Below, one piece after another: positions 1-64,000 of a DNA stretch of 64,000 nt. Under the pieces are notes generated by a model, which did not search any database, was not told where the DNA came from, and saw only the letters and a program-made list of their open reading frames with translations. How positions within the stretch are numbered: position 1 is the first letter of the stretch; each line of letters starts with the position of its first letter. Source of the DNA: an uncultured Thermodesulfobacteriota bacterium (GTDB taxonomy: Bacteria > Desulfobacterota > GWC2-55-46 > JADFVP01); NCBI GenBank assembly GCA_964472295.1, contig CAYYJQ010000002.1, forward strand, positions 32,074 to 96,073. Reading direction: 5' to 3'. The translations under genes were made by a program, and so were the position numbers.

Positions 1-1076
1 ACCGAGTTTGCCGAAGACAGGATGCTTGCCGCCTGATACGAGGTTCCAGTACCAGACCATCTTTGGCCCTGAAGATATGATGAGCAGGGTGCGTTGAACG
101 ATCTCACTGGCGTGAAGCCTGTCCCTTCTCTCCTCCAGTTCCTCGGGGATATTATGCGCGAACATTCTAACATCAGGAGGATACCCCTTCAACCCACGGT
201 CAAAGACCGAATAATCTTTTTTGATCACCCTCTTGAGTTTTCCCAGCACCTTCCTGTCTGGATACTCCATCGGCGTAGGACCGCCGTACTCGGTAACGAC
301 CATGGGCTTGGAGAGACCGAGCTCGTTCATCTTTTCCTTGAACCAGTTAATCCTGTAGGGAATATCGTAAAGGTCGTTGTATATATGGAGGTCGAAGATG
401 TCAAAGTACTTGCTCCCGTGCTTGAAGACATATTCAATTACCTCGTGCCGGGCAGGGGCCGCACCCATAAAATGCCCAGAATGCCCCCCAAAGATAACCA
501 TCGCGTCAGGGTTAACCCCCTTAACGGTCTGAGAAAAGGCCTTTAGCAGCCTGACATAATTCGCTGGCGTATCGTCCCAGAACTTCCTGCTATCGATCTC
601 CCAGTCACACTCAAAGTACCTGACCTTTCCCTCGGTCCTCTCGACGAGCTCACGGACAAAGCTCTTGTAATGCTCCATATCCTTGGGCATGGACGCTTCG
701 CCCCTTGAGGTCCAGGGGCTGTTTGTCTTTATCCTTATAAGGGCCCTGTCGCCATCTCTCAACTGTTTCACAAAGTTGTCAACAGCCCTCCAGTTACGGT
801 GGCCCTTCCGGGGCTCTACCTCCTTCCACCTGATATTGATATGGGTGGAGTTGATATTAAGCTCCCTTATATAATTCAGGAACTTACCCCCCTTGTAAAA
901 TCCACCATAGGCCACGCCGAGGGGGTTCTCATCAAACTCCACCTTACCGCCGAACTCTACTGCGCTATTAAATCTACCTCCCTGGTGCGCGCTTACGTCC
1001 CTGTCCGCACCCATAAAAAACAACATCAGCAGAAATACACCAGATAGAGCCTTTGTTAATGCAGATCTTCGCGTCA
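1..1076 (-). CDS. secreted glycoside hydrolase, TIM-barrel clan GH-A-like (GH5/GH42-like); 3' end runs off the window
   Basis: Not in the ORF track because there is no stop in the window. Minus-strand translation from the ATG at 1076..1074 reads MTRRSALTKALSGVFLLMLFF (signal peptide) ... HINIRWKEVEP ... KMNELGLSKPMVVTEYGGP, giving a TEYG-type nucleophile context. The gap to the upstream gene at 1109 is 32 nt. Confidence 0.5.
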
Positions 1077-1108
1077 TGGTCGCTCCTTAAATAAACAAGA
1101 ACAAATAC

Positions 1109-3115
1109 TCAGGGTATGGAGTGATGAACTACTGACTCACCCTGTGGCGAAATCTCAACCCAGCTGACGAACCTTCTGTTACCGTTCAATACCAGGACCC
1201 TCGGGTTGAGCACTTTGCTATTAATGGCGTTGCTTAGCTTCACGGGGCTCGTCCAGACCGCCCCGTCATACTTCATGTAATAGACCTCTCCGTGACCGTC
1301 CCTGTAGTCAACCCACGCGAGGTACAGAAAGTTGGCATCTCCGGCGGCGGTGGGATACCAGGCGTTTACGCCGCTTAGAGTGGGATGCACAGGAACAGAC
1401 CACGTAAGCCCGCCATCTACAGACTTGGACATGAATATCTCCCAGGGGCCCTTCCTGTTATCTACAAAAAAGAGATAGGGCTCTGACTTAAATACCGTAA
1501 CAAAAGGGGTGATGGATTGAGCGCGGTCATCGCCGATGTCAACGGGCGCACCCCAGAGAGCAGACTTAGATGGTCTGCTCATAATGTAAACGTCCCAGTC
1601 ACCGGCAACTCCGTGTCTAACAAGTCTCTGATAGGCCATCACCAGGCCCTGCCCCAGATATTCGGCACTAATCCCCGCAGGAAAAGAGATCCCCTCGGCG
1701 ATCACCTCTTTCTGTCTCTTAGCATTAACATGGTAGGCATACTTTGCCTTTATGGCGCCAAACTCCTCTGTATACAGAATCGCTTTGCCTCGGCTGTCCG
1801 AGACCACGATAGGCTCGTAGACCCAGGCCGGTTTGGTGCTGGCCGTCTCTATGACGCTCTTGGCCACTATATGCTCTGAGTCCCATGTCTGGCCAAAATC
1901 AGGGCTGTTACGGTACTTGAGAGACCAGAGCCCGCCCTTAAGGTCTATCCATATCACATGGAGGCCGTCCTTGTTAACAGAAATATCAGAGAACTTTGTC
2001 ATAACGCCACTGGCGCTCAACTGGAGCGACGGAGACCAGGACCTTGTGGCGTCGTCATACATTGAAAAATAGACTTCATAGACCCCGCTACTGTTGTCGC
2101 GCCAGACCTTATAGGCCTTTCCTTCATAGGAAGCAGTACGGAGGTCTCTTAAATGGACATCAAATGTGCCAGAATAGTTAAAAAAATCTACTATGCTGTT
2201 TCCCTCTGCAAAAGGGGTCTCAAACCCCATGAGTTCACCTATCGTTGGGGCGATGTCAACATGATAGTACTGAGTGGAAACTTGCATGTTCGCCGGGGAG
2301 TCAGGTCCGAGTATCAAAAGCATAATATCCCTGTCCCCGTCACACATGCCCGTATGGTTCTGGAAACCACCATGAGCGTTATCATGGCGTCCATGATCTG
2401 TAGTTATGATAAGGGTTGTATTGTCCTTGTAGAAGGGGTCGGTCTGGATATGGTTCCATAACTCGGCCACATAATTGTCGGCTGTCCTGATGGTATTGAC
2501 ATAATTGTTCCAGTCACCGCTGTGACCGCTCAGGTCTACGTCCTCGAAGTTGATAAAGAGGAGCCTCGGATGGTCTGTGTCGAGCACGGAGAGGGCCTTC
2601 TGATAGGTCTGGTCATCAGGTCCTGTTATGGCGAGTTTTGCCGCGTAATCTATCCCGTAGCCCGGGTAGATGCTGTAATTTATCATATTAAGAGAACCTT
2701 TTCCAACGACCGCCCAGGTCTCACGCTGAGTGAGACCGAGGCCCTTTCTGGCGTACTCGAAGATCGTTGGGGTCTCGGGCCGGGCATTCATCCATCTCTC
2801 GGTGTTAGGTGCCCAATGCCATCTACCGGTAATGATATTGTAATGCCCGGGGGTAGTATACGTAGCGAAAACGTTCTTGAAATTTGTAAAAGCAGTCCCC
2901 TGCGGACGGAGCTCGCCCCATATGCGCGGTATATAGGGATGTGTTACTTCTCCCGGGTTAAAGCGGTACTTCAAGGCCTCTGTATTCCTGAGCCCATCAA
3001 TGGTAATGACTATGACGTTTCTGGTGGTATAGGCAAGGGCACGATGCGAAAGCCCCAGGGTGAGGGTCAGGAAGAGAAGAAAGACTGACAAGTATCTCGA
3101 TATGGATAGCCGCAA
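1109..3115 (-). CDS. secreted nucleotide pyrophosphatase/phosphodiesterase (alkaline-phosphatase superfamily, NPP-type) fused to C-terminal BNR/Asp-box repeats
   Basis: N-terminal signal peptide MRLSISRYLSVFLLFLTLTLGLSHRALA. NPP-type core motifs VIVITIDGLR, TTPGHYNIITG and ITTDHGRHDNAHGG. The C-terminal half carries Asp-box repeats SVDGGLTWS and DFGQTWD. Confidence 0.7.
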   Translation of the reverse strand: MRLSISRYLSVFLLFLTLTLGLSHRALAYTTRNVIVITIDGLRNTEALKYRFNPGEVTHPYIPRIWGELRPQGTAFTNFKNVFATYTTPGHYNIITGRWHWAPNTERWMNARPETPTIFEYARKGLGLTQRETWAVVGKGSLNMINYSIYPGYGIDYAAKLAITGPDDQTYQKALSVLDTDHPRLLFINFEDVDLSGHSGDWNNYVNTIRTADNYVAELWNHIQTDPFYKDNTTLIITTDHGRHDNAHGGFQNHTGMCDGDRDIMLLILGPDSPANMQVSTQYYHVDIAPTIGELMGFETPFAEGNSIVDFFNYSGTFDVHLRDLRTASYEGKAYKVWRDNSSGVYEVYFSMYDDATRSWSPSLQLSASGVMTKFSDISVNKDGLHVIWIDLKGGLWSLKYRNSPDFGQTWDSEHIVAKSVIETASTKPAWVYEPIVVSDSRGKAILYTEEFGAIKAKYAYHVNAKRQKEVIAEGISFPAGISAEYLGQGLVMAYQRLVRHGVAGDWDVYIMSRPSKSALWGAPVDIGDDRAQSITPFVTVFKSEPYLFFVDNRKGPWEIFMSKSVDGGLTWSVPVHPTLSGVNAWYPTAAGDANFLYLAWVDYRDGHGEVYYMKYDGAVWTSPVKLSNAINSKVLNPRVLVLNGNRRFVSWVEISPQGESVVHHSIP

Positions 3116-3180
3116 GATTAACCCCTGGCTTCAGATATGATAGACACGTTGAGAGCGCCCGGGTATTTCATAAGGGACCT

Positions 3181-3208
3181 CTCCTTAATTCAGGGACGAA
3201 TTAAGGAG
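3181..3208. repeat. hairpin CTCCTTAATTC-AGGGAC-GAATTAAGGAG, member of a motif family also at 59901..59930 and 60042..60069
   Basis: Perfect 11-bp stem. The loop is the reverse complement of the GTCCCG/GTCCCT loops of the copies near the porin gene. It lies about 90 nt 5' of the minus-strand start at 3115. Confidence 0.6.
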
Positions 3209-3294
3209 AAACCAACCTTTAGAGACAGCAAGAGGAGTATGCTTACGAATTAAAGAGTCCTCTATTCATAAAGCCGCCTCCATGCCTTGTTGAA

Positions 3295-5703
3295 TCATTG
3301 AACTACATCAATGGCGTCCAGGGGCACAACTCCTCCGCTGGACAGGGGGTTCCTGCTCCCGCTTACCTCAATCCTCAGCGTATGCGTCCCAGCCGTTGGC
3401 CCGGAATACTCAAAGACCGGGACAGAGACCCTTGACGTTGGTGAATAAAGGTCAACAGACTGAACAAATACATCATCAACAAATACATCGGCTATCCCGT
3501 GGCTGGGGCCCATGGCTGACATCCAGCGTACAAGCCTCCCATAGAACTGGAATTGCATATAGTTTCCCGTATGGCTGGAAAACTTTAGTGTTCCGCCGCT
3601 CAAGGCAGGGTCGTCATGGTCGTTCCATTGTCCTTTATAGTATATGAGGTCACTGCTTTCTTCATAACGGTTAAGGTACTGTACGCCGCTCCAGGTGGCG
3701 CCACCATCGAGTGACCTGAAAAGCCCTTTGTAAGTGCCTGCGAAGATGGTTCCGTCAACTGCGAAGTTCGGCGATAGCTCTATGCACCTTACCATGTTAG
3801 GTAATAGTCCCGTACTGCTGAGACTCCAGCTAGCGCCACTATCAGTACTCTTGTAAACCCCTCCCACAAGCGTGCCGGCAAATACCACATGGTCCTTAAG
3901 ATAATTCGGTGAGAGTGCGAGGGCGTTAACCGTACTGTATGGCAGGCCGTTATTCATGGCAACCCAGGTCTGCCCATCGTCAGTGGACCTGAATACCCCG
4001 TCTCCTGATGTGCCGATAAATATGGTTCTGTCCAGGGAGTAGGATGGCGAGAGGCCTATCACCTCTGCGGACACATGCTCTATTCCCAGATTGACGGCAA
4101 TCCATGAATTCCCACGGTCGCTCGACTTGTATATGCCCCGTCTCGTGACGCTGACAAAGACCGTGCCGTCTCTTGCGTAGTCCGGCGATACGGCAATCGC
4201 CCTTATGCCGGGATTGGGCGGCAGACCGGTATTCGCCTGGGTCCACGTTACTCCGCCGTCTACTGAGCGGAAGACCCCCTCACCGTACTCCGATGAGGCG
4301 AAAACAGTCTGGTCAACAAAAAAGTTTGGCGACAACTTGAGCTGGCGCGCATATAACGTGGAGCCTGGTCTCAAGGGATAAAAGTTCCACGTCCCACCCC
4401 CGTCTACTGTCTTGTAAACGCCGAGGTCTGTGCCGAGGAGCACTGTCCTGTCAAGGATATAGGCAGGGGAAATATCAATGGGGTCGATATAGGTATTGGT
4501 AATTGTCTTGTTTTTAACCCTCCACGTCTCGCCATGGGTAGTCGACTTCAAGACGCCCCCCCCGTATGTTCCGGCAAAGACCGTTCCGTCCAGGGCATAT
4601 GTGGCTGATACGGCGATGGAACGGTTCGTGGTCTGGGGAATAACGTTGGCGGAGAGCCAGATGTTGCCCTGTGTGTTTGAATAAAAGAGACCTTCAAAGG
4701 TGGCGATGTAAAGGGTTTTATCAGAGAGATAGGCAGGTGATATCTCTATATCTCTAAAGTGGAAAGTCGTCTGAGGCGAGAGGTGCTGGAGGCCGTTGTT
4801 CAGTTCCTGCCAGGTAGCGCCGCCGTCTTTGGAGCGAAAGACGCCGGAGCCCTGGGAGATGCAAAACATATGGCTATTGGGGGCAACCTCCACGTCACTG
4901 ATATTAAGGTCTGGAAGCCCGGTATTTATGGCCGACCAGGTACTTCCATCATCAATGCTCTTGAATACACCACCGCCTATGGTAGAGGCCACAACCGTGT
5001 GAGTTGTAAGATAAGACGGTGAGACCGCAACAGAGGTGACATCGAGGCTTGTCAACCCTATATTTACAGTACTCCAGCTACCCCCGGTATCGATGCTTTT
5101 GTATATTCCGTACCCCTGCACCGAGACGAAAACCGTAAAGGCCGCGCCGTAGGTAGTGCCGAGCTCTATCGCGGTAACAGCGCCGGCGCCGGCGCCGGTA
5201 TTTAACGAGGTCCACGTCTGCCCGCCATCAATGGACTTGTATACAAGCCCCCCATCGGTTCCGAGGAAGAGGGTCCGGTCTATTGAGAATGAAGGAGAGA
5301 TTGCCAGCGCCGTAACGCTCGGAGTCCCTATGCCGTTGTTGCTGGCGGTCCATGACTCCCCGCCGTCAGTGGAGACGTATACACCGGAAACGGTCCCGGC
5401 GAAGATGATTCCGTCAGTCGTGAAATCAGGTGAAAAAACAGCGGCCTGAACCTTTATGTTCGACATGGGGTCTGTAGGCGGATAAAAACTCATACCCCCG
5501 TCCACGGACTTGAAGAGCACGTTCTTCTCATCGAGATCGATAAGGAGAGTGCTGTCTGAGGCGAAAGCAGGGCTTAGCGCCACTATACTAATGGGGTCAT
5601 GAGGCTGATGCGCAAAGGCACCTGTGGGAAAGAGCCCTACCATCCCAAGACATAAGGAAAGAACAATACACCCTATTAACCTTCTCAAATCCATCTTCAA
5701 CAT
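3295..5703 (-). CDS. secreted BNR/Asp-box repeat protein (tandem beta-propellers) with a C-terminal carbohydrate-binding-like beta-sandwich domain
   Basis: Signal peptide. At least 11 SxDxGxTW repeats, for example STDGGESWT, SIDGGQTWT, SKDGGATWQ, STDDGQTWV and SLDGGATWS. The C-terminal roughly 140 aa reads ...GTHTLRIEVSG...VPLDAIDVVQ, typical of CBM-like sandwiches. Confidence 0.7.
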   Translation of the reverse strand: MLKMDLRRLIGCIVLSLCLGMVGLFPTGAFAHQPHDPISIVALSPAFASDSTLLIDLDEKNVLFKSVDGGMSFYPPTDPMSNIKVQAAVFSPDFTTDGIIFAGTVSGVYVSTDGGESWTASNNGIGTPSVTALAISPSFSIDRTLFLGTDGGLVYKSIDGGQTWTSLNTGAGAGAVTAIELGTTYGAAFTVFVSVQGYGIYKSIDTGGSWSTVNIGLTSLDVTSVAVSPSYLTTHTVVASTIGGGVFKSIDDGSTWSAINTGLPDLNISDVEVAPNSHMFCISQGSGVFRSKDGGATWQELNNGLQHLSPQTTFHFRDIEISPAYLSDKTLYIATFEGLFYSNTQGNIWLSANVIPQTTNRSIAVSATYALDGTVFAGTYGGGVLKSTTHGETWRVKNKTITNTYIDPIDISPAYILDRTVLLGTDLGVYKTVDGGGTWNFYPLRPGSTLYARQLKLSPNFFVDQTVFASSEYGEGVFRSVDGGVTWTQANTGLPPNPGIRAIAVSPDYARDGTVFVSVTRRGIYKSSDRGNSWIAVNLGIEHVSAEVIGLSPSYSLDRTIFIGTSGDGVFRSTDDGQTWVAMNNGLPYSTVNALALSPNYLKDHVVFAGTLVGGVYKSTDSGASWSLSSTGLLPNMVRCIELSPNFAVDGTIFAGTYKGLFRSLDGGATWSGVQYLNRYEESSDLIYYKGQWNDHDDPALSGGTLKFSSHTGNYMQFQFYGRLVRWMSAMGPSHGIADVFVDDVFVQSVDLYSPTSRVSVPVFEYSGPTAGTHTLRIEVSGSRNPLSSGGVVPLDAIDVVQ

Positions 5704-5726
5704 GATAATCCTTCTCTTACCAGGAC

Positions 5727-7973
5727 CTAAGGCTGAATGGTGAATGCAAAGTGCCCTTCATTCCATACCCTTGAGTAAGACCCTACAAAAGCGTTATAGG
5801 TGTAATTAGACGTGCCTGCGCCTAATGGTATATCGTGACTCATTACCTTGCTGATAGACGAATGGGCCTTTATGGTAAGCGGAACAGGATCAATGAACTC
5901 ACCCGCCGCCGGATACTTCGTACCATTGGGCAAGGTTATGTTGGTCCAGTAATCAAAGGTCAGGTCAACATTTGAGTCGTTAGTAAGAGTGAGGAGGTAT
6001 TTTAGCTTGCCTCCCAAGGGGACAGCAACACTTTCGGGTGTCAAGGTCATGGTCACGCTCGGTTCGGTCAGGGTCAGGAGGTTGTCCGCCGCAACATTAT
6101 AGAGCGTCTGCATAATTCCGCTTGGCCACCTTACTGTAAGCGAATCCACTGTCTGGCTTGTGCCAAGGCCAAAGTGTATGATCTGAGAATTTTGCGAAAA
6201 ACGCGAAGCCCCGCCGGTCTGTTGCCTTGTAGCTGTTCTGGCTCCAATAGTTGCCCTGACCGTAGCGCCTACGGAATCACGGTTATCAACCGAGCCCACG
6301 AGTTTGACCTTGAGCCAGTGGTTGAGGTTTCCATTATTGTGATAAAGGAGGTGGGGGCCGAAACTGAAAGGGGCCATGCCGAAACCGTTAGCGACAAAGA
6401 TGTCCATAAAGCCATTATTGTCATAGTCGCCGATAGCGGCGTTCTCTCCCCTGCCGCCCACATTCGCCTCGACGCCGCTTAATGCGGCGACCTCGGTAAA
6501 GGTCTTGTCTCCGTTATTCATGTACAGGGTGTTGGGCGCGTTGAAGATATGGTCGAGATTAACGACATAGAGGTCGAGATACCCGTCATTGTCAAAGTCG
6601 GCCCAGTTCGCCGAGATGCTGACAGAAAGGTCTGCCGTGTTGGAGGCCGCTGATACGTCGGTAAAGGTTCCGTCTCCCATGTTTTCAAAGAGAATATTGG
6701 GGAATAACTTGAGACTGAACATATCGAAGTTAAAGGGCGTAACAGAAGTTATCGCACCGCCGCTCTTGATAATGCCGGTAAAACTCTCGCCAGAACGGGT
6801 AGAAACTGTCGTGCTCCTAAGGTACCACGTCCCGGCCTCTTCCCAGACGTAGTACGCTGTCTCGGCGCCAGGTGTATAGGCGGGTTTACCGTGAACCTCG
6901 GGAGACCATGACGCCACAGTGAAGGGCATGGACGCCGGATGGACCCCGCTTGCGCCGATGTAGACCTGTGAGGGGTCCACACGCACCTGAAAATTAGATA
7001 TGTCAAATGTAACGGCAGTGCCGGTGGTCGTAAAATCTACGCCCTTCTCGTCCCCCCCGAAGACATCGGTCATGAAATATATGCCACTGCCGTCCCATTG
7101 AATGGTGTCATTTTCGGCGCCCCGTGCAAGGTATAGATCCATATCGCCGTCATTGTCATAGTCTCCCCATGTAAAATCCTGGGCGTAGAATTGCCCACCA
7201 AGACCTGCGGCGTCAGTTACGTCCGTGTAAACTCCGCCGCCGTCATTTCGAAAGAGCATTACCCTGTCTCGGGACTGGAGGTAAATGTCCATTAGGTTGT
7301 CATTGTTGTAATCAACGGCAGTGCCCATGATGGCGCCCATGGCGCTCAGGCCAAGAGAGGGGCCCACGTCCGTAAATGTATCGTCTCCGTTGTTCCTCAT
7401 GAGCGTGGAAGGGTATCCGGTAAGTCTCTCACTACAGAGATACAAGTCAAGGCGTCCATCGAGGTCGTAATCAACCCAGAAACCTCCTCTTGACCGGGCG
7501 TGCGGCACGTCCAGACCAGCAGTAACGGCAATCTCCTCGAAGAGGCCTGTGCCGAGGTTTTTGTAAAGCTTGTTACGGCCCCCACCCTGTGACCGGTTAC
7601 CCCCCTGGGCCTGAAAAAGGTCTTCAAAACCATCGTTGTTGTAGTCGCCCCAGACCGCGCCGTGAAAGTCGCCCACAGGGACGATACCGTAACTATCGGC
7701 CACGTTCTGAAAGGTAAGGTCACCAAGGTTCATAAAGAGCGCTGGCGGGGTCTGCACGTCGGCATGTTGCAACGAATAGTGGTGATTCCCGATATATATG
7801 TCCTCGAGGCCGTCGTTGTTTACATCTCCCCAGGAGACTCCCCATGTGGGTGATACCTGGCTTACTCCTGCCTGGGCCGACACCTCTGTAAAAGAGGTCT
7901 GCGCCGAGGCCTGACCGCTGAACACACTTAAAGAAAGAATAATAATCGCCAGTATTGGAATAATTTTTTTCAT
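5727..7973 (-). CDS. secreted FG-GAP/VCBS-repeat protein with C-terminal ASPIC/UnbV domain (CRTAC1-like)
   Basis: Repeated DYNNDGFEDLF, DYDLDGRLDLYL, DFDNDGYLDLYVVN and DYDNNGFMDIFVANG Ca-binding FG-GAP motifs. An UnbV/ASPIC-like tail reads VGATVRATIG...SLTVRWPSG. The ORF extends to 8015, but the start is likely the Met at 7973, which begins the signal peptide MKKIIPILAIIILSLSVFSGQASA. It abuts the downstream gene with a 23-nt gap, so they are co-transcribed. Confidence 0.75.
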   Translation of the reverse strand: MKKIIPILAIIILSLSVFSGQASAQTSFTEVSAQAGVSQVSPTWGVSWGDVNNDGLEDIYIGNHHYSLQHADVQTPPALFMNLGDLTFQNVADSYGIVPVGDFHGAVWGDYNNDGFEDLFQAQGGNRSQGGGRNKLYKNLGTGLFEEIAVTAGLDVPHARSRGGFWVDYDLDGRLDLYLCSERLTGYPSTLMRNNGDDTFTDVGPSLGLSAMGAIMGTAVDYNNDNLMDIYLQSRDRVMLFRNDGGGVYTDVTDAAGLGGQFYAQDFTWGDYDNDGDMDLYLARGAENDTIQWDGSGIYFMTDVFGGDEKGVDFTTTGTAVTFDISNFQVRVDPSQVYIGASGVHPASMPFTVASWSPEVHGKPAYTPGAETAYYVWEEAGTWYLRSTTVSTRSGESFTGIIKSGGAITSVTPFNFDMFSLKLFPNILFENMGDGTFTDVSAASNTADLSVSISANWADFDNDGYLDLYVVNLDHIFNAPNTLYMNNGDKTFTEVAALSGVEANVGGRGENAAIGDYDNNGFMDIFVANGFGMAPFSFGPHLLYHNNGNLNHWLKVKLVGSVDNRDSVGATVRATIGARTATRQQTGGASRFSQNSQIIHFGLGTSQTVDSLTVRWPSGIMQTLYNVAADNLLTLTEPSVTMTLTPESVAVPLGGKLKYLLTLTNDSNVDLTFDYWTNITLPNGTKYPAAGEFIDPVPLTIKAHSSISKVMSHDIPLGAGTSNYTYNAFVGSYSRVWNEGHFAFTIQP

Positions 7974-8042
7974 GAATAAACGAAGACCCATCTTATACAA
8001 CCCCACGAAGTCCACATAATAACCAACAAGGTTATGGAAGGT

Positions 8043-8062
8043 CTCTTTAATTCAGACTTTCC
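8043..8062. promoter_or_regulatory. CTCTTTAATTCAGACTTTCC motif 5' of the FG-GAP/BNR/NPP/GH operon
   Basis: It shares CTCTTTAAT with 59901..59909 and AAT(T)CAGACTTTCC with the direct repeats at 60172..60200. Confidence 0.4.
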
Positions 8063-8109
8063 AACGGTGAAAATATGCGCCGCCATCTTCAAGGTTTGTC
8101 AGCCCTTGA

Positions 8110-8140
8110 AAATGCAAAAAAACCGCGTTTTTTTGCATTT
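8110..8140. repeat. 31-bp palindrome AAATGCAAAAAAA-CCGCG-TTTTTTTGCATTT
   Basis: Perfect 13-bp arms. A similar A-tract/CGCGG/T-tract palindrome GAAAAAGAAAAAA-CGCGG-TTTTTCTTTTTC lies at 60074..60105. It sits in the 400-bp spacer between the EPS locus and the secreted-enzyme operon. Confidence 0.6.
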
Positions 8141-8414
8141 CATCTCCCCTTATTTCAAGGACGAACTAAGAGGAGGTTCCCTATATTAAAAAAACAATGT
8201 AGCCATATGCTACGGCATTATACATAATTTCAAGATATTTTGCAAGCCGTTGCCCCATGGAGGGAAGGCATCATTAACCATATTTTACAGGCCCCTCCAG
8301 TAGCCCATGACCTGAACCTGGTTTACGCTACGATAGAACCCATGGCCAAACAGGGACCTTCAAAATGGAGAGTTTCCCATGATTTTCCTGAGTCGTACAA
8401 CATCTCCCTTCGTA

Positions 8415-9578
8415 TCATCCTCTTGCGGCCATATCATACACCCTCAGTATATTCTCCATCATGGTATGGACCGAAAACCTATCTTCTACGAAGCGCCTTC
8501 CCTCTTCTGCAAGCCTCTTTCTAAGAGCAGGCTCGCTTAATAGTCTCAAGATGGCCTTGCCGAGTCCCTGCTCATCACCTGCCCTCACAAGCAGTCCCGT
8601 CTTCTCGTGTATTACGGTCTTACTGATTTCGTCTACGTCTGTTGCCACAACGGCCTTTTCATGGGCCATGGCCTCTACGAGCACGAGACCCTGACTCTCA
8701 GTGGAAGAACATAGCACCAAAATGTCCATGGCACTGTACACGGCGTCCATGTCGTTACGCCAGCCCGTGAAGACAACGCTATCGCCCATGCCGAGCTCGG
8801 CGGCGAGCCTCTTAAGGCCCCCCATCAGCGCTCCATCGCCTACTACGAGAAAACGCGCATCCGCCTTGGCCTTAAGCACCCCGGCGGCCGCCCGGAGGAA
8901 GTGGTCGTGGTTCTTCACCGGGACCATCCTTCCTACGATAGCCACAACAGGTGCCCCTGCGCTGATGTCAAACTCTCTCCTAATGTCTGAAGACTCATCC
9001 CCAGCACCGGCCTCGGGAAGGAGTATGCCGTGAGGTATGGTCTCGATCTTCTCCTCACCCACCCCCTGCTCGATGAGCCTTTTCCTTATGCCCCCAGAGA
9101 CGGCGATAAACTTCTTTGTAAACCCGGACATGAGCCTGTCGACCTGAAAAAACAACCTTGCGCCAAGGGGGCTCTTCTCAAGCCCGGCGAGTTCGTCTAT
9201 CATGTAACTGTGCATGGTGGTAACAACGGGAACACCTGCAAGCCTCGCCGAGAGCCTCCCGTAAAAATTGCTGTTTATGGTATGCGTGTGCATCACATCT
9301 ATCCGGTTTCTCTTAAGATAGATGTACAGCCTCGCCACAAGGGCAGGGTCCAGGGGCATGTATTTGGGTATCAGTTCATAGGGTACTCCAAGGTCCTCGG
9401 CCACACGCTGACCCGGACCGGGTATGAAAAAAACCACCCTGACGTCGGCCCTTTCACGGGCCTCCCTGGCAAGCGTCAGGACATGGGTAAGGGCCCCACC
9501 GCCCTGGGCGTCTATAAGGCAGGCTATCCTGAGTCTTCTCCCGCGCCCTCCTCTCCTGGTTCCCGCCCTTGTCCTCAA
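8415..9578 (-). CDS. GT4-family glycosyltransferase (GT-B fold)
   Basis: EX7E-type motif EAMAHEKAVVATDVDEISKTVIHEKTGLLV and a GT-B C-domain. The N-terminus from the ORF track (MRTRAGTRRGG...) is probably over-extended. Confidence 0.75.
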   Translation of the reverse strand: MRTRAGTRRGGRGRRLRIACLIDAQGGGALTHVLTLAREARERADVRVVFFIPGPGQRVAEDLGVPYELIPKYMPLDPALVARLYIYLKRNRIDVMHTHTINSNFYGRLSARLAGVPVVTTMHSYMIDELAGLEKSPLGARLFFQVDRLMSGFTKKFIAVSGGIRKRLIEQGVGEEKIETIPHGILLPEAGAGDESSDIRREFDISAGAPVVAIVGRMVPVKNHDHFLRAAAGVLKAKADARFLVVGDGALMGGLKRLAAELGMGDSVVFTGWRNDMDAVYSAMDILVLCSSTESQGLVLVEAMAHEKAVVATDVDEISKTVIHEKTGLLVRAGDEQGLGKAILRLLSEPALRKRLAEEGRRFVEDRFSVHTMMENILRVYDMAARG

Positions 9579-9654
9579 ACCCGTCCTCTATTGATATATG
9601 CAGACATGCACGCGCCGCGCTAAAAACCCCACCAACGCCCCCTTGGGCGCCCCC

Positions 9655-10836
9655 TTACATCCTCTCGGTCTTGACCCACTTCTTGCCGCTTCCGAGCAAA
9701 CTCTCGAAGACCATGGCCAGCCTCTGCACGAGAAAGAGCGGCGCGTAGACAAGATTCACGTAAACCCTGAAGCTCGCGTGCGCTATCATGAGGCCCGAGA
9801 GGGTATATATCGTTAGTCCTCCCGCCAGCGCCGTCCAGACGCAGAACCATGTGTCAATGCCATTGTAAAATAAGAGGAGGTACATGACGTAGAAGAAGTA
9901 AGTGGCCCCTGCGTAGAGGAGGTAGGGTGGAATTATGAGTTCAAGTACTGCGTCAAGGCAGGCGGGGCTCAGCTCTCTTAACCCCTTTGCAAGTAGCAGG
10001 GGGACGTACTTGTTACGGAGTTTGTACTTCCCTACGTCCCAGCGCGACCTCTGGGTATGGTACGACTTAATCCTTGAGGGCATCTCGGCCCATACCTTTG
10101 TCTCCGGCGCGAAGACTACGGGAACATCTTCAAGGAGGAGCTGGAGCTGATATTCGAGGTCTTCTGATATGGAGAAGGCACGCCAGCCGAAACGCTCTAT
10201 TATCTCTCTTGTAATGCACATGCCGTTCCCGAGGAGGTTTACGCTGAAGCCGAGGCGGCTCCGTCCCCTGTACTTCAGGTTTCTGCTTATGGCGAAACCA
10301 AGAAAGGTAAGGCTCGCCATGGGGGAACTTGCGGGTTTGAGCACATCGTAATATGCCTGCACGACCCTGGCCCCTCCGGCAAGGTACCCATTCATGACAT
10401 TCAGGATATTGGGGTCTACAATAGTATCGGCATCTACTATTATGAAGGCGTCGGAGCCGTGGGTCTTGAGTATTTTCTTGAAGGCCCACTCAAGGGCCTG
10501 CCCCTTTCCGGGGTTGGCCCTGTCATGTCTTTCGAGGCACTCAAGCCCCGCGCCCTTTACTATCTCCACTGTCCTGTCGTCGCAGTTATCGGCCACCACG
10601 AGAACCCTGTACAGGTCCTTCGGATAGGAGATATTACCAAGGCTCTGAAGGGTATCACCTATGACGCTTTCTTCATTATGGGCGGGTACTATTATTGTAT
10701 ATCTCTTCTTGGGTGCGTCCCCCCTCTGCCGGGCAGACCCAGGCCAGAACCCGGCTACGGCCAGGAATACGTAGTAGAGGAGGAAGAGAGAGAATATCGC
10801 CCCTATGCCAAGCACTATGAACTCGATGACGAACAC
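9655..10836 (-). CDS. GT2 processive polysaccharide synthase-like glycosyltransferase (D,D,D,QxxRW class; PgaC/NodC/cellulose-synthase-like)
   Basis: N-terminal TM helix, then TIIVPAHNEE...VLVVADNCDD, IIVDADT and SEDLE, then QRSRWDVG (QxxRW), then several C-terminal TM helices. Confidence 0.75.
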   Translation of the reverse strand: MFVIEFIVLGIGAIFSLFLLYYVFLAVAGFWPGSARQRGDAPKKRYTIIVPAHNEESVIGDTLQSLGNISYPKDLYRVLVVADNCDDRTVEIVKGAGLECLERHDRANPGKGQALEWAFKKILKTHGSDAFIIVDADTIVDPNILNVMNGYLAGGARVVQAYYDVLKPASSPMASLTFLGFAISRNLKYRGRSRLGFSVNLLGNGMCITREIIERFGWRAFSISEDLEYQLQLLLEDVPVVFAPETKVWAEMPSRIKSYHTQRSRWDVGKYKLRNKYVPLLLAKGLRELSPACLDAVLELIIPPYLLYAGATYFFYVMYLLLFYNGIDTWFCVWTALAGGLTIYTLSGLMIAHASFRVYVNLVYAPLFLVQRLAMVFESLLGSGKKWVKTERM

Positions 10837-10849
10837 CTACCGCTTCCTC

Positions 10850-12520
10850 CTACAGGTAACCGAGTCCCTTAAGCCTCTCCTCCACCTCTTTGCTGTCCTC
10901 ATCGGAGTACTCGGTAATCTCTCCCTGACCTGAAAATTCCGTGGCCTTGCCCCTGCTCACGGGCCTGCCCTCTGTGAAAGACCGCTCAAAGACCTCCTTC
11001 AGCACCCGCCCATCCATGTCCTCGGGAACGTCCTCACCGAGGGCGTAGAGTATGGTTGGGGCTATGTCCGTAATGCGCGCCCCCTCGACCCTCTCGTCCT
11101 TTTTTATGACAGGACCAAGGGCCATGAAGACCCCGTCGAGCCTGTGAGTTCCTATATGGAGGTAATCCGAGGCGTCTACCTTCTGGTACTCGCCGAAGCA
11201 GTCTCCGCTCTCGCGCCCCGGGGTATTGGATGTATAAAAAGAGTAGTCCTTCCAGCAGATGATAAGGTCCGGCGCTTCCTCGATCATCTCTCCCCTGTAG
11301 AGGTCCTCCTTCCTGTATACCTTCTCGACTATCTTCTCCCCGCTCTCGGGGTCGGTAAGGGCCTCTATCTCCTCGATGCAACGGGACCGCATGTCTTCGT
11401 ACTCCGCACCGGGCTCCACTATCCCGCCGGGCTCCCTGCCCTTGAGGTTTATGAAGATATTCCCGTACATGCCGAAACCATAGGCCTTTGTCCTGGACCA
11501 GTCTATGTCGTTAAAGAACCTGTAGGACTCGACGCGGTCCCGCACGCCGGGAAGAAAGGTCTTCATGAAGTTTTTGGCCTTTCGCGGCAAGAACCTCTTG
11601 GCCATGTAGCGCCCCATCTCAAGGGTCTTGAAGGCCGCGCCGCCGTTACTATCAAGATAGGCGAGATACCCGTTGAGCTCAAGCCATCTATTGAGATAGA
11701 AGAACCTCTTTATGGGGCCAGAGCCATGGTCTGAGATAATGAAAACGGCAGTGTTGCCATGGGCGTCAGCCCTTTCGAGGAGTTTTCCTATCTGCCTGTC
11801 AACATTCACATATGTCTTTACTATGAGGTTCTCGGGGTCCACCCTTCCAGCGGCAAGCTCGCGCTCCAGTTCCAGGGTGAAGTACTGGTGCTGGACCCTG
11901 TCCGTATTGGTATATGCCGTCATGAAGAGGTCTGTTGGGGTCTTGTCCCAGAGGTAGAGGCCTATATCAGTCCGATTCCTGTCCTCGGCCTGTATATCCC
12001 TCCAGAACTTGTCTTCTTCCACCCTCTTTCTCCCTATGGGAGAAGCGAGGTGTATGTAGTAGTTCCCGAAGCGTTCCCTTATCTCGGCGAGGAGTTCCGG
12101 CGGGTATACGGCCCGCTCATCCTCGGCGGGCGAATCCATGCCAGAGAGCATGAACCCATTGACAGGCTCTGGAGGGTAGGTAAAGGGCACGGCGATACAA
12201 CCCACCTTACTGCCCCTGCGGCTCAGGTGCATGAAGATGGATTCCGCGGACCTTCTGGAGGCGTTTACGAACTCTATGCCATAGGACCCCTCGCGGCGCC
12301 TGATAAAATCAAAAACGCCGTGCTTTCCGGCGTTCTTTCCCGTGAAAAAACTACTCCACGCCTGCGGGGTTATGGGGTGTATGGTGGAGCGTAGCGGCCC
12401 GTGCATGCCTTCGGAGAAGAACCTCGCGAAGTTGGGCAGGAGCCCCTTTTCCACAAGAGGGTTTATGACCTCAAAGGTGGCGCCGTCCACGCCGATTACC
12501 ATTACCTTTAGACTCTCCAT
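10850..12520 (-). CDS. cytoplasmic alkaline-phosphatase-superfamily protein, NPP/type-I phosphodiesterase family (paralog 1 of 4)
   Basis: MVIGVDGATFEVINPL...STIHPITPQAWSSFFTGKNAGKHGVFDF, with an NPP-type metal/nucleophile context. No signal peptide. An acidic linker is followed by the C-terminal tail ERLKGLGYL. Confidence 0.75.
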   Translation of the reverse strand: MESLKVMVIGVDGATFEVINPLVEKGLLPNFARFFSEGMHGPLRSTIHPITPQAWSSFFTGKNAGKHGVFDFIRRREGSYGIEFVNASRRSAESIFMHLSRRGSKVGCIAVPFTYPPEPVNGFMLSGMDSPAEDERAVYPPELLAEIRERFGNYYIHLASPIGRKRVEEDKFWRDIQAEDRNRTDIGLYLWDKTPTDLFMTAYTNTDRVQHQYFTLELERELAAGRVDPENLIVKTYVNVDRQIGKLLERADAHGNTAVFIISDHGSGPIKRFFYLNRWLELNGYLAYLDSNGGAAFKTLEMGRYMAKRFLPRKAKNFMKTFLPGVRDRVESYRFFNDIDWSRTKAYGFGMYGNIFINLKGREPGGIVEPGAEYEDMRSRCIEEIEALTDPESGEKIVEKVYRKEDLYRGEMIEEAPDLIICWKDYSFYTSNTPGRESGDCFGEYQKVDASDYLHIGTHRLDGVFMALGPVIKKDERVEGARITDIAPTILYALGEDVPEDMDGRVLKEVFERSFTEGRPVSRGKATEFSGQGEITEYSDEDSKEVEERLKGLGYL

Positions 12521-12531
12521 TAATACCCCTT

Positions 12532-14058
12532 CTATAGATACCCCAGGGCCTTGAGGCGTCCCTTTATCTTATCAACTTCCATGTCCCCTTCGTCGCTGGC
12601 CGCGGCGCTGGTAGGATTGAAGCTCTCTATGTACGATACAGGAAGGTCCTCGGTGAAGATACCCTTAAGGACCTTTCCCGGCATGTCCCTCGCCACCTCC
12701 ACGCCCATGAGGGCAAGAGATGTGGGGGTAATATCGTATATAGAGGCATCGGGCATTGACTTGCCCACCTTGATGCCGGGGCCTGCCGCCATGAATACGC
12801 CCTCGAGTTTGTGGTCCCCCGAGACGTCAGCCTTGTGCGGCGAGAAGAGCCGGGAGAAGGGCACTTCGCCGAACCTCTCCGCCCTAATCACCCGTTGCGG
12901 GTCCATGACAACGCCGGAGAACTGGTCCCCGAGTTTTATCCCGATGAGCGACTCCTCGTAGATAATATCAAAAACCTTCTCGCCAGTATCGGCAAAACGC
13001 ATCTCCTCGACAATCCCGGAGACTTCCTTAAGGAGATCCCTGTCATTAAAGTACATGAAGGTCATGAAACCTATGTTGGCGGGTATTACCTTTTTCTCAA
13101 TGCCAATGAGGCCGAGAAAGACCTCGTGATTCAACCTAAAGGACTCCTTGAGCATTTCCATGGCCTGGGCCCCGTGGTCGGAGATGAGCATTATGGTGGT
13201 ATCGCTCCCGGCGGCGTTCATGAACTCGCCTACTGTCCTGTCGGCCTCGATGTAAGACCGGGGAATTACATCCGCGTACCTTGAAACAAGGTCTCTATCC
13301 ACGTCCTTGAACCTCTCGGGCTCATAGTACTTCCAGTACCTGTGTGCAAGGGCGTCGCAGAGGTGTATGTGAAAGGTGGCGAAATCGGGCCTGTGAAGTC
13401 CATAGAGGTAGGTGAAGAACTCGGAGCATATCCTCAGGTGCAGGGCCGCCTTTTTCCAGTACTTCTCATCATCAGGGGGCCGCCGGACCATGTTATTGGC
13501 AAGAAAGACGAGGCTCTCAAGAAGGGTACGCGCGCTGACGCCGTGTTTCTTGAGTTTCAGCGCATAACCAACGAAGGTGCCCAGCCTTGAGGACCCCTTG
13601 CCCTTTGACTCAAGCTCGGGTTTGTTCTTCTTTCTCTCACCCAATGTGAGTTCCTGCAAAAAGCTGTATTCCTCGGGGTATGTCTCAGGGCCTATGGAAA
13701 AGAGGGACGGTATCATGAAACCATTTACCGGGTAGGGGGGCCAGGTGACAAAACTTCCAAAGACCCCTACCTTATGCCCCTTCTCGCTCAATATGTCCCA
13801 TATGCGCCGCACCTTCACCATGGACGATGAACTTCCGAAGAACTCCACGCCATGCTCATTGGAACTCTTCCCGGAAAAGATGGTAACCCATAGACGCGGC
13901 GAGATAAGGGGGTGCTCGGAGATGAGGTTGCCCGATACACCTCTTCTCATGAGCGCGGCTATATTGGGGAGCTTGCCAGAGGAAATGAGCGGGTTCATTA
14001 CATCCCAGGTGGCCCCATCGAGCTCAATAATCATAAGTTTTGATCGAAGTCCTCTCAT
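12532..14058 (-). CDS. alkaline-phosphatase-superfamily NPP-family protein (paralog 2)
   Basis: The ORF-track frame extends to 14301. The likely start is the Met at 14058 (MRGLRSKLMIIELDGATWDV), with GGTGGAG 5' of it overlapping the stop of the upstream gene. Motif ISPRLWVTIFSGKSSNEHGVEFF. C-terminal tail GRLKALGYL. Confidence 0.7.
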   Translation of the reverse strand: MRGLRSKLMIIELDGATWDVMNPLISSGKLPNIAALMRRGVSGNLISEHPLISPRLWVTIFSGKSSNEHGVEFFGSSSSMVKVRRIWDILSEKGHKVGVFGSFVTWPPYPVNGFMIPSLFSIGPETYPEEYSFLQELTLGERKKNKPELESKGKGSSRLGTFVGYALKLKKHGVSARTLLESLVFLANNMVRRPPDDEKYWKKAALHLRICSEFFTYLYGLHRPDFATFHIHLCDALAHRYWKYYEPERFKDVDRDLVSRYADVIPRSYIEADRTVGEFMNAAGSDTTIMLISDHGAQAMEMLKESFRLNHEVFLGLIGIEKKVIPANIGFMTFMYFNDRDLLKEVSGIVEEMRFADTGEKVFDIIYEESLIGIKLGDQFSGVVMDPQRVIRAERFGEVPFSRLFSPHKADVSGDHKLEGVFMAAGPGIKVGKSMPDASIYDITPTSLALMGVEVARDMPGKVLKGIFTEDLPVSYIESFNPTSAAASDEGDMEVDKIKGRLKALGYL

Positions 14059-14065
14059 CTCCACC

Positions 14066-15595
14066 TCACATGTACCCAAGGCTCTCAAGGCGCTTACGCA
14101 TCTTCGCGTAGTCCACGGGTTCTTCTTTACCGGAGGCCGCCTCTCCGCTCTCGTAACTCTCAACGTAACGTATGGGATGTTCCTTGAGGAAGTCTTTCGT
14201 AAATATGGCCTTGACGGGACTGCCGTCCATGTCCTTTGCAACGGGATAACCTGCAAGGGCAAGTACCGTTGGAGCAACGTCCATGATGGAGGCGTCCCCA
14301 AGGGAGGAGCCTCTCTTTACGCCTTTACCGTGGAAGAGAAAGATGCCGTTATCCTTGTGCACGCCAGTAACACGGAGCTTCCTTGTGGGGAAGAGATCAG
14401 CAAAACGGTAAGTCCCCAAATCAGCGACAGAGACCTCGGTATCGTCGTTGACATCGGTACGCCAGAGCTTCGTAGTGGTCTGTATGCTGAGATACCTCTC
14501 GTACTGGTCCACCTTGAAGATGCTCTCCTTTGTCCCGGCAAAGGCTATCTTCTCGATAACACCCTTGGCACGCGCCATCTCTTCTTTATCCCTCGAGGGA
14601 AAGGTCAGGTAGACCTTTATGCCGAAACGCGCCGGTATGACGCTGTTCTCAAGGCCGAGTATCTTGAGAAACCTCTCTATGTCGAGGATATGGGGCTGAA
14701 TCGCATCGGGCATGGCACCAAAGCCGTGGTCCGATACAAGCACCACGCTTGTATCATCGTCTATCATATCAAGAAAAGCGCCCACGGTCCTGTCGAGCTC
14801 CATATAGGCCTCGGGGATGACCCCGGCAAACTTGGCAGTAGCGGCGTCAGGGGCCTTGGAAAACTTCTCGGGCTCATAAGACTCCCAGTACCTGTGCGAT
14901 ATGGCGTCGCAGAGGTGGACATGGAAGGTTGCAAACTCAGGCCTATGCCTCTTGTAGAGGTTAATAAAGAGCTCGGTAAGCATCCGGTGGTAAATGGTGG
15001 CCTTTCGCCAGTACTTGTCCAAGGGAGTGTGGCTTCCGGCCTTCTCCCAGAGAAAATACTTTAACATGTAGAGAAATGTGCTATTGCTTATCCCATTCCT
15101 CTGCAGACCTTTGACGGCCTTCAATATGGCGAAGAGCTTACCGCTCCTTGAGGCCTTCTGGGTCAACTTCCTTCTTTCCCTCAGCACCACTTCCTGAAAG
15201 GAGCTGTACTCCTCGGGATAAGTCTCCGGCCCCATGGCGAATACGCTCGGTATAATAAAGCCATTTATGGGGTATGGAGGCCAGGTTACGAGGCTTCCCA
15301 CCACCCCCACCTTATTTCCCTGGTCATTAAAGATGTCCCAGAGCCGTTTCTGACGCACGGACTTGGCGGAGTCGCCGAAGAACTCCACTCCGTGTTTTTC
15401 GGAGCTCTTCCCCGTGAAGATGCTCGTCCATATCCTCGGTGAGATCATGGGCTGTTCGGAACGGAGCACCCCCCAGGAACCGCGGTCCATCAAGCCCTTG
15501 ATGTTGGGAAGGCGCCCCTTGTCAACAAGGGGCTTCATCACATCCCATGTACCGCCGTCAACTTCCACTATTAGTATCTTAGAGGCTGGCTTCAT
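14066..15595 (-). CDS. alkaline-phosphatase-superfamily NPP-family protein (paralog 3)
   Basis: ILIVEVDGGTWDV...MISPRIWTSIFTGKSSEKHGVEFF. C-terminal tail KRLESLGYM. Confidence 0.75.
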   Translation of the reverse strand: MKPASKILIVEVDGGTWDVMKPLVDKGRLPNIKGLMDRGSWGVLRSEQPMISPRIWTSIFTGKSSEKHGVEFFGDSAKSVRQKRLWDIFNDQGNKVGVVGSLVTWPPYPINGFIIPSVFAMGPETYPEEYSSFQEVVLRERRKLTQKASRSGKLFAILKAVKGLQRNGISNSTFLYMLKYFLWEKAGSHTPLDKYWRKATIYHRMLTELFINLYKRHRPEFATFHVHLCDAISHRYWESYEPEKFSKAPDAATAKFAGVIPEAYMELDRTVGAFLDMIDDDTSVVLVSDHGFGAMPDAIQPHILDIERFLKILGLENSVIPARFGIKVYLTFPSRDKEEMARAKGVIEKIAFAGTKESIFKVDQYERYLSIQTTTKLWRTDVNDDTEVSVADLGTYRFADLFPTRKLRVTGVHKDNGIFLFHGKGVKRGSSLGDASIMDVAPTVLALAGYPVAKDMDGSPVKAIFTKDFLKEHPIRYVESYESGEAASGKEEPVDYAKMRKRLESLGYM

Positions 15596-17072
15596 CTGTT
15601 ATTTCCCCTCTTGATTTATGTAACGTATACAGAGTCTGCGCCAATGCGATGACCATCCAGAGGTTCTTGTCAAGGAGGCTGTTCGAAGTACAGAGGAAAA
15701 AGCCGTAACCGCTGAGGGTCCCGAAGAGGGCGAGGGCGAGGTACCTGGTCTTGATGTCTCCCGAGGCCCGCATGACCATCCACATGCGCTTCATTGTTAG
15801 AAGATAGAGGGCGGCGAGGATAGATAAACCGAAAATGCCATACTCCGCGGCTATCTGCAGAGGCGTGTTATGTGTCTTCATGACGGTCTCCTGAAAGGCA
15901 TTGGCGGTATGGTGGGCCGCGTAGCGTCTATAGTTGGAGACAAAGCCATCGGGGCCGATGCCGAATATGGGGTTGTCGAAGAACATGGCCAGCCCGATGG
16001 GCACGTGCTCAAGGCGCATGCTGGCGGTCTGCTCTGAGCGCCCCTCTGAAGAATAGAGCCTCTCTGTATTCATCTCCGGCATTGCGACTACAACGACTAA
16101 GAGCAACATGAAAAACCCCGCCACAATGCCGCCGAATATGAGCCACTTCCTGCGGATCTCGATAAATGTCCAGATCACCATGAGCGAAATGGCAAGGCCG
16201 AGAAGCGCGCCTCTTGAGGCGGTCAGCAGGACGTTTATAGAGGCCACGGCAAAGACAATCCCTATGAGGCCTTTTTTGAGTCTGGAGTTCACGGTGAAAA
16301 ACTTGTAGACACAAAGACTCGCTATAACGACCATGTAGATGCCGTGGTAGGGGGCGTCTCCGATGAGGCCGTTGATCCTTCCCGCGTGCACGTTAAGGAG
16401 CACGTCACTTACGTCAGCCATGAAGATTGACCTGTTCCCAAGAAGGGCATAGGGAGACATATTTATCCTCATCTCAAGAAAACCTATAAGCCCGACTATC
16501 AGCCCGCCGGCCAATACCCAGGAAATCGTCTTCTCCATCTGCTCGCGCTTCTTCAAGGCAGTCTGCAGGTAGAAAAAGATAAGCCAGGAGTATATGAAGA
16601 GCTGTATCTGCTTTGCTGCCGCGGCTATACTCTGACTGTTCTTAATAGATATGAACATGAGGATGAGAAAAGCGCTAACAAGGAGATGCTCGGGCCTCAT
16701 GACGAACATCCCTATGAACTCCCGATCCTTCTTAAGGAGCATGACCATGGTCCACATTATAAAACCAGTCATCATTATTACAGTGGATACTGGAAAACCG
16801 CCTGAGGTTACGGGCAGGTTCAAGAACGCGGCGAATCCAAGGGTCAGGACAAAGATGCGGGCAAAGAGGAACTCATGGCGGAGGTAGAATACCGTGTATA
16901 ATACGGGCATTACGAGTGCTACCCCTATTAACGGATTATAACCTACAAGGGCCGCGTAAACAAAGATGAATGCCAGGAGCAGACCAAGAGCGAGCAGTCT
17001 GAAGGCCGTGGCCATCTGGTAACCTGGCTTTTGCATGTTAATCTCGTACATCACGTCTCCTCGGTCCGGCAT
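15579..17072 (-). CDS. polytopic membrane protein, O-antigen ligase/polymerase-like (Wzy_C-type)
   Basis: At least 10 predicted TM segments read by eye, with a large loop. It sits between the paralog genes and overlaps the upstream gene by 17 nt. The family assignment is from the overall pattern only. Confidence 0.45.
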   Translation of the reverse strand: MPDRGDVMYEINMQKPGYQMATAFRLLALGLLLAFIFVYAALVGYNPLIGVALVMPVLYTVFYLRHEFLFARIFVLTLGFAAFLNLPVTSGGFPVSTVIMMTGFIMWTMVMLLKKDREFIGMFVMRPEHLLVSAFLILMFISIKNSQSIAAAAKQIQLFIYSWLIFFYLQTALKKREQMEKTISWVLAGGLIVGLIGFLEMRINMSPYALLGNRSIFMADVSDVLLNVHAGRINGLIGDAPYHGIYMVVIASLCVYKFFTVNSRLKKGLIGIVFAVASINVLLTASRGALLGLAISLMVIWTFIEIRRKWLIFGGIVAGFFMLLLVVVVAMPEMNTERLYSSEGRSEQTASMRLEHVPIGLAMFFDNPIFGIGPDGFVSNYRRYAAHHTANAFQETVMKTHNTPLQIAAEYGIFGLSILAALYLLTMKRMWMVMRASGDIKTRYLALALFGTLSGYGFFLCTSNSLLDKNLWMVIALAQTLYTLHKSRGEITDEASL

Positions 17073-17110
17073 GGGACAGTCCTCTATCTTTCTCCCTCAC
17101 AGACCTTCCC

Positions 17111-18199
17111 CTATACGTAATCGCTGTCGCCAATAGATATGTCCCACATGGCCGCGTCTGTGACATCTACGGGAGGTGCGTCTTCACGCTCCCATCTCAC
17201 AATAAGATTGTGGTTGGTCTCCTTTACGGCAAAGCCCTTGTGACGCATGACTTCCCATGCATGGGAGTCCTCTCTCAACCAGGAGTTGACTGAATCAGCC
17301 TTCTCATCATAGCAGTAATTGACCGCGCGGTTTATCAAGACCCCCGTGACATCTATTTCCGGGTCAGAAAGCAGTTCCAGTATATAGCCACGCCTCATGT
17401 CTTCATTGAGTACGGCTACGACGGTAAAACCAACGACCACGTCGCCCTTCTCTATGGCAAAGACCCGATAATTGACAGAAGGACAGTCTACATAACGCCA
17501 GTTAAGATAAGCTGAGTCCTTGTAGAGCATAACCTTTACACGGGAAGAGACCGACTTGAGGAGCCTGTCGAAGCGCTCGTCGAACCTCTTTATCTCACTT
17601 ATGCGAAAACCCTCGGGCAGGGTTACGTCCGTGGAGTGCACCATGTGCATCAACGCTCCGGAGACCTTGCCGAGCACACGAGCAAGAGGCGCCGGCGCGG
17701 CCTTTTTTCTCAAAAACTCCCCGGGGTCGAGAACCCTCACAAGACGGCGCACAGGAAAAACGCTCTGGAACTTGAGTAGGCGCCTGCTTATCTTAAGCGT
17801 CTTATGAATGGAGTACCCGAAGACAATCTTCACCCCCGCCGGAGAAAGCAACTGTGTGGCGCAGTCGTGCAGTCTGAAGAAGGGCCCACCCTTCTGGAAC
17901 TCCGGAAGTATTACGATATCACAGGTCTGCGCACCGAGGACCTTCTGTCCATCTATCATCAGCCAGGTAGGAATAGCGCCTACCTGTCCCACAACTCTAC
18001 CGCTCTGTGCCTCTACGCCCACAGCCATAATGTGAGCGCCAGCGGGATTGGCATAGTACTTCCACCTCCAGAAGGCCATGTCCTTGTCTACGCCGAAGAC
18101 CGTCTTGTAAATCGCAGGCAGATACTTCAAGTCCCGCTCTTCGAGCTTGCGTATCTCAATATTCTTGAACCTTTCCCTGGCCATACTCCCTCTTATCAC
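17111..18199 (-). CDS. GNAT-fold / FemAB-like acyl(aminoacyl)transferase
   Basis: Roughly 360 aa. The architecture resembles the FemAB/BioF2-like acetyltransferase proteins common in EPS loci. No transmembrane segment. Confidence 0.45.
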   Translation of the reverse strand: MIRGSMARERFKNIEIRKLEERDLKYLPAIYKTVFGVDKDMAFWRWKYYANPAGAHIMAVGVEAQSGRVVGQVGAIPTWLMIDGQKVLGAQTCDIVILPEFQKGGPFFRLHDCATQLLSPAGVKIVFGYSIHKTLKISRRLLKFQSVFPVRRLVRVLDPGEFLRKKAAPAPLARVLGKVSGALMHMVHSTDVTLPEGFRISEIKRFDERFDRLLKSVSSRVKVMLYKDSAYLNWRYVDCPSVNYRVFAIEKGDVVVGFTVVAVLNEDMRRGYILELLSDPEIDVTGVLINRAVNYCYDEKADSVNSWLREDSHAWEVMRHKGFAVKETNHNLIVRWEREDAPPVDVTDAAMWDISIGDSDYV

Positions 18200-19869
18200 A
18201 GGTAACCCAGGCCCTTAAGGCGCTTTGCAACCTCTTCCTCGTCCTCCTCGGAGAGGAAACTGTCAGCCCCGGAATCAATGACAACACCCTCGTCGTCACT
18301 GAAAGCCGCCTTGTGTGATCTCAGGAATCTGCCCTTGATAATGCCATCAAGGGCCTGACCATCCATTCCCCTTGGAACAGGAACTCCAAGAAGTCTTAGA
18401 ATCGTGGGGGCAATGTCCATTATGTGCGCGCCCTCTACAGCGCCCTTCTTTTTCAAGTCTTTTCCGTAGCCGAGCAGAATCCCCTCCATCCGGTGCGTCC
18501 CCCAGCCGCTCGCATAGCTTGCCTTCTCAAAGACATGTCCCTTTAACTGCACGTCCGCCAGATAGGCCCCTCCCTTCAAGAAGAAGATTATATCAGGCGC
18601 ATCGTCAAGGTAGGGGCCGCTGTAGAGTTCCTCCTTCTTGTAGGTATGTGTAACAACGGCCTCGCCCGTGGCGGGGTCCCGCATCTTTTTGAGAGCGGCG
18701 ATGAGGTCGTCCCTGAACTCCTCGTATTCCTGGCCAGGGCTTATCACGCCATCTGGCTCACGTCCCTTGAGGTTAACATAAAAGCCCTGTTCAGTATTGG
18801 AGGCGGAGTAGGCCTTTGTTTTCGACCAGTTAATAACCTGAAGAAAGTCATATGCGTGTATCCTGCCGCCCTTGCCCCTGCTCGGAAGGATTCGTTTGCG
18901 CAGATTATGTTTGTCTATCCTTCTTAAGTACCTCTTCACCTTGAGCACGCTCTGGCGGAAGGCCATATGAGAGAGTTGTTTGCTCTGATTGAGCTCCAGG
19001 TATCCTTGCTGGTGCAGCCACTGGTTGACGTATACCTTCTTTTCAAGAGGACCGAAGCCGTGGTCTGATACCATGAGGATATTGGCCACATCCCCGTACC
19101 TCTCCATGACCTTGCCCATGAATGCGTCGACCATCTGGTAGTACTCTTTTATCTTCTTAACAAAGCCCTTCTCGCGCGTGGTGAGCGAGTCCGGATCCAC
19201 GGGGTGGATGTACTTCCAGAGATAGTGCTGTATGCGGTCGGAACCGATAAATACCGAGATGAAAAGATCCCATTGCTTGTTTTCCATAAGGTACTCGAAG
19301 GCCCGGCATCTCTGCTCCGTGCACTCGATAATCTCATCGAGAAACTTCTCCACACCACGCTCGCCGTAGTACTGCCACCATACATCCATGGTGTATCCGC
19401 CGATCTTGTTCTTCACCTCCTCGAAGAGACCCTCGGGGTATGAGATGTTCGTGGCGTTCCCGGGCGTTAGAAGACCGGTAATTACGAAACCGTCAACCTC
19501 TGGCGGCGGGTACGTTAGCGGCATGTTGACCATGCCCACCTTCATCCCCGCGTCGTTTACGAGTTTCAGTATGGTAGCGCTCCTGATATGCTTGTAGTTG
19601 ACAGGGTGGCGGCCGACCTCGTTCTTGCCGGCCTTTACAAAGTCATAGATGCCGTGCTTTCCGGGGTTCTTCCCTGTCATGAAGGAGACCCACGACGGAC
19701 CGGTAACAGGGGGAATAGATGAACGGAGGTCGCCACGCACCCCTTCTGCGCACATCTTCTGAAGGTTGGGGAGCTCACCCCTCTTCATGTATGGGTCGAG
19801 GGCGTCGAAGGTGGCCCCATCGAGACCTATCACTATAACCTTTTCATTTATCTTCTTTTTCATTACCAA
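18196..19869 (-). CDS. alkaline-phosphatase-superfamily NPP-family protein (paralog 4)
   Basis: VIVIGLDGATFDALDPY...SIPPVTGPSWVSFMTGKNPGKHGIYDF. C-terminal tail KRLKGLGYL. Confidence 0.75.
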   Translation of the reverse strand: MVMKKKINEKVIVIGLDGATFDALDPYMKRGELPNLQKMCAEGVRGDLRSSIPPVTGPSWVSFMTGKNPGKHGIYDFVKAGKNEVGRHPVNYKHIRSATILKLVNDAGMKVGMVNMPLTYPPPEVDGFVITGLLTPGNATNISYPEGLFEEVKNKIGGYTMDVWWQYYGERGVEKFLDEIIECTEQRCRAFEYLMENKQWDLFISVFIGSDRIQHYLWKYIHPVDPDSLTTREKGFVKKIKEYYQMVDAFMGKVMERYGDVANILMVSDHGFGPLEKKVYVNQWLHQQGYLELNQSKQLSHMAFRQSVLKVKRYLRRIDKHNLRKRILPSRGKGGRIHAYDFLQVINWSKTKAYSASNTEQGFYVNLKGREPDGVISPGQEYEEFRDDLIAALKKMRDPATGEAVVTHTYKKEELYSGPYLDDAPDIIFFLKGGAYLADVQLKGHVFEKASYASGWGTHRMEGILLGYGKDLKKKGAVEGAHIMDIAPTILRLLGVPVPRGMDGQALDGIIKGRFLRSHKAAFSDDEGVVIDSGADSFLSEEDEEEVAKRLKGLGYL

Positions 19870-19884
19870 CCTGACTCCAACCTC

Positions 19885-20667
19885 TTAGATCCTCGCGAAA
19901 AACCTGTACCAAAAGAGGTATAGGATAAATTTTGTATTACCGATAAGGTATCTTCTCCAGAGGCGCCTCGGCTCCACGGCAAGTCTGCAGAGCCACTCGA
20001 AGCCATTGTCAAGGAGCCACGCCGGCCCCCTTCTCGTCATCTCGCTGATAAAATCAAATAGGCCGCCAACGCCCCAAACAACCTCCACATTCAGGCTCAC
20101 GGCGTACCTGTCTATCCACTTCTCCTGCAGAGGGGCGCCGAAACCCACAAGGAGTATATCGGGCTTTACCCTGTTAATCTCCTTTATGAGTTCACTACAG
20201 TCATTGTGATCAAAGTACCCATGGTGCGTGCCCACGACCTTGAGGCCAGGGGCCTGTTCCTCAAGTCTCCTTGCCGCCTCCTCTGCCACGCCCTCACCGG
20301 CGCCAAGAAGATACACGCTTATGCCCTGCTCCGCATACTCCTTGCAGAAGTCCGCGATAAAGTCCGCCCCCGTCATCCTGCCGGGCAGGCGCACCCCCCA
20401 GAGCCTCGCCCCGAGTACCACACCCACACCGTCTGCGTACACGAGGTCCGCGCTGTTAAGAATCCTCCTGTAGCCCCTGTCCTTGAGGGAAAGGAGTGAG
20501 CAGTCGGCGTTAAGATACATAATCTTTCGGACCTTGCCGTCGCCGGCATACTTTAAAGTCTTCCTGAGAAGGCCCTCCCTGTCAAGAATATCGGTCTTTA
20601 CGCCGAAAACCTCAACCGTATCCCTGGGCTCGCTATCCGCCTCTGACCTGCCACTCACTTCACCCAC
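19885..20667 (-). CDS. WecB/TagA/CpsF-family glycosyltransferase (GT26)
   Basis: LNADCSLLSLKD...YADGVGVV...VYLLGAGEGVAEEAARRL...GYFDHNDCSELIKEINRVKPDILLVGFGAPLQEKW, a characteristic GT26 signature. Confidence 0.8.
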   Translation of the reverse strand: MGEVSGRSEADSEPRDTVEVFGVKTDILDREGLLRKTLKYAGDGKVRKIMYLNADCSLLSLKDRGYRRILNSADLVYADGVGVVLGARLWGVRLPGRMTGADFIADFCKEYAEQGISVYLLGAGEGVAEEAARRLEEQAPGLKVVGTHHGYFDHNDCSELIKEINRVKPDILLVGFGAPLQEKWIDRYAVSLNVEVVWGVGGLFDFISEMTRRGPAWLLDNGFEWLCRLAVEPRRLWRRYLIGNTKFILYLFWYRFFARI

Positions 20668-22211
20668 CCCAGTTTTCGTCCCACGATAGATTCCACTCTT
20701 CTATACTCATCAAGCTTCAGGCAACGGCATACGACAAGAAAAAAGACCCAAGACACAAAGGAGATCAGGGCAATCTCGATTAACTGCACCGGCGTATTTT
20801 GAAGATTCAGGTATCTGGCAAGGATCCCCTTCATGAGCATAATGCTGACCCCCATGAAAAGCGTGGCCACACCTATCTTGAGGATTGAACCAAAGATATG
20901 GGAGATCTCTATGCCGCCAATTCCAGCATTGAGTTTCATGTAAAGCAATAGGGTCGTAAAGACCGAGACGCCCAATGTGGCCATTGGTATGCCGATAATA
21001 CCGAATATATTCATGAGGAGAAAATCCAGCAGGGCATTGAGTATGAGTGCCAGAAAAGTCACCTTGAAGGGGGTCCATGTGTCCCCTGAGGCAAAGAATA
21101 TCCCCGAGAGAATAACGCTTGTGGCGCTGAAGAGAATGGCAAGGCTATAGAAGATGAAGACACCTGAGGCGAGCACGGCCGCGTCCCCGGTAAAGTTGCC
21201 CCTCTGGTAGAGGAGCCGGATTATGGTCTCGCTGAAGTACACGAAAATTAGCACCAGCGGGGCAAGGCCGAAGAGCACGAACCTGATGGCATAGGGGACA
21301 AATTTACGAAGATAATCCATATTACCCTCGGCGACTTCCTTGGAAAGGTGGGGCATAAGGGTCTTGCCGAAGGTGGCAACAGCCAATGAGACGGGCAGTA
21401 AAGTAAGCCTGTAAGTATAGCCCAACACCGAGACCGAACCAGCCCCAAGCATTGAGGCAAATAAACGGTCTATCCCTATTATGCCCCTGTTTACGCCTAT
21501 ACCGCCGGCCCTTGGCCCCATGAGCCTTGCGACATTAATGAACTCTCTTATCCCGGAAAACCTGAACCTCGGAAGGACCCCCGCCTTTAAGAGGGCAAAA
21601 AAGAGGACGATGAGCTGAAGCGCCACCCCTGAGAGAAAACCTGCTACCACGGCCTTTATGCCCCAACGCCCTATGCCCCCGAAGAGGATGAAGGAGATGG
21701 CCCCGAGGTCGGGTAACTGCGCGGCCAGGGCCGGAACTCCAAACCTCTGGAGCGTATAGGAGAGCGCGGCCAGGAAGGCGGCAAGTCCCCCGATAAAGAC
21801 CACGGGGCTCAAGAGTCGGAGCAGGTCCACGGCAAGGAGGTAGGCCTCGGTGGAGAAGCCGGGTGCCAGCAGGGCGACGAGGTAGGGAGCAACAAGATAA
21901 AGTACGACCGCGAGCACGAGCAGGGAGAGAAAGAACCACGTAAAGATATGGTTCGCCGCCTCAACGGCCCTCTCTCGGCCCTCCTTGACATGCTTGGACA
22001 CAAGGTAGGGAACGAGGGAATAAGTGAGAACAGTATCGCCCATGCCCCATATGATGAGCGTTATCCAGACCGATATCATATAGGCGTCCGTAGTGGCGCT
22101 GACGCCGTACTCACGGGCTATTAATATGACCTGCAAGAGACCAAAGACCCCAAGCCCCAACCGGGACAGGAGGTTTATCAATGCGGATCTGCCAAGCCTC
22201 TGTTGTCTCAA
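20655..22211 (-). CDS. MOP-superfamily flippase (MurJ/MviN-like or Wzx-like)
   Basis: Roughly 14 TM helices. MurJ-like N-terminus LLSRLGLGVFGLLQVILIAREYGVSATTDAYMIS. Confidence 0.65.
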   Translation of the reverse strand: MRQQRLGRSALINLLSRLGLGVFGLLQVILIAREYGVSATTDAYMISVWITLIIWGMGDTVLTYSLVPYLVSKHVKEGRERAVEAANHIFTWFFLSLLVLAVVLYLVAPYLVALLAPGFSTEAYLLAVDLLRLLSPVVFIGGLAAFLAALSYTLQRFGVPALAAQLPDLGAISFILFGGIGRWGIKAVVAGFLSGVALQLIVLFFALLKAGVLPRFRFSGIREFINVARLMGPRAGGIGVNRGIIGIDRLFASMLGAGSVSVLGYTYRLTLLPVSLAVATFGKTLMPHLSKEVAEGNMDYLRKFVPYAIRFVLFGLAPLVLIFVYFSETIIRLLYQRGNFTGDAAVLASGVFIFYSLAILFSATSVILSGIFFASGDTWTPFKVTFLALILNALLDFLLMNIFGIIGIPMATLGVSVFTTLLLYMKLNAGIGGIEISHIFGSILKIGVATLFMGVSIMLMKGILARYLNLQNTPVQLIEIALISFVSWVFFLVVCRCLKLDEYRRVESIVGRKLGWVK

Positions 22212-22243
22212 CTCAATGCCCTCTGAAGTTCCTTAACGTCTTT

Positions 22244-23284
22244 TTACTTCTTGTAAAAGCCCAGCTCGGCTGCCCGCTTGTACACCTGTTTACGCTCCTT
22301 CAATATCCTCTCGTAATGCAGGGCATTGGAGGAATCGCACATCCTGCAAGTGGGAAGCCCCGAGAGGTCACGGTCGAGGTGCTTCCTTCTCAGCTCGTTA
22401 AAGGCTTCACTGTGCCAGAGGTCCTCTATACTCGAGTCGTTGAAGTTACCTACAGAGAGGGCGCCGTCTATATCTGCACAACATACGGTGGCGGTCCCGT
22501 CCCAGAATATGAGGAGGCGGTCGAAGAGCTGGTGGCAAGGCCTTACCTTCTCCCTTTCTCCGCGTTCCACGTGCGTAAGGTCCTCGACGTTTCCGTACCT
22601 CCCAACTGGCAGGACGTTTATCTTATCCGCATGAGCGGCCCATAGCTCAAAGACACCGTAGATCTCTTCCTCTGTGTCCTTGCTGAGTATGGTATTAATA
22701 ACCACTCGGGGTTTGTCCCTGCCCATATCGTTACGCATCTTTATCAAGGTCATTATATTATCCCTGACCTGCTCATATTTAGCGTTTACACGGATATTCT
22801 CGTAGGTTTCCCTGCTAGAGCCATCGAAGCTGAAAGTTATGGAGTCAAGCCCTGAATTGATTAGCCCTCTGGCCTTCTCCTCTGTCAAGAGCGTCCCGTT
22901 GCTTGTGAAGTAGACCCATGGCACACCCCTGTCCTTGGCATAGCGGATCATCTCCATGAGCCTGGGGTGCAACATGGACTCACCAAAGCGGTTGAGCTTA
23001 AGAACTGGAACCTTTATCTCCACCGCGTTGTCCACGATCCTCTTGAAGAGCTCCATGCTCATGAATCCGCTCTTACGCGTCATGCCGTCACGATCGCACA
23101 TAACACAGTTGAGGTTACAGACATCGGTAAGCTCGACGTAGACCGTAGGAGGAACTTTGGGAAGGATATGGAATTTTTTCTTTAAGGCCTTGCACGCGGA
23201 GTACAGAGGTTTTGCAAACCTTAGTGCTTTGACTTTTTTTAATTTTTGTATATCGGCAACCATCTCATTAGGCCTCTGATGCAA
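22244..23284 (-). CDS. radical SAM enzyme with C-terminal SPASM/twitch-type auxiliary-cluster domain
   Basis: CNLNCVMC (CX3CX2C) cluster motif. C-terminal Cys-rich region CCADIDG...GLPTCRMC. Confidence 0.8.
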   Translation of the reverse strand: MHQRPNEMVADIQKLKKVKALRFAKPLYSACKALKKKFHILPKVPPTVYVELTDVCNLNCVMCDRDGMTRKSGFMSMELFKRIVDNAVEIKVPVLKLNRFGESMLHPRLMEMIRYAKDRGVPWVYFTSNGTLLTEEKARGLINSGLDSITFSFDGSSRETYENIRVNAKYEQVRDNIMTLIKMRNDMGRDKPRVVINTILSKDTEEEIYGVFELWAAHADKINVLPVGRYGNVEDLTHVERGEREKVRPCHQLFDRLLIFWDGTATVCCADIDGALSVGNFNDSSIEDLWHSEAFNELRRKHLDRDLSGLPTCRMCDSSNALHYERILKERKQVYKRAAELGFYKK

Positions 23285-23313
23285 ACCTGAAAAGGGCGTA
23301 CATCTGTAAGAAG

Positions 23314-25350
23314 TCAGTCCAGAAAACTCTGGAGTATCTCAGGTACATACTCAGCCCGCTTGGTCAAGACGATGCCACTTACTGTACCGCCAGCTTCCCT
23401 TACCTTCTCTACGGCCCCCAAAAGCGAACGTCTGGAGGTCTGATCAGCCTCTACCGTGAGAATGACGCCATCGGCGGCGCGAGCGAGGAGAAGGGCATCT
23501 CTGAACCCCGTGGTGCACGGCGTATCGATAAGGACATATTCGTAATTCTCTCTGGCGTACTTGAGAAGCTCAGTCATCTTATCAGATGCGAGCACCTCGA
23601 AAGGGTCTTTTTTGTTCCTGAGAGGGTCCCCGGCGAATATCACCGCCAGACTGCAGGCACTGACAACAAGACCATCTGCCCCGAGGTCACTGCTGTAGTA
23701 ATCCATGAGCCCCCTTGAGGGCTTGACATCTAAAATCCCTTCGAGCGAGGGGGCCCTCATGTCAGCCTCAACGACAAGAACCTTCTTGCCGCGTTTGGCA
23801 AGGGCCCTTGCGAGAAAGACAGCAGTCGTGCTCTTGCCCTCACCGCGTCCGGGGCTCGAAATGAGATAGATACTGCTCGGCCTCTCCATGTTCTTTAACC
23901 GTATGCTGTCGGCAAGACGCTCGTAAGCGGAGAGTGACCTTGCGAGCACCTTCTCAGTAAGCATCCCCAAAAGCTTGTTGCCACCGGCGTGAGAGCCAGA
24001 GCCTATCATAGAAGCGAACACCTTTTTCCTGTTATAAAAGGGTATCATCGGGATAGCTCCAAGCGCAGGTATCGGCACCTCTGACTCAATATCTTTTAAG
24101 GACGTGAAGGACGTGCTCCAGTACTCAATCAAGAGGACGAAGGCAATGGCGGAGAACAGACTCGCCATAAGGGCCAGCGGTATAGTGATTGCCATCTTTG
24201 GCCAGTCAGGCTTTACATAGGAGTATACCTTCGCGCTGTCCAGGACCTTAATCTCAACATCCCCGACATCCGAGTTCATCAGGGCCTCAATCTCAAGAAT
24301 CTTCCCCTTGAGGGTAGTATAAAGATCCTGATGAACCTTCATGTCCTGGCTGAGCCTATCATACTCCACCTCCTCAAGAGGCAATGCCTTCAAGCGCTCC
24401 TTTATCTTCGGAATAATGGTATTCTTATACTCCTCTATCTTAGCGCCAAGGGCCCTTACCTCTGGATGGTTAACTGACTTTTCTATCCTTAATGACGCCA
24501 GCTGACCTTCCATGTCCTTTAGCTCATTCCCGTACTTATCCAGTCTGTTGAGTAATATCGTGGCCTCCTGATCATAGGAGAGTATGCCTGATTTGATCTT
24601 GTACTTACGGAACCTCTCCTGGGAGTCTTTGAGATTCTTGTCAGCCACGGCCAGCTGAACCTTTGTCGCCTCGAGCATGGAACGTAGCGGCAGTTTGCTG
24701 AGTTCCTTGTTCTTCTCCATAGCCAGCTCTACAAGCTTATTGCTGAGCGCCGTCGCTATCTCGGGAGACTCGCCCCATACCCCGACGTCTATGACTGTGG
24801 TATCCTCTTCAAGTTCTATATCCTCGAGGTCATCGAGCATCTCATCAACTGCCGAGGCAAGGTAGTTATCAGGCTTGTCCTTAAGTACGCCGATGTACTG
24901 CAAAAAGGCAAGGGGTTTGCCGATAAGAAAATCGTAGATATACCCGCGGATTATCTCCTTGACACTCTGCGGATCATTTGTCCTCTGCTCCCAGAGTTTG
25001 TCCCTCTTGAATGACTTGACAAGCTTCTCTGCAAGTTCGCGGCTTGTGAGCATCTGTATTATGTCGTTTGCCGGGTTGACGCCCGAGACCTGTCCGGCTG
25101 GCGTGGTAATGCCCTCGAACATTGAGAGTTGTTGCTTACTGCTGTACTGCACCCGTATCTTCGCCGTGGCCTTCCATGATGTGGTGACAAGGTAGGTCCC
25201 GAAGAGTATCCCCAGGAAGGTAACCCCGCAGACGAGAACGGCAAAATACTTCCTCTTGAACAGTGCATAGAGAAAGCCGTAAAGTATATCTCCCTGCGTC
25301 GATTCACTCTGCACTCTGTTTCCACTTGATGACTGGTTGGCCGGGCTCAT
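23314..25350 (-). CDS. polysaccharide co-polymerase / BY-kinase-like protein (Wzc/EpsG-like)
   Basis: N-terminal Wzz-like region with a TM helix and a second TM helix near residue 430. P-loop SSPGRGEGKSTTAVFLARALAKRGKKVLVVEADMR and Walker-B-like LIDTP. No C-terminal Tyr cluster. Confidence 0.75.
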   Translation of the reverse strand: MSPANQSSSGNRVQSESTQGDILYGFLYALFKRKYFAVLVCGVTFLGILFGTYLVTTSWKATAKIRVQYSSKQQLSMFEGITTPAGQVSGVNPANDIIQMLTSRELAEKLVKSFKRDKLWEQRTNDPQSVKEIIRGYIYDFLIGKPLAFLQYIGVLKDKPDNYLASAVDEMLDDLEDIELEEDTTVIDVGVWGESPEIATALSNKLVELAMEKNKELSKLPLRSMLEATKVQLAVADKNLKDSQERFRKYKIKSGILSYDQEATILLNRLDKYGNELKDMEGQLASLRIEKSVNHPEVRALGAKIEEYKNTIIPKIKERLKALPLEEVEYDRLSQDMKVHQDLYTTLKGKILEIEALMNSDVGDVEIKVLDSAKVYSYVKPDWPKMAITIPLALMASLFSAIAFVLLIEYWSTSFTSLKDIESEVPIPALGAIPMIPFYNRKKVFASMIGSGSHAGGNKLLGMLTEKVLARSLSAYERLADSIRLKNMERPSSIYLISSPGRGEGKSTTAVFLARALAKRGKKVLVVEADMRAPSLEGILDVKPSRGLMDYYSSDLGADGLVVSACSLAVIFAGDPLRNKKDPFEVLASDKMTELLKYARENYEYVLIDTPCTTGFRDALLLARAADGVILTVEADQTSRRSLLGAVEKVREAGGTVSGIVLTKRAEYVPEILQSFLD

Positions 25351-25409
25351 AATATATGCCTCATTTAACTACTCTCCTACAAGGTTTTGGATGTGCTATC
25401 TTGTAATGG

Positions 25410-25529
25410 TCAGAACTTTACGATCTTTAAGACCAGAAAAGAGAAGAAGGCCACCAGTCCTGTCCACGACGCAAAGAAAGCCGCTATTATAAAGAACCTC
25501 AGGTATCGCTGAAACTTGTTATCGTCCAT
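25410..25529 (-). CDS. candidate small single-TM protein (39 aa)
   Basis: Below the ORF-track length cutoff. Minus-strand ATG at 25529..25527 gives MDDNKFQRYLRFFIIAAFFASWTGLVAFFSFLVLKIVKF and ends at a stop at 25412..25410. AGGAAAAGG lies 5' of the start. It sits between the Wza-like and Wzc-like genes. Confidence 0.25.
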   Translation of the reverse strand: MDDNKFQRYLRFFIIAAFFASWTGLVAFFSFLVLKIVKF

Positions 25530-25589
25530 AGCCTTTTCCTATCACCCGCCCTGACGGGCGCCTTTATCTTATTTACAGCTCTACGTTAA

Positions 25590-26903
25590 TTAACGAAACC
25601 CTAATGACGTTGAAGAGCCCCTTCCCACGCCGGTCTCTATGTGCTGCCCAACCCAGTATCCGGTCTCGAGGTTGAAGAGGGGTTTGAGGATTTTGTCCAG
25701 ATGGTCGAAGAAGCGGTCCACGTTTGAGATAAAGGTTCTCGGGACATATATAATATCGCCCTTTCCAACAACGGGGTTCTGGGAGATATCGCCCTTCGCG
25801 TAGAGCCTCTTGAGATCCAGAACCTGCACGTCCGCAGACTTAGTGGCGCGCCCGCCCTTTATAAGTACGATGCTCCGTTGCTTTGCATCCAAGGTCAGCC
25901 CGCCGGCCATGGCGATGGCGTCAACTACACCAGCCTGCCCGTCAGCAAGGAATACCCCCGGGTGTTGAACCTCGCCGAAGACAAATACCTTGTGCCCGCC
26001 CAGACCGCTCACCTCTACGCCTACCTGCGGGTCGGCGATCCTCTTCGGGGCGCTAATCCTCATAATGTCGAGCGAGACCTGCGGGTCAACTACGATCTTG
26101 GGCATGCCCATTGAAACAAGGTCCACCCCCACCTGCGGGTCCTCTATGAACCCTGAGAGTCCCTCGGTTATCTCCTTCCTTAAATCGCCAAGGCTCTTGC
26201 CTTCGGCGCGTATTTCGCCGACCAGAGGGATGAAGATAACCCCGTCAGGAGGAATGAACATCTTACGGCTGAGTTCTTCCTGATGGTAGACAGTAATTGA
26301 TATTTCGTCCCCTGGCGCAAGGTATGATTTGCGGTACTTGGAAAGCCCGTCTACGATGACCTGCCTTATCTCACGCAAGGACCTACCGTCAGTGTTTATA
26401 TCGCCGACAAGGGGAAAGAATATATGCCCGTCCGAGGGCACGACAATCTCCCTGCTGAATTCATCATGACCGAAGATGGCCACGGAGATCTTGTCCCCAG
26501 GTGACAAGAACTGTTCCTTGCGCTCCGAGAGCCCTTTGGTTATAACACCCCTTAAATCCTTCAGGCTCATTCCTTTCGTATCAATCTCGCCCACTATGGG
26601 GTAAAAAAACTTTCCGTCAGCGGGGATCCTGATTTTACGTGTAAGGTCTTCATGCCCGTAGACAACGATTGAGATTTCGTCTCCGGGAGAAAGCATAAAC
26701 TTGCTGACCCCAAGTTTCTCTGTAAGAGCCCCTCCTGTAGGGGCACCCTCTGCACCGCCTTCCTGGACAGTACCCGGCGGCACGGGAGCGCTATCGCCAT
26801 GCCCCCTGAGTCCCGCGCACCCCTCTATCGCAGAAAGTAACGCGAGCATGAGCAGGAGGGCAAAGATTTTTCCAGTTTTATTCGCCAATTTTTCCTTCAT
26901 CAA
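25590..26903 (-). CDS. outer-membrane polysaccharide export lipoprotein (Wza/OPX family) with three tandem Poly_export-type repeats
   Basis: Signal peptide with Cys, ALLLMLALLSAIEGC. Three consecutive roughly 55-aa repeats LSPGDEISIVVYGHEDLTRKIRIPADGKFFYPIVGEIDTKGMSLKDLRGVITKGL, LSPGDKISVAIFGHDEFSREIVVPSDGHIFFPLVGDINTDGRSLREIRQVIVDGL and LAPGDEISITVYHQEELSRKMFIPPDGVIFIPLVGEIRAEGKSLGDLRKEITEGL. Confidence 0.75.
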   Translation of the reverse strand: MMKEKLANKTGKIFALLLMLALLSAIEGCAGLRGHGDSAPVPPGTVQEGGAEGAPTGGALTEKLGVSKFMLSPGDEISIVVYGHEDLTRKIRIPADGKFFYPIVGEIDTKGMSLKDLRGVITKGLSERKEQFLSPGDKISVAIFGHDEFSREIVVPSDGHIFFPLVGDINTDGRSLREIRQVIVDGLSKYRKSYLAPGDEISITVYHQEELSRKMFIPPDGVIFIPLVGEIRAEGKSLGDLRKEITEGLSGFIEDPQVGVDLVSMGMPKIVVDPQVSLDIMRISAPKRIADPQVGVEVSGLGGHKVFVFGEVQHPGVFLADGQAGVVDAIAMAGGLTLDAKQRSIVLIKGGRATKSADVQVLDLKRLYAKGDISQNPVVGKGDIIYVPRTFISNVDRFFDHLDKILKPLFNLETGYWVGQHIETGVGRGSSTSLGFR

Positions 26904-27374
26904 TAAGCACCAGTTTTTTAGAGACCTCTCGGATGAAACTTAAAATATCCTTTATTCTTTATCCCAGCCCATTTATATTAATTTCTCACACACCTCACAT
27001 CGTTACACCCTGGCAACCCGGCCATGAAAGACTATCTCCCCACATACATACCAGCCCCACTTATGCCCTCTCGTTCCAGGCGCTCAGGCACCCAGCCACA
27101 AAAACCGTCCCTACCTCCCCCGCCCCCCTGCCCTCTTTAACCACAAAGGTGCAAAGCAGGGTCTTGCCGATATTACCAGCACCCCTCATGTACCAGGACC
27201 TCACCCCGTCCCGCCCAATCCCAAGCGGTACTGGGCCGACCAGGATCATATCACAGATGAAGACGTTGAATAAGCGCGTAAAGCGCTACGATAAGCCCAA
27301 ATCACCTGTCACCAGACTTCAGAGCCCCCGTGAGAAGGAAGCTCTTTAGAACACCATTTGCTGTACCCCTATTC

Positions 27375-29129
27375 TTACCTGGCTCCTATCTTCTTTAGAA
27401 GCACATTAAAGGTCCTCAAGATTATCTTCAAGTCCCCTATAAGCGACTGTTCCTTCACATAGGCGACATCATACCTTATCCAGTCATGGAAGTATGGACT
27501 GCCCCTTCCCTCCACCTGCCAGAGCCCTGTAATCCCGGGCTTCACCCTGAGCCTTATATCCCTCCAGCTCGGGCTGAACTTCATCTCGTCCATAACAAGG
27601 GGCCTTGGCCCCACAAGGCTCATCTCGCCCTTGATAACGTTAATGAGCTGCGGAATCTCATCAAGACTCGTCTTTCTGAGGAAAGCGCCCACCCGTGTAA
27701 TCCTCGGGTCCCTGTCCATCTTGAATACAGGGCCGTCCACGTTCTTGCTCTCCATGTATTTTTTCTGCAGTTTGTGTGCGTCCTTTATCATTGTCCTGAA
27801 CTTCAACATGCCAAACTCGCGCCCGTCCTTGCCGCAACGCCTCTGGCGGTATATGACAGAGCCCGGAGAATCGAACTTGATGACAAGGGCTATGACCAGC
27901 ATGAGTGGGGAGAGCGCCATGAGCGCAACGGCGGAGAGAACGACATCCATGGCCCTCTTTGTAATGAGATAGGCCTGCGACTTCACCGCCTCCATCTTTG
28001 CCATGGAAACGCTGCTTATGCCCTCGGCACTGTCCCTTGAAGGGGCAAGGTTCATGTCCCCATGTTTTATATCACCCACAAGTGCCTTGTTGTTATAGGA
28101 ACGGCCTTCTTTTATATCCGAATTGGAGGCGGCCACGCAGTAAAAGAGGCTCGCCCGGCTCATTACCTTCGTGTCCTGCCAGAGTATGCTCTCCCGGACA
28201 ATGGCGCCCTCGTCCACCACGCACCCGCGGCCGAGTATGACCGGCCCAACGATCTGAGCGTGGTCCTTTACAACGCAGTTGTCGCCGATGACGGCAGGCC
28301 CGATCAGATAAGACCTCGGTGATATTGCCACGTTCTTTCCAACCCAGACATTGGCGCCAACTTCCTTGAGCCCGCTTGGCACATGGCCCTTGAGGATGCG
28401 GGACCTGTGAAGGTTGTAATAATCATCAATACTCTCAATGGTCCTTATAAAGCCCTCGAGCCTGTGAACATATACAGGCATTGAGGCCTTTTTCATGGCA
28501 GGGAACAACTGCTCCTTTATATCAAAATACCCTTCGCTGTCCACAAGAGAGAGCACCTTGGAATTCACCATGAAAATGCCCTCGGACTTTACGAGGGACC
28601 GCCTGTTCCTTGAGGCATGGATAATGGAGATGTCATCGACAAGGCCGTCATCGCGGGCCTTGATGGTCTCGAGTGTGGCGTCCCGCCTGCACGAAGCCCC
28701 GATGGTAAGGGCCGCCCCCTTGTTCATGTGAAATCTTATCAACTCGTCAACAGCGCTGTACTCGGCATAAGTGTTGCATTGCATAACAAGGACATCGTCG
28801 TCCTCGAAAAAGTCCCTGAGGTCGCGAAGGACCCCTGCCGTGCCCCGCGGCCGATCTTCCTCGTAGTACTCTATCTTTACGGGTGGCCTCCTGCCTCCAA
28901 AGTGCTCCGACGGGTCTACAGGCCGGGCGCCCTTGCGTCCAACTACCACTACGCTGGAGATGCCGTTGTCAGAGAGACACTGGATGGTCTGTTCCAGTAT
29001 GGGCCTGTTAAAGACCGGCAGGGAACATATTGGGGCGTGCTTGATGAGGGGCCTGAGGAGAGCGTTCTCTCCATCGGCAAGGATAACCGCCCTCTTTACC
29101 CTGGCTTTGATATGCGCGTGGTTAATCAT
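27375..29129 (-). CDS. fusion of nucleotidyltransferase-like domain, left-handed beta-helix domain, and polyprenyl-phosphate sugar-phosphate transferase (initiating PGT, WbaP/PglC-type)
   Basis: N-terminus RAVILADGENALLRPL has the NTP_transferase fold with the glycine-rich motif degenerate. Hexapeptide repeats VGKNVAISPRSYLIGPAVIGDNCVV. TM helix, then the bacterial sugar-transferase core SVIYRQRRCGKDGREFGMLKFRTM...DEIPQLINVIKGEMSLVGPRP...PGITGLWQV. Confidence 0.75.
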   Translation of the reverse strand: MINHAHIKARVKRAVILADGENALLRPLIKHAPICSLPVFNRPILEQTIQCLSDNGISSVVVVGRKGARPVDPSEHFGGRRPPVKIEYYEEDRPRGTAGVLRDLRDFFEDDDVLVMQCNTYAEYSAVDELIRFHMNKGAALTIGASCRRDATLETIKARDDGLVDDISIIHASRNRRSLVKSEGIFMVNSKVLSLVDSEGYFDIKEQLFPAMKKASMPVYVHRLEGFIRTIESIDDYYNLHRSRILKGHVPSGLKEVGANVWVGKNVAISPRSYLIGPAVIGDNCVVKDHAQIVGPVILGRGCVVDEGAIVRESILWQDTKVMSRASLFYCVAASNSDIKEGRSYNNKALVGDIKHGDMNLAPSRDSAEGISSVSMAKMEAVKSQAYLITKRAMDVVLSAVALMALSPLMLVIALVIKFDSPGSVIYRQRRCGKDGREFGMLKFRTMIKDAHKLQKKYMESKNVDGPVFKMDRDPRITRVGAFLRKTSLDEIPQLINVIKGEMSLVGPRPLVMDEMKFSPSWRDIRLRVKPGITGLWQVEGRGSPYFHDWIRYDVAYVKEQSLIGDLKIILRTFNVLLKKIGAR

Positions 29130-29462
29130 GGAGTGGTTTTATCTGCAGTTTCCAAAGGTGTGATGTGAAGGTTTCAGAGGTTTATGCCGTAAAACCGGCG
29201 ATGAGCATCTGAGGCCTGAAGCCCTTGAGGAGGGCTGGAGATGAACCCCGCACTTGCAACTATTTTCGCCTGAACGGCTCTTTTTTGAGGAGGCCCGGGG
29301 AGGCCCGCCGATACATCATGTATTAAAATAAACCATAAGCCCCCTTTTGTCAATCCCTCTTTAGGGGGTTTTTAAAATTCTGCATACAGTGGGGGGGGTA
29401 GGGATCTTGAGAGGGGGACTCTTTTGAAATACCTAAGCCAGGCGTGATGCGAAGAAGGAGGA

Positions 29463-30083
29463 CTATCTATGACTCTCGAAAATCCTACAAATAAGAAGCG
29501 AGCGGTTGTTGACGCCTATCTTCTGCATGAGGCTCTTCACGTGGTCCTTCACCGTATGCTCGCTTATGAAGAGAAGACCGGATATGTCCCTGTTGGTCAT
29601 GCCCCTGGCAAGCCCCTTCAAGACCTCGGTCTCGCGCTTTGTAAGCCCGAACCTCGAGCAAATCTTGCCGATGTCAGCCGTAAGCCTCGTAGAGAACCTC
29701 TCCACTGTAATCATTACATGGGAGGCGCCGTCTTTCTTTGAGATCCTGTGTATGGGTATGGCCCTGAGGAAGTACTCCTCTCCCATGGAGACGATATTCT
29801 TGTAAATAAAGTGTTTTTTACCCTCCTTTTCCTCCCCTTCCTCCTTTTCCTCTCCGCCCATGGCCGAAAGGAGTTCATCGCAAAGCGATGGTATGGGTTC
29901 TGGCAAAGAGACGTCCTTCCCATCGGCGGGGTCCGGCTCCAGGTCCCCTTTTCCCATGAGGCCGCGGAGGAATTTTCGGGCCTCCTCGTTAACATAGAGG
30001 AGTTCCTTGCCGGCGCTCAATATCATCACCCCCGCAAGGGCCCGTTTCTGTATTATATCGCTATACGAATCCATACCAGTCAA
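29463..30083 (-). CDS. LuxR-family transcriptional regulator (PAS-like N-domain + LuxR HTH)
   Basis: C-terminal LTKRETEVLKGLARGMTNRDISGLLFISEHTVKDHVKSLMQKIG. It is transcribed divergently from the plus-strand glycan operon. Confidence 0.8.
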   Translation of the reverse strand: MTGMDSYSDIIQKRALAGVMILSAGKELLYVNEEARKFLRGLMGKGDLEPDPADGKDVSLPEPIPSLCDELLSAMGGEEKEEGEEKEGKKHFIYKNIVSMGEEYFLRAIPIHRISKKDGASHVMITVERFSTRLTADIGKICSRFGLTKRETEVLKGLARGMTNRDISGLLFISEHTVKDHVKSLMQKIGVNNRSLLICRIFESHR

Positions 30084-30385
30084 GTCATCGGCCCCCGGGC
30101 CGGCCGGGAGGTCTTCATGGCCGGCGCATACTTTGACATATTATCATATTCTCTGTTACGGCCTGTTGTCAAGAAGTTCCATGGTCACCTGACCTCAAGA
30201 CCCCGGGGCAGGCAAGAGACCGGGGAGCGGCGCGGAGTTAAATCTTTTTTATTGCCAAGAAGAGGCCTGCTCTTATATTATTACTTATTCAGTATAATTT
30301 TCATCCCGGTGCGGGAAGGCCCCTGACGCGGCGAAGTGGGCCCGGACCATCCAAGATTCCGGCCTATAGGAGACATAAGACATAG

Positions 30386-31132
30386 ATGAGCCTATCGGAG
30401 ACCAACAAGAGGATCTGGGACGGATTTGTCCCTGATTACGTTGACAAGAGGGTGGAGAAGATCCTCGACCTCCTGCCCTCTTCCCTTAAGAACCCCCGCT
30501 ATCTTGACATAGGTTGCTCCAACGGGGCGGCGACAATGCTCGTGGCAGGACGCATAGGGGCGGACGTGGTAAAGGGCGTTGACCTTGTGCTCACTGACGA
30601 GGCAATAAAAAGGGGCGTTGACGCCTCAGCCAATGACCTTAACAGCGGCGAGCCGCTACCATTTGACGACAACTCCTTTCACGTCGTAACGTGCATGGAG
30701 ACCCTTGAGCACGTCCATGACACGGACTTCCTCCTCTCGGAACTACGCCGCGTCCTCCAAGACGACGGCACAGCCATAGTGGACATTCCGCGCCTTGACT
30801 CCATGATGAACGTCCTACTCCTCTTCTTCGGTTTTCAGCCCCCTGGAGTTGAGTGCTCGGCAAAAAAAAGATACGGCGCCATAAACGAGGGGAGCATCCT
30901 TACAGGCCATGTATCGTACTTTACAAAGCGGGCCTTCATGGAGATACTCGGGGCCAGCGGCTTCAATGTCCTTGAATTCGCCCAGAGCGGGCAGAAGAGC
31001 GACTGGGAGGCCGTGCAGGCAAAGCTTGGCCGAAGGCCCGGAACCATTCCAAGGCTCCTCTGGACGCTCTACGACCTTATCCCCTTCAAGAAAGACTACA
31101 TGATAGCGAAGATCGGGAAAAAGATTAGATGA
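30386..31132 (+). CDS. class I SAM-dependent methyltransferase
   Basis: Motif I YLDIGCSNGAATMLVAG and an acidic motif II. It overlaps the next gene by 4 nt (ATGA). Confidence 0.7.
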   Translation: MSLSETNKRIWDGFVPDYVDKRVEKILDLLPSSLKNPRYLDIGCSNGAATMLVAGRIGADVVKGVDLVLTDEAIKRGVDASANDLNSGEPLPFDDNSFHVVTCMETLEHVHDTDFLLSELRRVLQDDGTAIVDIPRLDSMMNVLLLFFGFQPPGVECSAKKRYGAINEGSILTGHVSYFTKRAFMEILGASGFNVLEFAQSGQKSDWEAVQAKLGRRPGTIPRLLWTLYDLIPFKKDYMIAKIGKKIR

Positions 31133-34100
31133 AGTCACCCGAGAGGCCCACTTACCCCCATGCAACCGGTCTTGCCGTCTTTATCCTCGCCATAGCCGCG
31201 TACCTTCCCATCTCGCAAGTAGACCTCTCCATGCTCGACGAGGGCGCTCTCCTCTATGTGGCCGAGAGGCTCACAAAAGGGGATGTCCTCTACAGAGACA
31301 TTGTAACAGGCATAATGCCGGGGGTATATTACCTTCAGGCGCTCTTCTTCTCGGTCCTCGGATACTCGGTCATGGCGGGCCGTGTCCTTGCCTGCGCAAC
31401 TCTGGCGCTGAACGCGCTCCTTGTCTATCTTCTCGCCACCCGATTCTTAAGTAAAAAGACCTCAATCGCCCTTGGCCTATTCTTCATCTCCACGGCGCTA
31501 CCGTCCTACTGGATGGCCGGTTACTCGCAGGTATCCCTTACCTTTGTCCTCACAGGCCTCCTCTTTTTTCTCCGTTATCTCGGCTCCAGGGGTCTTGTTG
31601 ACCTTCTCATCTCAGGGGCCGCGGCGGGCATGGCCCTTGTCTTCAAACAGAACTACGGCGTCTTCATTACAGCGGGGCTCGGCATGACGCTTATGGCGAG
31701 GCTGGTCTTAAAGAGAGAATGGCGGCCCGTACTTGTCTTTTCCGCGGCCTTCCTTACCCCTCTTATCGTGATGGTCCTCTATTTCTATTCCACCGGGGCC
31801 CTCCCCAATATGACAGAATATACCTTCTTCTCGCTCTTCAAGAAGGCGGCGGGCGCGTACTACAAGCCCTATCCCCTTCTCTCGCGAACTGACCCCCTGT
31901 TTTTCAACCATGAACTCTACAACTTCATCCCCTTCAGGAACCTCGCCATCTGGTCCTTAAAGGAGGGATATGCCCGCGAGGCCTGGGTGCGCGCCGCCGT
32001 GGTCATTATATACGCCCTCGCGCCCCTTATAATAGCGTCTTCCCTTGTTTACGGGGCCATCGCCCTTGTACGGAGAAGACTCAAGTGGGAAGAGGGCGTC
32101 CTCATGCTCGTATCCTTCCTCCTCTTTCTCGGCGTATTCCCTCGTAGCGACATTCACCACCTTATCTTCATAGCCCCGCCCCTCATGGTCACAGGGGCCA
32201 TGCTCGCGGGCAGGCTACCCGTGGGGGGCAAGGCCCTCATGATCTCAAGGACCTGCGCCCTTGTCATCATGGGTCTTTTCTCGGCCCTCTGCCTTGTCTC
32301 GTCATACATGCCGCTCCTGCACCCAGCGCCAGGCCGCGAAAAAGTAGCCCTCGACATACCAAGGGCAGGGGGGATAAGGGTCGAGAAGCGCGAGGCCAGG
32401 GTAATAAGGGCCGTTACGAATCATATCAGAAAGCATACCCGGCCAGACGAGCCAATCCTCGTGGTGCCAACAGGGGCCATGTACTATTTTCTCGCGGGCA
32501 GGAGGAGCGTGGTCCCATACCCCCTCATAATGCCCGGCGCCATGGACGAGGCCGTTGTAATCAAGGCCATGGAGAAGGCCTCGCTCAGATACATAATCTA
32601 CTCGGACATGAGCTTTGACGAGGAGACCCTCAGCCGGCACATGCCCCTTATCCATGATTACATACAAAAGAACTACAGTATAGACCCCTCCTATCCATTA
32701 AGAGAGACGGGCGGGAATGTCTATGTCCTGAAGAGGGGAAGGCCCGGAGAAGAAATAACCCCCCTCGATAGCGAGGCCGGTGAGGCCCTCGTGCATACGC
32801 GCGGCAGACATCTGCCCGTGCTCCTTGACCTTGCAGGGGGCCTTGAGAAGGCCCGTAGCGGCGTAATCCTCGGGAGCGGCAGGGGCGTGCCGCTCTTCCG
32901 GGAAAATCAGGTAACGCGCAACGCCTGGCTCCTGAAGGACGCCATACTACAGGAACCGGGCCGTGGCTGGTCCAAGGTATACACCGCCTTCAGCCTCCAC
33001 GTCCCGCGCTCCTCTGGACTCAGGTTCTCCATAGGCCAGTCCCCTGTGGTATGGTCCCCATGGTTCGGCGACGGGGCCCTCTTCGAGGTCTTTTTATATG
33101 ATAAAAGCGAGGGGAGACTCGTGAGGCTCTTCTCACGCTACCTTGACCCCAAGAACAACCTTAAGGAACGAAGGTGGTTCACCTATCTTGCGGGTTTGAA
33201 AAAATACGGCGGTCGTGATTTAATAATATACTTTGTAACATCTGGCGGGCCGCGGCTCAACCTCACCCTGGGAGAGATGAACAGGTGGAGGCAGATTGAC
33301 ATGGCCGGCTGGGGCGCCCCGGCAATCGTGGGCATTGGCAAGGTAGAGGGCTCCAATGGCGCCATGGTCTCTGGCAAGGCACAGAAGGTCCTCCTGCCGC
33401 CAATGGCCGCGCGGGAGATGGCGCGCTTTGACGACATATCCTTTATACTGGAAGAAAAAAAGAAGTACCCCGGTGATTATGACGTGCTCCTCACGCTGGG
33501 GAGGATATATGAGAGGGCGGGCAGAAAAGATAAGGCAATCAGGGAGTACAGGGCCGCACTTAAGTCCTACGCCCGGGGAAGCGAGGCAAGGAACCTCCTT
33601 TCGAGATATTATATAAGGAAGGGCCAGCATAAAAAGGCCGAGGGCCTTCTAATTGAGGGCCTCGGCCTTGACCGGACGGACGCGAAGCTCAATATGACCA
33701 TGGCGGACCTTTACAGGCGCAGGGGAAAATATGAGATGGCCGTCATGAGTTACGGCCAGGTTCTTCGCGCACGGCCAGGTGACGAGTGGGCTCTCCTTGG
33801 GCTGGCCCGCACCTACCTCGCCGAAAAAAAACCCGGGAAGGCCATGTCCGAGGCCAATAAGGCCCTTGACGCGCACCCCGGGAGCACGGCGGCCCTGATA
33901 ATGATTGGCGATGCCTACAGGCTCAAGAAAGAATGGAAAAGGGCCGAAAAAACTTACAGGAAGGCCTTGAGGACAAATCCGGACAGCCCGGCCCTGAAAC
34001 TCAAACTCGCCCTCTCGCTTAAGGCCATGGGCAGAACTGAAGAGGCCCTGAAGGCTTACGGCGAGGCCCTCACGGCAAGGGGGGCCAGCGATGCCCTCAA

Positions 34101-34158
34101 GAAGATGGCGAAAAAGGAAATATCCTCCATCTTGAGACAAAAGAAGGAACAGAGATAA
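31129..34158 (+). CDS. GT-C-fold membrane glycosyltransferase (ArnT/PMT-like, polyprenyl-P-sugar dependent) with periplasmic DUF and C-terminal TPR repeats
   Basis: Roughly 12 N-terminal TM helices. The central soluble domain FEVFLYDKSEGRLVRLFSRYLDPKNNLKERRWF...IYFVTSGGPRL is shared with the protein at 39648..43298. The C-terminal 250 aa are TPR repeats. Confidence 0.65.
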   Translation: MKSPERPTYPHATGLAVFILAIAAYLPISQVDLSMLDEGALLYVAERLTKGDVLYRDIVTGIMPGVYYLQALFFSVLGYSVMAGRVLACATLALNALLVYLLATRFLSKKTSIALGLFFISTALPSYWMAGYSQVSLTFVLTGLLFFLRYLGSRGLVDLLISGAAAGMALVFKQNYGVFITAGLGMTLMARLVLKREWRPVLVFSAAFLTPLIVMVLYFYSTGALPNMTEYTFFSLFKKAAGAYYKPYPLLSRTDPLFFNHELYNFIPFRNLAIWSLKEGYAREAWVRAAVVIIYALAPLIIASSLVYGAIALVRRRLKWEEGVLMLVSFLLFLGVFPRSDIHHLIFIAPPLMVTGAMLAGRLPVGGKALMISRTCALVIMGLFSALCLVSSYMPLLHPAPGREKVALDIPRAGGIRVEKREARVIRAVTNHIRKHTRPDEPILVVPTGAMYYFLAGRRSVVPYPLIMPGAMDEAVVIKAMEKASLRYIIYSDMSFDEETLSRHMPLIHDYIQKNYSIDPSYPLRETGGNVYVLKRGRPGEEITPLDSEAGEALVHTRGRHLPVLLDLAGGLEKARSGVILGSGRGVPLFRENQVTRNAWLLKDAILQEPGRGWSKVYTAFSLHVPRSSGLRFSIGQSPVVWSPWFGDGALFEVFLYDKSEGRLVRLFSRYLDPKNNLKERRWFTYLAGLKKYGGRDLIIYFVTSGGPRLNLTLGEMNRWRQIDMAGWGAPAIVGIGKVEGSNGAMVSGKAQKVLLPPMAAREMARFDDISFILEEKKKYPGDYDVLLTLGRIYERAGRKDKAIREYRAALKSYARGSEARNLLSRYYIRKGQHKKAEGLLIEGLGLDRTDAKLNMTMADLYRRRGKYEMAVMSYGQVLRARPGDEWALLGLARTYLAEKKPGKAMSEANKALDAHPGSTAALIMIGDAYRLKKEWKRAEKTYRKALRTNPDSPALKLKLALSLKAMGRTEEALKAYGEALTARGASDALKKMAKKEISSILRQKKEQR

Positions 34159-34961
34159 TGTCCATATCCATAACAAGGGGGCTCAAGCGGTCCCTTGAGT
34201 TCAGGAACCTTGTCACCGAGTTCGTAAAGAGCGACCTTCGGGCACGGTACGTGGGCTCAACGCTGGGCATCTACTGGTCCATAGTAAACCCCATTCTGCT
34301 CCTCATCATCTACACGCTCGTCTTCTCTGTCATACTCGGCGTAAGGTTCAAGGGCGGGCAGAGTTCTGACCACTACGCCCTCTATCTCTTCTGCGGCATG
34401 CTCCCCTGGCTCACCTTTCAGGAATCCATCACCACCAGCGTCGGAATACTGCCAAAGAACGCGAGCCTCATAAAAAATGTCGTATTCCCGCTAAAGACCC
34501 TGCACACCTCCATGGTCATATCAGGACTCATAAGCGAACTCATCGGCATAGCCATACTCCTTGTCTTCAGGCTTGTGCTCCTACACTCCATCGGAAACCT
34601 CTTCCCACTGCTCCTGGTAATCATATTCTTCCAGTTTTTCATGACCATGGGTTTTGCCCTCTTTCTCTCGGCCCTCAACGTCTTTTTCCGGGACGTGAAC
34701 CCCCTCATGAGGCCGCTTATCAGGATGTGGATGTACCTTACCCCGGTATTCTTCCCCCTCTCCATAGTACCCTCCACGGTAAGGTTCTTCATATACTTGA
34801 ACCCCATGACCCCCCTCATCATGGCGTACAGGGACGTGCTCCTGAATGACAAACTCCCTGGAGTAGGCTTTATTTACTTCATGATATTCTCGATAGTCAT
34901 CTTTATATACGGGTACAGGTTCTTCACAAAAAACCATATGAAACTCGTGGACCTCCTATAG
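34158..34961 (+). CDS. wzm: ABC-2 type polysaccharide exporter permease (Wzm/KpsM/TagG family)
   Basis: LRARYVGSTLGIYWSIVNPILLLIIYTLVF. Six TM helices. It is followed immediately by the ATPase gene. Confidence 0.8.
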   Translation: MSISITRGLKRSLEFRNLVTEFVKSDLRARYVGSTLGIYWSIVNPILLLIIYTLVFSVILGVRFKGGQSSDHYALYLFCGMLPWLTFQESITTSVGILPKNASLIKNVVFPLKTLHTSMVISGLISELIGIAILLVFRLVLLHSIGNLFPLLLVIIFFQFFMTMGFALFLSALNVFFRDVNPLMRPLIRMWMYLTPVFFPLSIVPSTVRFFIYLNPMTPLIMAYRDVLLNDKLPGVGFIYFMIFSIVIFIYGYRFFTKNHMKLVDLL

Positions 34962-34964
34962 ACA

Positions 34965-36218
34965 ATGATTGCCATCAAGGCCGAGAACCTCGGCAAAAAA
35001 TACGAGGTATACAAAAAACCCTCTCACCGGCTTGCGGAGATGCTCTTTCCAAAGGGCAAGAAGAGGCACAGGGACATGTGGGCCTTGAGAGAAGTCGACT
35101 TCGAGATAGAGAAGGGCTCTACCTGCGGGATTATCGGCCATAACGGGGCTGGAAAGAGCACGCTCTTAAGGCTCCTCTCGGGGCTCAGCCAGCCCAGTAC
35201 GGGCAGGATAACCACAAGGGGCAAGGTCACGAGCGTGCTTCAGCTTGGCGCTGGCTTCAGGGGAGACTTCACTGGAAGGGCGAACCTCTTCATGAACTGC
35301 TCCCTCATGGGTATCCCCAGAGAGGTAATCGAGACCAAGTTAGAGGAAATCCTGGACTTTTCCGAACTCGGGCACTTCATAGACATGCCCGTGAATACCT
35401 ATTCCTCTGGCATGAAGATGCGCCTTACCTTCTCCATCATGGTTGCCCTTGAACCGGAGATACTCCTCATAGACGAGGTCATTGCCGTTGGGGACGAGTA
35501 CTTCAGGGGGAAATGCTTCAACAAGATAAACGACCTCAAGCGCAGCGGCACGACCCTTGTAATAGTCACGCACAGCCTTTACAATCTAAGGAGCATCTGC
35601 GACCGCGTCATACTCCTTGAAAGAGGCCGCCTTGTTGCCAACGGCCAGCCCGACGAGGTGGTGGACAAATACCTCAACATGGTCCATGCCCAGAGAGAGG
35701 AACAGATACATAAGATAAATACTCGGGTAAAGGCAAAGGATTCGAGACCACGATGGGGCGAGGGCACCATAACCATAGACAAGGTGCGGCTCCTCGACAA
35801 TACCGGAACCGAACGCTACGTCTATCAGCCCGGTGACAGGGTAATAATCGAGGCCTCCTACAGTGTCAGAGAGACTACGAAAAAACCCGTCTTCGGCATA
35901 GGCATTTTCAGAAGCGACGGCACGTATATCTCGGGACTCAACCACCTCTGGCACAGAGACCCCCTTGAGATAGAAGAACTCAGGGAGGGAACACGGGGCA
36001 CCATAACCTGCCGAGTGAACGAACTCCCCCTTCTCAAGGGTTCTTATTATATATCCTATTACTGTTACGACCACAGCGAACTCGCCCCCACGCCCGTGGA
36101 CCACATGGAAAAGGCCCTCATCTTCGAGGTCATGGAGGGTAATGTCATAGAGCATGGCATGGTCTCCATTGCCACGTCGTGGGAATTAAGGCAGAACGAG
36201 GCCCATGAACCCGCTTAA
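34965..36218 (+). CDS. wzt: ABC polysaccharide exporter ATPase (Wzt/KpsT/TagH family) with C-terminal carbohydrate-binding extension
   Basis: Walker A GHNGAGKST, signature YSSGMKMRL, Walker B ILLIDEV. A roughly 170-aa C-terminal extra domain is typical of Wzt terminal-residue-binding modules. Confidence 0.85.
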   Translation: MIAIKAENLGKKYEVYKKPSHRLAEMLFPKGKKRHRDMWALREVDFEIEKGSTCGIIGHNGAGKSTLLRLLSGLSQPSTGRITTRGKVTSVLQLGAGFRGDFTGRANLFMNCSLMGIPREVIETKLEEILDFSELGHFIDMPVNTYSSGMKMRLTFSIMVALEPEILLIDEVIAVGDEYFRGKCFNKINDLKRSGTTLVIVTHSLYNLRSICDRVILLERGRLVANGQPDEVVDKYLNMVHAQREEQIHKINTRVKAKDSRPRWGEGTITIDKVRLLDNTGTERYVYQPGDRVIIEASYSVRETTKKPVFGIGIFRSDGTYISGLNHLWHRDPLEIEELREGTRGTITCRVNELPLLKGSYYISYYCYDHSELAPTPVDHMEKALIFEVMEGNVIEHGMVSIATSWELRQNEAHEPA

Positions 36219-37260
36219 ACTGCCCTTTGACCAGTACCAGAGATACCGCGTTGCTTGCGACGCCATAGAGGCGGTGCGCGAGGAGGGGGAAAAACTCACC
36301 GTCCTTGACGTTGGCGGCAGCCCGGGCCTTGCGCTGGATTTTCTCCCCAAGGACCGTGTCTTTGTCATCGACAGGACTGATGCCTCGAAGGGGCCTTTTA
36401 TCCGCGGTGACGGCACGGCCATGCCCTTCAGGGACAGGGCCTTTGACGTGGTAATGAGCGTGGACGTGCTCGAACACATCGCGCCCGAGAGAAGAGAGAC
36501 CTTCCTGAATGAACTCAAGCGTGTCTCGAAGAGATACGTCTTTATCGCCGCGCCCTTCCGCTCGGACGCCGTGGTAGAGGCCGAACGCGTCCTATATGAC
36601 GTAATAAAGGCCGCAAGCGGCGAGGAGCACGCCTTCTTGAAGGAGCACCTTGAGCACGGCCTGCCCGAAGAGTCAGGCGTGAGAGAGACCCTGGAGGGAG
36701 ACAGATGGGAGACCCTCTCCATACCCAACGGCGCCCTCAAGCGCTGGCTCCCCATGATGGCGCTCATGCTTTACATGATAGGGGACGAGAACCTCAGGGA
36801 CATTGCCGGACGGGTAAGCGCCTTTTATAACTCCAACTACTACGAGGACGACAACAGGGAACCCTCGTACCGCCGCCTTGTGGGCGCGGCAAGGGGCGGG
36901 TTCCCGCAAGGGGCCGCCGAAAAGATAGCGTTCCTTGCCTCAGGTGAAAAAGACGAAAAGGGACTGGACCTCTCGTGGCTCTCACTCTTTATCACCCTCT
37001 TCGGGTACAGAGACCTTAAGAAGGCACGCCATGACGAGAGAGAAGAATTCAAAAAAGTCATCGAGGCGAGGGATAACCATATAGAGAGCCTCAAGGAGAC
37101 GGTTACGGAGAAGGACAGGCGCATAAAAAGACAGAAAGATACGATAGAGGGTCAGAAAAAGACCATTGAAGCGCTCAGGAAGAGGCTTGAGACGCTGGAA
37201 AGATCCCCTGCCGTAAAGGCCCTCAAGGGGATTGGCGTCATAAAGAAGACCGGGAAATAA
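36205..37260 (+). CDS. SAM-dependent methyltransferase with C-terminal coiled coil (WbdD-like chain-terminating/capping enzyme candidate)
   Basis: LTVLDVGGSPGLALDFL...FDVVMSVDVLEHI methyltransferase fold. C-terminal heptad-like ESLKETVTEKDRRIKRQKDTIEGQKKTIEALRKRLETLE. It overlaps wzt by 14 nt. Confidence 0.6.
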   Translation: MNPLKLPFDQYQRYRVACDAIEAVREEGEKLTVLDVGGSPGLALDFLPKDRVFVIDRTDASKGPFIRGDGTAMPFRDRAFDVVMSVDVLEHIAPERRETFLNELKRVSKRYVFIAAPFRSDAVVEAERVLYDVIKAASGEEHAFLKEHLEHGLPEESGVRETLEGDRWETLSIPNGALKRWLPMMALMLYMIGDENLRDIAGRVSAFYNSNYYEDDNREPSYRRLVGAARGGFPQGAAEKIAFLASGEKDEKGLDLSWLSLFITLFGYRDLKKARHDEREEFKKVIEARDNHIESLKETVTEKDRRIKRQKDTIEGQKKTIEALRKRLETLERSPAVKALKGIGVIKKTGK

Positions 37261-37268
37261 GGGTTCTA

Positions 37269-38672
37269 ATGAAGGTACTTGAGGTCATTCACGATTTTCT
37301 GCCCCGCCATACGGCGGGTTCCGAGGTCTACACCTTCAAACTCTCGAAGGAACTTCAGAAGATGGGCCACGAGGTGAGCCTTTTTTTCACAGAGGCCGAC
37401 CGCTCCCAGAAGCAGTACACCCTGAGAGAGTACACCTACGAGGGGCTTCCCTGCTTCGAGGCCATTGTCAACCGCGCATACAGCGACTTTACCGAGACCT
37501 ACCTGAACCCGGCCATGGACGCTCTCTTCTCCGAGGTCCTCGACAGGACCAGGCCCGATGTCATACACCTTCAACACATCATCAACCACTCGCTTAACTA
37601 CACACGCATGGCAAGGGAGCGCGGCATCCCCGTTGTCTTCACCCTTCACGACTACTATCTCACCTGCCCGCTTGGCGGGCAGAGGATAAGGCCCGACCTC
37701 ACCATATGCCATGACGTTCTGTCGGCAAGATGCGCCAGGTGCATCTCAAGGTACTCAAAGGGCTCATTCAAACTCAAGAAACTCTTCAACCGCGTCTCTG
37801 GACGCATCACACCCCGGGGGGCCGGCAACTCATCTCCAGGCAGGGGCCTTGCGGCAAGGTCGCTCATGAGGTTCAACGGGATCTTTGATACCATGGCCGT
37901 TAAAAAACTCATCCCAGAGGTTGAAAAGAGGCTCCTTCGAGTACTGGAGGCATCGAAGGACGTTGACCTCTTTATCGCGCCCTCGCGCTTCCTGAGGGAC
38001 AGGTTCCTGGACTTCGGCATCCCTGAGGAAAAGATACTCTACTCTGATTACGGCTTTGACGTGGCGGCCTTCAGGAAGATAAAAAAGGAGAGGAAAAAGC
38101 ACAGAGGCCCCATGGTCTTCGGCTACACGGGAAGCCTCGTGCCCCACAAGGGCGTGCACGTCCTTGTCCATGCCTTCAGCGCCCTGGAGCCCGGAAGGGC
38201 GGAACTCAAGATATACGGCAACCTCACATGGTTTCCCGATTACGTCGCAAGGCTTCGCAAGATAGCGGGGGACGCGGACATAAAGTTCATGGGGGCCTTT
38301 GATAATAGCGATGTGCCCGGCGTGCTCGCGGACATGGACGTACTTGTCGTGCCCTCCATATGGTTCGAGAACTCGCCCCTGACCATACACGAGGCCTTTA
38401 TCTCCAGAACCCCTGTCATAACGAGCAACCTCGGCGGCATGGCCGAACTCATAGATAACAACGTCTCGGGCCTTGTCTTTGAGACAGGCGACTCAGATGA
38501 CCTTCGCGCCAAGATGGAGGCTCTCATAAACGAACCTGGCCTTTTGGAAAGGCTCCGAAAGGGCCTGCCCCCTGTAAAGACCATAAGCGACGACGCCCGT
38601 CATATGGAGGAGATTTTCAGGGGGCTTATCGCCGGCAAGCCGTCCGTGCTTAGAGCCAGGGGGCAGGGCTGA
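37269..38672 (+). CDS. GT4-family glycosyltransferase with N-domain Cys4 insertion
   Basis: EAFISRTPVITSNLGGMAELIDNNVSGLVFETGD GT4 motif. Insert TCPLGGQRIRPDLTICHDVLSARCARC. It is a paralog of the N-domain of the protein at 39648..43298. Confidence 0.75.
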   Translation: MKVLEVIHDFLPRHTAGSEVYTFKLSKELQKMGHEVSLFFTEADRSQKQYTLREYTYEGLPCFEAIVNRAYSDFTETYLNPAMDALFSEVLDRTRPDVIHLQHIINHSLNYTRMARERGIPVVFTLHDYYLTCPLGGQRIRPDLTICHDVLSARCARCISRYSKGSFKLKKLFNRVSGRITPRGAGNSSPGRGLAARSLMRFNGIFDTMAVKKLIPEVEKRLLRVLEASKDVDLFIAPSRFLRDRFLDFGIPEEKILYSDYGFDVAAFRKIKKERKKHRGPMVFGYTGSLVPHKGVHVLVHAFSALEPGRAELKIYGNLTWFPDYVARLRKIAGDADIKFMGAFDNSDVPGVLADMDVLVVPSIWFENSPLTIHEAFISRTPVITSNLGGMAELIDNNVSGLVFETGDSDDLRAKMEALINEPGLLERLRKGLPPVKTISDDARHMEEIFRGLIAGKPSVLRARGQG

Positions 38673-38696
38673 GGGGATGACACCTCTATCTTAACC

Positions 38697-39644
38697 ATGA
38701 AAAAGGTCCGCGTCTCCATAGTCATACCCTCTCTTAACGGCGGCCCGCTCTTCAGGGAGTGCCTTGAGGCGGTCTTTTCACAGGAGACAGAGACGCCATA
38801 TGAGGTAATCGTGCTGGACTCGGGCTCCACGGACGGCACAATTGAGGCGGCCAAGGCGCGCGGCGTGAGGCTTTACGGCGTAGGTCCCGGAGAGTTCAAC
38901 CACGGCGAGACGAGAAACAGGGGCATAGCGCTCTCAAAGGGAGAGTTCGTGGTCCTGATGACGCAGGACGCCGTGCCAATGGGAAGGGGCTGGCTCAACG
39001 CACTGATAAGGCCCTTTAATGGCGACCCCCTCGTGGCGGGCGTATACGCGAGACAAGTACCGCACGAAGACGCGGACGTGCTAACGAAAAAACACCTCAA
39101 TGAGTGGCTCACGGGAAGGGCCGAGAGACACGTCTCCTATATCACGGACCGCGATGAGTATGAGACCATGAGGCCCATGAAGAGGTATTTTTTCTGTAAC
39201 TTCGACGACGTTTGCTCGGCCATACGAAAGAGCGTATGGGAAAAGATACCCTACGAAAGGACGGACTTTGGCGAGGACATCGAGTGGTCCAAGAAGGCCC
39301 TTGAGGCGGGCTTCAAGATAGTCTATGAGCCAGCGGCCAGCGTGAGGCACTCTCACGCAAGGCCCCTTAAGTATGAGTACCAGCGGACACGCCTCTGCCA
39401 CAGGCGTCTTAATGAGATATTCGGCATGAGGACAGTGCCAACAAGAAAACTTATACTCCGTTATGCCCTTAACTCGGCCATGAAAGACGCGGCCTATGTA
39501 TGGCGAAACGAGCCTTCTCTTAGTAGGCGCCTTGTCCTCATGGCGCGCGCGCCGCTTGCGAGTCTTATAAATGTTTACGCCCAGTACAGCGGGGCAAGGG
39601 ACGCCATGAAGGGGCGGACCAAAAAAAAGATTGCCGGAGTCTGA
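38697..39644 (+). CDS. GT2-family glycosyltransferase
   Basis: VSIVIPSLNGGPLFRECLEAVFSQ...VIVLDSGSTDGT, with a DxD-type region. Confidence 0.75.
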   Translation: MKKVRVSIVIPSLNGGPLFRECLEAVFSQETETPYEVIVLDSGSTDGTIEAAKARGVRLYGVGPGEFNHGETRNRGIALSKGEFVVLMTQDAVPMGRGWLNALIRPFNGDPLVAGVYARQVPHEDADVLTKKHLNEWLTGRAERHVSYITDRDEYETMRPMKRYFFCNFDDVCSAIRKSVWEKIPYERTDFGEDIEWSKKALEAGFKIVYEPAASVRHSHARPLKYEYQRTRLCHRRLNEIFGMRTVPTRKLILRYALNSAMKDAAYVWRNEPSLSRRLVLMARAPLASLINVYAQYSGARDAMKGRTKKKIAGV

Positions 39645-39647
39645 TAT

Positions 39648-42600
39648 ATGCGCATCGCCCTTGTTATACATGGTTTTCCGCCGGAGAACATGGCAGGCTC
39701 CGAGGTATATACCTGTAACCTTGCCGTGGAACTCGCAAAAAAACACGAGGTCTTTGTCTTTCAGAGGACCGCCGACCCGGACCGGCCAGAGTACGACGTT
39801 CAGAAACGCGGGTACCGGGGCCTCAACATAACCGCCATAAACAACAACTTCCGAAAGTGCCCGGATTTTTCCTGGACCTATCGTAACGACGAGATAGCGA
39901 AAAAATTCGGCGAGTTCCTTGACGAGACCAGGCCGGATGTAGTGCATTTTCACCACCTTACGTGCCTCTCCACCACCTGCGTGGAAGAGGCAAAAAAAAG
40001 AGGTCTTCCCGTTGTATACACGCTTCACGACTTCTGGCTCATCTGCCAGAGGGGCCAACTCCTCACAAGGGACCTCCATATATGCCCCGGCCCCTCGGTA
40101 GAGGCCTGCGCCGAATGTCTCGCAGGGCAGCTCGCCATGGGCGAGAGGACGAAAAAGGCCGCCGAGGCCCTCAAGAAGGGCCTTCCCGTGCTCGGGGGCA
40201 AGGGCAGGGCAAAGGAACTCCTCAGAAAGGTCTTTCTCTTCTCATCAAAGACCCTGCAGAGGGATGGGACCAAGGCCGCGGGGAAGATAAGACAACGGGA
40301 AGGGCATATAAGAGAGACCTTGTCTCTTATTGACAGGTTCATCTCTCCATCAGAGTTTGTAAGGGAAAAATTCATAGAGGCCGGAGTACCTGAAGACAGG
40401 ATAACCTTTCTTGACAATGGCTTTGATACCGCCATCTTCAAGGGGCTGAAGAGAAAGCCCTCCAAGAAGATACGCTTCGGATACATAGGCACATGGATAC
40501 CATCAAAGGGTGTGCATGTGCTCCTGAAGGCCTTCAGCCGCGTAAAAGAGAGCAAGGCCACGCTCACCGTGTACGGACGCCACGCCGCATATGATGGTTA
40601 CAGGGATTATGGAAAAGACCTTGAGGCCCTTGCGGACAACAAGGCCATACGCCTTGCCGGTCCCTATGACAATTCTGACGTTGGGAAGATACTCTCCGGG
40701 ATAGACGTCCTTATCGTGCCCTCCATCTGGTACGAGAACTCCCCCCTTACTGTGCACGAGGCCTACCTTGCCGGGGTGCCCGTCCTCGCTTCAGACATCG
40801 GCGGCCTTGCCGAGTACGTGGGCGAGGGCCGGGGCGGCATGAACTTTCGCGCGGGAGACGACAAGGACCTTTACGAAAAGATAAAGGAGATTATGGATAA
40901 CCCCTCCCTTATCGAGAAGATGAGAAGCACAATCCCACCCGTAAAGTCCATAGAGGAAAACGCAGGAGAGTTGGAGGGGATATACAGGGACCTTGCCAGC
41001 CCGGCCATGACCAGTGGTTATGACTTCATAAGCAATATCTTCACGGCAGAGGTCAAAAAAGACGGCAAGGGCTTCACCGAGTGCGCCTACCCCAAGTACA
41101 GGCACAAGGAGATGGTGAACGAGGGCGCCTTCAAGGTTGGAGGCGAGGAACGCCGCGTACTCTTCGAGCACCCCGCCATACGCGTTGGCGATACGTCCAT
41201 GACAGTGGCCTTCAGGAAAGTCAATGTAAAGGAAGGCGACGCACTCGAATTCGGCATTGGCGTAAACGAAGAGGCATGGACTAAGCCCGGCGACGGCGTG
41301 GACTTCGAGGTCCTTATAAAGGACGGCGAGACGCTGAAGCCTGTCTTCAAAAAATACATTGACCCCAAGCGAAATGAGGCGGATAGAAAGTGGTTTGATG
41401 AAAGAGTAGACCTTGGCGCATTTGAGGGCCGGACCATTGAAATACTCTTTCGCACCTCTGCCGGGCCGCGCGGCGATACGGAGTATGACTGGGCAGGCTG
41501 GAGCGAGCCCGCGGTGGTAAGCGGGGACGGCGCGTGTCGTTGCCTCCTTGACGAGTTGGACCGCGCCTTTATTGTGCGTTATGAAAAAAAGGAAGAGCAG
41601 GTCCTCGAAGACGTCCTGTATCTTGGCGACGACGCCCGGCAGGTGGTCTCTCTTGAGAACGGCGTGGAACTCGTCTACAGGGGCGTTACAGTTCCAGAGG
41701 GGGCGAGACTGAGGCTCGGCATAGGCGGAAGGAGCGGCCCCTCTGGCATGAGCCTCAAGGGGGGGCTTGAGATAGACGTAACAAGAGACGGGTCGAGGGA
41801 GACCATCTTCTCAAAAAACGCCCTTAGCGTGCTCTCAAAGCGCCTTACGAGCAAGGCCTGGCACGACGTGGAACTGGACCTTGAGAGATACTCGGGCCAG
41901 ACCCTTGACTTTCACTTTCGTAACAGGAGCAGTCAGATAATGGGCCTTGGCCCCCTTGAGATAATTTCAAAGGAAAAGAAAGAGATACGCCCACGGAAGT
42001 CAGAGCATACAAACGTCCTCATCATCACCCTTGACGCCGTGCGGGCCGACCGCATGGGTTTCATGGGCAACAAGGCCATGAAGACACCCTGCATGGACCG
42101 CTTAGCCCGCGAGGGCGTAGTATTTACCAACCACTTCGCCCAGTCGCACATTACAATACCATCGCACATGTCTCTTCTCTCATCAAAATTTCCGCGTACC
42201 ATAAAGACCCTCGATAACTACCAGTACAACCTCCCGTCCCTCCAGACCATAGCCGAGAGGCTCGGAGACAAGGGCTACAGGAGCTCGGCGGTGGTAAGCG
42301 TATCTCTACTCAACCCCTCGTGGTGCCGGGGAATAGAGCGGGGGTTTGACGACTACTTCCCAGTGCTTGGAAGGGAGCGCACCGCCTCACAGGGCATGAA
42401 CATCCTTGGCAACTGGATAGAAAAAAACAGCGAGAACCCCTTTTTCTCGTGGATACACCTCTATGACGCCCACTTCCCATACCAGGCCCCAAAACCCTTT
42501 CACACCATGTTCAAGGGGGGCGCGTCCCGTAGCGGCGCGCCCGCCATTGACGAGATAAAACTACACCCCCAGACAAGAAAATGGCTTGCTGACAGGGGCA

Positions 42601-43298
42601 TCACGGCCATGGACGCCCCAGTGGCCGAGTACAACGCCGAGGTGACATACCTTGACCATGAACTAAACCGCCTCTTCACCCGCATGGAGGCCCTCGGGGT
42701 CCTCGATAATACCCTTGTCATGATAACGGCTGACCACGGCGAGTGCCTCGGCGAGAGGGGGAGTTTCTTCTCCCACGTCGGGGTCTTTGACGAGACCATG
42801 CGAATACCCCTTGTCATGCGCCTTCCCGGGAGGCTTCCCGCCGGAAAGAGGATAGACGCCATGACCATGAACGTAGACCTCGTGCCAACGGCCATGGACA
42901 TACTCGGCCTCGCAGAAGAAAAAAAGGGCATGGAGGGTAAAAGCCTCCTGCCCCTCGTGGAAGGGAGCGCCAAGGGGATCCATGAGTATGTCATCGACGA
43001 GGGCGGCCACGGTGCCCAGGTGGCCCTGAGGACAGAAAAATGGAAGTTCATAAAGACCTTTGACGACATCTCCTATCTTGCCAACTTCCAGCGAAACAAG
43101 GGCGATGTGGAACTCTTTGACCTTGAGTCTGACCCGGGGGAGAAAAAGAACATTGCCAAGGAAAACCCGGAGACCTGCAGGCGTCTTTCCGGCCTCCTCG
43201 ACAAGTGGCTCGCCTCGCGAGCGGGAGCGGAGCAGGCCGAGATGATAGAGGCCGACGAAGAGACAAAGAAGAAACTCGAGGCCCTGGGGTATCTATAG
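39648..43298 (+). CDS. multidomain 1216-aa protein: GT4 glycosyltransferase + two copies of an uncharacterised domain + C-terminal sulfatase-family (alkaline-phosphatase superfamily) domain with Thr/His in place of the Cys/Arg sulfatase motif
   Basis: N-terminus MRIALVIHGFPPENMAGSEVYT...EAYLAGVPVLASDIGGLAEYV (GT4), with Cys4 insert ICQRGQLLTRDLHICPGPSVEACAEC. DUF copy 1 FEVLIKDGETLKPVFKKYIDPKRNEADRKWF...EILFRTSAGPRGDTEYDWAGWSEP, then a second degenerate copy. C-domain NVLIITLDAVRADRMGFMG...HITIPSHMSLLSSKFP...TADHGECLGERG...DLESDPGEKKNIAKE. It ends with the tail KKLEALGYL. Confidence 0.75.
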   Translation: MRIALVIHGFPPENMAGSEVYTCNLAVELAKKHEVFVFQRTADPDRPEYDVQKRGYRGLNITAINNNFRKCPDFSWTYRNDEIAKKFGEFLDETRPDVVHFHHLTCLSTTCVEEAKKRGLPVVYTLHDFWLICQRGQLLTRDLHICPGPSVEACAECLAGQLAMGERTKKAAEALKKGLPVLGGKGRAKELLRKVFLFSSKTLQRDGTKAAGKIRQREGHIRETLSLIDRFISPSEFVREKFIEAGVPEDRITFLDNGFDTAIFKGLKRKPSKKIRFGYIGTWIPSKGVHVLLKAFSRVKESKATLTVYGRHAAYDGYRDYGKDLEALADNKAIRLAGPYDNSDVGKILSGIDVLIVPSIWYENSPLTVHEAYLAGVPVLASDIGGLAEYVGEGRGGMNFRAGDDKDLYEKIKEIMDNPSLIEKMRSTIPPVKSIEENAGELEGIYRDLASPAMTSGYDFISNIFTAEVKKDGKGFTECAYPKYRHKEMVNEGAFKVGGEERRVLFEHPAIRVGDTSMTVAFRKVNVKEGDALEFGIGVNEEAWTKPGDGVDFEVLIKDGETLKPVFKKYIDPKRNEADRKWFDERVDLGAFEGRTIEILFRTSAGPRGDTEYDWAGWSEPAVVSGDGACRCLLDELDRAFIVRYEKKEEQVLEDVLYLGDDARQVVSLENGVELVYRGVTVPEGARLRLGIGGRSGPSGMSLKGGLEIDVTRDGSRETIFSKNALSVLSKRLTSKAWHDVELDLERYSGQTLDFHFRNRSSQIMGLGPLEIISKEKKEIRPRKSEHTNVLIITLDAVRADRMGFMGNKAMKTPCMDRLAREGVVFTNHFAQSHITIPSHMSLLSSKFPRTIKTLDNYQYNLPSLQTIAERLGDKGYRSSAVVSVSLLNPSWCRGIERGFDDYFPVLGRERTASQGMNILGNWIEKNSENPFFSWIHLYDAHFPYQAPKPFHTMFKGGASRSGAPAIDEIKLHPQTRKWLADRGITAMDAPVAEYNAEVTYLDHELNRLFTRMEALGVLDNTLVMITADHGECLGERGSFFSHVGVFDETMRIPLVMRLPGRLPAGKRIDAMTMNVDLVPTAMDILGLAEEKKGMEGKSLLPLVEGSAKGIHEYVIDEGGHGAQVALRTEKWKFIKTFDDISYLANFQRNKGDVELFDLESDPGEKKNIAKENPETCRRLSGLLDKWLASRAGAEQAEMIEADEETKKKLEALGYL

Positions 43299-43300
43299 AT

Positions 43301-44002
43301 ATGAAAACACTCGTAATCCTTCCCACATATAACGAAGCCGGAAACATCGAGAAGATGGTGCGCGCTGTCCTCAAGATGCGATGCGCCCACGTGCTTGTCG
43401 TGGACGACAACTCCACCGACGGCACAGGGGAAATCGCCGACCATCTCGCCAAGAAGGACAAAAGGGTGCGCGTACTTCACAGGAGCGGAAAACTGGGCCT
43501 TGCCTCGGCCTATATAGAGGGCTTTCACCTTGGGTTCGAGAATGGATATGAGTTCATACAGCAGATGGACTGCGACTTTTCCCACGACCCCGCGGACCTG
43601 CCAAGATTTCTTGAGGAGATGAAGACCAGCGGCGCGGACGTGGTCATCGGGTCGCGCTATGTGCCGGGCGGGGCCATTATTGGTTGGCCCCTTGCGAGAC
43701 ACATACTCAGCAAGGGCGGCAACCTCTACGCGCGCTTTATCCTCCGATGCAACCTCAGGGACTGGACAGGAGGGTTCAACCTCTTCAGGGCCGCGGCGCT
43801 AAGAGAGATTATAGATGAGAAGAACTTTGCCGAGGGATACGCCTTTCTCGTGGAGATGAAGTACCACGCCGTAAAGAGGGGATTCAAGGTAAGAGAGATT
43901 CCCATTGTCTTCAGGGAAAGGACCATAGGCGAGTCCAAGATGGGAAGGAATATCGTCACCGAGGCGGCAAAGAGGGTCTGGAAACTGAGAAGAGAGGGCT
44001 GA
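43301..44002 (+). CDS. polyprenyl-phosphate sugar synthase, GT2 (DPM1/GtrB/CsbB-like)
   Basis: The ORF-track frame starts at 43205 inside the previous gene. The likely start is the ATG at 43301, 2 nt after the upstream stop. MKTLVILPTYNEAGNIE...VLVVDDNSTDGT...GSRY... gives a dolichol-phosphate-mannose-synthase-like pattern. Confidence 0.8.
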   Translation: MKTLVILPTYNEAGNIEKMVRAVLKMRCAHVLVVDDNSTDGTGEIADHLAKKDKRVRVLHRSGKLGLASAYIEGFHLGFENGYEFIQQMDCDFSHDPADLPRFLEEMKTSGADVVIGSRYVPGGAIIGWPLARHILSKGGNLYARFILRCNLRDWTGGFNLFRAAALREIIDEKNFAEGYAFLVEMKYHAVKRGFKVREIPIVFRERTIGESKMGRNIVTEAAKRVWKLRREG

Positions 44003-44005
44003 GGG

Positions 44006-46117
44006 GTGAGAAGGCCTGCAACCCTCTTGGCGGCGCTCCTCCTCATTGGACTGGCCGCCCTCTACTGGAAGATATGCGTCCTCATGGCCGCCACGGGCAG
44101 GGTCTCGCCTTTTGGCTCCGAGAACCTCTACGTACTCTACTACCCCCTCATACGCTACGGCGTAGAGTCCATGAAGGCCCTGCATATCCCCCTCTGGAAC
44201 CCCTACCAGTCCCTTGGAGCGCCCTTTCTGGGCTCAGCGCTCTTCGGTCTCTTCTCGCCCTTCAGTTTTCTCTACTACATACTGCCGACGCACATTGCCA
44301 TGGGCTGGTCCACCGTTCTGAACATAGCCCTTGCAGGGTTCTTCACCTTTTTATTCCTCAATAAGAGCCTTAAGATAGCACCTGCCGGCGCCCTCGCCGG
44401 GGCCATTGTCTTCATGTTCTCAGGGCCACTGCTTCTTGAGATAATACACCCATCGCTCGTAGGGGCCATGAGTTTTCTACCCCTTCTGCTCTATCTCACG
44501 CAAAAGATATTCGAGAGAGAGAGCACCCGGTGGGCGGCACTCTTTGCCGTCATACTTGCCTGCCAGATGCTTACAGGCGCCGTGCAGGTAATCGTCCATA
44601 GCATCTTCCTGACAGGGGCCTACGCCATGGCGCTCTTCTACCATGCCTGGCGTGACAAAAGGGCAGGCATGAGGCCCCTTGTCCTCATCGTCATCGGCGG
44701 CCTTGTGGCCATTGCCCTCTCTTTAATACAGTGGCTTCCGCTCCTTGAACTCTCGGGCCATACTGGAAGAGACGCGAGCGGGCTCTCCCTCAAAGACGCC
44801 GAGCCATTCATATCCGTCTTCACCCCCGCCTTTGTCATAAAGAGTCTCCTCTTCGGCGGACGCGGCATGACTATTGGTCTTATTCCTGTATTACTGGGCC
44901 TCTTTGCCGTCTTTAACCGCAGGTCTCGTGGCCGCACGCTTTTTTTCGCCTTCATGGCCCTTCTCACGCTCCTCATGGCCTTTGGCACTCATACGCCCCT
45001 TTACGGCATTTACTACCACTATATACCCACAGGCAAGATGTTCCGCGTGCCCGTGCGCTGGCTCTGGCTAACGGCATTTTCCGTGGCCGTACTCGCGGCC
45101 TACGGCGCGGGGGCCATCTTCAGGGAGTTGGAGGCCCGAAGGGGCCTTCGCGCCGCGGCCCTCATCATCATCCCCTTCCTCATTACGGTCTTTCTCTTTC
45201 AGAAGAACGTGATGAGACTCTATAACCACCCCCAGCAGACGCCAGCCCTCTTCACGCGCCACGCGGAAGAAGGCGCATTCCTCAGAAAGGTTCAGGGCAC
45301 GTACCGCACATACATATCAAGCGACTTTGGAAGAGATTTTTCGCTCCTTCAGAAGTTCGGCACCATAGAGAAGGTCTATGTCCTCAATGACTACGAATCC
45401 CTGAGCCTCGGCTCCTACCAGAGGTTCGCGGCCGCGGTCCTCGGTAGAGACGATATGCTCTCAAAAAAAATCTTCTACGGCGCCTTCATGCTCAAGAACG
45501 GCCAGAAGAGCCTCCGCCTCATGAGCCTCTTAAGCACAGGCTTTGTAATGGAAAAAGGCCATGGCCCCTTCGGCAAAAAAACGCCACCCGGCATGGACGA
45601 GATATACAACAAGAAGGGCGTTAAGATATACCGCTATAAAGGCGCCCTCCCGAGGGCCTATGTGGTCTACAGGAGCGAGACCATAAAGGACGAGACCACG
45701 GCCCTTAAGAGGCTCGCATCTCCTGCCTTCAACCCCAGGGCCGCCGCAATTCTTGAGCATGACGCGGGCCTTGCCAAGGCCCCCCCGCAAGGCCCTGCCC
45801 TTACAAGGGCGCGCATAACGCGCCTTCTCCCCGAAAAAGTGGAGATAAGGGCAGACCTCCGGGAAAGGGGCGTCCTCGTCATGACGGACTTTTTCTATCC
45901 CGGATGGCGCGCCTACGTGGACGGAGCGGAGGCCCCCATTCTCAGGGCAAACACCATCATGAGGGGCCTTGTCCTTGATAAAGGCCCTCACAAGGTGGTA
46001 TTTGTCTACAGGCCCCTGCCCTTCAGGATAGGGCTCTGGGTATCTATCCTTACCCTTGCGGGACTTCTCATATACCTCGGCCTTGACATCAAGAAAGGTG
46101 CGCGGAAAAGACCATGA
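44006..46117 (+). CDS. YfhO-family GT-C membrane glycosyltransferase
   Basis: At least 12 TM helices. The periplasmic C-terminal domain ends ...MTDFFYPGWRAYVDGAEAPILRANTIMRGLVLDKGPHKVVFVYRPLPF plus a final TM helix, the YfhO hallmark. Confidence 0.65.
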   Translation: MRRPATLLAALLLIGLAALYWKICVLMAATGRVSPFGSENLYVLYYPLIRYGVESMKALHIPLWNPYQSLGAPFLGSALFGLFSPFSFLYYILPTHIAMGWSTVLNIALAGFFTFLFLNKSLKIAPAGALAGAIVFMFSGPLLLEIIHPSLVGAMSFLPLLLYLTQKIFERESTRWAALFAVILACQMLTGAVQVIVHSIFLTGAYAMALFYHAWRDKRAGMRPLVLIVIGGLVAIALSLIQWLPLLELSGHTGRDASGLSLKDAEPFISVFTPAFVIKSLLFGGRGMTIGLIPVLLGLFAVFNRRSRGRTLFFAFMALLTLLMAFGTHTPLYGIYYHYIPTGKMFRVPVRWLWLTAFSVAVLAAYGAGAIFRELEARRGLRAAALIIIPFLITVFLFQKNVMRLYNHPQQTPALFTRHAEEGAFLRKVQGTYRTYISSDFGRDFSLLQKFGTIEKVYVLNDYESLSLGSYQRFAAAVLGRDDMLSKKIFYGAFMLKNGQKSLRLMSLLSTGFVMEKGHGPFGKKTPPGMDEIYNKKGVKIYRYKGALPRAYVVYRSETIKDETTALKRLASPAFNPRAAAILEHDAGLAKAPPQGPALTRARITRLLPEKVEIRADLRERGVLVMTDFFYPGWRAYVDGAEAPILRANTIMRGLVLDKGPHKVVFVYRPLPFRIGLWVSILTLAGLLIYLGLDIKKGARKRP

Positions 46118-47214
46118 CCAGGACCCCCCCACTCGTTAGCATCATTATCATACACTATGGAGACGCGGGCGTGCTCGGCGAGTGCCTCGCCTCGCTAAGG
46201 TCCATAAAATACCCTGATGTAGAGTTCATCGTCCTCTCCAACTCCCCGCGAGACAGCCTCCTTGATGCCATAATCTCCGCTCACCCAGACAAAAAATTCA
46301 TCTTTACAGAGACCAACCTCGGTTATGCGGGAGGTTGCAACAGGGCCGTGGAGGCGGCCCGTGGAAAGTACGTCTTCATACTCAATAACGACGTAACCCT
46401 TGACTCCGACGCTGTTTCGCCCCTTCTGAAGGTATTGGAGGCAGACGGCAACATAGCCCTTGCCCAGCCAAAGATACTCTCCATGAGTGAGCCGGAGCGC
46501 TTTGAGTACTCCGGGGCCGCTGGAGGGCTCATGGACAGATACGGCTATCCCTTTGCCGCGGGAAGGATTTTCAATGATATAGAGCGTGACACCGGCCAGT
46601 ACGAAGAACCAAGAGAGATATTCTGGGCCTCAGGGGCCGCCCTCTTCGCAAGAAGAGACGTTATAACCAGGGCCGGCCTAATGGACGAGAGTTTCTTTGC
46701 CTACATGGAAGAAATCGACCTTGCCTGGCGCGTCCACCTAATGGGATACAAGGTCGTATACGTGCCAGGGGCGCGAATCTTTCACCTCGGGAGCCCCAAC
46801 CTGGACAGAAAAAGCGCCCGGCACCTCTACCTTAACCACAGGAACAACCTCGTCATGGTCCTCAAAAACTACTCACTTGCCTCGCTCCTTCGTACCCTCC
46901 CCCCAAGACTCGCACTCGAAGGCGCCACCATGCTATATGGCCTTGTACGCGAAAACCCCCTCAGGGCAAAGGCCATCATAAGGGCCATGCTGAACGTAAC
47001 TGGAAACATCCTAAGCATATTAAAGGAGAGAAAAAAGGCGCAGGCCATGAGGAAAGTCGGAGACGACGTAATACTCAAGAGGATGTATCACGGCTCCATA
47101 GCGGTCGAGTATTTCTTGAGAAAAAAAAGGACCATAAAAGAAATACCCGGTGCCGCGCCGCGGCCTTATGTGGATAGAAAAAACAAGAGAGGGAAAATAA
47201 AAGACAAAAGATAA
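46114..47214 (+). CDS. GT2-family glycosyltransferase (Glyco_tranf_2_3-like)
   Basis: VSIIIIHYGDAGVLGECLASL...NLGYAGGCNRA...ILNNDVTLD. The last 20 codons are Lys-rich and are encoded by a purine-rich stretch that merges into repeat element A, so the true stop may be uncertain. Confidence 0.75.
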   Translation: MTRTPPLVSIIIIHYGDAGVLGECLASLRSIKYPDVEFIVLSNSPRDSLLDAIISAHPDKKFIFTETNLGYAGGCNRAVEAARGKYVFILNNDVTLDSDAVSPLLKVLEADGNIALAQPKILSMSEPERFEYSGAAGGLMDRYGYPFAAGRIFNDIERDTGQYEEPREIFWASGAALFARRDVITRAGLMDESFFAYMEEIDLAWRVHLMGYKVVYVPGARIFHLGSPNLDRKSARHLYLNHRNNLVMVLKNYSLASLLRTLPPRLALEGATMLYGLVRENPLRAKAIIRAMLNVTGNILSILKERKKAQAMRKVGDDVILKRMYHGSIAVEYFLRKKRTIKEIPGAAPRPYVDRKNKRGKIKDKR

Positions 47215-47221
47215 AAAAACC

Positions 47222-47380
47222 TCCCAATTTCTTTTAGAAAAAAGAAAGTCTTTTGATTGGGCGGCGAAGCCCATCTCAATTATTTGGTCAATACGCATGA
47301 CAGGCAAATTTTGCCAGAAAGAAAGCGCGTCAAAGAAAACCAATAGTGGAGTGGGCACTGCCCACCAAAAAAAAGAAGAA
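47222..47380. repeat. intergenic repeat element, copy A (truncated; ncRNA / MITE-like candidate)
   Basis: T-tract/A-tract palindrome TTTCTTTTAGAAAAAAGAAAG (47227..47250). Core GTCAAAGAAAACCA (47329..47342). Hairpin GTGGGCACTGCCCAC, then an A-rich tail. Confidence 0.7.
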
Positions 47381-47419
47381 AAAAAGGAGAGGCCCGCGCC
47401 CCCAAAGGGGACGCGGGCC
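47366..47419 (-). terminator. rho-independent terminator after the DUF2249-hemerythrin gene, embedded in repeat element A
   Basis: Stem GGCCCGCG/CGCGGGCC enclosing CCCC-AAA-GGGG, followed on the minus strand by CTCTCCTTTTTTTCTTCTTTTTTTT. Confidence 0.6.
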
Positions 47420-47446
47420 GGGGTGTACAACACAAAACAAAGGCCT

Positions 47447-48124
47447 CTAAAGGGTCTGGGCCTTCCTGATAAAGTCCTTGCGCTCGCCGGGAGAGAGAAA
47501 CGAGTCAGACTCGGGGTAGAGTATCTGCTCTTCCTTCATGTTGTGGTCCGCAAGGGTATTGACCAGCATGTCCGTGCCCCTTGCCGTCTCCTCGCGGTCC
47601 CTGGCCTCTGTGGCGTTCATAATCTTCTCAAGAAAATCCCTTATATCCGTGTGCTCCATGCGCATCACAAATGTGGGACCTGCGTCATGCATGCCTGTCT
47701 TTTCCTCGAAGAGGGGAAATAGCACATCTTCCTCGCCCTGTATGTGCCTCCTGAGGCCAAGGTCAAACTCCCTGAAATAGGCTTTGGCCTCGTCCCATCT
47801 CTCTTCCTTGAAGGCCTCCTGAAAACTGTTGAATATGTGATCAAGCCTCCTGTGGTCCTCCTGAAGATAATCCGTCACATCCCGCTCCACGGCCTTTGTG
47901 CGCCTCTTCACAATGCGGACACGCCAGGCCTCGGGACCGCGCTCAAGGGGCCACCACTCGAACTCGCCGTCATGCTCGTTCTGAAACTGATAAAGGAGCG
48001 GCTTTGGGTCGTGGTCATTAACGAGAACAAAACTATCCCCTGGCTCAAGAGATTTAAAGGTGTTGAATATGCCGGGGTGCCTCTCCGGCGGGCTGAGCGG
48101 CCTTACGTCAAGTACGGTCTCCAT
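47447..48124 (-). CDS. DUF2249 + hemerythrin-like (HHE cation-binding) two-domain protein
   Basis: The likely start is the ATG at 48124 (METVLDVRPL...), preceded by CAGGAGG. DUF2249-like VLDVRPLSPPERHPGIFNTFKSLEPGDSFVLVNDHDPKPLLYQFQ. A hemerythrin-like helical domain carries H/E/D ligands (HIFNSF, EEDVLFPLFE, MRMEHTDI). The ORF track extends it to 48196. Confidence 0.6.
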   Translation of the reverse strand: METVLDVRPLSPPERHPGIFNTFKSLEPGDSFVLVNDHDPKPLLYQFQNEHDGEFEWWPLERGPEAWRVRIVKRRTKAVERDVTDYLQEDHRRLDHIFNSFQEAFKEERWDEAKAYFREFDLGLRRHIQGEEDVLFPLFEEKTGMHDAGPTFVMRMEHTDIRDFLEKIMNATEARDREETARGTDMLVNTLADHNMKEEQILYPESDSFLSPGERKDFIRKAQTL

Positions 48125-48526
48125 ATGTATATCTGCCTCCTGTTTATAATTATTATAGACGCATTTTAACAAGAAGGGAAAGATTGTAAATGACAAAAGT
48201 CAGTTATGCGGGGAAGGCTACACGTAAAAAAAATATCATAATCACCCCCATGTCAAAAAAATGAATATCCCCCTTCCGTGGGGTTGTTTTTCTGACATGC
48301 CTGTGCTATTATTACACAAACTTCAGTCCTGACGACGGGGCGGATGATGGCAGAGTGGCCACTGGGCAGGGATGGGGCTTAGTTAAAGTCCCCACCTGCG
48401 AGCACATGGCCTTACTCAAGGCCTGGCCCCTGGTTTGTACGTCCATAAAAGAGGAAGGTCTCTATTCTCCTCCTTATTGCGTAATCTTTTACCGCCCCGA
48501 GTATATTCTCATCCCGGAGACTCAGC

Positions 48527-49597
48527 ATGGCGCGCGTAAGCGTTCTTATCGTTACATACAATTCCAAAGATACCATAGGCACTGTTCTTGAATCACTCAA
48601 CAGGCAGACCCACAAAGACTTCGAGGTAATACTTGTTGATAACGCCTCAACGGACTCTACCCGCGCCGTTGTGCGGGGGTTTGCCCCACGGGCCTCCTAT
48701 ACGCTCAAGACCCTTTTCCTTGACAAAAACAGGGGCTTTGCAGGGGGTAACAATGAGGCCTACTCCCTTGCAACAGGCGAGTTCATAGCCCTTCTTAACC
48801 CCGATGCCAGGGCCTCCGAGACCTGGCTCGATGAACTCCTCTCAGGCCTCGAAAGAGACCGTTCCGCCGGCATCTGCACTTCCCGCGTCCTTACCTGGGA
48901 CGGCTCTGCCGTTGATAGCGCGGGCGACGTCCTTCTATCCACCCTCAGGTGCTTCAAACGCGAGGCTACGGAGAACGAGAGATACAAAAAACGCGAGTAC
49001 GTCTTCAGCGCCTGCGCCGCGGCGGCCATGTACAGAAGAGAGATGCTCGACAAAATAGGTTTTTTTGACGAAGACTTCTTCATACAGTGTGAGGACACTG
49101 ACCTCAGCATGAGGGCACAGGTCGCGGGGTGGAAGGTCCTCTACCTCCCTCGGGCCGTGGTATACCACAAGGTGGGCCACTCCATTGGAAAGGCCAGCGC
49201 CACAGGCGTGTACTACAGCCAGCGCAACATGGAGTTCCTGCGAATAAAATACCTGCCTCTCTCGCTACTCGTAAAGAGCCTGCCGCAGATGCTCTTTGGT
49301 TTCACGGCAGACATGCTCTACTTCGCCATACGCCAGAGAAAGGCAGGCCCCTTCTTCCGGGCAAAGCTCGACGCCTTGAAGATGACAGGGGGTATGCTGA
49401 AAAAGAGAAAATACATCAGAAAAGAACTTAAAAAGGTGGATAACGCCTACCTTGCCTCTCTTGTCACACCAGTATTCCTGAATAAAGAACTCATAAAAAT
49501 GAAACTCGCCAAACTCATGCCAGCGCCTGCCGCGAAAGACACTACCCCAGCAACAAACCCCGGCTTTCTGAGACGACTCCTCTCCATCTACAGATAA
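48527..49597 (+). CDS. GT2-family glycosyltransferase (paralog of 46114..47214)
   Basis: VSVLIVTYNSKDTIGTVLESL...NRGFAGGNNEA...LLNPDARAS. Confidence 0.75.
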   Translation: MARVSVLIVTYNSKDTIGTVLESLNRQTHKDFEVILVDNASTDSTRAVVRGFAPRASYTLKTLFLDKNRGFAGGNNEAYSLATGEFIALLNPDARASETWLDELLSGLERDRSAGICTSRVLTWDGSAVDSAGDVLLSTLRCFKREATENERYKKREYVFSACAAAAMYRREMLDKIGFFDEDFFIQCEDTDLSMRAQVAGWKVLYLPRAVVYHKVGHSIGKASATGVYYSQRNMEFLRIKYLPLSLLVKSLPQMLFGFTADMLYFAIRQRKAGPFFRAKLDALKMTGGMLKKRKYIRKELKKVDNAYLASLVTPVFLNKELIKMKLAKLMPAPAAKDTTPATNPGFLRRLLSIYR

Positions 49598-49659
49598 AAA
49601 CTAAAAAAGGAAAGAGAGAAGGTCAAGGATGGACTGCGTCCACCAGAAGAGATGAAATG

Positions 49660-49885
49660 ATATTTCCCCTTTCTTTTTGGAAAAAGAAAGTTTTTTATTC
49701 AGGCGGCCATCTCCCTCAGGATTTCTTGGACACACCGTATGATATGCACGCTTTATCAGGAAGAAACCGCGTCAAAGAAAACCAAAAAATTTGTAGTAGT
49801 GGGGTGTGCCCCCAAAAGAAAAAAGTTCTCGTAGGATGGGTGGAGCGTGTGCGAAACCCAACAACTCAAAAGATAAAAAGACAGT
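49660..49885. repeat. intergenic repeat element, copy B (full length)
   Basis: Palindrome CTTTCTTTTTGGAAAAAGAAAG (49668..49692). Core GTCAAAGAAAACCA (49771..49784). Hairpin GGGGTGTGCCCC. Second core AGGATGGG...GCGAAACCCAACAA (49831..49865). Confidence 0.7.
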
Positions 49886-49906
49886 AGTCCCATGGCCCAA
49901 GGCCAT
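49860..49906 (-). terminator. candidate terminator after thiE, embedded in repeat element B
   Basis: Stem ATGGCC-CAA-GGCCAT, followed on the minus strand by GGGACTACTGTCTTTTTATCTTTT. Confidence 0.4.
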
Positions 49907-49932
49907 TTGACGTGCCCGGCAGACTTCTACCC

Positions 49933-50577
49933 CTACTCCATCATACCCATAATCCGCCGCGCCTTCTTGGCGGGGTCCCGGTCCAGCAGTACGTCCGAGA
50001 TCAAGGCAACGGCGTCAACACCAGTTGCAAGCACCTCTGGCAGTCTGTCTTCCGTTATGCCGCCTATGGCAACGAGTTTTTTTGTGACAATACTCCTGGC
50101 CTCGCCAAGAAGACCAATCCCCTGGGCCGGGTCCGCGTTCTTCTTGGTGCTCGTCGCGAAGACAGGACCAAAAGATATATAATCAGCGCTTGAATCGCCG
50201 GCCCTCCGGGCCTGCCCGAGGTCGTGCGTCGAAAAGCCTATAACAGCCCCCTCTCCAAGGAGCCTTCGCGCCTCATCCACAGGTATATCGTCCTGCCCGA
50301 GGTGCACGCCCCCGGCCCCCGAGAGTAGCGCTATATCCACCCTGTCGTTCACAATAAAGAGCGCGCCCCTTGAAGAGGCCATGGAAGAAAGCCGCCTCGA
50401 AAGAACGAGAAACTCACTGGACCCGAGGCCCTTTGCCCGTAACTGCAGAACCCCTGCCCCGGCGCCAAGGAGCTTTTCCGCCAGCGCCGCCGTCTCCTTA
50501 ACGGGCACGAGTGACGTATCCACAATGGCGTAAAACCCCTTTATCCCCGCCGCCTTATCCATCCCCGGAGAGATCAC
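49933..50577 (-). CDS. thiE: thiamine-phosphate synthase
   Basis: FYAIVDTSL...LQLRAKGL...GVHLGQDDIP...LVAIGGITEDRL, the ThiE TIM-barrel signature. Confidence 0.75.
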   Translation of the reverse strand: MISPGMDKAAGIKGFYAIVDTSLVPVKETAALAEKLLGAGAGVLQLRAKGLGSSEFLVLSRRLSSMASSRGALFIVNDRVDIALLSGAGGVHLGQDDIPVDEARRLLGEGAVIGFSTHDLGQARRAGDSSADYISFGPVFATSTKKNADPAQGIGLLGEARSIVTKKLVAIGGITEDRLPEVLATGVDAVALISDVLLDRDPAKKARRIMGMME

Positions 50578-52016
50578 GGCCTGCCCCGTCCCCCGGCGCC
50601 GGCCTTCTTCTCTATGCCAAGGAGTTTTATCTTCTTCCTGAGGGTGTTCCTGTTTATGCCAAGAACCTCGGCGGCGCGAAGCTGATTCCCCCCTGTCTTC
50701 TCAAGGACAAGACGGAGCAGGGGCCTCTCCATGAAGGGCATGATAAGGGCGTATATGTCCTGCCTGCCCCTCGACTCCATTCTCTCGAAAAAGGGCTTCA
50801 GCCTCGCGGCAATGACATTCTCAAGGGAATCTCCCCTGCGCTCTCCCGGTGTTATGTTAAGGTCGCAGGGAAGTATCTCCATGGTGGAAGAAAGGAGCAC
50901 GGCCCTCCTTATTACGTTCTCCAGTTCGCGCACGTTACCGGGCCAGCGGTAATGCTTGAGGGCCTCAACGGCCGCCGGAGAAAGAGTCCTCGCCCCTGTG
51001 CCGAACTCACTGGAAAACCTCGCGAGAAAGTACCCGGCAAGGAGCGGAATGTCAGAGCGGCGTTTTCTGAGAGGAGGCATGGTAATCGTGACCCCGCCGA
51101 GACGGAACCAGAGGTCTTCCCTGAAACTCCCGTCTCTAACCATGGCCGGTATGTCGTGATTCGTGGCCGCTATGATGCGCACATCTACCTTTATGGGCGC
51201 CTTTCCCCCCACCCTGTAGAACTCGCGTTCCTGCACCACGCGAAGGAGCCTGGCCTGAAGGTCCGGGCTCATGTCCCCTATCTCGTCAAGGAAGATGGCC
51301 CCGGTATCGGCAAGCTCAAACTTTCCGGGCCTCGCCTCCACCGCGCCTGTAAAGGCGCCCTTCTCGTGCCCGAAGAGTTCGCTCTCCATGAGCCCCGCAG
51401 GAACAGCGGCGGCATTGAAGGCCACAAAGGGGCCGTCCTTCCGGGGGCTCGAGGCGTGGAGGATGCGCGCCATGAGTTCCTTTCCCGTGCCGCTCTCGCC
51501 AAGGACCATTACGTCCACATCCGAGGCGGCAAGCCTTCCCACGGTCTTGAAGACCTCCTGCACGGCCCGGGACTTTCCCACAAAGACGGTGCTCTCGGCA
51601 AGGCCTTCGTCCAGCCTTGTCGAGAGCCTTCGGAGTTTTTTACGCATGGCCCGGTCTTTGAGGGCACGCTCCACGATTATCTCAAGTTCATCAAGGTCAA
51701 AGGGCTTACCTATATAATCAAAGGCCCCGAGCTTCATGGCCTCAACCGTGTTATCCATGGTGGCCTCGGCGGTCATTATGATGAAAGAGGTCTCTCCCGC
51801 GAGGTCTCCTGCGTCCTTTAATATGGCGAGGCCGTCCTTTCCCGGCATGTTTATATCCAGAAGGGCCATGTCCGGCGACTTCTCACGCAGGAGGGCCTCG
51901 GCCCCATTGCCGTCAGAGGCACGTAGAGTCTCAAGACCCTTGTCCGAGAAAAAACTCTCAAGGAGCCAGAGCATGCTCTCGTCATCATCTGCTATAAGAA
52001 CAACCTGTTTCTTCAT
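50574..52016 (-). CDS. sigma-54-dependent response regulator (NtrC family: REC + AAA+ sigma-54 activator + Fis-type HTH)
   Basis: REC domain LIADDDESM...DINMPGKDG. AAA+ domain with GESGTGKELMARILH and ESELFGHEKGAFTGA (GAFTGA). C-terminal HTH. Confidence 0.85.
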   Translation of the reverse strand: MKKQVVLIADDDESMLWLLESFFSDKGLETLRASDGNGAEALLREKSPDMALLDINMPGKDGLAILKDAGDLAGETSFIIMTAEATMDNTVEAMKLGAFDYIGKPFDLDELEIIVERALKDRAMRKKLRRLSTRLDEGLAESTVFVGKSRAVQEVFKTVGRLAASDVDVMVLGESGTGKELMARILHASSPRKDGPFVAFNAAAVPAGLMESELFGHEKGAFTGAVEARPGKFELADTGAIFLDEIGDMSPDLQARLLRVVQEREFYRVGGKAPIKVDVRIIAATNHDIPAMVRDGSFREDLWFRLGGVTITMPPLRKRRSDIPLLAGYFLARFSSEFGTGARTLSPAAVEALKHYRWPGNVRELENVIRRAVLLSSTMEILPCDLNITPGERRGDSLENVIAARLKPFFERMESRGRQDIYALIMPFMERPLLRLVLEKTGGNQLRAAEVLGINRNTLRKKIKLLGIEKKAGAGGRGRP

Positions 52017-52038
52017 TTTCCTGATTCTATTTCTTGAC

Positions 52039-53205
52039 TTATCCGGCCCGCGCCGCCCCTCTCCGGTCCGTCACTGCGCGCGCTATGGGTAGATAAACCC
52101 TCACCCTTGTGCCCTCACCGGGCGTGGACTCTATATTCAAGTACCCGCCCTGCTCCCGCACTATCTTGAGCGATACGGGCATTCCAAGTCCGCTCCCGCC
52201 CTTCTTGGTGGTGAAAAATGGGGTGAAAATCCTCTCAAGGTCCTCTGCCTCAATGCCGCACCCCTTATCACGTACCTCCACCACGGCCATCCTTGCTCCC
52301 CCGGGCCCCCTTGCCGCCGTTTCTCCCACGGCACGACCCGTCCCGCCGCGCCCTGTGCCTGAGATATGAAAATCCGTTATAATCCTTGTCCCAACAGAGA
52401 TGACCCCCGCGCCCGAGAGGGCCTCCCTCGCGTTCTTGAGGAGGTTCAGGAATACCTGCACCAGGGCCCCTTCATCTCCCGCCACAGGCGGAAGGGAGGG
52501 GTCGTACTCCCGTCTTATCACGAGGTCCGGGCACTCTCCAGAGACGAGGAATATTACTGAATCAAGGAGTTTGTGTATGTTTATCTCCTTCTTTACATCT
52601 CTTCGAGGGGCCGTGAGCGCCGCCACCTCCATAAGCATGGCGTCGAGGCGGTCAGTCTCTCTTATGATAATATCCGTATAATTGGAGAGTCCGCCATCTG
52701 TAGTCTTCCTTGAGAGGAGCTGGGCCGCGGCCCTGATGCCGCCAAGCGGGTTTCTTATCTCATGCACGAGTTTTGCCGCGAAAAAACCAATGCCAGAAAG
52801 ATCCCCGTCCTGCGGCGACTGGCCCGCAAGGGATTTTCCTCCTGAGCCAAGGTCCCTTATAAAGGCAATGGCCCCTTTAAGGACTCCTTCGGCATCGTGG
52901 ACCAGCCCTGTTGTCACGCTCACCGAGAGAGGCCCGCCAAAGGCACGGTGAAGACGCCCGGCGCGGTCGATAAAGACCTTGCCATCCCTGATGGTCTCCT
53001 CCATCAGCTCAAAGAACCAGGGGTCGCGGGGAAAGACCTCGTCAAGGGACCGATTGAGGGCCTTTTTCCTTGACCTTCCCGAGAGGCGCTCGGCCATCTG
53101 GTTGAAGACCTGTATCCTCATGGAGAGATCCACATAGACAAGCCCCCCCAGGAAGCTGTCCATGATCTCCTCGTAGATCTTCTCCTGCTCTCCTCTCATG
53201 GCCAT
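52039..53205 (-). CDS. cytoplasmic PAS sensor histidine kinase (NtrB-like)
   Basis: The likely start is the ATG at 53205 (MAMRGEQ...), preceded by AGGTG. PAS domain, H-box HEIRNPLGGIRAAAQLL, and HATPase_c with G-boxes. No TM segment. Confidence 0.75.
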   Translation of the reverse strand: MAMRGEQEKIYEEIMDSFLGGLVYVDLSMRIQVFNQMAERLSGRSRKKALNRSLDEVFPRDPWFFELMEETIRDGKVFIDRAGRLHRAFGGPLSVSVTTGLVHDAEGVLKGAIAFIRDLGSGGKSLAGQSPQDGDLSGIGFFAAKLVHEIRNPLGGIRAAAQLLSRKTTDGGLSNYTDIIIRETDRLDAMLMEVAALTAPRRDVKKEINIHKLLDSVIFLVSGECPDLVIRREYDPSLPPVAGDEGALVQVFLNLLKNAREALSGAGVISVGTRIITDFHISGTGRGGTGRAVGETAARGPGGARMAVVEVRDKGCGIEAEDLERIFTPFFTTKKGGSGLGMPVSLKIVREQGGYLNIESTPGEGTRVRVYLPIARAVTDRRGAARAG

Positions 53206-53235
53206 CACACACCTATATTTGCCTAAATAATAGGC

Positions 53236-53264
53236 ATTATAACACGGTATTTTCCAGAAGACAA
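53236..53264 (-). promoter_or_regulatory. sigma-70-like promoter for the NtrB-like kinase / NtrC-like regulator operon
   Basis: The minus strand reads TTGTCT-17 nt-TATAAT, about 30 nt 5' of the AGGTG/ATG at 53205. Confidence 0.45.
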
Positions 53265-53387
53265 GGTAATGAAAAGTGAAACGCCTACAGCCGGACCTGC
53301 GCGGCCACGGCACCCGGCGCGGCAAAAGGGGAGTGAAAGTCCCTGGTCCTCGGCATAAAGGGAGCGCCCAATACCGGTTTTCTTTGT

Positions 53388-53417
53388 CTTACTTTCTTTT
53401 TTCAAAAAGAAAGTAAG
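53388..53417. repeat. 30-bp perfect palindrome CTTACTTTCTTTTT-TC-AAAAAGAAAGTAAG (partial relative of elements A-C)
   Basis: Same arm sequence (CTTTCTTTT / AAAAGAAAG) as the palindromes opening elements A, B and C. It is followed by GGAAAACCAAGG and the nirB terminator hairpin. Confidence 0.6.
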
Positions 53418-53459
53418 GAAAACCAAGGGGGGCGAGGGGGCTCAAGGCCCCTCGCCCCC
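53395..53459 (-). terminator. rho-independent terminator after nirB
   Basis: 12-bp GC stem GGGGGCGAGGGG/CCCCTCGCCCCC with an 8-nt loop, followed on the minus strand by CTTGGTTTTCCTTACTTTCTTTTT. Confidence 0.6.
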
Positions 53460-53470
53460 ACTTCCCCCCC

Positions 53471-55852
53471 TCAACCCGCGATTCGTTCCTTCCATGGGTC
53501 CCGTACAACGGCAAGGGCGGAAGAGAGGCGTTGCAGGAGCCTGGCTCTCCCAGGCGCGTCCTCCACCACGGCCTTTTTCACGGCCTCAAGGCCAACTCGT
53601 TCAATAAACGTAGCGGTCCTCTCTCCATAATGGGCCTCTTCGCGATAATACTGGAGAAATGCCCCGGCAATCTCGCGTACTTCATCGGCTGTCTTTACGG
53701 TGCAGAGGATCTCGGCCCCCCGCGTCTTTGTGCCGCCGCAGCCGCCGACATAAATCTCCCAGCCGCCCGATATTCCCGTTATGCCTATATCCTTTATCGC
53801 TGTCTCGGCGCAGTTTCGCGGACAGCCCGTAACTCCCATCTTCACCTTGGCGGGTGTCCAGAGCCCCTCGAACTCCTTCTCAAGGGCCATGCCGAGGCCC
53901 ACGGAGTCCTGCGTGCCGTACCTGCAAAAAGTCGACCCCACACAGGTCTTTACGGTGCGAAGGGCCTTTCCATAGGCATAACCCGAGGGCATGCCGAGGT
54001 CTTTCCAGACACGCGGAAGGTCTTCTTTTTTTATACCAAGGAGATCAAGACGCTGGCCTCCTGTTACCTTCACGAGGGGCACATGGTACTTCTCGGCAAC
54101 CTCGGCTATGCGCCGTAGTTCCCTGGGCGTGGTAATGCCTCCGTACATCCTCGGCACAACGGAGAAGGTCTTGTCCTTCTGGATATTTGCGTGGGCGCGC
54201 TCATTTACCACCCTTGATGTGGGGTCGTCCTCGCTCTCTCGGGGCCAGACCATGGAGACATAGTAGTTTATGGCGGGCCTGCACCTGTCGCACCCCACGG
54301 TCTCCCAGCCAAGGGAATCCATGACAGCCATGACAGAGGTAAGCCTGTTATCGCGTATGTTCCTTATAAGGTCATCCCGCGTATAACGTGTGCAGGCGCA
54401 GATGGCGCGGTCCTCGCCCCCGCCCTGAAAATCAGAGCCAAGTACTGCCTCGAGTATCTGCTCAACGAGCGTTCCGCATCCGCCGCAGGACGTTGCGGCC
54501 TTTGTCTCGCGCTCCACGTCTTCGCGCGTGAAGAGGCCCTTTTCCTCTATGGCCTTTACGATTTCGCCCTTTGTCACTCCGTTACAGCCGCAGATAATGG
54601 CATCATCAGAGAGGGCGTCCACTGAGGCCGTGGCCCTCGCGGAGAGGCCCTCGCCAAAGAGTATGGTGCCCCGCTTCTCAGTGATGTCATTCCCGTCAAT
54701 AAGGTGCTGAAAGAGACGCGGCCCGTCGCTGGTCTCGCCGTAGAGGAGTATTCCCTCTATCCTACCGTCCCTTATGAAGAGTTTCTTGTACGTGCGAAGC
54801 CCCCTGTCCGAGAACTCGATGGTCTCAACGCCAGGGCCGGTCTCTACACTCCCCGCGGAATATAACTCAATGCCCGGGACCTTGAGTTTTGTTGAGAGGG
54901 GTTTATTCACAAAATAAAGCCGCGCGTCCCCAGCAAGGTGGTTGGCAAGGACACGGGCCTGCTCAAAGAGCGGGGCAACAAGGCCGAAGGTCAGGCCCCT
55001 ATGCTGGACGCACTCGCCAACAGCGTATACGGCAGGGTCATAGGTCTGCAAGGTGTCGCTCACCACTACGCCGCGCTCGCAGTATATGCCCGAGGCACGG
55101 GCAAGGACCATATTGGGCCTGATTCCAGTAGAGAGGACTACGACATCAGTCTCAAGGTGGCTGCCATCAGAGAAGGTAATCCCCTCGACCCTCTCCCTGC
55201 CCGTAATCTCCGTGGTCTTCGCTCCAAGGCGTATCTTCATGCCCCGCTTCTCGAGGTCTTCCTTGAGGAGCGCACCGGCCTCGGCGTCGAGCTGACGCTC
55301 CATGAGCCGGTCCATGAGGTGTACTACCGTAACCTCAAGGCCAAGGTCCATGAGCCCCCTTGCCGCCTCAAGGCCCAGAAGCCCGCCACCAAGGACTACT
55401 GCGCGTCTGCTCGCGGCGGCCTCGCGCTTAAGGCGTTCGCAATCCTCGATGTTACGAAAGGGGATTACCCCTTCCTTATCTATCCCATCTATGGGGGGCA
55501 CAAAGGGGACCGAGCCCGTGGCGAGGATAAGGCTGTCATAGGCGGCCTCCGTGCCGTCCTCGGAGACGGCCACGCGGCGGCTCCTATCTATCTTCTTAAC
55601 AGGACTCCCCGTATGGAGCGTAATCCCCCGCTCTTCATACCACTCAAAGGCATTGAGTGTTATATCTTGAAGGGTCTTCTCGCCCGTAAGGAGCGATGAG
55701 AGAAAGACCCTGTTGTAGTTGGGGTGGCGCTCCTTGCCGAATACCGTTATCTCGTAACGCTCGGCGTCAAGGCGCAGTATCTCCTCGATACAACTCGTGC
55801 CTGCCATACCGCCACCTATGACAACGAGTTTTTTTCTTGTGTTCTTCTTCAT
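53471..55852 (-). CDS. nirB: assimilatory NAD(P)H-nitrite reductase large subunit
   Basis: The likely start is the ATG at 55852 (MKKNTRKKLVVIGGGMAG). FAD/NAD Rossmann folds, BFD-like [2Fe-2S] CGCNGVTKGEI, and siroheme/4Fe-4S motifs CVGSTFCRYG and TGCPRNCAE. Confidence 0.8.
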   Translation of the reverse strand: MKKNTRKKLVVIGGGMAGTSCIEEILRLDAERYEITVFGKERHPNYNRVFLSSLLTGEKTLQDITLNAFEWYEERGITLHTGSPVKKIDRSRRVAVSEDGTEAAYDSLILATGSVPFVPPIDGIDKEGVIPFRNIEDCERLKREAAASRRAVVLGGGLLGLEAARGLMDLGLEVTVVHLMDRLMERQLDAEAGALLKEDLEKRGMKIRLGAKTTEITGRERVEGITFSDGSHLETDVVVLSTGIRPNMVLARASGIYCERGVVVSDTLQTYDPAVYAVGECVQHRGLTFGLVAPLFEQARVLANHLAGDARLYFVNKPLSTKLKVPGIELYSAGSVETGPGVETIEFSDRGLRTYKKLFIRDGRIEGILLYGETSDGPRLFQHLIDGNDITEKRGTILFGEGLSARATASVDALSDDAIICGCNGVTKGEIVKAIEEKGLFTREDVERETKAATSCGGCGTLVEQILEAVLGSDFQGGGEDRAICACTRYTRDDLIRNIRDNRLTSVMAVMDSLGWETVGCDRCRPAINYYVSMVWPRESEDDPTSRVVNERAHANIQKDKTFSVVPRMYGGITTPRELRRIAEVAEKYHVPLVKVTGGQRLDLLGIKKEDLPRVWKDLGMPSGYAYGKALRTVKTCVGSTFCRYGTQDSVGLGMALEKEFEGLWTPAKVKMGVTGCPRNCAETAIKDIGITGISGGWEIYVGGCGGTKTRGAEILCTVKTADEVREIAGAFLQYYREEAHYGERTATFIERVGLEAVKKAVVEDAPGRARLLQRLSSALAVVRDPWKERIAG

Positions 55853-55943
55853 CTCATTAACCTCGAAGACGCCTGGCGTCGGCTCATAACCAGGACCAGA
55901 GAGTTTTATCCCTCCTGGAGAGGCGGGGGCCACCGAAGTGGGC

Positions 55944-55997
55944 CGCAAAAAACCATTTAAACAGGCGAGGGGCGCGGGGAAAGACCCCGCGCCCCTC
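55944..55997 (-). terminator. rho-independent terminator after amt copy 2
   Basis: 13-bp stem GAGGGGCGCGGGG-AAAGA-CCCCGCGCCCCTC, followed on the minus strand by TGTTTAAATGGTTTTTT. Confidence 0.6.
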
Positions 55998-56021
55998 GTA
56001 TCTTTCCTTAATTTGTCTATC

Positions 56022-57296
56022 TCAGAGGCTATATCCGCTCTCGCCGTGAAGCGCGTAGTCAAGGCCGGCCACCTCGTCCTCGTCAGTGACCCTGAGGCCA
56101 ACCACAAGGTCAACTATCTTGAGGATTATGAAGGTAGCCACAGCCGCAAGCACCATGGTGGCCACGACACCTATAATCTGCGCCTTCATCTGCCCCGGGT
56201 TGCCAAAGAAGGCACCCTTTGCCCCTACGGAGGCGAAGAGCCCCGTGGCCAGCGCCCCCCAGGTACCGCCAACGCCGTGTATGCCAAAGGCGTCAAGGGC
56301 GTCGTCATAACCAAGGGCGGGTTTTACAATAGCCACCATGAAGTAGCAGATAACTCCACCAACAGCACCGATGATGATGGACGATACAGGCCCCACAAAG
56401 CCAGCCCCGGGAGTAATGGAGACAAGGCCGGCCACGGCGCCAGAGACAACGCCAAGCACAGTGGGTTTGCCCCTGTGAGCCCACTCCACAAATACCCAGG
56501 CAAGGGCCGCGGCGGCGGAGGCCGTGTTTGTCGTGACAAAGGCCATGGCCGCTATGCCGTCTGCCGCAAGGGCGCTCCCCGCGTTAAAGCCAAACCAGCC
56601 AAACCAGAGTATGGCGGCGCCAATGACCGTAAGGGTCATGTTATGGGGCGGCATGTGCTCGCGCGGATAGCCCCGCCTCTTTCCAAGGACTATGGCCACG
56701 ACAAGGGCCGATATGCCCGAGCTTATATGAACTACCGTGCCGCCGGCAAAGTCCAAGGCCCCCATGCTACCTATCCAGCCCCCGCCCCAGACCCAGTGGC
56801 ATATGGGGTCATATACAACGGTGGTCCAGATGAGGCTGAATATGATAACAGCGGAAAATTTCATTCTACCGGCTACTGCTCCGGTGATGAGGGCTACGGT
56901 AATGATGGCGAACATTCCCTGAAACATCATGAAGATAAGGTGCGGGATGCTGCCCTTCGCCTCCATGCCCACATGGGCAAGCCCAAAGTACTTAATGCCC
57001 CCGACAATGCCACCAAGGGCGTGGGGCCCAAAGGATAGCGAGTATCCCCAGAGGACCCATTGAACGCTAATCAGGCAGAGCAGGAAAAAACTCTGCATGA
57101 TAGTGGAGAGGACATTTTTCTGTCTTACCATGCCCCCGTAAAAGAGGGCGAGCCCGGGGGTCATGAACATCACAAGGGCCGTTGATACGAGTATCCATGC
57201 CGTGTCACCTGCGCTTATGGAGCCCCCCTCCCCCGCAAAGGCCGTGCCCCCGAGGGCAATGAAAAGAAACAAGACCAATGATGCCTTTTTGAGCAA
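56022..57296 (-). CDS. amtB: ammonium transporter (Amt family), copy 2
   Basis: Signal peptide. 11 TM helices. DFAGGTVVH and FGWFGFN Amt signatures. TTG start. Confidence 0.85.
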   Translation of the reverse strand: MLKKASLVLFLFIALGGTAFAGEGGSISAGDTAWILVSTALVMFMTPGLALFYGGMVRQKNVLSTIMQSFFLLCLISVQWVLWGYSLSFGPHALGGIVGGIKYFGLAHVGMEAKGSIPHLIFMMFQGMFAIITVALITGAVAGRMKFSAVIIFSLIWTTVVYDPICHWVWGGGWIGSMGALDFAGGTVVHISSGISALVVAIVLGKRRGYPREHMPPHNMTLTVIGAAILWFGWFGFNAGSALAADGIAAMAFVTTNTASAAAALAWVFVEWAHRGKPTVLGVVSGAVAGLVSITPGAGFVGPVSSIIIGAVGGVICYFMVAIVKPALGYDDALDAFGIHGVGGTWGALATGLFASVGAKGAFFGNPGQMKAQIIGVVATMVLAAVATFIILKIVDLVVGLRVTDEDEVAGLDYALHGESGYSL

Positions 57297-57372
57297 CTCT
57301 CTTCTCCTTTCAGACCATTTTTGTATTTAAACATTAAACATATCACCTCCTGTAATTACTGACAACTGAAAA

Positions 57373-59857
<2,485 letters not shown>

Positions 59858-59897
59858 CTTGTCTCCTCTTCTTGCCCCGGTTTTTTATCTTGAGGAA

Positions 59898-60212
59898 CCT
59901 CTCTTTAATCCGTCCCGGAATTAAGGAGAGACGGGAAAGAAAAAAACGCTGTTTTTCTTTCCCTCACATTTTCAAGAACTTACAGTTATAGAAAATCTCA
60001 ACACGTCCCGGCGTTGCTGGAACATCTGAATTAAGGAAGCTCTGAATAATTCGTCCCTGAATTATTCAGAGACGAAAAAGAAAAAACGCGGTTTTTCTTT
60101 TTCTCACATTTTCAATAACTTACAGTTATCGAAAATGGCAACACGTCCATGTGTTGCTGGAAAGTCTGAATTAATCAGACTTTCCTTAATCAGACTTTCC
60201 TTTCTTATCCCG
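59898..60212. repeat. tandem 139-bp direct repeat (2 body copies, 3 hairpin modules) in the leader of the porin-glnK-amt operon
   Basis: Unit 1 starts at 59935 (GAAAGAAAAAAACGCTGTTTTTCTTTCC...) and unit 2 at 60074 (GAAAAAGAAAAAACGCGGTTTTTCTTTTTC...). The units contain ACTTACAGTTAT(A/C)GAAAAT and GCAACAC-N6-GTGTTGC. The hairpin modules lie at 59901..59930, 60042..60069 and 60164..60200. Confidence 0.7.
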
Positions 60213-60339
60213 AAGGTCATCCATATCTCCCCCCCTGCCCCGGGCGCGCCGCGCCGCGCTCCACCTGCCAACCGCCGTCATGACAATCAGGAGGGAGACG
60301 AATAAGGACATGCCTACTCGTCAATTCCCTTCATATAAC

Positions 60340-60355
60340 GCAACTTTGGTGCCAC
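60340..60355 (-). promoter_or_regulatory. sigma-54 (-24/-12) promoter for the porin-glnK-amt-amt operon
   Basis: The minus strand reads TGGCAC-CAAAG-TTGC, a perfect match to TGGCAC-N5-TTGC, about 480 nt 5' of the porin start. An NtrC-family activator gene is present in the window. Confidence 0.55.
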
Positions 60356-60439
60356 AATGGGCCTGTTTTAAAAAACTATTATTTTTTAAATAGTTAGAGT
60401 GATTAAAGAAAAGATGGGAAGGTATTTGCGAGGGCAATA

Positions 60440-60456
60440 TGCCTATATTTTAGGCA
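60440..60456. promoter_or_regulatory. candidate enhancer-binding-protein site (6-5-6 palindrome) upstream of the sigma-54 promoter
   Basis: TGCCTA-TATTT-TAGGCA lies about 95 bp 5' of the -24 element. An AT-rich palindrome AACTATTATTTTTTAAATAGTT sits in between, at a position expected for IHF-induced bending. Confidence 0.35.
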
Positions 60457-60522
60457 TCGGTTGAGCATAAAAGGGCTTTATTGAGGCAGTTTTGTAAGAG
60501 TCTGATTGATCTTCCGGGGCGC

Positions 60523-61236
60523 TCAGGCTATCTGGCGAAGGAACCTCTTTATGATGGCCCGGCCAAGGCCGTTGATGGCGGGAAGTACTTCGCGGGCCTC
60601 TTCCATTATGGCCTCTGGGGACTTTATATAGGGGACCCCTCTGAGTTCGTCCTCTCCGGCCGTGAGAAATTCCCTCACCATGTGTTCAGTCACCTCTATA
60701 TGAAACTGAAGACCATAGGAATTTGTACCAACCTTTATGAGCTGATGTTCAAAGAGGGGCGATGAGGCGAGGTTTCTCGCACCTTCCGGGATGCTGAAGG
60801 TGTCTCCGTGCCACTGAAATACAGTGAACTCTTCGGGAAGGCCAAGAAGGAGCCTATCGCCAAGGCCTTCTGGCGTAAGGCCTATATCATAAAAACCTAT
60901 CTCTTTCTTATCTCCGCTCGTCACCCTGCCGCCAGCGGCGCGGGCCATCATCTGGGCCCCGAGGCATACGCCGAGCACGGGCACCCGCGCCCTGAAGGCA
61001 GACTCGATAAGCCGGAGTTCGTGGGGTATGAAAGGATACTCCTCTTCGTCATATACACCCATGGGCCCGCCTATGACAACTATGGCGCACCACGGCAGGG
61101 GGTCCGCCGGGACCCTCTCGCCGCGAAAGAGCCCCACCGTCTGAAGCGAAAAGCCATTTTCCAGGGCCACGGCGCCTATGAGGCCAGGTCCCTCGGCCTC
61201 TACATGCTGAAGAACGAGTATCTCATTATCTCTCAT
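60523..61236 (-). CDS. class I glutamine amidotransferase-like protein
   Basis: The likely start is the Met at 61236 (MRDNEILVLQHVE), preceded by GGAGAGG. Catalytic-Cys context GVCLGAQMMA. Confidence 0.65.
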   Translation of the reverse strand: MRDNEILVLQHVEAEGPGLIGAVALENGFSLQTVGLFRGERVPADPLPWCAIVVIGGPMGVYDEEEYPFIPHELRLIESAFRARVPVLGVCLGAQMMARAAGGRVTSGDKKEIGFYDIGLTPEGLGDRLLLGLPEEFTVFQWHGDTFSIPEGARNLASSPLFEHQLIKVGTNSYGLQFHIEVTEHMVREFLTAGEDELRGVPYIKSPEAIMEEAREVLPAINGLGRAIIKRFLRQIA

Positions 61237-61320
61237 AAAGAACCTCTCCTGATGAAAAGACAGCCATCCCTTGCCTGTGGTATCCCTGCTCACCACTCCC
61301 CCCTCCAGCCCTGCCCCTCC

Positions 61321-62829
61321 TCAACCTTGCCGCGGTCTCCTGCCCCAGATGTCCTTTTTAGCCCTGCCCCCTCCTGGCGCCGCCTTTTTCATGGCAAGTT
61401 CGTATAGTTCCATGTACCTCTCTGCTGAACGCGACCACGAAAAGTCCTCGCTCATGGCCCTGGCCTGAAGTTCACGCCACTCTTCCCTCTTCCTGAAGAC
61501 TTCCACGGCCCTTCCAACTGCCTCTATAAGGGCGCCCGTGGAGTATCGCCTGAACTTGAAGCCCGTGGGCCGGGGCTCGTTTCCATAGTCCCTTACAGTG
61601 TCGTCAAGGCCGCCCGTAGCCCTGACAACAGGTATGGTCCCGTACTTCTGACTGTATATCTGGTTAAGACCGCAGGGCTCGAACTTCGAGGGCATGATAA
61701 ATATGTCGCTCCCCGCCTCCACGAGGTGGGCAAGGTTGTTGTCAAAACCCGTCCTGAGCGCCGCCCTGCCAGGGTGTCTTTCGCAGGCTCGGCCAAGGCG
61801 GGCCTTGGTCCTGCTCTCGCCCGAGCCAAGAATGGCAAGGCTGATGCCCTGCTTCATAAGCCCGTCCATGGCCCTTATGACAAGGTCTATGCCCTTCTGC
61901 GAAGTTAGCCTCGTAACCATCCCTGCGACCAGCCCATGGCCCTCCTCCCTGAGCTCAAATTCCTTCAATAGGGCGCTGCGGCACACGGCCTTGCCGCTCA
62001 AATCCACCTTCGAGTACCGCGCCGGGATAAGGGGGTCCACGGCAGGGTCCCACTCATTATAATCAATGCCGTTAAGAACACCGAAAAGGTCGTCACTGCG
62101 TATCTTGTAAAGCCCCTCAAGGCCATAGCCACACCGCGGGGTCTTTAGCTCCCTGCAGAACCCGGGGCTCACGGTAGTGAGTACGTCCGAGAAGACAAGA
62201 CCTGCCTTCAAGAGACTTATTCTCCCCCAGAACTCAATGCCCTGCGGCGTAAAGAGCCTGTGGCTGACTCCAAGAAGGCTGTAGTCCTCTGAAGAGAAGA
62301 GCCCCTGAAATGCGCTGTTGTGCACCGTAAAGAGCGTGCCAGTGCCCCTGAAGGCAACGTCCCCCCTGTAAAGATTCTTAATGTATAGCGGGACAAGGCC
62401 TGTCTGCCAGTCATTGGCGTGCACCACCCCGGGCCTGAGCCCAAGGGCACAGACCGCCTCGAGCACTGCCCTTGAAAAAAGCGTGAACCGCTCAAGGTTA
62501 TCAAAGTAATCCCTCTCAGGGGTGCCGTAAAGAAAAGACCTGTCAAAGTACTCGTCACAGCTTATAAAATACGTCTTTACCGCCGCACCGCCTGCCCTGT
62601 AGACCCCGGCCCTGATCATCCGCCGCCCAAGGGGTACCACCACCTCAAGGCCCGTGTCCCTTATCTCAAGCCCCCTGGAGAGGGTCTCCCTGTAAAGGGG
62701 TAAAAAGAGCGTAACGTCAGCCCCCTCCCCCTTCATGGCCGCGGGCAGGGCCCCGGCCACGTCGCCGAGCCCGCCTGTCTTTGAAAAAGGAGCGGCCTCG
62801 GAAGATACGAATATTACACTCAGAGCCAT
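61321..62829 (-). CDS. glgA: glycogen synthase
   Basis: MALSVIFVSSEAAPFSKTGGLGDV (KTGGL) plus a GT-B C-domain. Confidence 0.85.
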   Translation of the reverse strand: MALSVIFVSSEAAPFSKTGGLGDVAGALPAAMKGEGADVTLFLPLYRETLSRGLEIRDTGLEVVVPLGRRMIRAGVYRAGGAAVKTYFISCDEYFDRSFLYGTPERDYFDNLERFTLFSRAVLEAVCALGLRPGVVHANDWQTGLVPLYIKNLYRGDVAFRGTGTLFTVHNSAFQGLFSSEDYSLLGVSHRLFTPQGIEFWGRISLLKAGLVFSDVLTTVSPGFCRELKTPRCGYGLEGLYKIRSDDLFGVLNGIDYNEWDPAVDPLIPARYSKVDLSGKAVCRSALLKEFELREEGHGLVAGMVTRLTSQKGIDLVIRAMDGLMKQGISLAILGSGESRTKARLGRACERHPGRAALRTGFDNNLAHLVEAGSDIFIMPSKFEPCGLNQIYSQKYGTIPVVRATGGLDDTVRDYGNEPRPTGFKFRRYSTGALIEAVGRAVEVFRKREEWRELQARAMSEDFSWSRSAERYMELYELAMKKAAPGGGRAKKDIWGRRPRQG

Positions 62830-62925
62830 GACGAAAACTTAACAAAAAAAAACCATGAGGGCAAGACATATGAGGAGAGGAGAAAAGGGATAAAATAAAA
62901 AAAGGGGAAGAAACAAAGGGGGAAT

Positions 62926-63044
62926 GGGCGGGCTTCGCCCGCAAAGAGATAGAATAGGAAAGAAGGGGTGAAGCGGGCGGGCTTCGCCCAAAGAGGCCAA
63001 AGAGAGACAAAAAGAGGATAATGGGTGGGCGGGCTTCGCCCGCA
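62926..63044. repeat. three regularly spaced GCGGGC-TTCG-GCCCGC hairpins/inverted repeats inside a roughly 220-nt polypurine tract
   Basis: GGGCGGGCTTCGCCCGC at 62926..62942, 62973..62989 (variant) and 63028..63044, with about 50-nt spacing. The plus strand at 62840..63056 is almost devoid of C and T outside the hairpins. Confidence 0.65.
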
Positions 63045-63057
63045 AAGAAAAAGACTT

Positions 63058-63260
63058 CAAACTTTCTTTTAGAAAAAGGAAAGTTTTTTGGCTGGGTTGC
63101 TCTCTACCTCTGGCTTTTTGGAAGTTAAATCAAGAAAGGTTAGTCTGCCACAAAAAGAAATTGTCAAAGAAAACCAATACCAATGGCCTTCGGCCATTGG
63201 AAATAACTTGCAGGATGGGCGAAGCACAGCGAAACCCAACAAGAAGCACAGAAGAGAAAG
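63058..63260. repeat. intergenic repeat element, copy C (full length)
   Basis: Palindrome CTTTCTTTTAGAAAAAGGAAAG (63062..63085). Core GTCAAAGAAAACCA (63163..63176). Hairpin CCAATGGCC-TTCG-GGCCATTGG. Second core AGGATGGG...GCGAAACCCAACAA (63211..63243). Confidence 0.7.
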
Positions 63261-63264
63261 AAGC

Positions 63265-63303
63265 GGCAAGACCCTGTCTTTGCCTTCCCCTCCTTTTTGT
63301 GTT
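63265..63303 (+). terminator. plus-strand rho-independent terminator at the 3' end of repeat element C
   Basis: GGCAAGAC-CCT-GTCTTTGCC followed by TTCCCCTCCTTTTTGTGTT. No plus-strand CDS lies upstream, since glgA is on the minus strand. Confidence 0.45.
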
Positions 63304-63342
63304 AAAAAAAGGTAAGGGAAAAAAACAGGAAATGGATAAAAG

Positions 63343-64000
63343 ATGTTCATAAAGACACTTAACGACGTGCAGGCCGAGGCCGCCACCTTCGGCGACGGCC
63401 CCATACTCGTACTTGCCGGGGCCGGGAGCGGAAAGACGCGTGTGCTTACCTCGCGCGTGGCCTGGCTCATGAAAGAGCGCGGAGTACCGGCCCGCCGCAT
63501 ACTTGCCGTAACCTTTACCAACAAGGCCGCCGGAGAGATGCGCTCCCGTCTCGCCTCGCTCCTTGGAGGGGCGGCAAAAGACCTCTGGCTCGGCACCTTT
63601 CACAGCATTGGCCTCCGCATACTAAAGGAACAGGCAGGCCCCGGGCGCGCGGGAATGAGCGTCTACGCCGAGGACGAGCAGATAGCCCTCATAAAGAAGA
63701 TACTAAAGGAACTAAACCTTGGCGACAAGGCCATGACGCCAAAGTCCATAGCCTGGAAGATCTCCCGCGCCAAGAACGAACTCATGGACCCCGAGGCCCT
63801 CCTGGCCTCTTCCCACGATTTTCTCACCGAGCGCCTCTACAAGATATACAGCCTATACCAGAAGCGTCTTCGCGAGATGAACGCCTATGACTTTGGAGAC
63901 CTCATCGCCGAGCCCGTGCGTATCCTTGAGCGCAATCCCGAAGTCCTGAAAAGGTACCACGAACAGATCCACTATATCCTTGTAGATGAGTACCAGGACA
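63343..64000 (+). CDS. UvrD/PcrA/Rep-family DNA helicase, 5' part (continues past window end)
   Basis: Not in the ORF track because there is no stop. The ATG at 63343 gives MFIKTLNDVQAEAATFGDGPILVLAGAGSGKTRVLTSRVAWL...ILVDEYQD. Confidence 0.8.
   Translation, partial: MFIKTLNDVQAEAATFGDGPILVLAGAGSGKTRVLTSRVAWLMKERGVPARRILAVTFTNKAAGEMRSRLASLLGGAAKDLWLGTFHSIGLRILKEQAGPGRAGMSVYAEDEQIALIKKILKELNLGDKAMTPKSIAWKISRAKNELMDPEALLASSHDFLTERLYKIYSLYQKRLREMNAYDFGDLIAEPVRILERNPEVLKRYHEQIHYILVDEYQD

Follow-up and report, generated by a model that had tools for sequence, protein, structure and literature searches.

In the window, i.e. the whole stretch of 64,000 nt analysed here, the genes of a porin-glnK-amt-amt operon run on the minus strand at the locus 59890-60200, where the leader of the operon is occupied by repeats (Table 1). 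The porin is of the TorF/Gcw_chp type (Pfam PF09694 and named homologs). The sigma-54 pattern TGGCAC-N5-TTGC was matched once in the 64-kb window against 0.06 matches expected, and transcription is predicted to start at ~60328, which results in a leader of ~470 nt; promoter and leader length had been proposed in an earlier, sequence-only reading of this DNA, and the present analysis agrees with both. The palindrome upstream of the promoter lies outside the repeats and is a candidate enhancer site (bEBP/NtrC-type) of the operon; its aligned counterparts are TGCTTAAAAAATAGGCA (L002/L003) and TGCCTAAAGTTTGTGCA (L001).

Tandem units in the leader

Tandem Repeats Finder returned a period-140 array at 59906-60174 (1.9 copies, 84% matches, score 398) as well as a perfect 15-nt repeat of 2.1 copies at 60171-60202, and the repeat search of the leader gave a direct repeat of 99 nt with a spacing of 140 nt and 86% identity. 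Array and inverted-repeat search agree that the tandem and inverted repeats named in the sequence-only reading are real, with the period corrected from 139 to 140 bp. The two units consist almost wholly of hairpins, five consecutive ones each (H1 to H5). Three hairpin modules formerly regarded as flanking extras proved to be H5 of each unit and H1 of the first, so that the earlier unit phase (starts at 59935 and 60074) is arbitrary. Insertion length was the same in the same-strain contigs L016 and L017, and no variation in tandem copy number was seen among contigs from three samples. The open reading frames overlapping the 311-nt block are short and mechanical, among them 60104-60271 (-) and 60135-60305 (+).

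Table 1. Features of the operon leader and of further copies of the element in the window.
Feature	Position	Strand	Remarks
Solo H5-type hairpin CTCTCCTTAATTC-AGGGAC-GAATTAAGGAGA	3177..3210	+	Between two minus-strand genes; 19.1 bits, model positions 117-146
Single full copy	8034..8179	+	Covariance model 125.8 bits
Shine-Dalgarno GAGGAGA (59862-59868) and ATG (59855-59857)	59855..59868	-	Porin gene
Right direct repeat GATAAAAAA	59881..59889	-	8/9 positions match left repeat; putative target-site duplication
Insertion, 311 nt	59890..60200	-	Extra 15-nt copy of the 5' arm of H1, followed by units 1 and 2
Repeat unit 2	59895..60047	-	Covariance model 139.2 bits; H1 = 3' arm only
Unit 2, H5	59898-59931		Loop CGGGAC (59912-59917)
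Unit 2, H4	59933-59963
Unit 2, H3	59967-59996
Unit 2, H2	59999-60016		Loop CGGGAC
Repeat unit 1	60036..60187	-	Covariance model 158 bits; folds as five hairpins
Unit 1, H5	60040-60071		Loop AGGGAC
Inverted repeat I6	60040-60071		Arms 13/13, loop 6 nt
Unit 1, H4	60074-60103
Unit 1, H3	60107-60137
Inverted repeat I5	60107-60137		Arms 14 nt
Unit 1, H2	60138-60157		Loop AUGGAC
Unit 1, H1	60159-60185
Inverted repeat I10	60159-60185		Arms 11/11
Inverted repeats I4, I7			A-tract/T-tract palindromes
Left direct repeat GATAAGAAA	60201-60209	-	5' border of insertion
Native 5' leader part	60201..60328	-	Aligns with short ortholog leaders up to GGATAAAAAAAC
Sigma-54-type -24/-12 promoter TGGCACCAAAGTTGC	60340..60354	-	Conserved in L001, L002, L003
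Palindrome ATGCCTAAAATATAGGCAT	60439..60457		~110-130 nt 5' of predicted start

Conserved fold and covariation

Structure prediction, which the sequence-only reading had suggested, gave a folding energy of -174.7 kcal/mol for the leader, far better than that of shuffled sequences (z = -5.1; 0 of 100 shuffles as stable). Essentially the same hairpin run was found in each of eight full-length copies tested singly. In an alignment of 8 copies, which was fitted to the covariance model and is thereby biased toward the structure, 91% of cells were paired against 46-51% with slid partners, and compensatory changes occurred in 27 of 45 pairs (0 of 500 shuffles), a signal as strong as in many accepted RNA families; the analysis was also run in a 6-copy version. 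G-U exceeds A-C in the stems (19 versus 7), which favours folding of the named strand. The H3 stem CATTTTC...GAAAATG and the A-tract/T-tract of H4 are kept as sequence, beyond pairing.

An Rfam scan of the leader at a permissive threshold yielded no family at its gathering score, glutamine-riboswitch and glnA-type motifs, to which the sequence-only reading had pointed, included. The best score belonged to gyrA RNA (29.5 bits, cut-off 45), an identity dismissed as structural chance, and the scan of the gammaproteobacterial copies described below likewise gave nothing above gathering.

Filled and empty sites

At three orthologous loci of close relatives (L001, L002 and L003/L004), where gene order is the same and the porin is 84-86% identical, the leader measures only ~110-150 nt and is free of the repeats, which bears out the earlier remark that the present leader is unusual for glnK-amtB. 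Promoter, upstream palindrome and ribosome-binding region are kept at all three, and by this measure sigma-54 promoter and palindrome are the conserved control elements of the operon. The empty sites contain one GATAAAAAA, read as a single GGATAAAAAAAC at that point.

Five pairs of filled and empty sites were found altogether, and both phyla are represented: the leader, the copy at 8034-8179, the hairpin at 3177-3210, and the gammaproteobacterial copies L015a and L028c. The spacer holding the 8034-8179 copy is 415 nt long in the window and 275 nt in the syntenic relative L021, which is so strongly diverged there that the insertion borders are approximate; the spacers around the 3177-3210 hairpin measure 179 and 80 nt, respectively. 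The counterpart of L015a is found in L025/L028, where mlaE and mlaD stand 2 nt apart, and L028c has an empty-site counterpart as well.

Flanking direct repeats are mostly imperfect (7-8 of 9 matches), like TTAACCGGT/CTAACCAGT at L028c and TTATGTTTGG/TTATAATGG at L015a; ACTTAA/ACTTAA at L014 is the sole perfect pair among those seen, and none are evident at the 8034-8179 copy or L013. The copies in the window end in GGAAAGTCTGA ... TCAGAGCTTCC, weak terminal inverted repeats that are complementary at 9 of 11 positions; gammaproteobacterial copies have different termini, and terminal inverted repeats are therefore not kept across phyla. No transposase or IS was detected in the sequence examined (~80 kb of the organism and related loci). 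From the insertion pattern only, we infer that the element is mobile, and by comparison of these sites the insertion in the leader postdates the split from the closest sequenced relatives. The absence from orthologous loci, which the sequence-only reading would have taken as one sign of a recent neutral duplication, is real; insertion of a repeat element describes it better.

Dispersed copies of the element

Counting a degenerate copy just beyond the window (L018:13287-13431, 35 bits), about 80 kb of the Thermodesulfobacteriota host contain 5 units or fragments of the element, distributed over 4 loci, and a covariance-model search of 43 kb from relatives gave no copy. Six copies were found in uncultured Gammaproteobacteria, as assigned by taxon names and named homologs: two within 8 kb in L015 and one each in L013, L014, L025 and L028. 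Unit length ranges from 135 to 208 nt, most units having 140-155 nt. Relative to host transcription, the element is sense at 6 loci and antisense at 4. Copies adjoin FG-GAP, mla, infA, bolA and glgA genes, and some overlap with the preceding gene's stop codon and occupy gaps within operons. The 8034-8179 copy is situated in the 5' region of a minus-strand FG-GAP/ASPIC gene and hence antisense to it, downstream of a sigma-70-like promoter (8245->8217); its H5 loop reads AAGGAC, and its H2 loop has lost the GGA.

Beyond these, a blastn search of plasmids with two copies as query found no match, a scan of viral contigs gave one match that at 13.7 bits by the covariance model is no family member, and a contig scan with the H5 20-mer found only Colwelliaceae tandem arrays and chance matches. 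Annotators should be cautious, as gene callers put spurious small open reading frames on copies, e.g. a 70-aa 'gene' at L025:3689-3901.

GGA loops

The loops of H2 and H5 share the strand-specific form NNGGAN, which persists even though the stems are completely altered; 8 of 10 H2 and 10 of 11 H5 loops contain GGA, with C-G as the closing pair in nearly all cases (e.g. AC-AUGGAC-GU, C-ACGGAU-G, C-CAGGAU-G). This is the motif recognised by CsrA: the consensus from SELEX is RUACARGGAUGU, in which AC pairs with GU around a hexaloop, and the repeat of CsrB reads CAGGA(U/A/C)G (PMC7652899). Exact or close matches to published CsrA motifs are CAGGAUG (L014, L015a), ACGGAU (L015b, L025c) and ACAGGGACGU (L013). 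The stems of the element, with 7-14 bp, are longer than those of most SELEX ligands of CsrA, which mostly have at most 4 contiguous pairs (PMC7652899). Additional GGA hairpins were gained in the L025 and L028 copies, and the H5 20-mer recurs in tandem GGA-hairpin arrays of Colwelliaceae that adjoin a GGA-rich, terminator-ended stretch.

In the related lineage Geobacter, a functional CsrA is known (PMC11934962). Tblastn found no csrA match in the window or the loci, which cover ~80 kb of the genome. Rfam models of Csr/Rsm RNAs were not matched in the leader either (RsmV 13.3 bits, cut-off 100). On the strength of the loop motifs, binding of CsrA by H2 and H5 is plausible. However, antisense copies retain their GGA loops, which together with the mixed orientation is unlike what selection for CsrA binding in host mRNA would lead one to expect.

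Discussion

Taken together, the block in the leader is probably a 311-nt insertion of two adjacent copies of a dispersed, non-coding five-hairpin repeat (~140-155 nt), co-transcribed with the porin-glnK-amt-amt operon and with CsrA-type binding as a plausible activity. In the best reading, the copies form a previously undescribed family of intergenic repeats that are small, structured and mobile. Because the element is scattered among genes of this genome and of some Gammaproteobacteria, the repeats in the leader are regarded as a recent insertion and not as a nitrogen-specific control region. The sequence-only reading is upheld insofar as the repeats would be transcribed if the conserved sigma-54 promoter is used, but they are not a feature of the operon as such.

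If transcribed from that promoter, the block would fold within the mRNA into about ten stable hairpins and leave the Shine-Dalgarno sequence, 25-30 nt 3' of the last hairpin, free, so that the operon would still work. Nitrogen control would come from promoter and upstream palindrome instead of the repeats. In sense orientation, the leader RNA would expose four hexaloops with GGA, the kind that CsrA/RsmA bind, and binding of such a protein is the most likely molecular activity of the element. As 49 nt separate the GGA of the last loop (H5 of unit 2) from that of the Shine-Dalgarno sequence downstream, a secondary effect on stability or translation of the porin mRNA is possible.

An extension of this explanation, which does not contradict it, would see in the element a mobile carrier of CsrA/RsmA-binding hairpins, by which sense insertions bring genes under Csr control or transcribed copies jointly titrate CsrA; in the present leader, the last GGA hairpin would be bridged to the Shine-Dalgarno GGA. 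The C-G-closed NNGGAN on both H2 and H5, persisting despite total change of the stems, the loops matching CsrA motifs, the extra hairpins in L025 and L028, the Colwelliaceae arrays and the 49-nt distance all speak for it, but the very stable stems, the lack of a sense bias (6 versus 4 loci), the unmatched Rfam families and the missing csrA in the ~80 kb searched reduce it to a tentative proposal. In a further form, in which a cross-phylum mobile RNA module has the hairpin pair as its selected payload and recruits genes into the Csr regulon or acts as a distributed CsrA sponge, the idea appears rather doubtful.

Alternatively, the palindromes might function as DNA, either bound by nucleoid or recombination proteins or forming cruciform or single-strand hairpins that serve the element's own propagation, with GGA loops read by the mobilising enzyme. 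REP/BIME, ERIC and Correia elements act partly at the DNA level. Occurrence in both orientations, loops kept whatever the direction of host transcription, sequence conservation in H3 and H4 and the mobility indicated by the insertion/empty-site pattern would suit such a role. It is nevertheless judged unlikely: the G-U excess and the loop motif, which is strand-specific, point to folding of a single strand, although single-stranded DNA would fit too, a transposase or RAYT-type gene was not found nearby, and the REP hallmark GTAG is missing.

That each unit is a small-RNA gene of its own, another suggestion of the sequence-only reading, is very improbable. The conserved ~150-nt structure with GGA loops resembles Rsm/Csr small RNAs, and H5 is terminator-like in L015b and L025c (GCCC...GGGC, then UUUUU); however, the promoter scan found no promoter-like site in the leader block, most copies lack a U-tract after H5 and a terminator of their own, some overlap an upstream stop codon, and several fill gaps between operon genes.

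Largely refuted, and given hardly any credence, is an operon-specific cis-regulatory RNA (riboswitch, attenuator or ANTAR-type target) tying glnK-amt to nitrogen status. Of the earlier proposal of a cis-regulatory RNA, the conserved, strand-specific, RNA-like structure survives and the specificity does not: a position in a long sigma-54 leader fits, but the repeats are missing from the three orthologous leaders, belong to a dispersed family found beside FG-GAP, mla, infA, bolA and glgA genes and also in antisense, and have no Rfam match. The only terminator-like calls in the leader block were H2 hairpins, with CAUUUUC behind the stem and weak U-tracts; as an intrinsic terminator or attenuator H2 is a weak candidate, its only 4 U residues being sequestered in H3. 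The ANTAR reading was prompted by hexaloops of the A1/G4 type and by GnfR of Geobacter, reportedly a precedent. In ANTAR targets, two short hairpins with A1/G4 hexaloops lie next to each other, and the second overlaps with an intrinsic terminator (PMC3369931). Of the four hexaloops in the leader, the pair in unit 1 has A1/G4 (AGGGAC and AUGGAC), while those of unit 2 (CGGGAC) begin with C and do not fit. Moreover, the hexaloop hairpins, with stems of 7-14 bp, are 21-90 nt apart instead of short and adjacent, none overlaps a real terminator, and tblastn with the ANTAR consensus, a weak test, found no ANTAR-like coding sequence in the window and loci; since the element is also dispersed, this reading was dropped. 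That the inverted repeats are duplicated NtrC-type activator sites of the sigma-54 promoter can practically be discarded: GCAACAC-N6-GTGTTGC has the geometry of a dimer site, as had been pointed out, but the repeats are situated 170-330 nt 3' of the -24/-12 element, are missing in orthologs that keep the promoter, covary freely in their stems between copies, which is a signature of pairing and not of DNA sequence read by a protein, and the conserved palindrome at 60439-60457 already takes the canonical upstream position.

The long repeat-rich leader is not to be taken as nitrogen-specific regulation. What is common to the Thermodesulfobacteriota lineage and uncultured sulfur-oxidiser-like Gammaproteobacteria is a previously uncatalogued structured repeat family without Rfam match. 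If CsrA binding holds true, post-transcriptional regulatory sites would be spreading as a mobile element, and CsrA control would become approachable in deltaproteobacteria-like lineages, where RNA antagonists are still only predicted (PMC11934962); were the payload idea correct, a lineage outside the Gammaproteobacteria would gain an RNA-based set of CsrA antagonists or targets spread by transposition.

Comparison with known systems

Bacterial MITEs include the Correia elements (NEMIS) of Neisseria, and Chunjie in Geobacter uraniireducens is a further example. The element shows the traits of a MITE, being non-coding, within 50-500 nt, present in several dispersed copies per genome and present or absent at orthologous sites. 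With Correia elements and other MITEs it shares a size of 100-160 nt, many dispersed copies in either orientation, location between genes, inside operons or in 5' leaders with presumed co-transcription, presence/absence polymorphism among close relatives and, at some copies, short flanking direct repeats. In contrast to them, its terminal inverted repeats are weak and not conserved family-wide, an internal five-hairpin structure with two loop motifs is conserved, no parent IS or transposase was found in the sequence examined, and the family spans two phyla.

Structured intergenic palindromic repeats with covarying stems in transcribed spacers are generally known from REP/BIME, ERIC and pneumococcal BOX elements, and the build from modules that are repeated in tandem is comparable to boxB. 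The alignments, however, reveal no conserved GTAG head as in REP/BIME, and the element has five distinct hairpins in place of one palindrome of 20-40 nt, strand-specific GGA loops and no RAYT gene in the ~80 kb seen.

ANTAR targets (PMC3369931) are similar in having A1/G4 hexaloops in several hairpins and a place in a nitrogen-assimilation operon's leader; they differ from the element, whose hairpins are long-stemmed, non-adjacent, free of terminator overlap and not specific to nitrogen genes. CsrB, CsrC, RsmX/Y/Z and CsrA-bound leaders resemble the element in their series of hairpins with GGA in a C-G-closed hexaloop, in motifs such as CAGGAUG, ACGGAU and ARGGAU, and in a number of GGA hairpins that varies by duplication (PMC7652899). 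Unlike these small RNAs, which are single-copy genes with their own promoter and terminator, the element does not match the Rfam Csr/Rsm models, has long and stable stems, and is dispersed in both orientations and inside operons.

Insertion in the porin-glnK-amt leader

The repeats in the leader of the porin-glnK-amt-amt operon are best explained as two adjacent copies of a new repeat family whose members are small, structured, mobile and located between genes. The sigma-54-type promoter of the operon, TGGCACCAAAGTTGC (60340-60354, minus strand), is the sole TGGCAC-N5-TTGC match in the window (0.06 expected) and puts the start site near 60328, hence a leader of about 470 nt, as the sequence-only reading had held. 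A palindrome, ATGCCTAAAATATAGGCAT (60439-60457), lies about 110-130 nt 5' of the predicted start site; it reads TGCTTAAAAAATAGGCA in the orthologous loci L002 and L003 and is likely an enhancer-binding-protein site of the operon.

The ortholog comparison which that reading had proposed was made with porin homologs of 84-86% identity, from contigs of the same gene order (glycogen-synthase-like GT5, GATase, porin, glnK, amt). Their spacers retain the palindrome, the -24/-12 promoter with the first ~30 transcribed bases, and the A-rich stretch and Shine-Dalgarno sequence 5' of the ATG. In the spacer alignment of these close relatives the five-hairpin repeats are absent from the leaders, and promoter and ATG are about 110-150 nt apart. 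The surplus of the window amounts to 311 nt (59890-60200), placed exactly at the ortholog position reading GGATAAAAAAAC and bordered by GATAAGAAA (60201-60209) and GATAAAAAA (59881-59889), border repeats that would fit the pattern of a target-site duplication. Judged by this alignment, the block is an insertion and not part of the conserved leader of the operon. Same-strain contigs from two other samples carry a 665-nt spacer identical to that of the window.

In L003 (and identically in L004) the orthologous GATase-porin spacer holds another tandem repeat 5' of the promoter (L003:2415-2618; 87 nt x 2.3, 96% matches), which gave no match to the element model and is unrelated to the five-hairpin family; this spacer is thus prone to gaining repeats, and not in one lineage only. 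The native leader includes a very G+C-rich run at 60222-60262, GGAGCGCGGCGCGGCGCGCCCGGGGCAGGGGGGGAG, with a CGCGC x3 microrepeat, and only L001, another close relative, has a comparable G-rich stretch at the same position. Further along the operon, the end of the second amt shares 92 nt (56022-56113) with the mechanical ORF of the NirB-like reductase; the reductase gene probably begins further 3', as the same-strain contig L016 has it called at 863 aa, not 880. An NtrB/NtrC-like pair follows 3' of this gene (L016:19625-21509).

Features of the operon, copies of the element and hairpins of the unit (sense strand, in succession)
Feature	Position	Strand	Detail
Porin gene	59857-59117	minus	TorF/Gcw_chp type
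P-II (glnK) gene	about 59051-58713	minus
First amt gene	58716-57373	minus
Second amt gene	57296-56022	minus
NirB-like reductase gene	53471-56113	minus	mechanical ORF
Unit 1	leader	minus	covariance model 158 bits
Unit 2	leader	minus	covariance model 139 bits
8k single copy	8034-8179	plus	covariance model 126 bits
3k solo H5 hairpin	3177-3210
Degenerate copy	L018:13287-13431		3.4 kb beyond window start
H1			arms GGAAAGTCTGA/TCAGACTTTCC
H2			GCAACAC-AUGGAC-GUGUUGC
H3			CAUUUUC...GAAAAUG
H4			A-rich arm, CCGCG, then U-rich arm
H5			CUCUGAAUAAUUC-AGGGAC-GAAUUAUUCAGAG

Structure of the element

Tandem Repeats Finder reported a period-140 array (59906-60174, 1.9 copies, 84% matches, score 398), as well as a 15-nt sequence present twice without a mismatch (60171-60202). 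The tandem repeats and hairpins of the earlier reading are thereby confirmed, every palindrome it named being listed, while its separate flanking hairpin modules proved to be integral parts of a five-hairpin repeating unit. For the leader RNA the folding energy is -174.7 kcal/mol (z = -5.1 relative to shuffled sequences). Over H2-H4 the two units share 86% identity, differences between their H4 and H5 stems are compensatory, and H5 of unit 2 is nearer to the 3k hairpin than to H5 of unit 1; for these reasons the pair may stem from an old duplication in place whose shape was maintained, or else from two insertions or conversions.

Folded singly, all eight full-length copies tested gave essentially the same run of hairpins. 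In a model-guided alignment of eight copies, fitted to the model and with three of them outside model building, 91% of cells were paired versus 46-51% with partners slid, compensatory changes occurred in 27 of 45 pairs, and none of 500 shuffles reached any of these measures. Stem cells contain 19 G-U versus 7 A-C, and the named strand folds slightly better in seven of the eight copies folded singly, which indicates that a single strand folds, be it RNA or single-stranded DNA. Sequence is conserved in the outer H3 stem (CAUUUUC/GAAAAUG), in the H4 A- and U-tracts and in both the H2 and the H5 loop.

Distribution of the element

Copies were sought with blastn, nhmmer and a covariance model, R1, built from six copies (Table). 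On one side of the 8k copy is a conserved sigma-70-like promoter (8245->8217); on the other begins an FG-GAP/ASPIC gene of the minus strand, to which the copy is thus antisense. Neither this copy nor the 3k hairpin is present in the syntenic relative L021 (75% protein identity), and 43 kb of relatives yielded no element copies.

A degenerate core pattern, run against metagenomes, identified three real copies (L013, L014, L015), to which the covariance model added a second in L015 and others in L025 and L028, all from uncultured Gammaproteobacteria near Thiohalobacterales-type organisms. Here filled and empty sites can be compared: the mlaE-mlaD gap measures 2 nt in L025 and L028 versus 157 nt in L015, whose element copy extends over the stop codon of mlaE, and the ABC2-bolA spacer 16 nt in L025 versus 245 nt in L028, with insert flanks TTAACCGGT/CTAACCAGT. 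The mlaB(STAS)-ABC spacer holds an element copy in L015 and instead, in L025 (12290-12480), a different and unrelated repeat made of long hairpins that pair almost perfectly. Small hypothetical ORFs called on non-coding sequence, of 70 aa on the element copy L025:3689-3901 and 61 aa in the spacer L004:2565-2750, are probably spurious annotations.

GGA loops and alternative explanations

GGA occurs in the H2 loops of eight of ten copies (AUGGAC, CGGGAC, AGGGAC, AGGGAU, ACGGAU twice, and others) and in the H5 loops of 10 of 11 (AGGGAC twice, CGGGAC, AAGGAC, CAGGAU, AGGAU, CGGAU, AUGGAA, ACGGAA, GGGGAU), and in nearly every case a C-G pair closes the loop; in L025 and L028 the element has gained extra GGA hairpins, placed between H4 and H5 or inside them. 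The CsrA SELEX consensus RUACARGGAUGU has a six-nucleotide loop with AC/GU pairing, and the CsrB repeat CAGGA(U/A/C)G lies in hairpin loops (PMC7652899). The H2 and H5 loops have this form of a CsrA ligand, and CsrA operates in Geobacter, its RNA antagonists there being predictions only (PMC11934962). Binding of CsrA to the loops is plausible, with several points against it: the stems are long and stable, the leader has no Rfam Csr/Rsm match, no csrA gene was found in the ~80 kb searched, and orientation to host genes is without bias, six loci being sense (leader, L018b, L015a, L015b, L025c, L028c) and four antisense (8k copy, 3k hairpin, L013 5' of infA, L014), with GGA loops kept in the antisense copies.

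The 20-mer of H5 is found again in Colwelliaceae, where 51-nt units, each with two GGA hairpins, are arranged in tandem. Such units, TTAATTC-AGGGAC-GAATTAA and ..ACCAGGGATGGT.., were seen in Colwelliaceae/Thalassotalea at L010:6379-6750, L006:~4500, L007:~7690 and L009:1495-1632. Those of L010 immediately follow the terminator of a stretch rich in GGA hairpins (CUACAUGGAUGUAG, GCAGGAUGC); this stretch resembles an sRNA locus of Csr/Rsm type that has escaped annotation, and it reached the gathering score of no Rfam family. In an unclassified MAG (CC_bin8; L005:2900-3100) GGGGACGAATTAATTC stands twice in tandem, with an inverted copy of GGGAAAGTCATCCCGGGGACGAATT ~100 nt 5'; this GGGAC-containing repeat scored 12 bits with the element model.

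The ANTAR-target reading was rejected: the loops fit in part, but the hairpins are non-adjacent and none overlaps a terminator. The earlier suggestion of a small-RNA gene is unlikely to hold, no promoter being found in the leader block, most copies lacking a terminator and some lying inside operons. As a cis-regulatory RNA the leader matched neither the glutamine riboswitch, glnA RNA nor other Rfam families, and the supposed duplicated NtrC-like activator sites are on the wrong side of the promoter, unconserved, and formed of covarying stems.

As an inserted mobile repeat, the 311-nt block would be transcribed from the sigma-54 promoter and fold into about ten hairpins, leaving the Shine-Dalgarno sequence free and exposing four GGA hexaloops, the last GGA 49 nt from that of the Shine-Dalgarno, a spacing compatible with dual-site CsrA binding. 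Nitrogen control would be supplied by the conserved promoter and upstream palindrome.

Comparison with known repeats

The element explains the leader in a fairly ordinary way, and as a family it merits follow-up. It belongs to the known class of small, dispersed, structured bacterial repeats (MITE, Correia, ERIC, BOX or REP-like), in which it is unusual in its spread across phyla, in its weak termini but strongly conserved interior, and in its CsrA-type loops.

Follow-up and report, generated by a model that had tools for sequence, protein, structure and literature searches.

In the Ntr system of enteric bacteria, NtrC recognizes a site over its own sigma-70 promoter, with autorepression of the glnL (ntrB) promoter, and a site upstream of sigma-54 promoters, such as glnAp2 and that of glnK-amtB. 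Sigma-54 promoters require an enhancer-binding protein, and activators of the NtrC type generally act from at least two sites. The NtrC box of Escherichia coli is TGCACCAnnnTGGTGCA (PMC8743547). In Geobacter sulfurreducens, a PAS kinase, GnfL, and an enhancer-binding regulator, GnfM, control RpoN-dependent nitrogen promoters (Ueki and Lovley 2010; PMC2995071). The NtrC-like GnfM acts on the RpoN promoter of an operon consisting of a hypothetical gene, glnK, and amtB; the GnfM sites of gnfK lie at -131 to -91, and a conserved terminator in the operon leader is relieved by the ANTAR protein GnfR (PMC2995071). DVU3220, the regulator of amt-glnB in Desulfovibrio, has no published motif.

The 64-kb stretch of DNA analysed here (the window), from an uncultured Thermodesulfobacteriota bacterium, carries on its minus strand a -24/-12 element followed by genes for a porin, a GlnK-type protein, and two ammonium transporters (Table 1). 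We consider it probable (roughly 85%) that an enhancer-dependent sigma-54 promoter switches on this porin-glnK-amt-amt ammonium-scavenging operon with the participation of an NtrC-like regulator. Such a reading was already the core of the original prediction and is supported by the conservation of the promoter elements at fixed spacing and by the presence of the dyad at the promoter of the regulator itself. So understood, the locus is an ordinary nitrogen-regulated sigma-54 promoter of the NtrC type, accompanied by a regulator operon that would control itself, textbook in its design, and an insertion in the leader is the only unusual feature of the promoter and operon.

The resemblance to the enteric system extends to the -24/-12 promoter, the 17-bp dyad, which lies >100 bp upstream and has an AT-rich centre between outer TGC/GCA, the glnK-amt target, the joint encoding of the regulator and a PAS histidine kinase, and the overlap of a copy of the site with the sigma-70 promoter of the regulator operon. 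In contrast to the enteric system, the inner half-site is CTA/TAG rather than ACC/GGT, a single clear site is accompanied by a possible degenerate one 22 bp away instead of there being two strong sites with a 32-bp spacing, the first gene of the operon encodes a porin, two amt genes are present, both the regulator and the kinase score under the NCBIfam equivalog cutoffs, and the host is an uncultured member of the Thermodesulfobacteriota. With the Geobacter GnfL/GnfM system, the locus shares a related deltaproteobacterial lineage, the combination of a PAS kinase with an enhancer-binding regulator, and the glnK-amt operon, whereas the leaders in the lineage of the window carry no conserved structure. 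This comparison covers lineage, gene content, regulator type, and leader structure, the GnfM consensus being given only as a figure (PMC2995071).

Table 1. Positions of the regulatory elements, genes, and repeats discussed in the text (window coordinates)
Feature	Position	Strand	Sequence, size, score, or conservation
Distal conserved block	60462..60477	-	AGCCCTTTTATGCTCA; GC..GCA ends; GC and CA columns invariant in alignment A1
Putative proximal upstream activator site	60440..60456	.	Perfect dyad TGCCTA-N5-TAGGCA; same ungapped promoter distance in 7 relatives
AT-rich spacer block	60374..60396	-	TAACTATTTAAAAAATAATAGTT; TAAC, AA, and TTT columns invariant in A1
Sigma-54 -24/-12 element	60340..60354	-	TGGCACcaaagTTGC; conserved in L001-L007 at the orthologous position
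Predicted 5' leader, expected start to porin ATG	59858..60328	-	~470 nt
Left copy of putative 9-bp target-site duplication	60201..60209	-	GATAAGAAA
MITE-like insertion	59890..60200	-	311 bp; absent from L001-L007
Right copy of putative target-site duplication	59881..59889	-	GATAAAAAA
Putative outer-membrane porin (Gcw_chp/TorF family), first operon gene	59117..59857	-	246 aa
glnK-type P-II protein	58713..59051	-	112 aa; Pfam P-II 118 bits; gene call in L012 also 112 aa
Ammonium transporter 1	57373..58716	-	Pfam Ammonium_transp 420 bits; TIGR00836 over cutoff
Ammonium transporter 2, AmtB-like	56022..57296	-	Pfam Ammonium_transp 442 bits; TIGR00836 over cutoff
GC-rich hairpin after amt2	55965..55999	-	15 bp; -35.4 kcal/mol; similar hairpin after amt2 in L004
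Strong GC-rich terminator-like hairpin after nirB	53428-53459		
Sigma-70-like promoter of ntrB-like gene	53236..53264	-	TTGTCT-N17-TATAAT, TG-extended; 10/12 matches
Second exact dyad copy	53220..53236	.	TGCCTATTATTTAGGCA (minus strand); identical or near-identical site at the same place in L001-L005 and L007
NtrB-like cytoplasmic histidine kinase	52039..53205	-	PAS-HisKA-HATPase_c; NCBIfam NR(II) 163.6 bits (cutoff 240)
NtrC-like enhancer-binding response regulator	50574..52016	-	480 aa; REC-AAA+(GAFTGA)-HTH_8; TIGR01818 511.1 bits (cutoff 558.6)

The minus strand of the promoter region reads ...cattgTGGCACcaaagTTGCgttatat..., with TGGCAC at 60354-60349, the spacer caaag, and TTGC at 60343-60340, so that the GG and GC doublets are exactly 10 bp apart, the spacing characteristic of sigma-54 elements. 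A perfect -24/-12 element had been placed at 60355..60340; the element is indeed exact, but its 5' end was off by one, the G at 60355 lying outside the consensus. A or T is preferred directly after TTGC in sigma-54 elements; the base at this position of the window element is G. The exact TGGCAC-N5-TTGC pattern is found once in the 64-kb window, compared to 0.06 occurrences expected from shuffled sequences, a figure that agrees with the earlier estimate of ~0.1 for a 10-position match. When one mismatch is allowed, the window contains 7 matches versus 3.4 expected, so only the exact site stands out. Transcription is expected to start near 60328, ~12 bp downstream of the GC doublet.

The dyad, which on the minus strand reads TGCCTA-AAATA-TAGGCA from 60456 to 60440, is centred at 60448, 95 bp upstream of the -24 GG doublet (60353/60352), as had been proposed, and ~120 bp upstream of the expected start. 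Exact copies of TGCCTA-N5-TAGGCA occur twice in the window, compared to 0.01 expected. The 17-bp dyad recurs in all seven syntenic relatives (see below) at an identical ungapped distance from the -24/-12 element, with the consensus TGCTTAAAAAATAGGCA; anchoring the eight regions on that element without gaps yields sites such as TGCTTAAAAAATAGGCA and TGATTAAAAAATAGGCA. The suggestion that the dyad has the geometry of NtrC sites holds for its 17-bp length and for the outer TGC/GCA, which are common to both, but the inner bases differ, and the site does not match the NtrC box TGCACCA-N3-TGGTGCA. A weight matrix built from the dyads detects, besides the operon site, a single further strong site, located in the gap immediately before the ntrB-like gene, both in the window (53236-53220) and in each of L001-L005 and L007; beyond the sites at the porin operon and at ntrB, no strong copy was found in the ~230 kb searched. 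The presence of only one strong dyad at the operon promoter counts against the NtrC model. The distal conserved block, located ~22 bp upstream of the dyad centre, may represent a second, degenerate activator site.

Between the dyad and the promoter, the AT-rich spacer block of the window includes an inverted repeat, AACTATT-N8-AATAGTT, at 60395..60374. The AT-rich palindrome noticed at the outset is thus present in the window, but its palindromic form is not kept in the relatives, which retain TAAC-N7-AA and a T-run. Matches of the eight sequences to the IHF consensus WATCARNNNNTTR (PMC2709558) reach 7-8 of the 9 positions at best, at inconsistent positions and on inconsistent strands, and the spacer scores no better than AT-rich background. 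A bend or an IHF region in this spacer is plausible.

A scan that included one genome per species produced ten loci encoding relatives of the porin, seven of which (L001-L007) are syntenic; these seven come from metagenome-assembled genomes (MAGs) of Thermodesulfobacteriota or Deltaproteobacteria and encode porins 71-85% identical to that of the window. The relatives share the gene order glgA-GATase-promoter-porin-glnK-amt (one or two copies)-nirB (not always present)-ntrB-ntrC-thiE. TGGCA(C/T)-N5-TTGC is found upstream of the porin orthologue in every one of the seven. In the MAFFT alignment of the eight regions (A1), invariant columns form islands separated by variable sequence: the distal GC...GCA, the dyad, the spacer block TAAC..AA..TTT, TGGCA, TTGC, and a TAT immediately following the -12 element. 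Conserved islands at fixed spacing within diverging flanks are the pattern expected of functional protein-binding sites and rule out chance. The gene content between the promoter and ntrB (53471-58716 in the window) varies, with the first amt gene missing in L001, L004, L005, and L007 and nirB missing in L005 and L007, while the regulatory sites stay in place.

Matches to Pfam and NCBIfam profiles confirm that the genes downstream of the promoter on the minus strand are those named in the original prediction, porin-glnK-amt-amt. The porin has an N-terminus resembling a signal peptide and a C-terminal Phe; its scores are 23.3 bits against Pfam Gcw_chp (cutoff 24) and 38.3 bits against TIGR02001 (cutoff 47.15), and nine of ten porin orthologues match Gcw_chp at E<0.01. 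The GC-rich hairpin after amt2 is the probable end of the operon. It is followed by a gene for the large subunit of a NirB-type nitrite reductase, which scores above the NCBIfam cutoff. Given this hairpin and the one after nirB, nirB probably lies outside the operon and forms a separate transcription unit; in the window it is preceded by neither a sigma-54-like site nor a dyad motif, and a sigma-54-like site is likewise absent ahead of nirB in L001-L004. Profile matches also bear out the claim that nirB and a pair of NtrB/NtrC-like genes are located nearby, with the qualification that nirB is probably transcribed separately. The remainder of the window is occupied by a large polysaccharide-biosynthesis cluster. 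Within 1109-19869, this cluster contains four Phosphodiest/sulfatase-superfamily paralogues (1109-3115, 10850-12520, 12532-14301, and 18196-19869), interspersed with genes for glycosyltransferase, Wzy, MurJ-like flippase, and Wzz/Wza-type proteins.

The regulator combines REC, AAA+, and Fis-type HTH domains and is encoded beside the PAS-HisKA kinase, which is the architecture of NtrC. It scores 225.8 bits against Sigma54_activat, and its GAFTGA motif is intact, as it is in all orthologues. The ntrC model (TIGR01818) is the best-scoring NCBIfam model for this protein, although the score falls under the equivalog cutoff, and the kinase is likewise below its own (PRK11073 for NtrB), so “NtrB/NtrC-like” is the proper wording for the pair. 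The ntrB-like gene is preceded by a sigma-70-like promoter, the last base of which is the first base of the second dyad, so that the dyad abuts the -10 element and covers the -10/+1 region. Six relatives keep the -35 element TTGTCT and a TAnnAT -10 element (TACAAT or TATTAT) at this promoter; L006, whose sequence ends before the gap upstream of the ntrB-like gene, is not included in the count of ntrB sites. The second dyad is presumed to be the autoregulatory operator of the ntrB/ntrC-like genes. Its presence ties the dyad motif to the local enhancer-binding protein, and it appears that the neighbouring NtrC-like protein would bind both dyads, activating the operon and repressing its own synthesis.

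In the mechanism that we infer with regard to the dyad-binding protein, the start site, the response to nitrogen, DNA looping, and read-through of the insertion, RNA polymerase containing sigma-54 would occupy TGGCAC-N5-TTGC (60354..60340) as a closed complex. A shortage of fixed nitrogen would lead the neighbouring PAS histidine kinase to phosphorylate the NtrC-like regulator, which would then bind the 17-bp dyad centred ~120 bp before the start and possibly also a weaker site that lies another 22 bp upstream. The bound regulator would oligomerise, contact the polymerase through a DNA loop formed by the AT-rich spacer, and use ATP to open the promoter, with transcription beginning near 60328. 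The predicted transcript would comprise the leader and the four genes and end at the GC hairpin at 55999..55965. By binding the identical dyad that abuts the -10 element of its own sigma-70-type promoter, the regulator would limit its own synthesis.

The distance from the promoter to the porin ATG is 477 bp in the window, compared to 112-164 bp in the relatives; the leader owes this length to the 311-bp repeat insertion. In a pairwise alignment with the closest relative, L004, homology covers ~130 nt at the beginning of the leader, a part that corresponds to the leaders of the relatives, and ~30 nt at its end, with the 311 extra bases between the two. The putative duplication copies GATAAGAAA and GATAAAAAA agree at 8 of 9 positions, and L003 and L004 have at that point an empty site with a single GGATAAAAAAACAG, as is typical of a 9-bp duplication of the target. 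The ends of the insertion form imperfect terminal inverted repeats, GGAAAGTCTGATTAA ... TTAAAGAGAGGTTCC, with 11 of 15 positions matching. The insertion itself consists of an extra end-repeat and two tandem units of ~140 nt that are 83% identical, each with four hairpins (H1 to H4). H1 is GCAACAC-AUGGAC-GUGUUGC with a U-rich tail, H2 is a 14-bp AT palindrome, H3 is a stem formed by an A-run and a U-run, and H4 is a 13-bp stem with an xGGGAC loop; both H1 and H4 carry xxGGAC hexaloops. The H4 stems of the two units differ by compensatory changes.

Further copies of the repeat are found in the window, namely a full unit at 8040-8190 (plus strand) and an isolated H4 at 3173-3210 (plus strand), CTCTCCTTAATTC-AGGGAC-GAATTAAGGAGA. 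Both occupy intergenic regions of the polysaccharide cluster, are oriented oppositely to the genes that flank them, and sit a short way upstream of genes encoding exported proteins. No copies are present in L001-L010, and neither a matching transposase nor a named repeat family was identified. Of two scans of a metagenome collection for the repeat, one returned no match and the second a single match, located in a coding region of a phage-like contig without flanking similarity and rejected as a chance hit. An identical porin is encoded on three contigs, one of which, JGI Ga0257019_1000345 (L012), differs from the window by one base over 6.7 kb. The difference (window position 60120, L012 position 2738) is inside H2 of unit 1. 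The presence of the insertion in Ga0257019_1000345 shows that it did not arise as an assembly error in one sample.

The insertion resembles bacterial MITEs in several respects: its units are ~150 bp long, its terminal inverted repeats are imperfect, its target is directly duplicated over 9 bp, relatives have the empty site, several copies lie between genes in one orientation or the other, and the sequence is strongly hairpin-forming. It differs from the usual MITE in being a tandem dimer, and neither a cognate transposase nor copies in L001-L010 or in the metagenome collection were found. Taken together, its sequence features are more in keeping with a MITE-like mobile repeat than with a dedicated riboregulator.

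The leader has a predicted folding energy of -176 kcal/mol (z = -6.5 relative to shuffled sequences). RNAalifold predicts no base pairs in the first ~75 nt of the eight leaders and detects no conserved structure in them. A search of the whole window against Rfam at gathering thresholds gave no match. The best permissive intergenic match, to the gyrA RNA motif (29.5 bits versus the gathering score of 45), was judged to be probably due to chance; this motif is known from Pseudomonas, and the match covers 59880-59969 (minus strand), that is, H3 and H4 of unit 2 and the target-site flank. The leader of the porin orthologue in L004, which is without the repeat, contains at ~9905-9935 a hairpin, CGCGA-AUGGAC-UCGCG, with the same hexaloop as H1.

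The fact that ~6% of shuffled windows hold one exact sigma-54 core match might suggest that the motif matches are coincidental and that the operon uses an unrecognised promoter, but the comparative data appear to leave this reading effectively refuted: seven independent genomes keep the core, the dyad, and the distance between them while the flanks diverge, and the dyad is repeated at the promoter of the regulator. It is also unlikely that a genuine sigma-54 promoter is combined with a dyad bound by some other protein, with the activator binding elsewhere or being distinct from the neighbouring NtrC-like protein. Such an arrangement would agree with the position of the dyad at the ntrB promoter, where any classical repressor would sit, with the dissimilarity of the inner half-sites to the enteric NtrC box, and with the sub-cutoff ntrC score of the regulator. 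However, the operon dyad lies at a typical enhancer distance with fixed spacing in eight genomes, the motif has no further strong copy in the sequences searched, and the NtrC-like regulator, whose own promoter carries the dyad in seven genomes, is the only enhancer-binding protein encoded nearby. The binding of the dyad by this regulator is accordingly the reading that we prefer.

The insertion, with its two weak terminator-like hairpins between the promoter and the operon, counts against the main model, and it could be supposed to uncouple the two partly or wholly, through a stop at H1 or through a promoter inside the insertion that takes over. This seems rather unlikely. The insertion is absent from all seven relatives, the leader is unusually structured, and both H1 hairpins with their U-rich tails are flagged as terminator-like; yet these hairpins are weak (-10 and -6 kcal/mol) and have a run of no more than four U, neither a sigma-70-like promoter on either strand of 59700..60700 nor a second sigma-54 match was detected, promoter and dyad are intact, as is each of the four genes, and the same arrangement recurs on the three contigs with the identical porin. 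The ANTAR-dependent antitermination described for the homologous Geobacter operon (PMC2995071) called for a direct check of the leader for ANTAR targets, which consist of two hairpins with A1/G4 hexaloops, separated by a 5-12-nt linker, the second of which competes with a terminator (PMC3369931). That the leader hairpins constitute a riboregulator, serving either GnfR-like ANTAR antitermination or as GGA-loop sites for a CsrA-type protein, is nonetheless very improbable. While the hexaloops AUGGAC and AGGGAC do have the A1 and G4 of ANTAR targets (PMC3369931) and the H1 hairpins are terminator-like, the A1/G4 loops are confined to unit 1 (those of unit 2 begin with C), the hexaloop hairpins are >70 nt apart, and neither competes with a terminator. 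Moreover, the hairpins are inside an insertion without a counterpart in the seven relatives, whose leaders share no structure; the other copies, near polysaccharide-cluster genes, are on the strand that does not encode those genes; and the scan of window ORFs revealed no ANTAR gene, nor did Rfam give a match at the gathering score. It is likewise quite improbable that the insertion acts as a mobile hairpin cassette, made up of weak terminators and GGA-containing hexaloops, that adds post-initiation control (attenuation or ANTAR/CsrA-type capture) to the nitrogen operon; if true, this would make the element a transposable attenuator. On the simplest view, transcripts initiated at the sigma-54 promoter would continue through the insertion, possibly with some attenuation.

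With the insertion variant absent in seven relatives, the locus represents a natural test of how much leader structure is tolerated by a sigma-54 operon. The operator motif TGCCTA-N5-TAGGCA and the promoter layout described here for a nitrogen regulator of uncultured Thermodesulfobacteriota could be used to predict its regulon in MAGs, and they would extend the enteric Ntr design, in which the enhancer lies at about -120 and the regulator represses its own synthesis from a sigma-70 promoter, to a lineage of this phylum.

The scanned ORFs of the window do not include an rpoN gene, and the RpoN box was found neither in the window nor in L001-L007. We infer that rpoN is present in these organisms from the intact GAFTGA motif of the activator in all relatives and from the abundance of sigma-54 and its activators in Thermodesulfobacteriota (PMC12316311). 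Among the sequences searched, the RpoN box was found only in the distant L010, a deltaproteobacterial MAG, where it reads ARRTVAKYRE (at ~2530-2650) and is located a few kb from that genome's own glnK-amt-porin cluster. L010 also carries a TGGCAC-N5-TAGC element at 7977, immediately upstream of glnK.

Follow-up and report, generated by a model that had tools for sequence, protein, structure and literature searches.

A Hairpin-Bearing Purine Tract Upstream of glgA as the Probable Variable Arm of a Modular Intergenic Repeat in Thermodesulfobacteriota

Introduction

Directly upstream of the glycogen synthesis gene glgA of an uncultured Thermodesulfobacteriota bacterium lies a tract of mostly A and G, punctuated by near-identical GC hairpins, which raises the question of whether such a tract acts on glgA or belongs to something else that happens to reside there. 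A preliminary description of this DNA suggested a CsrA/RsmA-sequestering RNA, a cooperative repressor-binding array, or a part of a larger element together with the adjoining repeat, copy C. To answer this question, we analyzed the window (the whole stretch of 64,000 nucleotides, to which all positions refer) and loci of related lineages, given as L numbers; the analysis covered about 230 kb from these lineages. We favor, with moderate confidence, the last of these readings: the tract is the variable upstream arm of copy C, a member of a lineage-restricted, multi-copy, modular non-coding intergenic element, with no dedicated role for glgA. The repeat family is previously undescribed, and the kind to which it belongs, structured modular intergenic repeats, is already known.

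Results and Discussion

Three Hairpins in a Purine-Rich Tract

The gene on the minus strand at 61321–62829 encodes GlgA as judged by its homologs, and its N-terminus (MALSVIFVSSEAAPFSKTGGLGDV) is typical of GlgA, confirming that the tract forms the 5' flank of glgA. The interval 62840–63056, previously outlined as a polypurine tract, is purine-rich (76%) and interrupted by hairpins on the plus strand, but its first ~25 nt fall in the inferred glgA core promoter (62836–62864) and are not part of the tract. Without the hairpins, the linkers of the remaining tract (62865–63061) are 86% purine (A 52–54%, G 31–34%), and this is the sole place in the 64-kb window attaining 85% purine over 60 nt.

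The 15-mer GGGCGGGCTTCGCCC has precisely three occurrences in the window, all on the plus strand, starting at 62926, 62975, and 63027 and spaced by 49 and 52 nt; shuffled sequence gave a mean of 0.41 matches with up to two mismatches allowed. Of the starts given previously, 62926 stands, and 62973 and 63028 are corrected to 62975 and 63027. The palindrome within the tract, GCGGGC-TTC-GCCCGC, spans 15 nt and pairs 6 bp around a loop of 3 nt; ViennaRNA predicts for it a triloop hairpin of –11.8 kcal/mol as RNA and –7.7 kcal/mol as DNA. Minimum free energy and centroid folds of GCGGGC-UUC-GCCCGC agree on the 6-bp stem and 3-nt loop, which rules out the C(UUCG)G tetraloop assigned earlier.

Read along the plus strand, purine linker 0 (GACATATGAGGAGAGGAGAAAAGGGATAAAATAAAAAAAGGGGAAGAAACAAAGGGGGAATGG, 62865–62927) is followed by hairpin 1 (62928–62942), linker 1 (62943–62976), hairpin 2 (62977–62989), linker 2 (62990–63028), and hairpin 3 (63029–63043), which ends 18 nt upstream of an AU palindrome. 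Hairpins 1 and 3 are perfect 6+3+6 repeats. Hairpin 2 is truncated (GCGGGC-TTC-GCCC, then AA): its 3' GC is lost and 4–5 bp are left, either as the retained GGGC-TTC-GCCC or in a 5-bp alternative register, so that the three inverted repeats are not identical as had been proposed. They are copies of one ~35-nt module, two of them intact and one decayed, with conservation among the tract units limited to about 29–35 nt. The predicted fold over the tract resembles beads on a string on the plus strand (z = –3.1), and the minus strand gives z = –3.7.

The Tract Belongs to a Modular Repeat

The modules of the element follow one another in a constant order and on the same strand. First come 0–3 hairpin units, each a GC hairpin (C-TTC-G triloop) joined to an A/G-rich linker; the AU palindrome CTTTCTTTT-NGAA-AAAAGAAAG is next, then optionally a segment of ~79 nt, then the box CAAAGAAAACCA, and finally either a second GC hairpin or 1–3 box-initial units of ~87 nt. 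Copy C, on the plus strand, follows this order. Its AU palindrome CTTTCTTTT-AGAA-AAAGGAAAG (63062–63083) is the most conserved module of the family and is directly followed by T6 (63084–63089); this palindrome with its T-run (63062–63089) accounts for the plus-strand terminator noted earlier beside copy C, but the T-run is absent from both orthologs carrying the element, L031 and L037. The insert between palindrome and box that defines the long form (~76–79 nt, 63084–63160) is homologous to the corresponding segment of L004 and of window copies A and B, and the L031 and L037 orthologs lack it. The box GTCAAAGAAAACCAA (63163–63177), invariant across window copies A, B, and C, precedes the post-box hairpin CCAATGGCC-TTC-GGCCATTGG (63180–63200) and a purine-rich tail with GGATGGGCGAAGCACAGCGAAACCCAACAA (63201–63264), the latter common to copy B (49851–49864).

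The combination of palindrome and box is found four times in the window, at 47227, 49669, and 63062 on the plus strand and at 53413 on the minus strand. An nhmmer search recovered 13 strong short-form copies (E-values of 4e-19 to 5e-15) at 10 loci in at least five lineages, and the long form comprises four copies (window A, B, and C, and L004). Several lineages carry about one palindrome and box per 8–16 kb and others carry none, as with the 21.5 kb of L033 and the 17.5 kb of L043, in which the profile found no copy; element-bearing lineages include those of the window, L031, L035, L037, L038, L040, and L042. Nearly all copies are intergenic, and at site A the palindrome abuts or overlaps a stop codon. 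The number of hairpin units varies from 0 (A, D, and L035) through 1 (B and L040) and 2 (L031 and L004) to 3 (window and L037), and that of box units from 1 to 3 (L035 at 12269, L038, L011, and L039).

Orthologous sites are occupied in some lineages and empty in others. The element is present at the B site in the window and L040, reduced to a degenerate palindrome-like remnant in L039, and absent from L041, L042, and L043; the A site is occupied in four lineages and empty in L043; the D site holds an inverted element in L035/L041; and the C site, the uvrD–glgA spacer, is occupied in three lineages and empty in four.

What ties the tract to this family is the recurrence of its hairpin beside the same palindrome at unrelated loci. 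In L004, from a different Thermodesulfobacteriota MAG, GCGGGCTTCGCCCGC lies 15–18 nt upstream of the same AU palindrome between two unrelated plus-strand genes, with a purine linker and another, degenerate hairpin ahead of it, and a tract-type hairpin also occurs at site B of L040. Across the window and ten lineage loci, matches to the 15-mer with up to two mismatches are confined to palindrome/box elements. The suggestion that the tract is part of a larger element with copy C is thus borne out, and the hairpin recurs with the same palindrome in other Thermodesulfobacteriota assemblies.

In wide scans with the query GAAAGT-N70-90-GTCAAAGAAAACCAA, genome contigs gave 10 loci, of which L004 and L011 alone are real, and the 18 loci from metagenome contigs were all chance matches. 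A literature search with the box sequence returned irrelevant matches alone and no relevant paper; Rfam 15 gave no match at the gathering score over the whole window, and E-value searches of 62780–63400 (E ≤ 10) and of the tandem box array of L035 gave sub-threshold chance matches alone. Nothing in the way of terminal inverted repeats, target duplications, or a transposase came to light for the element: the only candidates for MITE-type ends at copy C are low-complexity inverted arms of 14–19 nt of purine/pyrimidine sequence (62894–62912 and 63285–63303; 74–86% complementary), and the empty sites are too diverged to define ends.

The Orthologous uvrD–glgA Spacer

In the window, with its three hairpin units and the long form, the spacer measures 513 nt. 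The short form is present in L031, where two units give 363 nt, and in L037, where three units with a degenerate middle one give 440 nt. In L033, L035/L036, and L038 it is only 200–228 nt long and has no tract, hairpin, or palindrome, and the glgA–uvrD arrangement is kept; the element is dispensable for this arrangement.

The differences between the occupied spacers involve whole units. The entire 47-nt unit of hairpin 1 is absent from L031, with AAGGGG direct repeats at its bounds, as is a 29-nt part of linker 0. Hairpin 2 has the same truncation in L031 and a degenerate counterpart in L037 (GCGACATTCGGCCTG), where the sites are spaced by 47 and 60 bp, and hairpin 1 of L037 reads GCGGGC-TTC-GCCCAC. 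Hairpin 3 is identical in the window, L031, and L004. Linker 0 cannot be aligned with L037, whose counterpart is equally purine-rich, and (GAAA)n runs are present in L037; overall, linker purine content stays at 80–88% in the window, L031, and L037, and the sequence itself has turned over. At strain level the spacer is identical in L001 and differs by one SNP in L002, with no variation in the number of hairpin units in either.

The spacers of the window and L031 share 95% identity over 360 alignable nt, compared with 78.6% DNA identity for glgA (61% at third codon positions); the block of 93–95% identity extends over about 62870–63400. Since a repeat that is neutral or parasitic should show less conservation than this, the sequence itself may conceivably have a function here. 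Alternatively, the identity may reflect a short recent recombination tract, as suggested solely by the comparison with L037, in which glgA is equally distant and the spacer about 80% identical. The D-site element likewise shows 87.5% identity, against 78–83% for its flanking genes.

Stem Covariation, Loop, and Strand

Several stems have changed on both sides. Hairpin 3 (GCGGGC/GCCCGC in the window) reads GCGGCC-TTC-GGCCGC in L037, a compensatory G-C to C-G exchange, and its counterpart in L040 is extended to CTGCGCGGGC-TTC-GCCCGCGCAG. The post-box hairpin CCAATGGCC/GGCCATTGG has compensatory variants in L037 (CCAGCGGCCC-TTC-GGGCCGCTGG) and L040 (CCGGCGGCCC-TTC-GGGCCGCCGG), both keeping the TTC loop. 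As read from the sequences, compensatory changes of this kind are the mark of selection on folding. A count over 231 kb of GC hairpins with stems of 6 bp or more and a TTC/GAA triloop gave 10, every one a member of this family with its TTC loop on the palindrome-to-box strand. Copy B has a different stem, TGGAC-TGC-GTCCA, with C-GCA-G on the opposite strand.

On the minus strand the three tract hairpins read GCGAAGC and the post-box hairpin CCGAAGG. It is known that d(GNA) triloops closed by C-G, as well as the mini-hairpins GCGAAGC and CCGAAGG, have exceptional stability in DNA (PMC13037366, PMC3201870). Because the minus strand matches this motif, single-stranded DNA or a minus-strand RNA is mildly favored as the folded form. 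Stem mismatches read as C.A on the plus strand and as U.G on the minus, but with only 2–3 independent events, all in decaying copies, this evidence on the strand is thin.

Inferred Promoters Flanking the Element

The glgA start codon (ATG, 62827–62829, minus strand) has an in-frame TAA 9 nt upstream and, as described previously, no Shine-Dalgarno sequence before it. A putative core promoter on the minus strand (62836–62864) consists of –35 TTGCCC (62864–62859), a 17-nt spacer, and –10 TAAGTT (62841–62836), 6 nt from the A of the ATG; its hexamers are conserved across lineages, with the layout TTG(C/T)(C/G)C-N17/18-TAA(G/A)TT-N6-ATG upstream of glgA in six of them (window, L031, L037, L033, L035, and L038). 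A conserved –35/–10 pair adjoining the ATG probably fits a leaderless glgA mRNA, which would explain the absence of a Shine-Dalgarno sequence. On the other side, an inferred plus-strand uvrD/pcrA promoter with conserved hexamers (–35 TTGCCT, 63280–63285; TGtTAAAAA, 63300–63308) precedes the uvrD ATG at 63343 and is overlapped by a hairpin, GGCAAGAC-CCT-GTCTTTGCC (63265–63308). This promoter block is kept in L031 and L037, and TGTGTTAAA additionally in L033, L035, and L038. It should be noted that both promoters are a reading by eye of conserved hexamers: a stricter sigma-70 scan at a 9-of-12 threshold found no promoter-like site on either strand of 62500–63600 and called neither the glgA nor the uvrD hexamers. 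Because the element fills the space between the two –35 boxes, the tract would be promoter-upstream DNA and not a glgA leader.

Alternative Readings

One of the earlier proposals was a regulatory RNA. In this reading, a structured plus-strand non-coding RNA would bind or titrate CsrA, or Hfq through its distal face, with its A/G linkers, acting on its own as an sRNA here and within 3'-UTRs at other copies. Most copies are indeed co-oriented with the upstream gene (window D, L031-D, L035 at 12269, L011, L004, and L041 site A), the purine-only linkers are unable to self-pair and yield the beads-on-a-string fold (z = –3.1), the palindrome of the window copy ends with T6, the spacer is highly conserved in L031, and ARGGAUGG motifs recur as CAAGGATGG in copy B and the L031 tail and as CAGGATGG in the copy C tail. 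Against this, GGA occurs 7 times in the tract compared with 10.0 ± 2.2 in shuffles and A.GGA once compared with 4.0, AGGA and GGGA are not above the expectation from base composition, and the loops are UUC rather than GGA. No promoter-like site lies upstream on the plus strand, Rfam gives no match to CsrB, RsmX, RsmY, RsmZ, or any other family, the T-run after the palindrome is lacking in L031 and L037, the stem mismatches here read as C.A, the linker sequence is not conserved in L037, and the tract is missing from four sister lineages. We therefore regard a plus-strand RNA as improbable, and the CsrA/RsmA-sequestering RNA of the preliminary description is not supported. A tblastn search with the Escherichia coli and Bacillus subtilis CsrA returned nothing below E = 1.7 in 172 kb, too small a part of the genomes to weigh here. 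RNA from the opposite strand, either an upstream transcript rich in pyrimidines or an extended glgA leader whose GAA-loop hairpins stabilize, pause, or terminate and so insulate the glgA promoter from the uvrD side, would agree with the U.G pairs of degenerate stems on that strand (L031 CCGGGC..GCCCAA, window hairpin 2, and L037 hairpin 1), with its fold (z = –3.7), with the C/U-rich run after each GC hairpin, and with the post-box hairpin, which on the minus strand is followed by TATTGGTTTTCTTTG and called terminator-like. We nonetheless give this reading little credence: the tract hairpins are followed by C-rich sequence, with U-runs only 10–15 nt later and no terminator call, the promoter scan gave none on the minus strand further right, the conserved –10/–35 near the ATG argues for a glgA start at the ATG, and most other copies would be antisense to their neighbors.

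A dimeric transcription factor binding three 15-bp palindromes about five helical turns apart, and thereby regulating glgA and/or uvrD cooperatively, would make sense of perfect 6+3+6 palindromes spaced by 49 and 52 bp between two divergent promoters in a spacer that is highly conserved as a whole between the window and L031. This is very improbable, and the earlier repressor-array proposal is not supported: in the window as in L031, the middle site is missing one of its halves; counted from the inferred glgA start, the three sites fall at about –100 to –210, and relative to uvrD at –250 to –390, clear of both promoters; their number and spacing differ in L031 (two sites) and L037 (47 and 60 bp); L033, L035/L036, and L038 have the same promoters without them; and the same palindrome occurs at unrelated loci (L004 and L040). 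In addition, the L037 stem covaries instead of keeping its base identity, which is a signature of folding and not of base-specific recognition of duplex DNA. Finally, slippage-prone purine DNA might simply have trapped duplicated hairpins in an array under no selection. The unit indels at short direct repeats, the (GAAA)n runs of L037, the decay of the middle copy, the absence from sister lineages, and the failure of Tandem Repeats Finder to detect a 50-nt period or any clean tandem array would all be expected of such a by-product; compensatory stem changes around an invariant loop, a loop orientation fixed in 10 of 10 hairpins, the retention of hairpins 1 and 3 across lineages whose glgA is only ~79% identical in DNA, and a purine content held at 80–88% despite sequence turnover would not, and the chance that this neutral account is right seems small.

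Several further candidates were set aside. The minus-strand open reading frames across the tract are artefacts, as suspected, with no Pfam match and with indels that are not multiples of three breaking them in the orthologs. Small open reading frames in the units and tail (L035 MGFNPLNFPY.. and MNFNPLNLPY..; C MGEAQRNP..) have a G-run that abuts the ATG without spacing, and those from ATGGGC starts stop at codon 3 in L031 (ATG GGC TAA) and are out of frame in L011. A sigma-54 promoter (GG-N10-GC), sought by eye in the core and units, was found only with spacings of 9, 11, or 13. Tandem minus-strand sRNA genes, each a hairpin with a U-rich box terminator, have no acceptable –35/–10 within the 87-nt unit, and an independent sRNA unit lacks a promoter (62500–63600, both strands) and has its palindrome with T6 in the window copy only. 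As intrinsic terminators, the three tract hairpins were not called on either strand, and the post-box hairpin alone was called, on the minus strand. The four G-runs that a G-quadruplex needs occur around hairpin 1 alone and are not conserved in L037 or L004. A CRISPR array was also rejected: the sole Rfam match, CRISPR-DR28, scores 23.7 bits against a gathering score of 35, the period is 49–52 nt, the repeats are 66–93% identical over 29 nt, and the spacers are purine-only.

Comparison with Known Systems

The closest likeness in kind is to the BOX elements of Streptococcus pneumoniae (boxA–boxB × n–boxC), in which boxB is present in 0–8 copies. Like the element described here, BOX, which is found there along with RUP and SPRITE, is small, non-coding, multi-copy, and intergenic (Croucher et al. 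2011, PMC3049150), and it is modular with one variable-number module, the counterparts here being the hairpin unit (0–3) and the box unit (1–3). Both also have a strong predicted secondary structure, are scattered over certain lineages only, with orthologous sites either filled or empty, and turn over slowly relative to IS elements (PMC3049150); BOX may also run into gene ends, as the palindrome of site A does at a stop codon. Phylum and motifs differ, so that this is a likeness of kind only and no membership is claimed. Unlike BOX, the present element has an almost invariant AU palindrome and 13-nt box and strand-asymmetric purine linkers, and, unlike a purely parasitic repeat, it exceeds the conservation of its flanking genes between two lineages.

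The REP/BIME (PU) sequences of enterobacteria and REPINs are mobilized by RAYT (Y1) transposases, and REP/BIME act as folded single strands, either as 3' stabilizers of mRNA or as ssDNA substrates of the Y1 transposases. They resemble the present hairpins in being short GC-rich extragenic palindromes, often just 3' of genes and clustered with variable linkers. The hairpins described here differ in that they are perfect, direct rather than alternating, and separated by purine linkers of 30–40 nt; unlike those of REP/REPIN, their flanks share no tetranucleotide and no 5' GTAG-like motif. The copy number of the 15-mer is so far small, unlike that of REP/BIME, and no RAYT gene was seen in the sequence examined, a small part of any genome.

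CsrB/RsmX, RsmY, and RsmZ are CsrA-sequestering sRNAs that present GGA mostly in hairpin loops and have their own promoter and Rho-independent terminator. The tract shares with them the beads-on-a-string hairpins, the purine-rich single strands, and here the proximity to a glycogen gene; it differs in that GGA is neither enriched nor in loops, in having no promoter, conserved terminator, or Rfam match, and in being absent from sister lineages. The DNA mini-hairpins d(GCGAAGC)/d(CCGAAGG) and d(GNA) triloops are found in the phage G4 origin, the ssiA priming signal, and the phage N4 vRNAP promoters (PMC13037366, PMC3201870), and the minus strand of the family hairpins carries the same C-GAA-G motif, or C-GCA-G in copy B. 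Those are single functional hairpins in single-stranded replicons, whereas the hairpins of this family are chromosomal and repeated, and for them a single-stranded DNA state or recognition by a primase or polymerase is hypothetical.

A Model for the Tract and Its Significance

In the favored reading, a variable arm of a modular repeat, the element would occupy the ~415 bp between the –35 boxes of conserved divergent glgA and uvrD/pcrA promoters. Its hairpin array changes through gain and loss of whole units at AAGGGG direct repeats and through slippage in the purine linkers. The hairpin itself may be a folded single-stranded module that serves the element, and at the glgA–uvrD locus the array would then be a spacer or structure-prone DNA between promoters, with no dedicated control of glgA. 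It is possible, though rather unlikely in our view, that the palindrome/box element and its C-TTC-G hairpins form a selected, clade-specific functional class, either an ssDNA signal or a structured RNA, whose glgA–uvrD copy, at 95% identity against 61% at synonymous sites, is strongly constrained. As DNA, such a class might be a mini-hairpin array for priming, recombination, or mobilization by some protein; as RNA, it might have a role at gene ends or between promoters. The promoter and leaderless assignments are inferences from sequence.

These results do away with a link, tempting but unsupported, that might be drawn in this lineage from glycogen synthesis to a sponge RNA of the Csr type. 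A conserved glgA promoter of leaderless type is also proposed, and it can be tested. They also add a well-delimited repeat family to a phylum in which none seems to have been catalogued, and this family has three unusual traits: a near-invariant AU palindrome and box, an unvarying hairpin loop and orientation, and strand-asymmetric purine linkers. Should its conservation have no functional basis, the family could be used to type strains and lineages, and it would caution against gene callers, which put spurious open reading frames on its copies; if there is such a basis, the family would be a handle on a protein–nucleic-acid system.

Hairpin-Purine Tract in the glgA–uvrD Spacer

A spacer of 513 nt (62830–63342) separates glgA (61321–62829, minus strand), the identity of which is confirmed by thousands of homologs with the closest named ones from Thermodesulfobacteriota, from a uvrD/pcrA-like helicase gene (plus strand, ATG at 63343). 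It holds a tract with the 15-mer GGGCGGGCTTCGCCC at 62926, 62975, and 63027, its only three occurrences in the window; purines make up 86% of the linkers that separate the hairpins, and a purine content of 85% or more over 60 nt is reached nowhere else in the window. The hairpin-purine tract reported upstream of glgA in the preliminary description is real, with corrections to detail. The palindrome proper is GCGGGC-TTC-GCCCGC, for which fold prediction on either strand gives a 6-bp stem closed by a triloop (−11.8 kcal/mol for RNA and −7.7 kcal/mol for DNA) in place of the proposed UUCG tetraloop, and the three hairpins are not identical, as the middle copy lacks its final two stem bases. Nor are GGA-type motifs enriched once composition is taken into account, with 7 observed against 10.0 ± 2.2 expected.

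Public gene callers place ORFs of 69–93 aa on the repeat-bearing spacer, on strands that differ between assemblies (L001 9480–9761, a locus with a spacer identical to that of the window; L031 9677–9886; L037 1836–2054); those of the relatives L031 and L037 cross the tract, and that of L001 instead covers element copy C and the uvrD start. These ORFs are probably spurious, as they are mutually inconsistent and the spacer ORFs of the window itself do not match Pfam.

A Modular Palindrome/Box Element

The tract is one arm of an element (copy C) that continues with an AU palindrome CTTTCTTTTAGAAAAAGGAAAG (63062–63083), T6, a segment of about 79 nt, an invariant box GTCAAAGAAAACCAA (63163–63177), a second, post-box hairpin CCAATGGCC-TTC-GGCCATTGG (63180–63200), and a purine-rich tail. 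This architecture is repeated in the window at copies A (47227–47440), B (49669–49900; long form, i.e., with the 79-nt segment, hairpin TGGAC-TGC-GTCCA), and D (53470–53330 on the minus strand, opposite to C, palindrome/box at 53413; without the 79-nt segment), and the tract hairpin unit is a module of this palindrome/box element. The AU palindrome CTTTCTTTT-NGAA-AAAAGAAAG and the box CAAAGAAAACCA are almost invariant among lineages at just 68–82% GlgA identity; in contigs of relatives they are found in L035 (2525, 12269, and 19603), L038 (3529), L039 (5820), L041 (7316), and L042 (8598). Some copies carry one to three tandem units of ~87 nt, each opened by the box; L035 12269 and L038 have three such units, L039 and L011 have two. 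No Rfam match to the element was found in the tract region, the window, or the tandem box array of L035.

When 185,579 species genomes were scanned for the pattern, true relatives were recovered only in two Thermodesulfobacteriota MAGs (L004 and L011), the remaining matches being due to chance, and the metagenome pattern scan gave chance matches only. L004 encodes a complete long-form copy behind an unrelated gene, in the order stop codon, purine linker, degenerate hairpin, purine linker, GCGGGCTTCGCCCGC, 15 nt, palindrome, 79 nt, box, hairpin; the L011 copy is of the short form and has two boxes at 85-nt spacing. In ~170 kb of additional related-lineage sequence, from contigs encoding GlgA and GT2 homologs, a palindrome + box profile gave 13 strong matches (E 4e-19 to 5e-15), with none in L033 (21.5 kb) or L043 (17.5 kb). 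The element-bearing lineages (the window's own, L031/L039, L035/L041, L037, L038, L040, and L042) have ~1 element per 8–16 kb.

Other repeats are also present in the window. A second hairpin family, CTCTCCTTAATTC...GAATTAAGGAGAG (3168–3212, 59888–59932, and 60029–60073), is unrelated to the palindrome/box element, and a 99-nt segment occurs in tandem (59936–60034 and 60076–60174; 140-nt spacing, 86% identical) within a block (59900–60200) wholly absent from the L031 ortholog.

Occupied and Empty Orthologous Sites

The glgA–uvrD synteny is kept in all relatives compared. The window has three hairpin units and the long form; L031 (GlgA 81%, spacer 363 nt) has two units and a short-form core, its palindrome directly followed by TTTGACAAAGAAAACC, and L037 (GlgA 82%, spacer 440 nt) has three units and the short form. 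No tract, hairpins, or palindrome are found in the spacers of L033 (GlgA 71%, 228 nt), L035/L036 (68%, 214 nt), and L038 (71%, 200 nt). The L037 units read GCGGGC-TTC-GCCCAC, a degenerate middle unit, and GCGGCC-TTC-GGCCGC, and its linkers, (GAAA)n runs among them, are unalignable to those of the window, yet 88% purine. Hairpin-unit number changes through indels at short repeats: in a three-way alignment, the extra unit that the window has over L031 comprises a 47-nt block between AAGGGG direct repeats together with a 29-nt purine indel, and the 76-nt "long-form" segment of the window is an indel against both orthologs.

Other sites show a similar pattern. Both the window (long form) and L040 (short form, hairpin CTGCGCGGGC-TTC-GCCCGCGCAG) carry a copy at site B, which is empty in L041, L042, and L043 and reduced to a degenerate palindrome-like remnant in L039; at site A, four lineages have the element and L043 has none. 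The copy at site D, between nitrite/sulfite-reductase-like and histidine kinase genes, is inverted in L035/L041 (L035 19340–19700) with respect to the window (53330–53470) and L031. A GT2 glycosyltransferase gene at site A (window 47212–47248; L042 8598–8641; L041 7268–7340) has its stop codon directly next to the palindrome or overlapped by it; in L042 the repeat encodes the final codons of this gene, and L041 has an additional degenerate palindrome within the gene end.

Over 360 alignable nt, the spacers of the window and L031 share 95% identity, against 78.6% for glgA (third positions 61%). The identity profile is highest, at 91–95%, over 62900–63400, and the same range of identity applies to the non-coding spacer taken with the first ~60 nt of uvrD (62870–63400); at site D, spacer identity is 87.5% versus 78–83% for the neighbouring genes. 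Because L037 is equally distant from the window in glgA (78.8%) but its spacer is only ~80% identical, a short recombination tract between the window and L031 lineages is a simpler reading than constraint, and we consider it unlikely that the spacer identity reflects constraint on an element that is more than a passive repeat.

Folding, Loop, and Strand

Pairing in the hairpins is upheld by compensatory change, as judged from the alignments: hairpin 3 shows a G-C to C-G change in L037, and the post-box hairpin several changes in L037 and L040. The TTC loop is unchanged between window, L031, and L037. The loop and its orientation are fixed: the 231 kb scanned contain 10 GC hairpins whose triloop is TTC or GAA, and all 10 belong to the palindrome/box family and have TTC on the palindrome-to-box strand.

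Read from the minus strand, the loops are C-GAA-G (GCGAAGC, CCGAAGG), or C-GCA-G in copy B, the same motifs as the d(GNA) mini-hairpins, which are exceptionally stable in DNA (PMC13037366, PMC3201870). In the few degenerate stem pairs, the minus strand has U.G where the plus strand has C.A. Together, these loops and pairs mildly favour the minus strand as the one that folds, whether as DNA or RNA; the hairpin module would act as a folded single strand.

Predicted Promoters Flanking the Element

Upstream of glgA, all six lineages (window, L031, L037, L033, L035, and L038) share the layout TTGCCC (TTGTGC in L033), 17–18 nt, TAAGTT/TAAATT, exactly 6 nt, and ATG (window 62827–62864, minus strand). 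This geometry suggests transcription starting at the A of the ATG and a leaderless mRNA, which would account for the absence of a Shine-Dalgarno sequence at glgA. uvrD has a conserved block of its own (63280–63308), TTGCCW-17-TAAAAA with an upstream TG; a stricter promoter scan called no site in the spacer. The element would therefore fill the DNA between both −35 boxes (62865–63279), and it probably belongs to neither mRNA.

The organism does use Escherichia coli-like promoters, for example, TTGTCT-17-TATAAT (53264–53236). This clear promoter, in the region 53220–53264 of the minus strand, precedes a PAS histidine kinase/sigma-54 response-regulator operon, and its −10 adjoins a perfect palindrome TGCCTATTATTTAGGCA, conserved in L031 and L035, that looks like an operator.

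Alternative Explanations and Known Repeats

We lean towards reading the tract as a structural building block within a modular repeat, here expanded to three units and without a dedicated role in glgA control. Membership in a larger element with copy C, one of the interpretations offered in the preliminary description, has held up, whereas the CsrA sponge and the repressor array have not. The layout would fit a CsrA or Hfq sponge RNA transcribed from the plus strand, as would the frequent co-orientation of the element with upstream genes, but no promoter was found, GGA is not enriched, the loops are wrong, and Rfam gives no match; moreover, the terminator is not conserved and sister lineages lack the tract. 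An RNA, leader, or insulator on the minus strand would agree with the U.G wobble pairs and the terminator-like post-box hairpin, but none of the three tract hairpins resembles a terminator, again no promoter was found, and the ATG-proximal glgA promoter speaks against a long leader. An operator array fails, its sites being neither conserved nor suitably positioned, the middle one truncated, and the pattern one of compensation, not base identity; purely neutral low-complexity DNA fails on the compensatory changes in the stems and the fixed loop and orientation.

The modular repeat favoured here is nearest in kind to pneumococcal BOX (PMC3049150), as a modular interspersed repeat, and to enterobacterial BIME/REP, with no apparent sequence relationship to either. 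Unlike REP, its hairpins are in direct orientation and lack a REP-type flanking tetranucleotide; no RAYT gene was seen in the sequence examined. It is neither a CsrB/Rsm RNA nor a CRISPR array nor a terminator array, and not demonstrably a MITE. The element is a new family within a known kind, the modular interspersed repeats, and its importance would rise if transcription or protein-binding data showed the palindrome/box/hairpin system to be functional.
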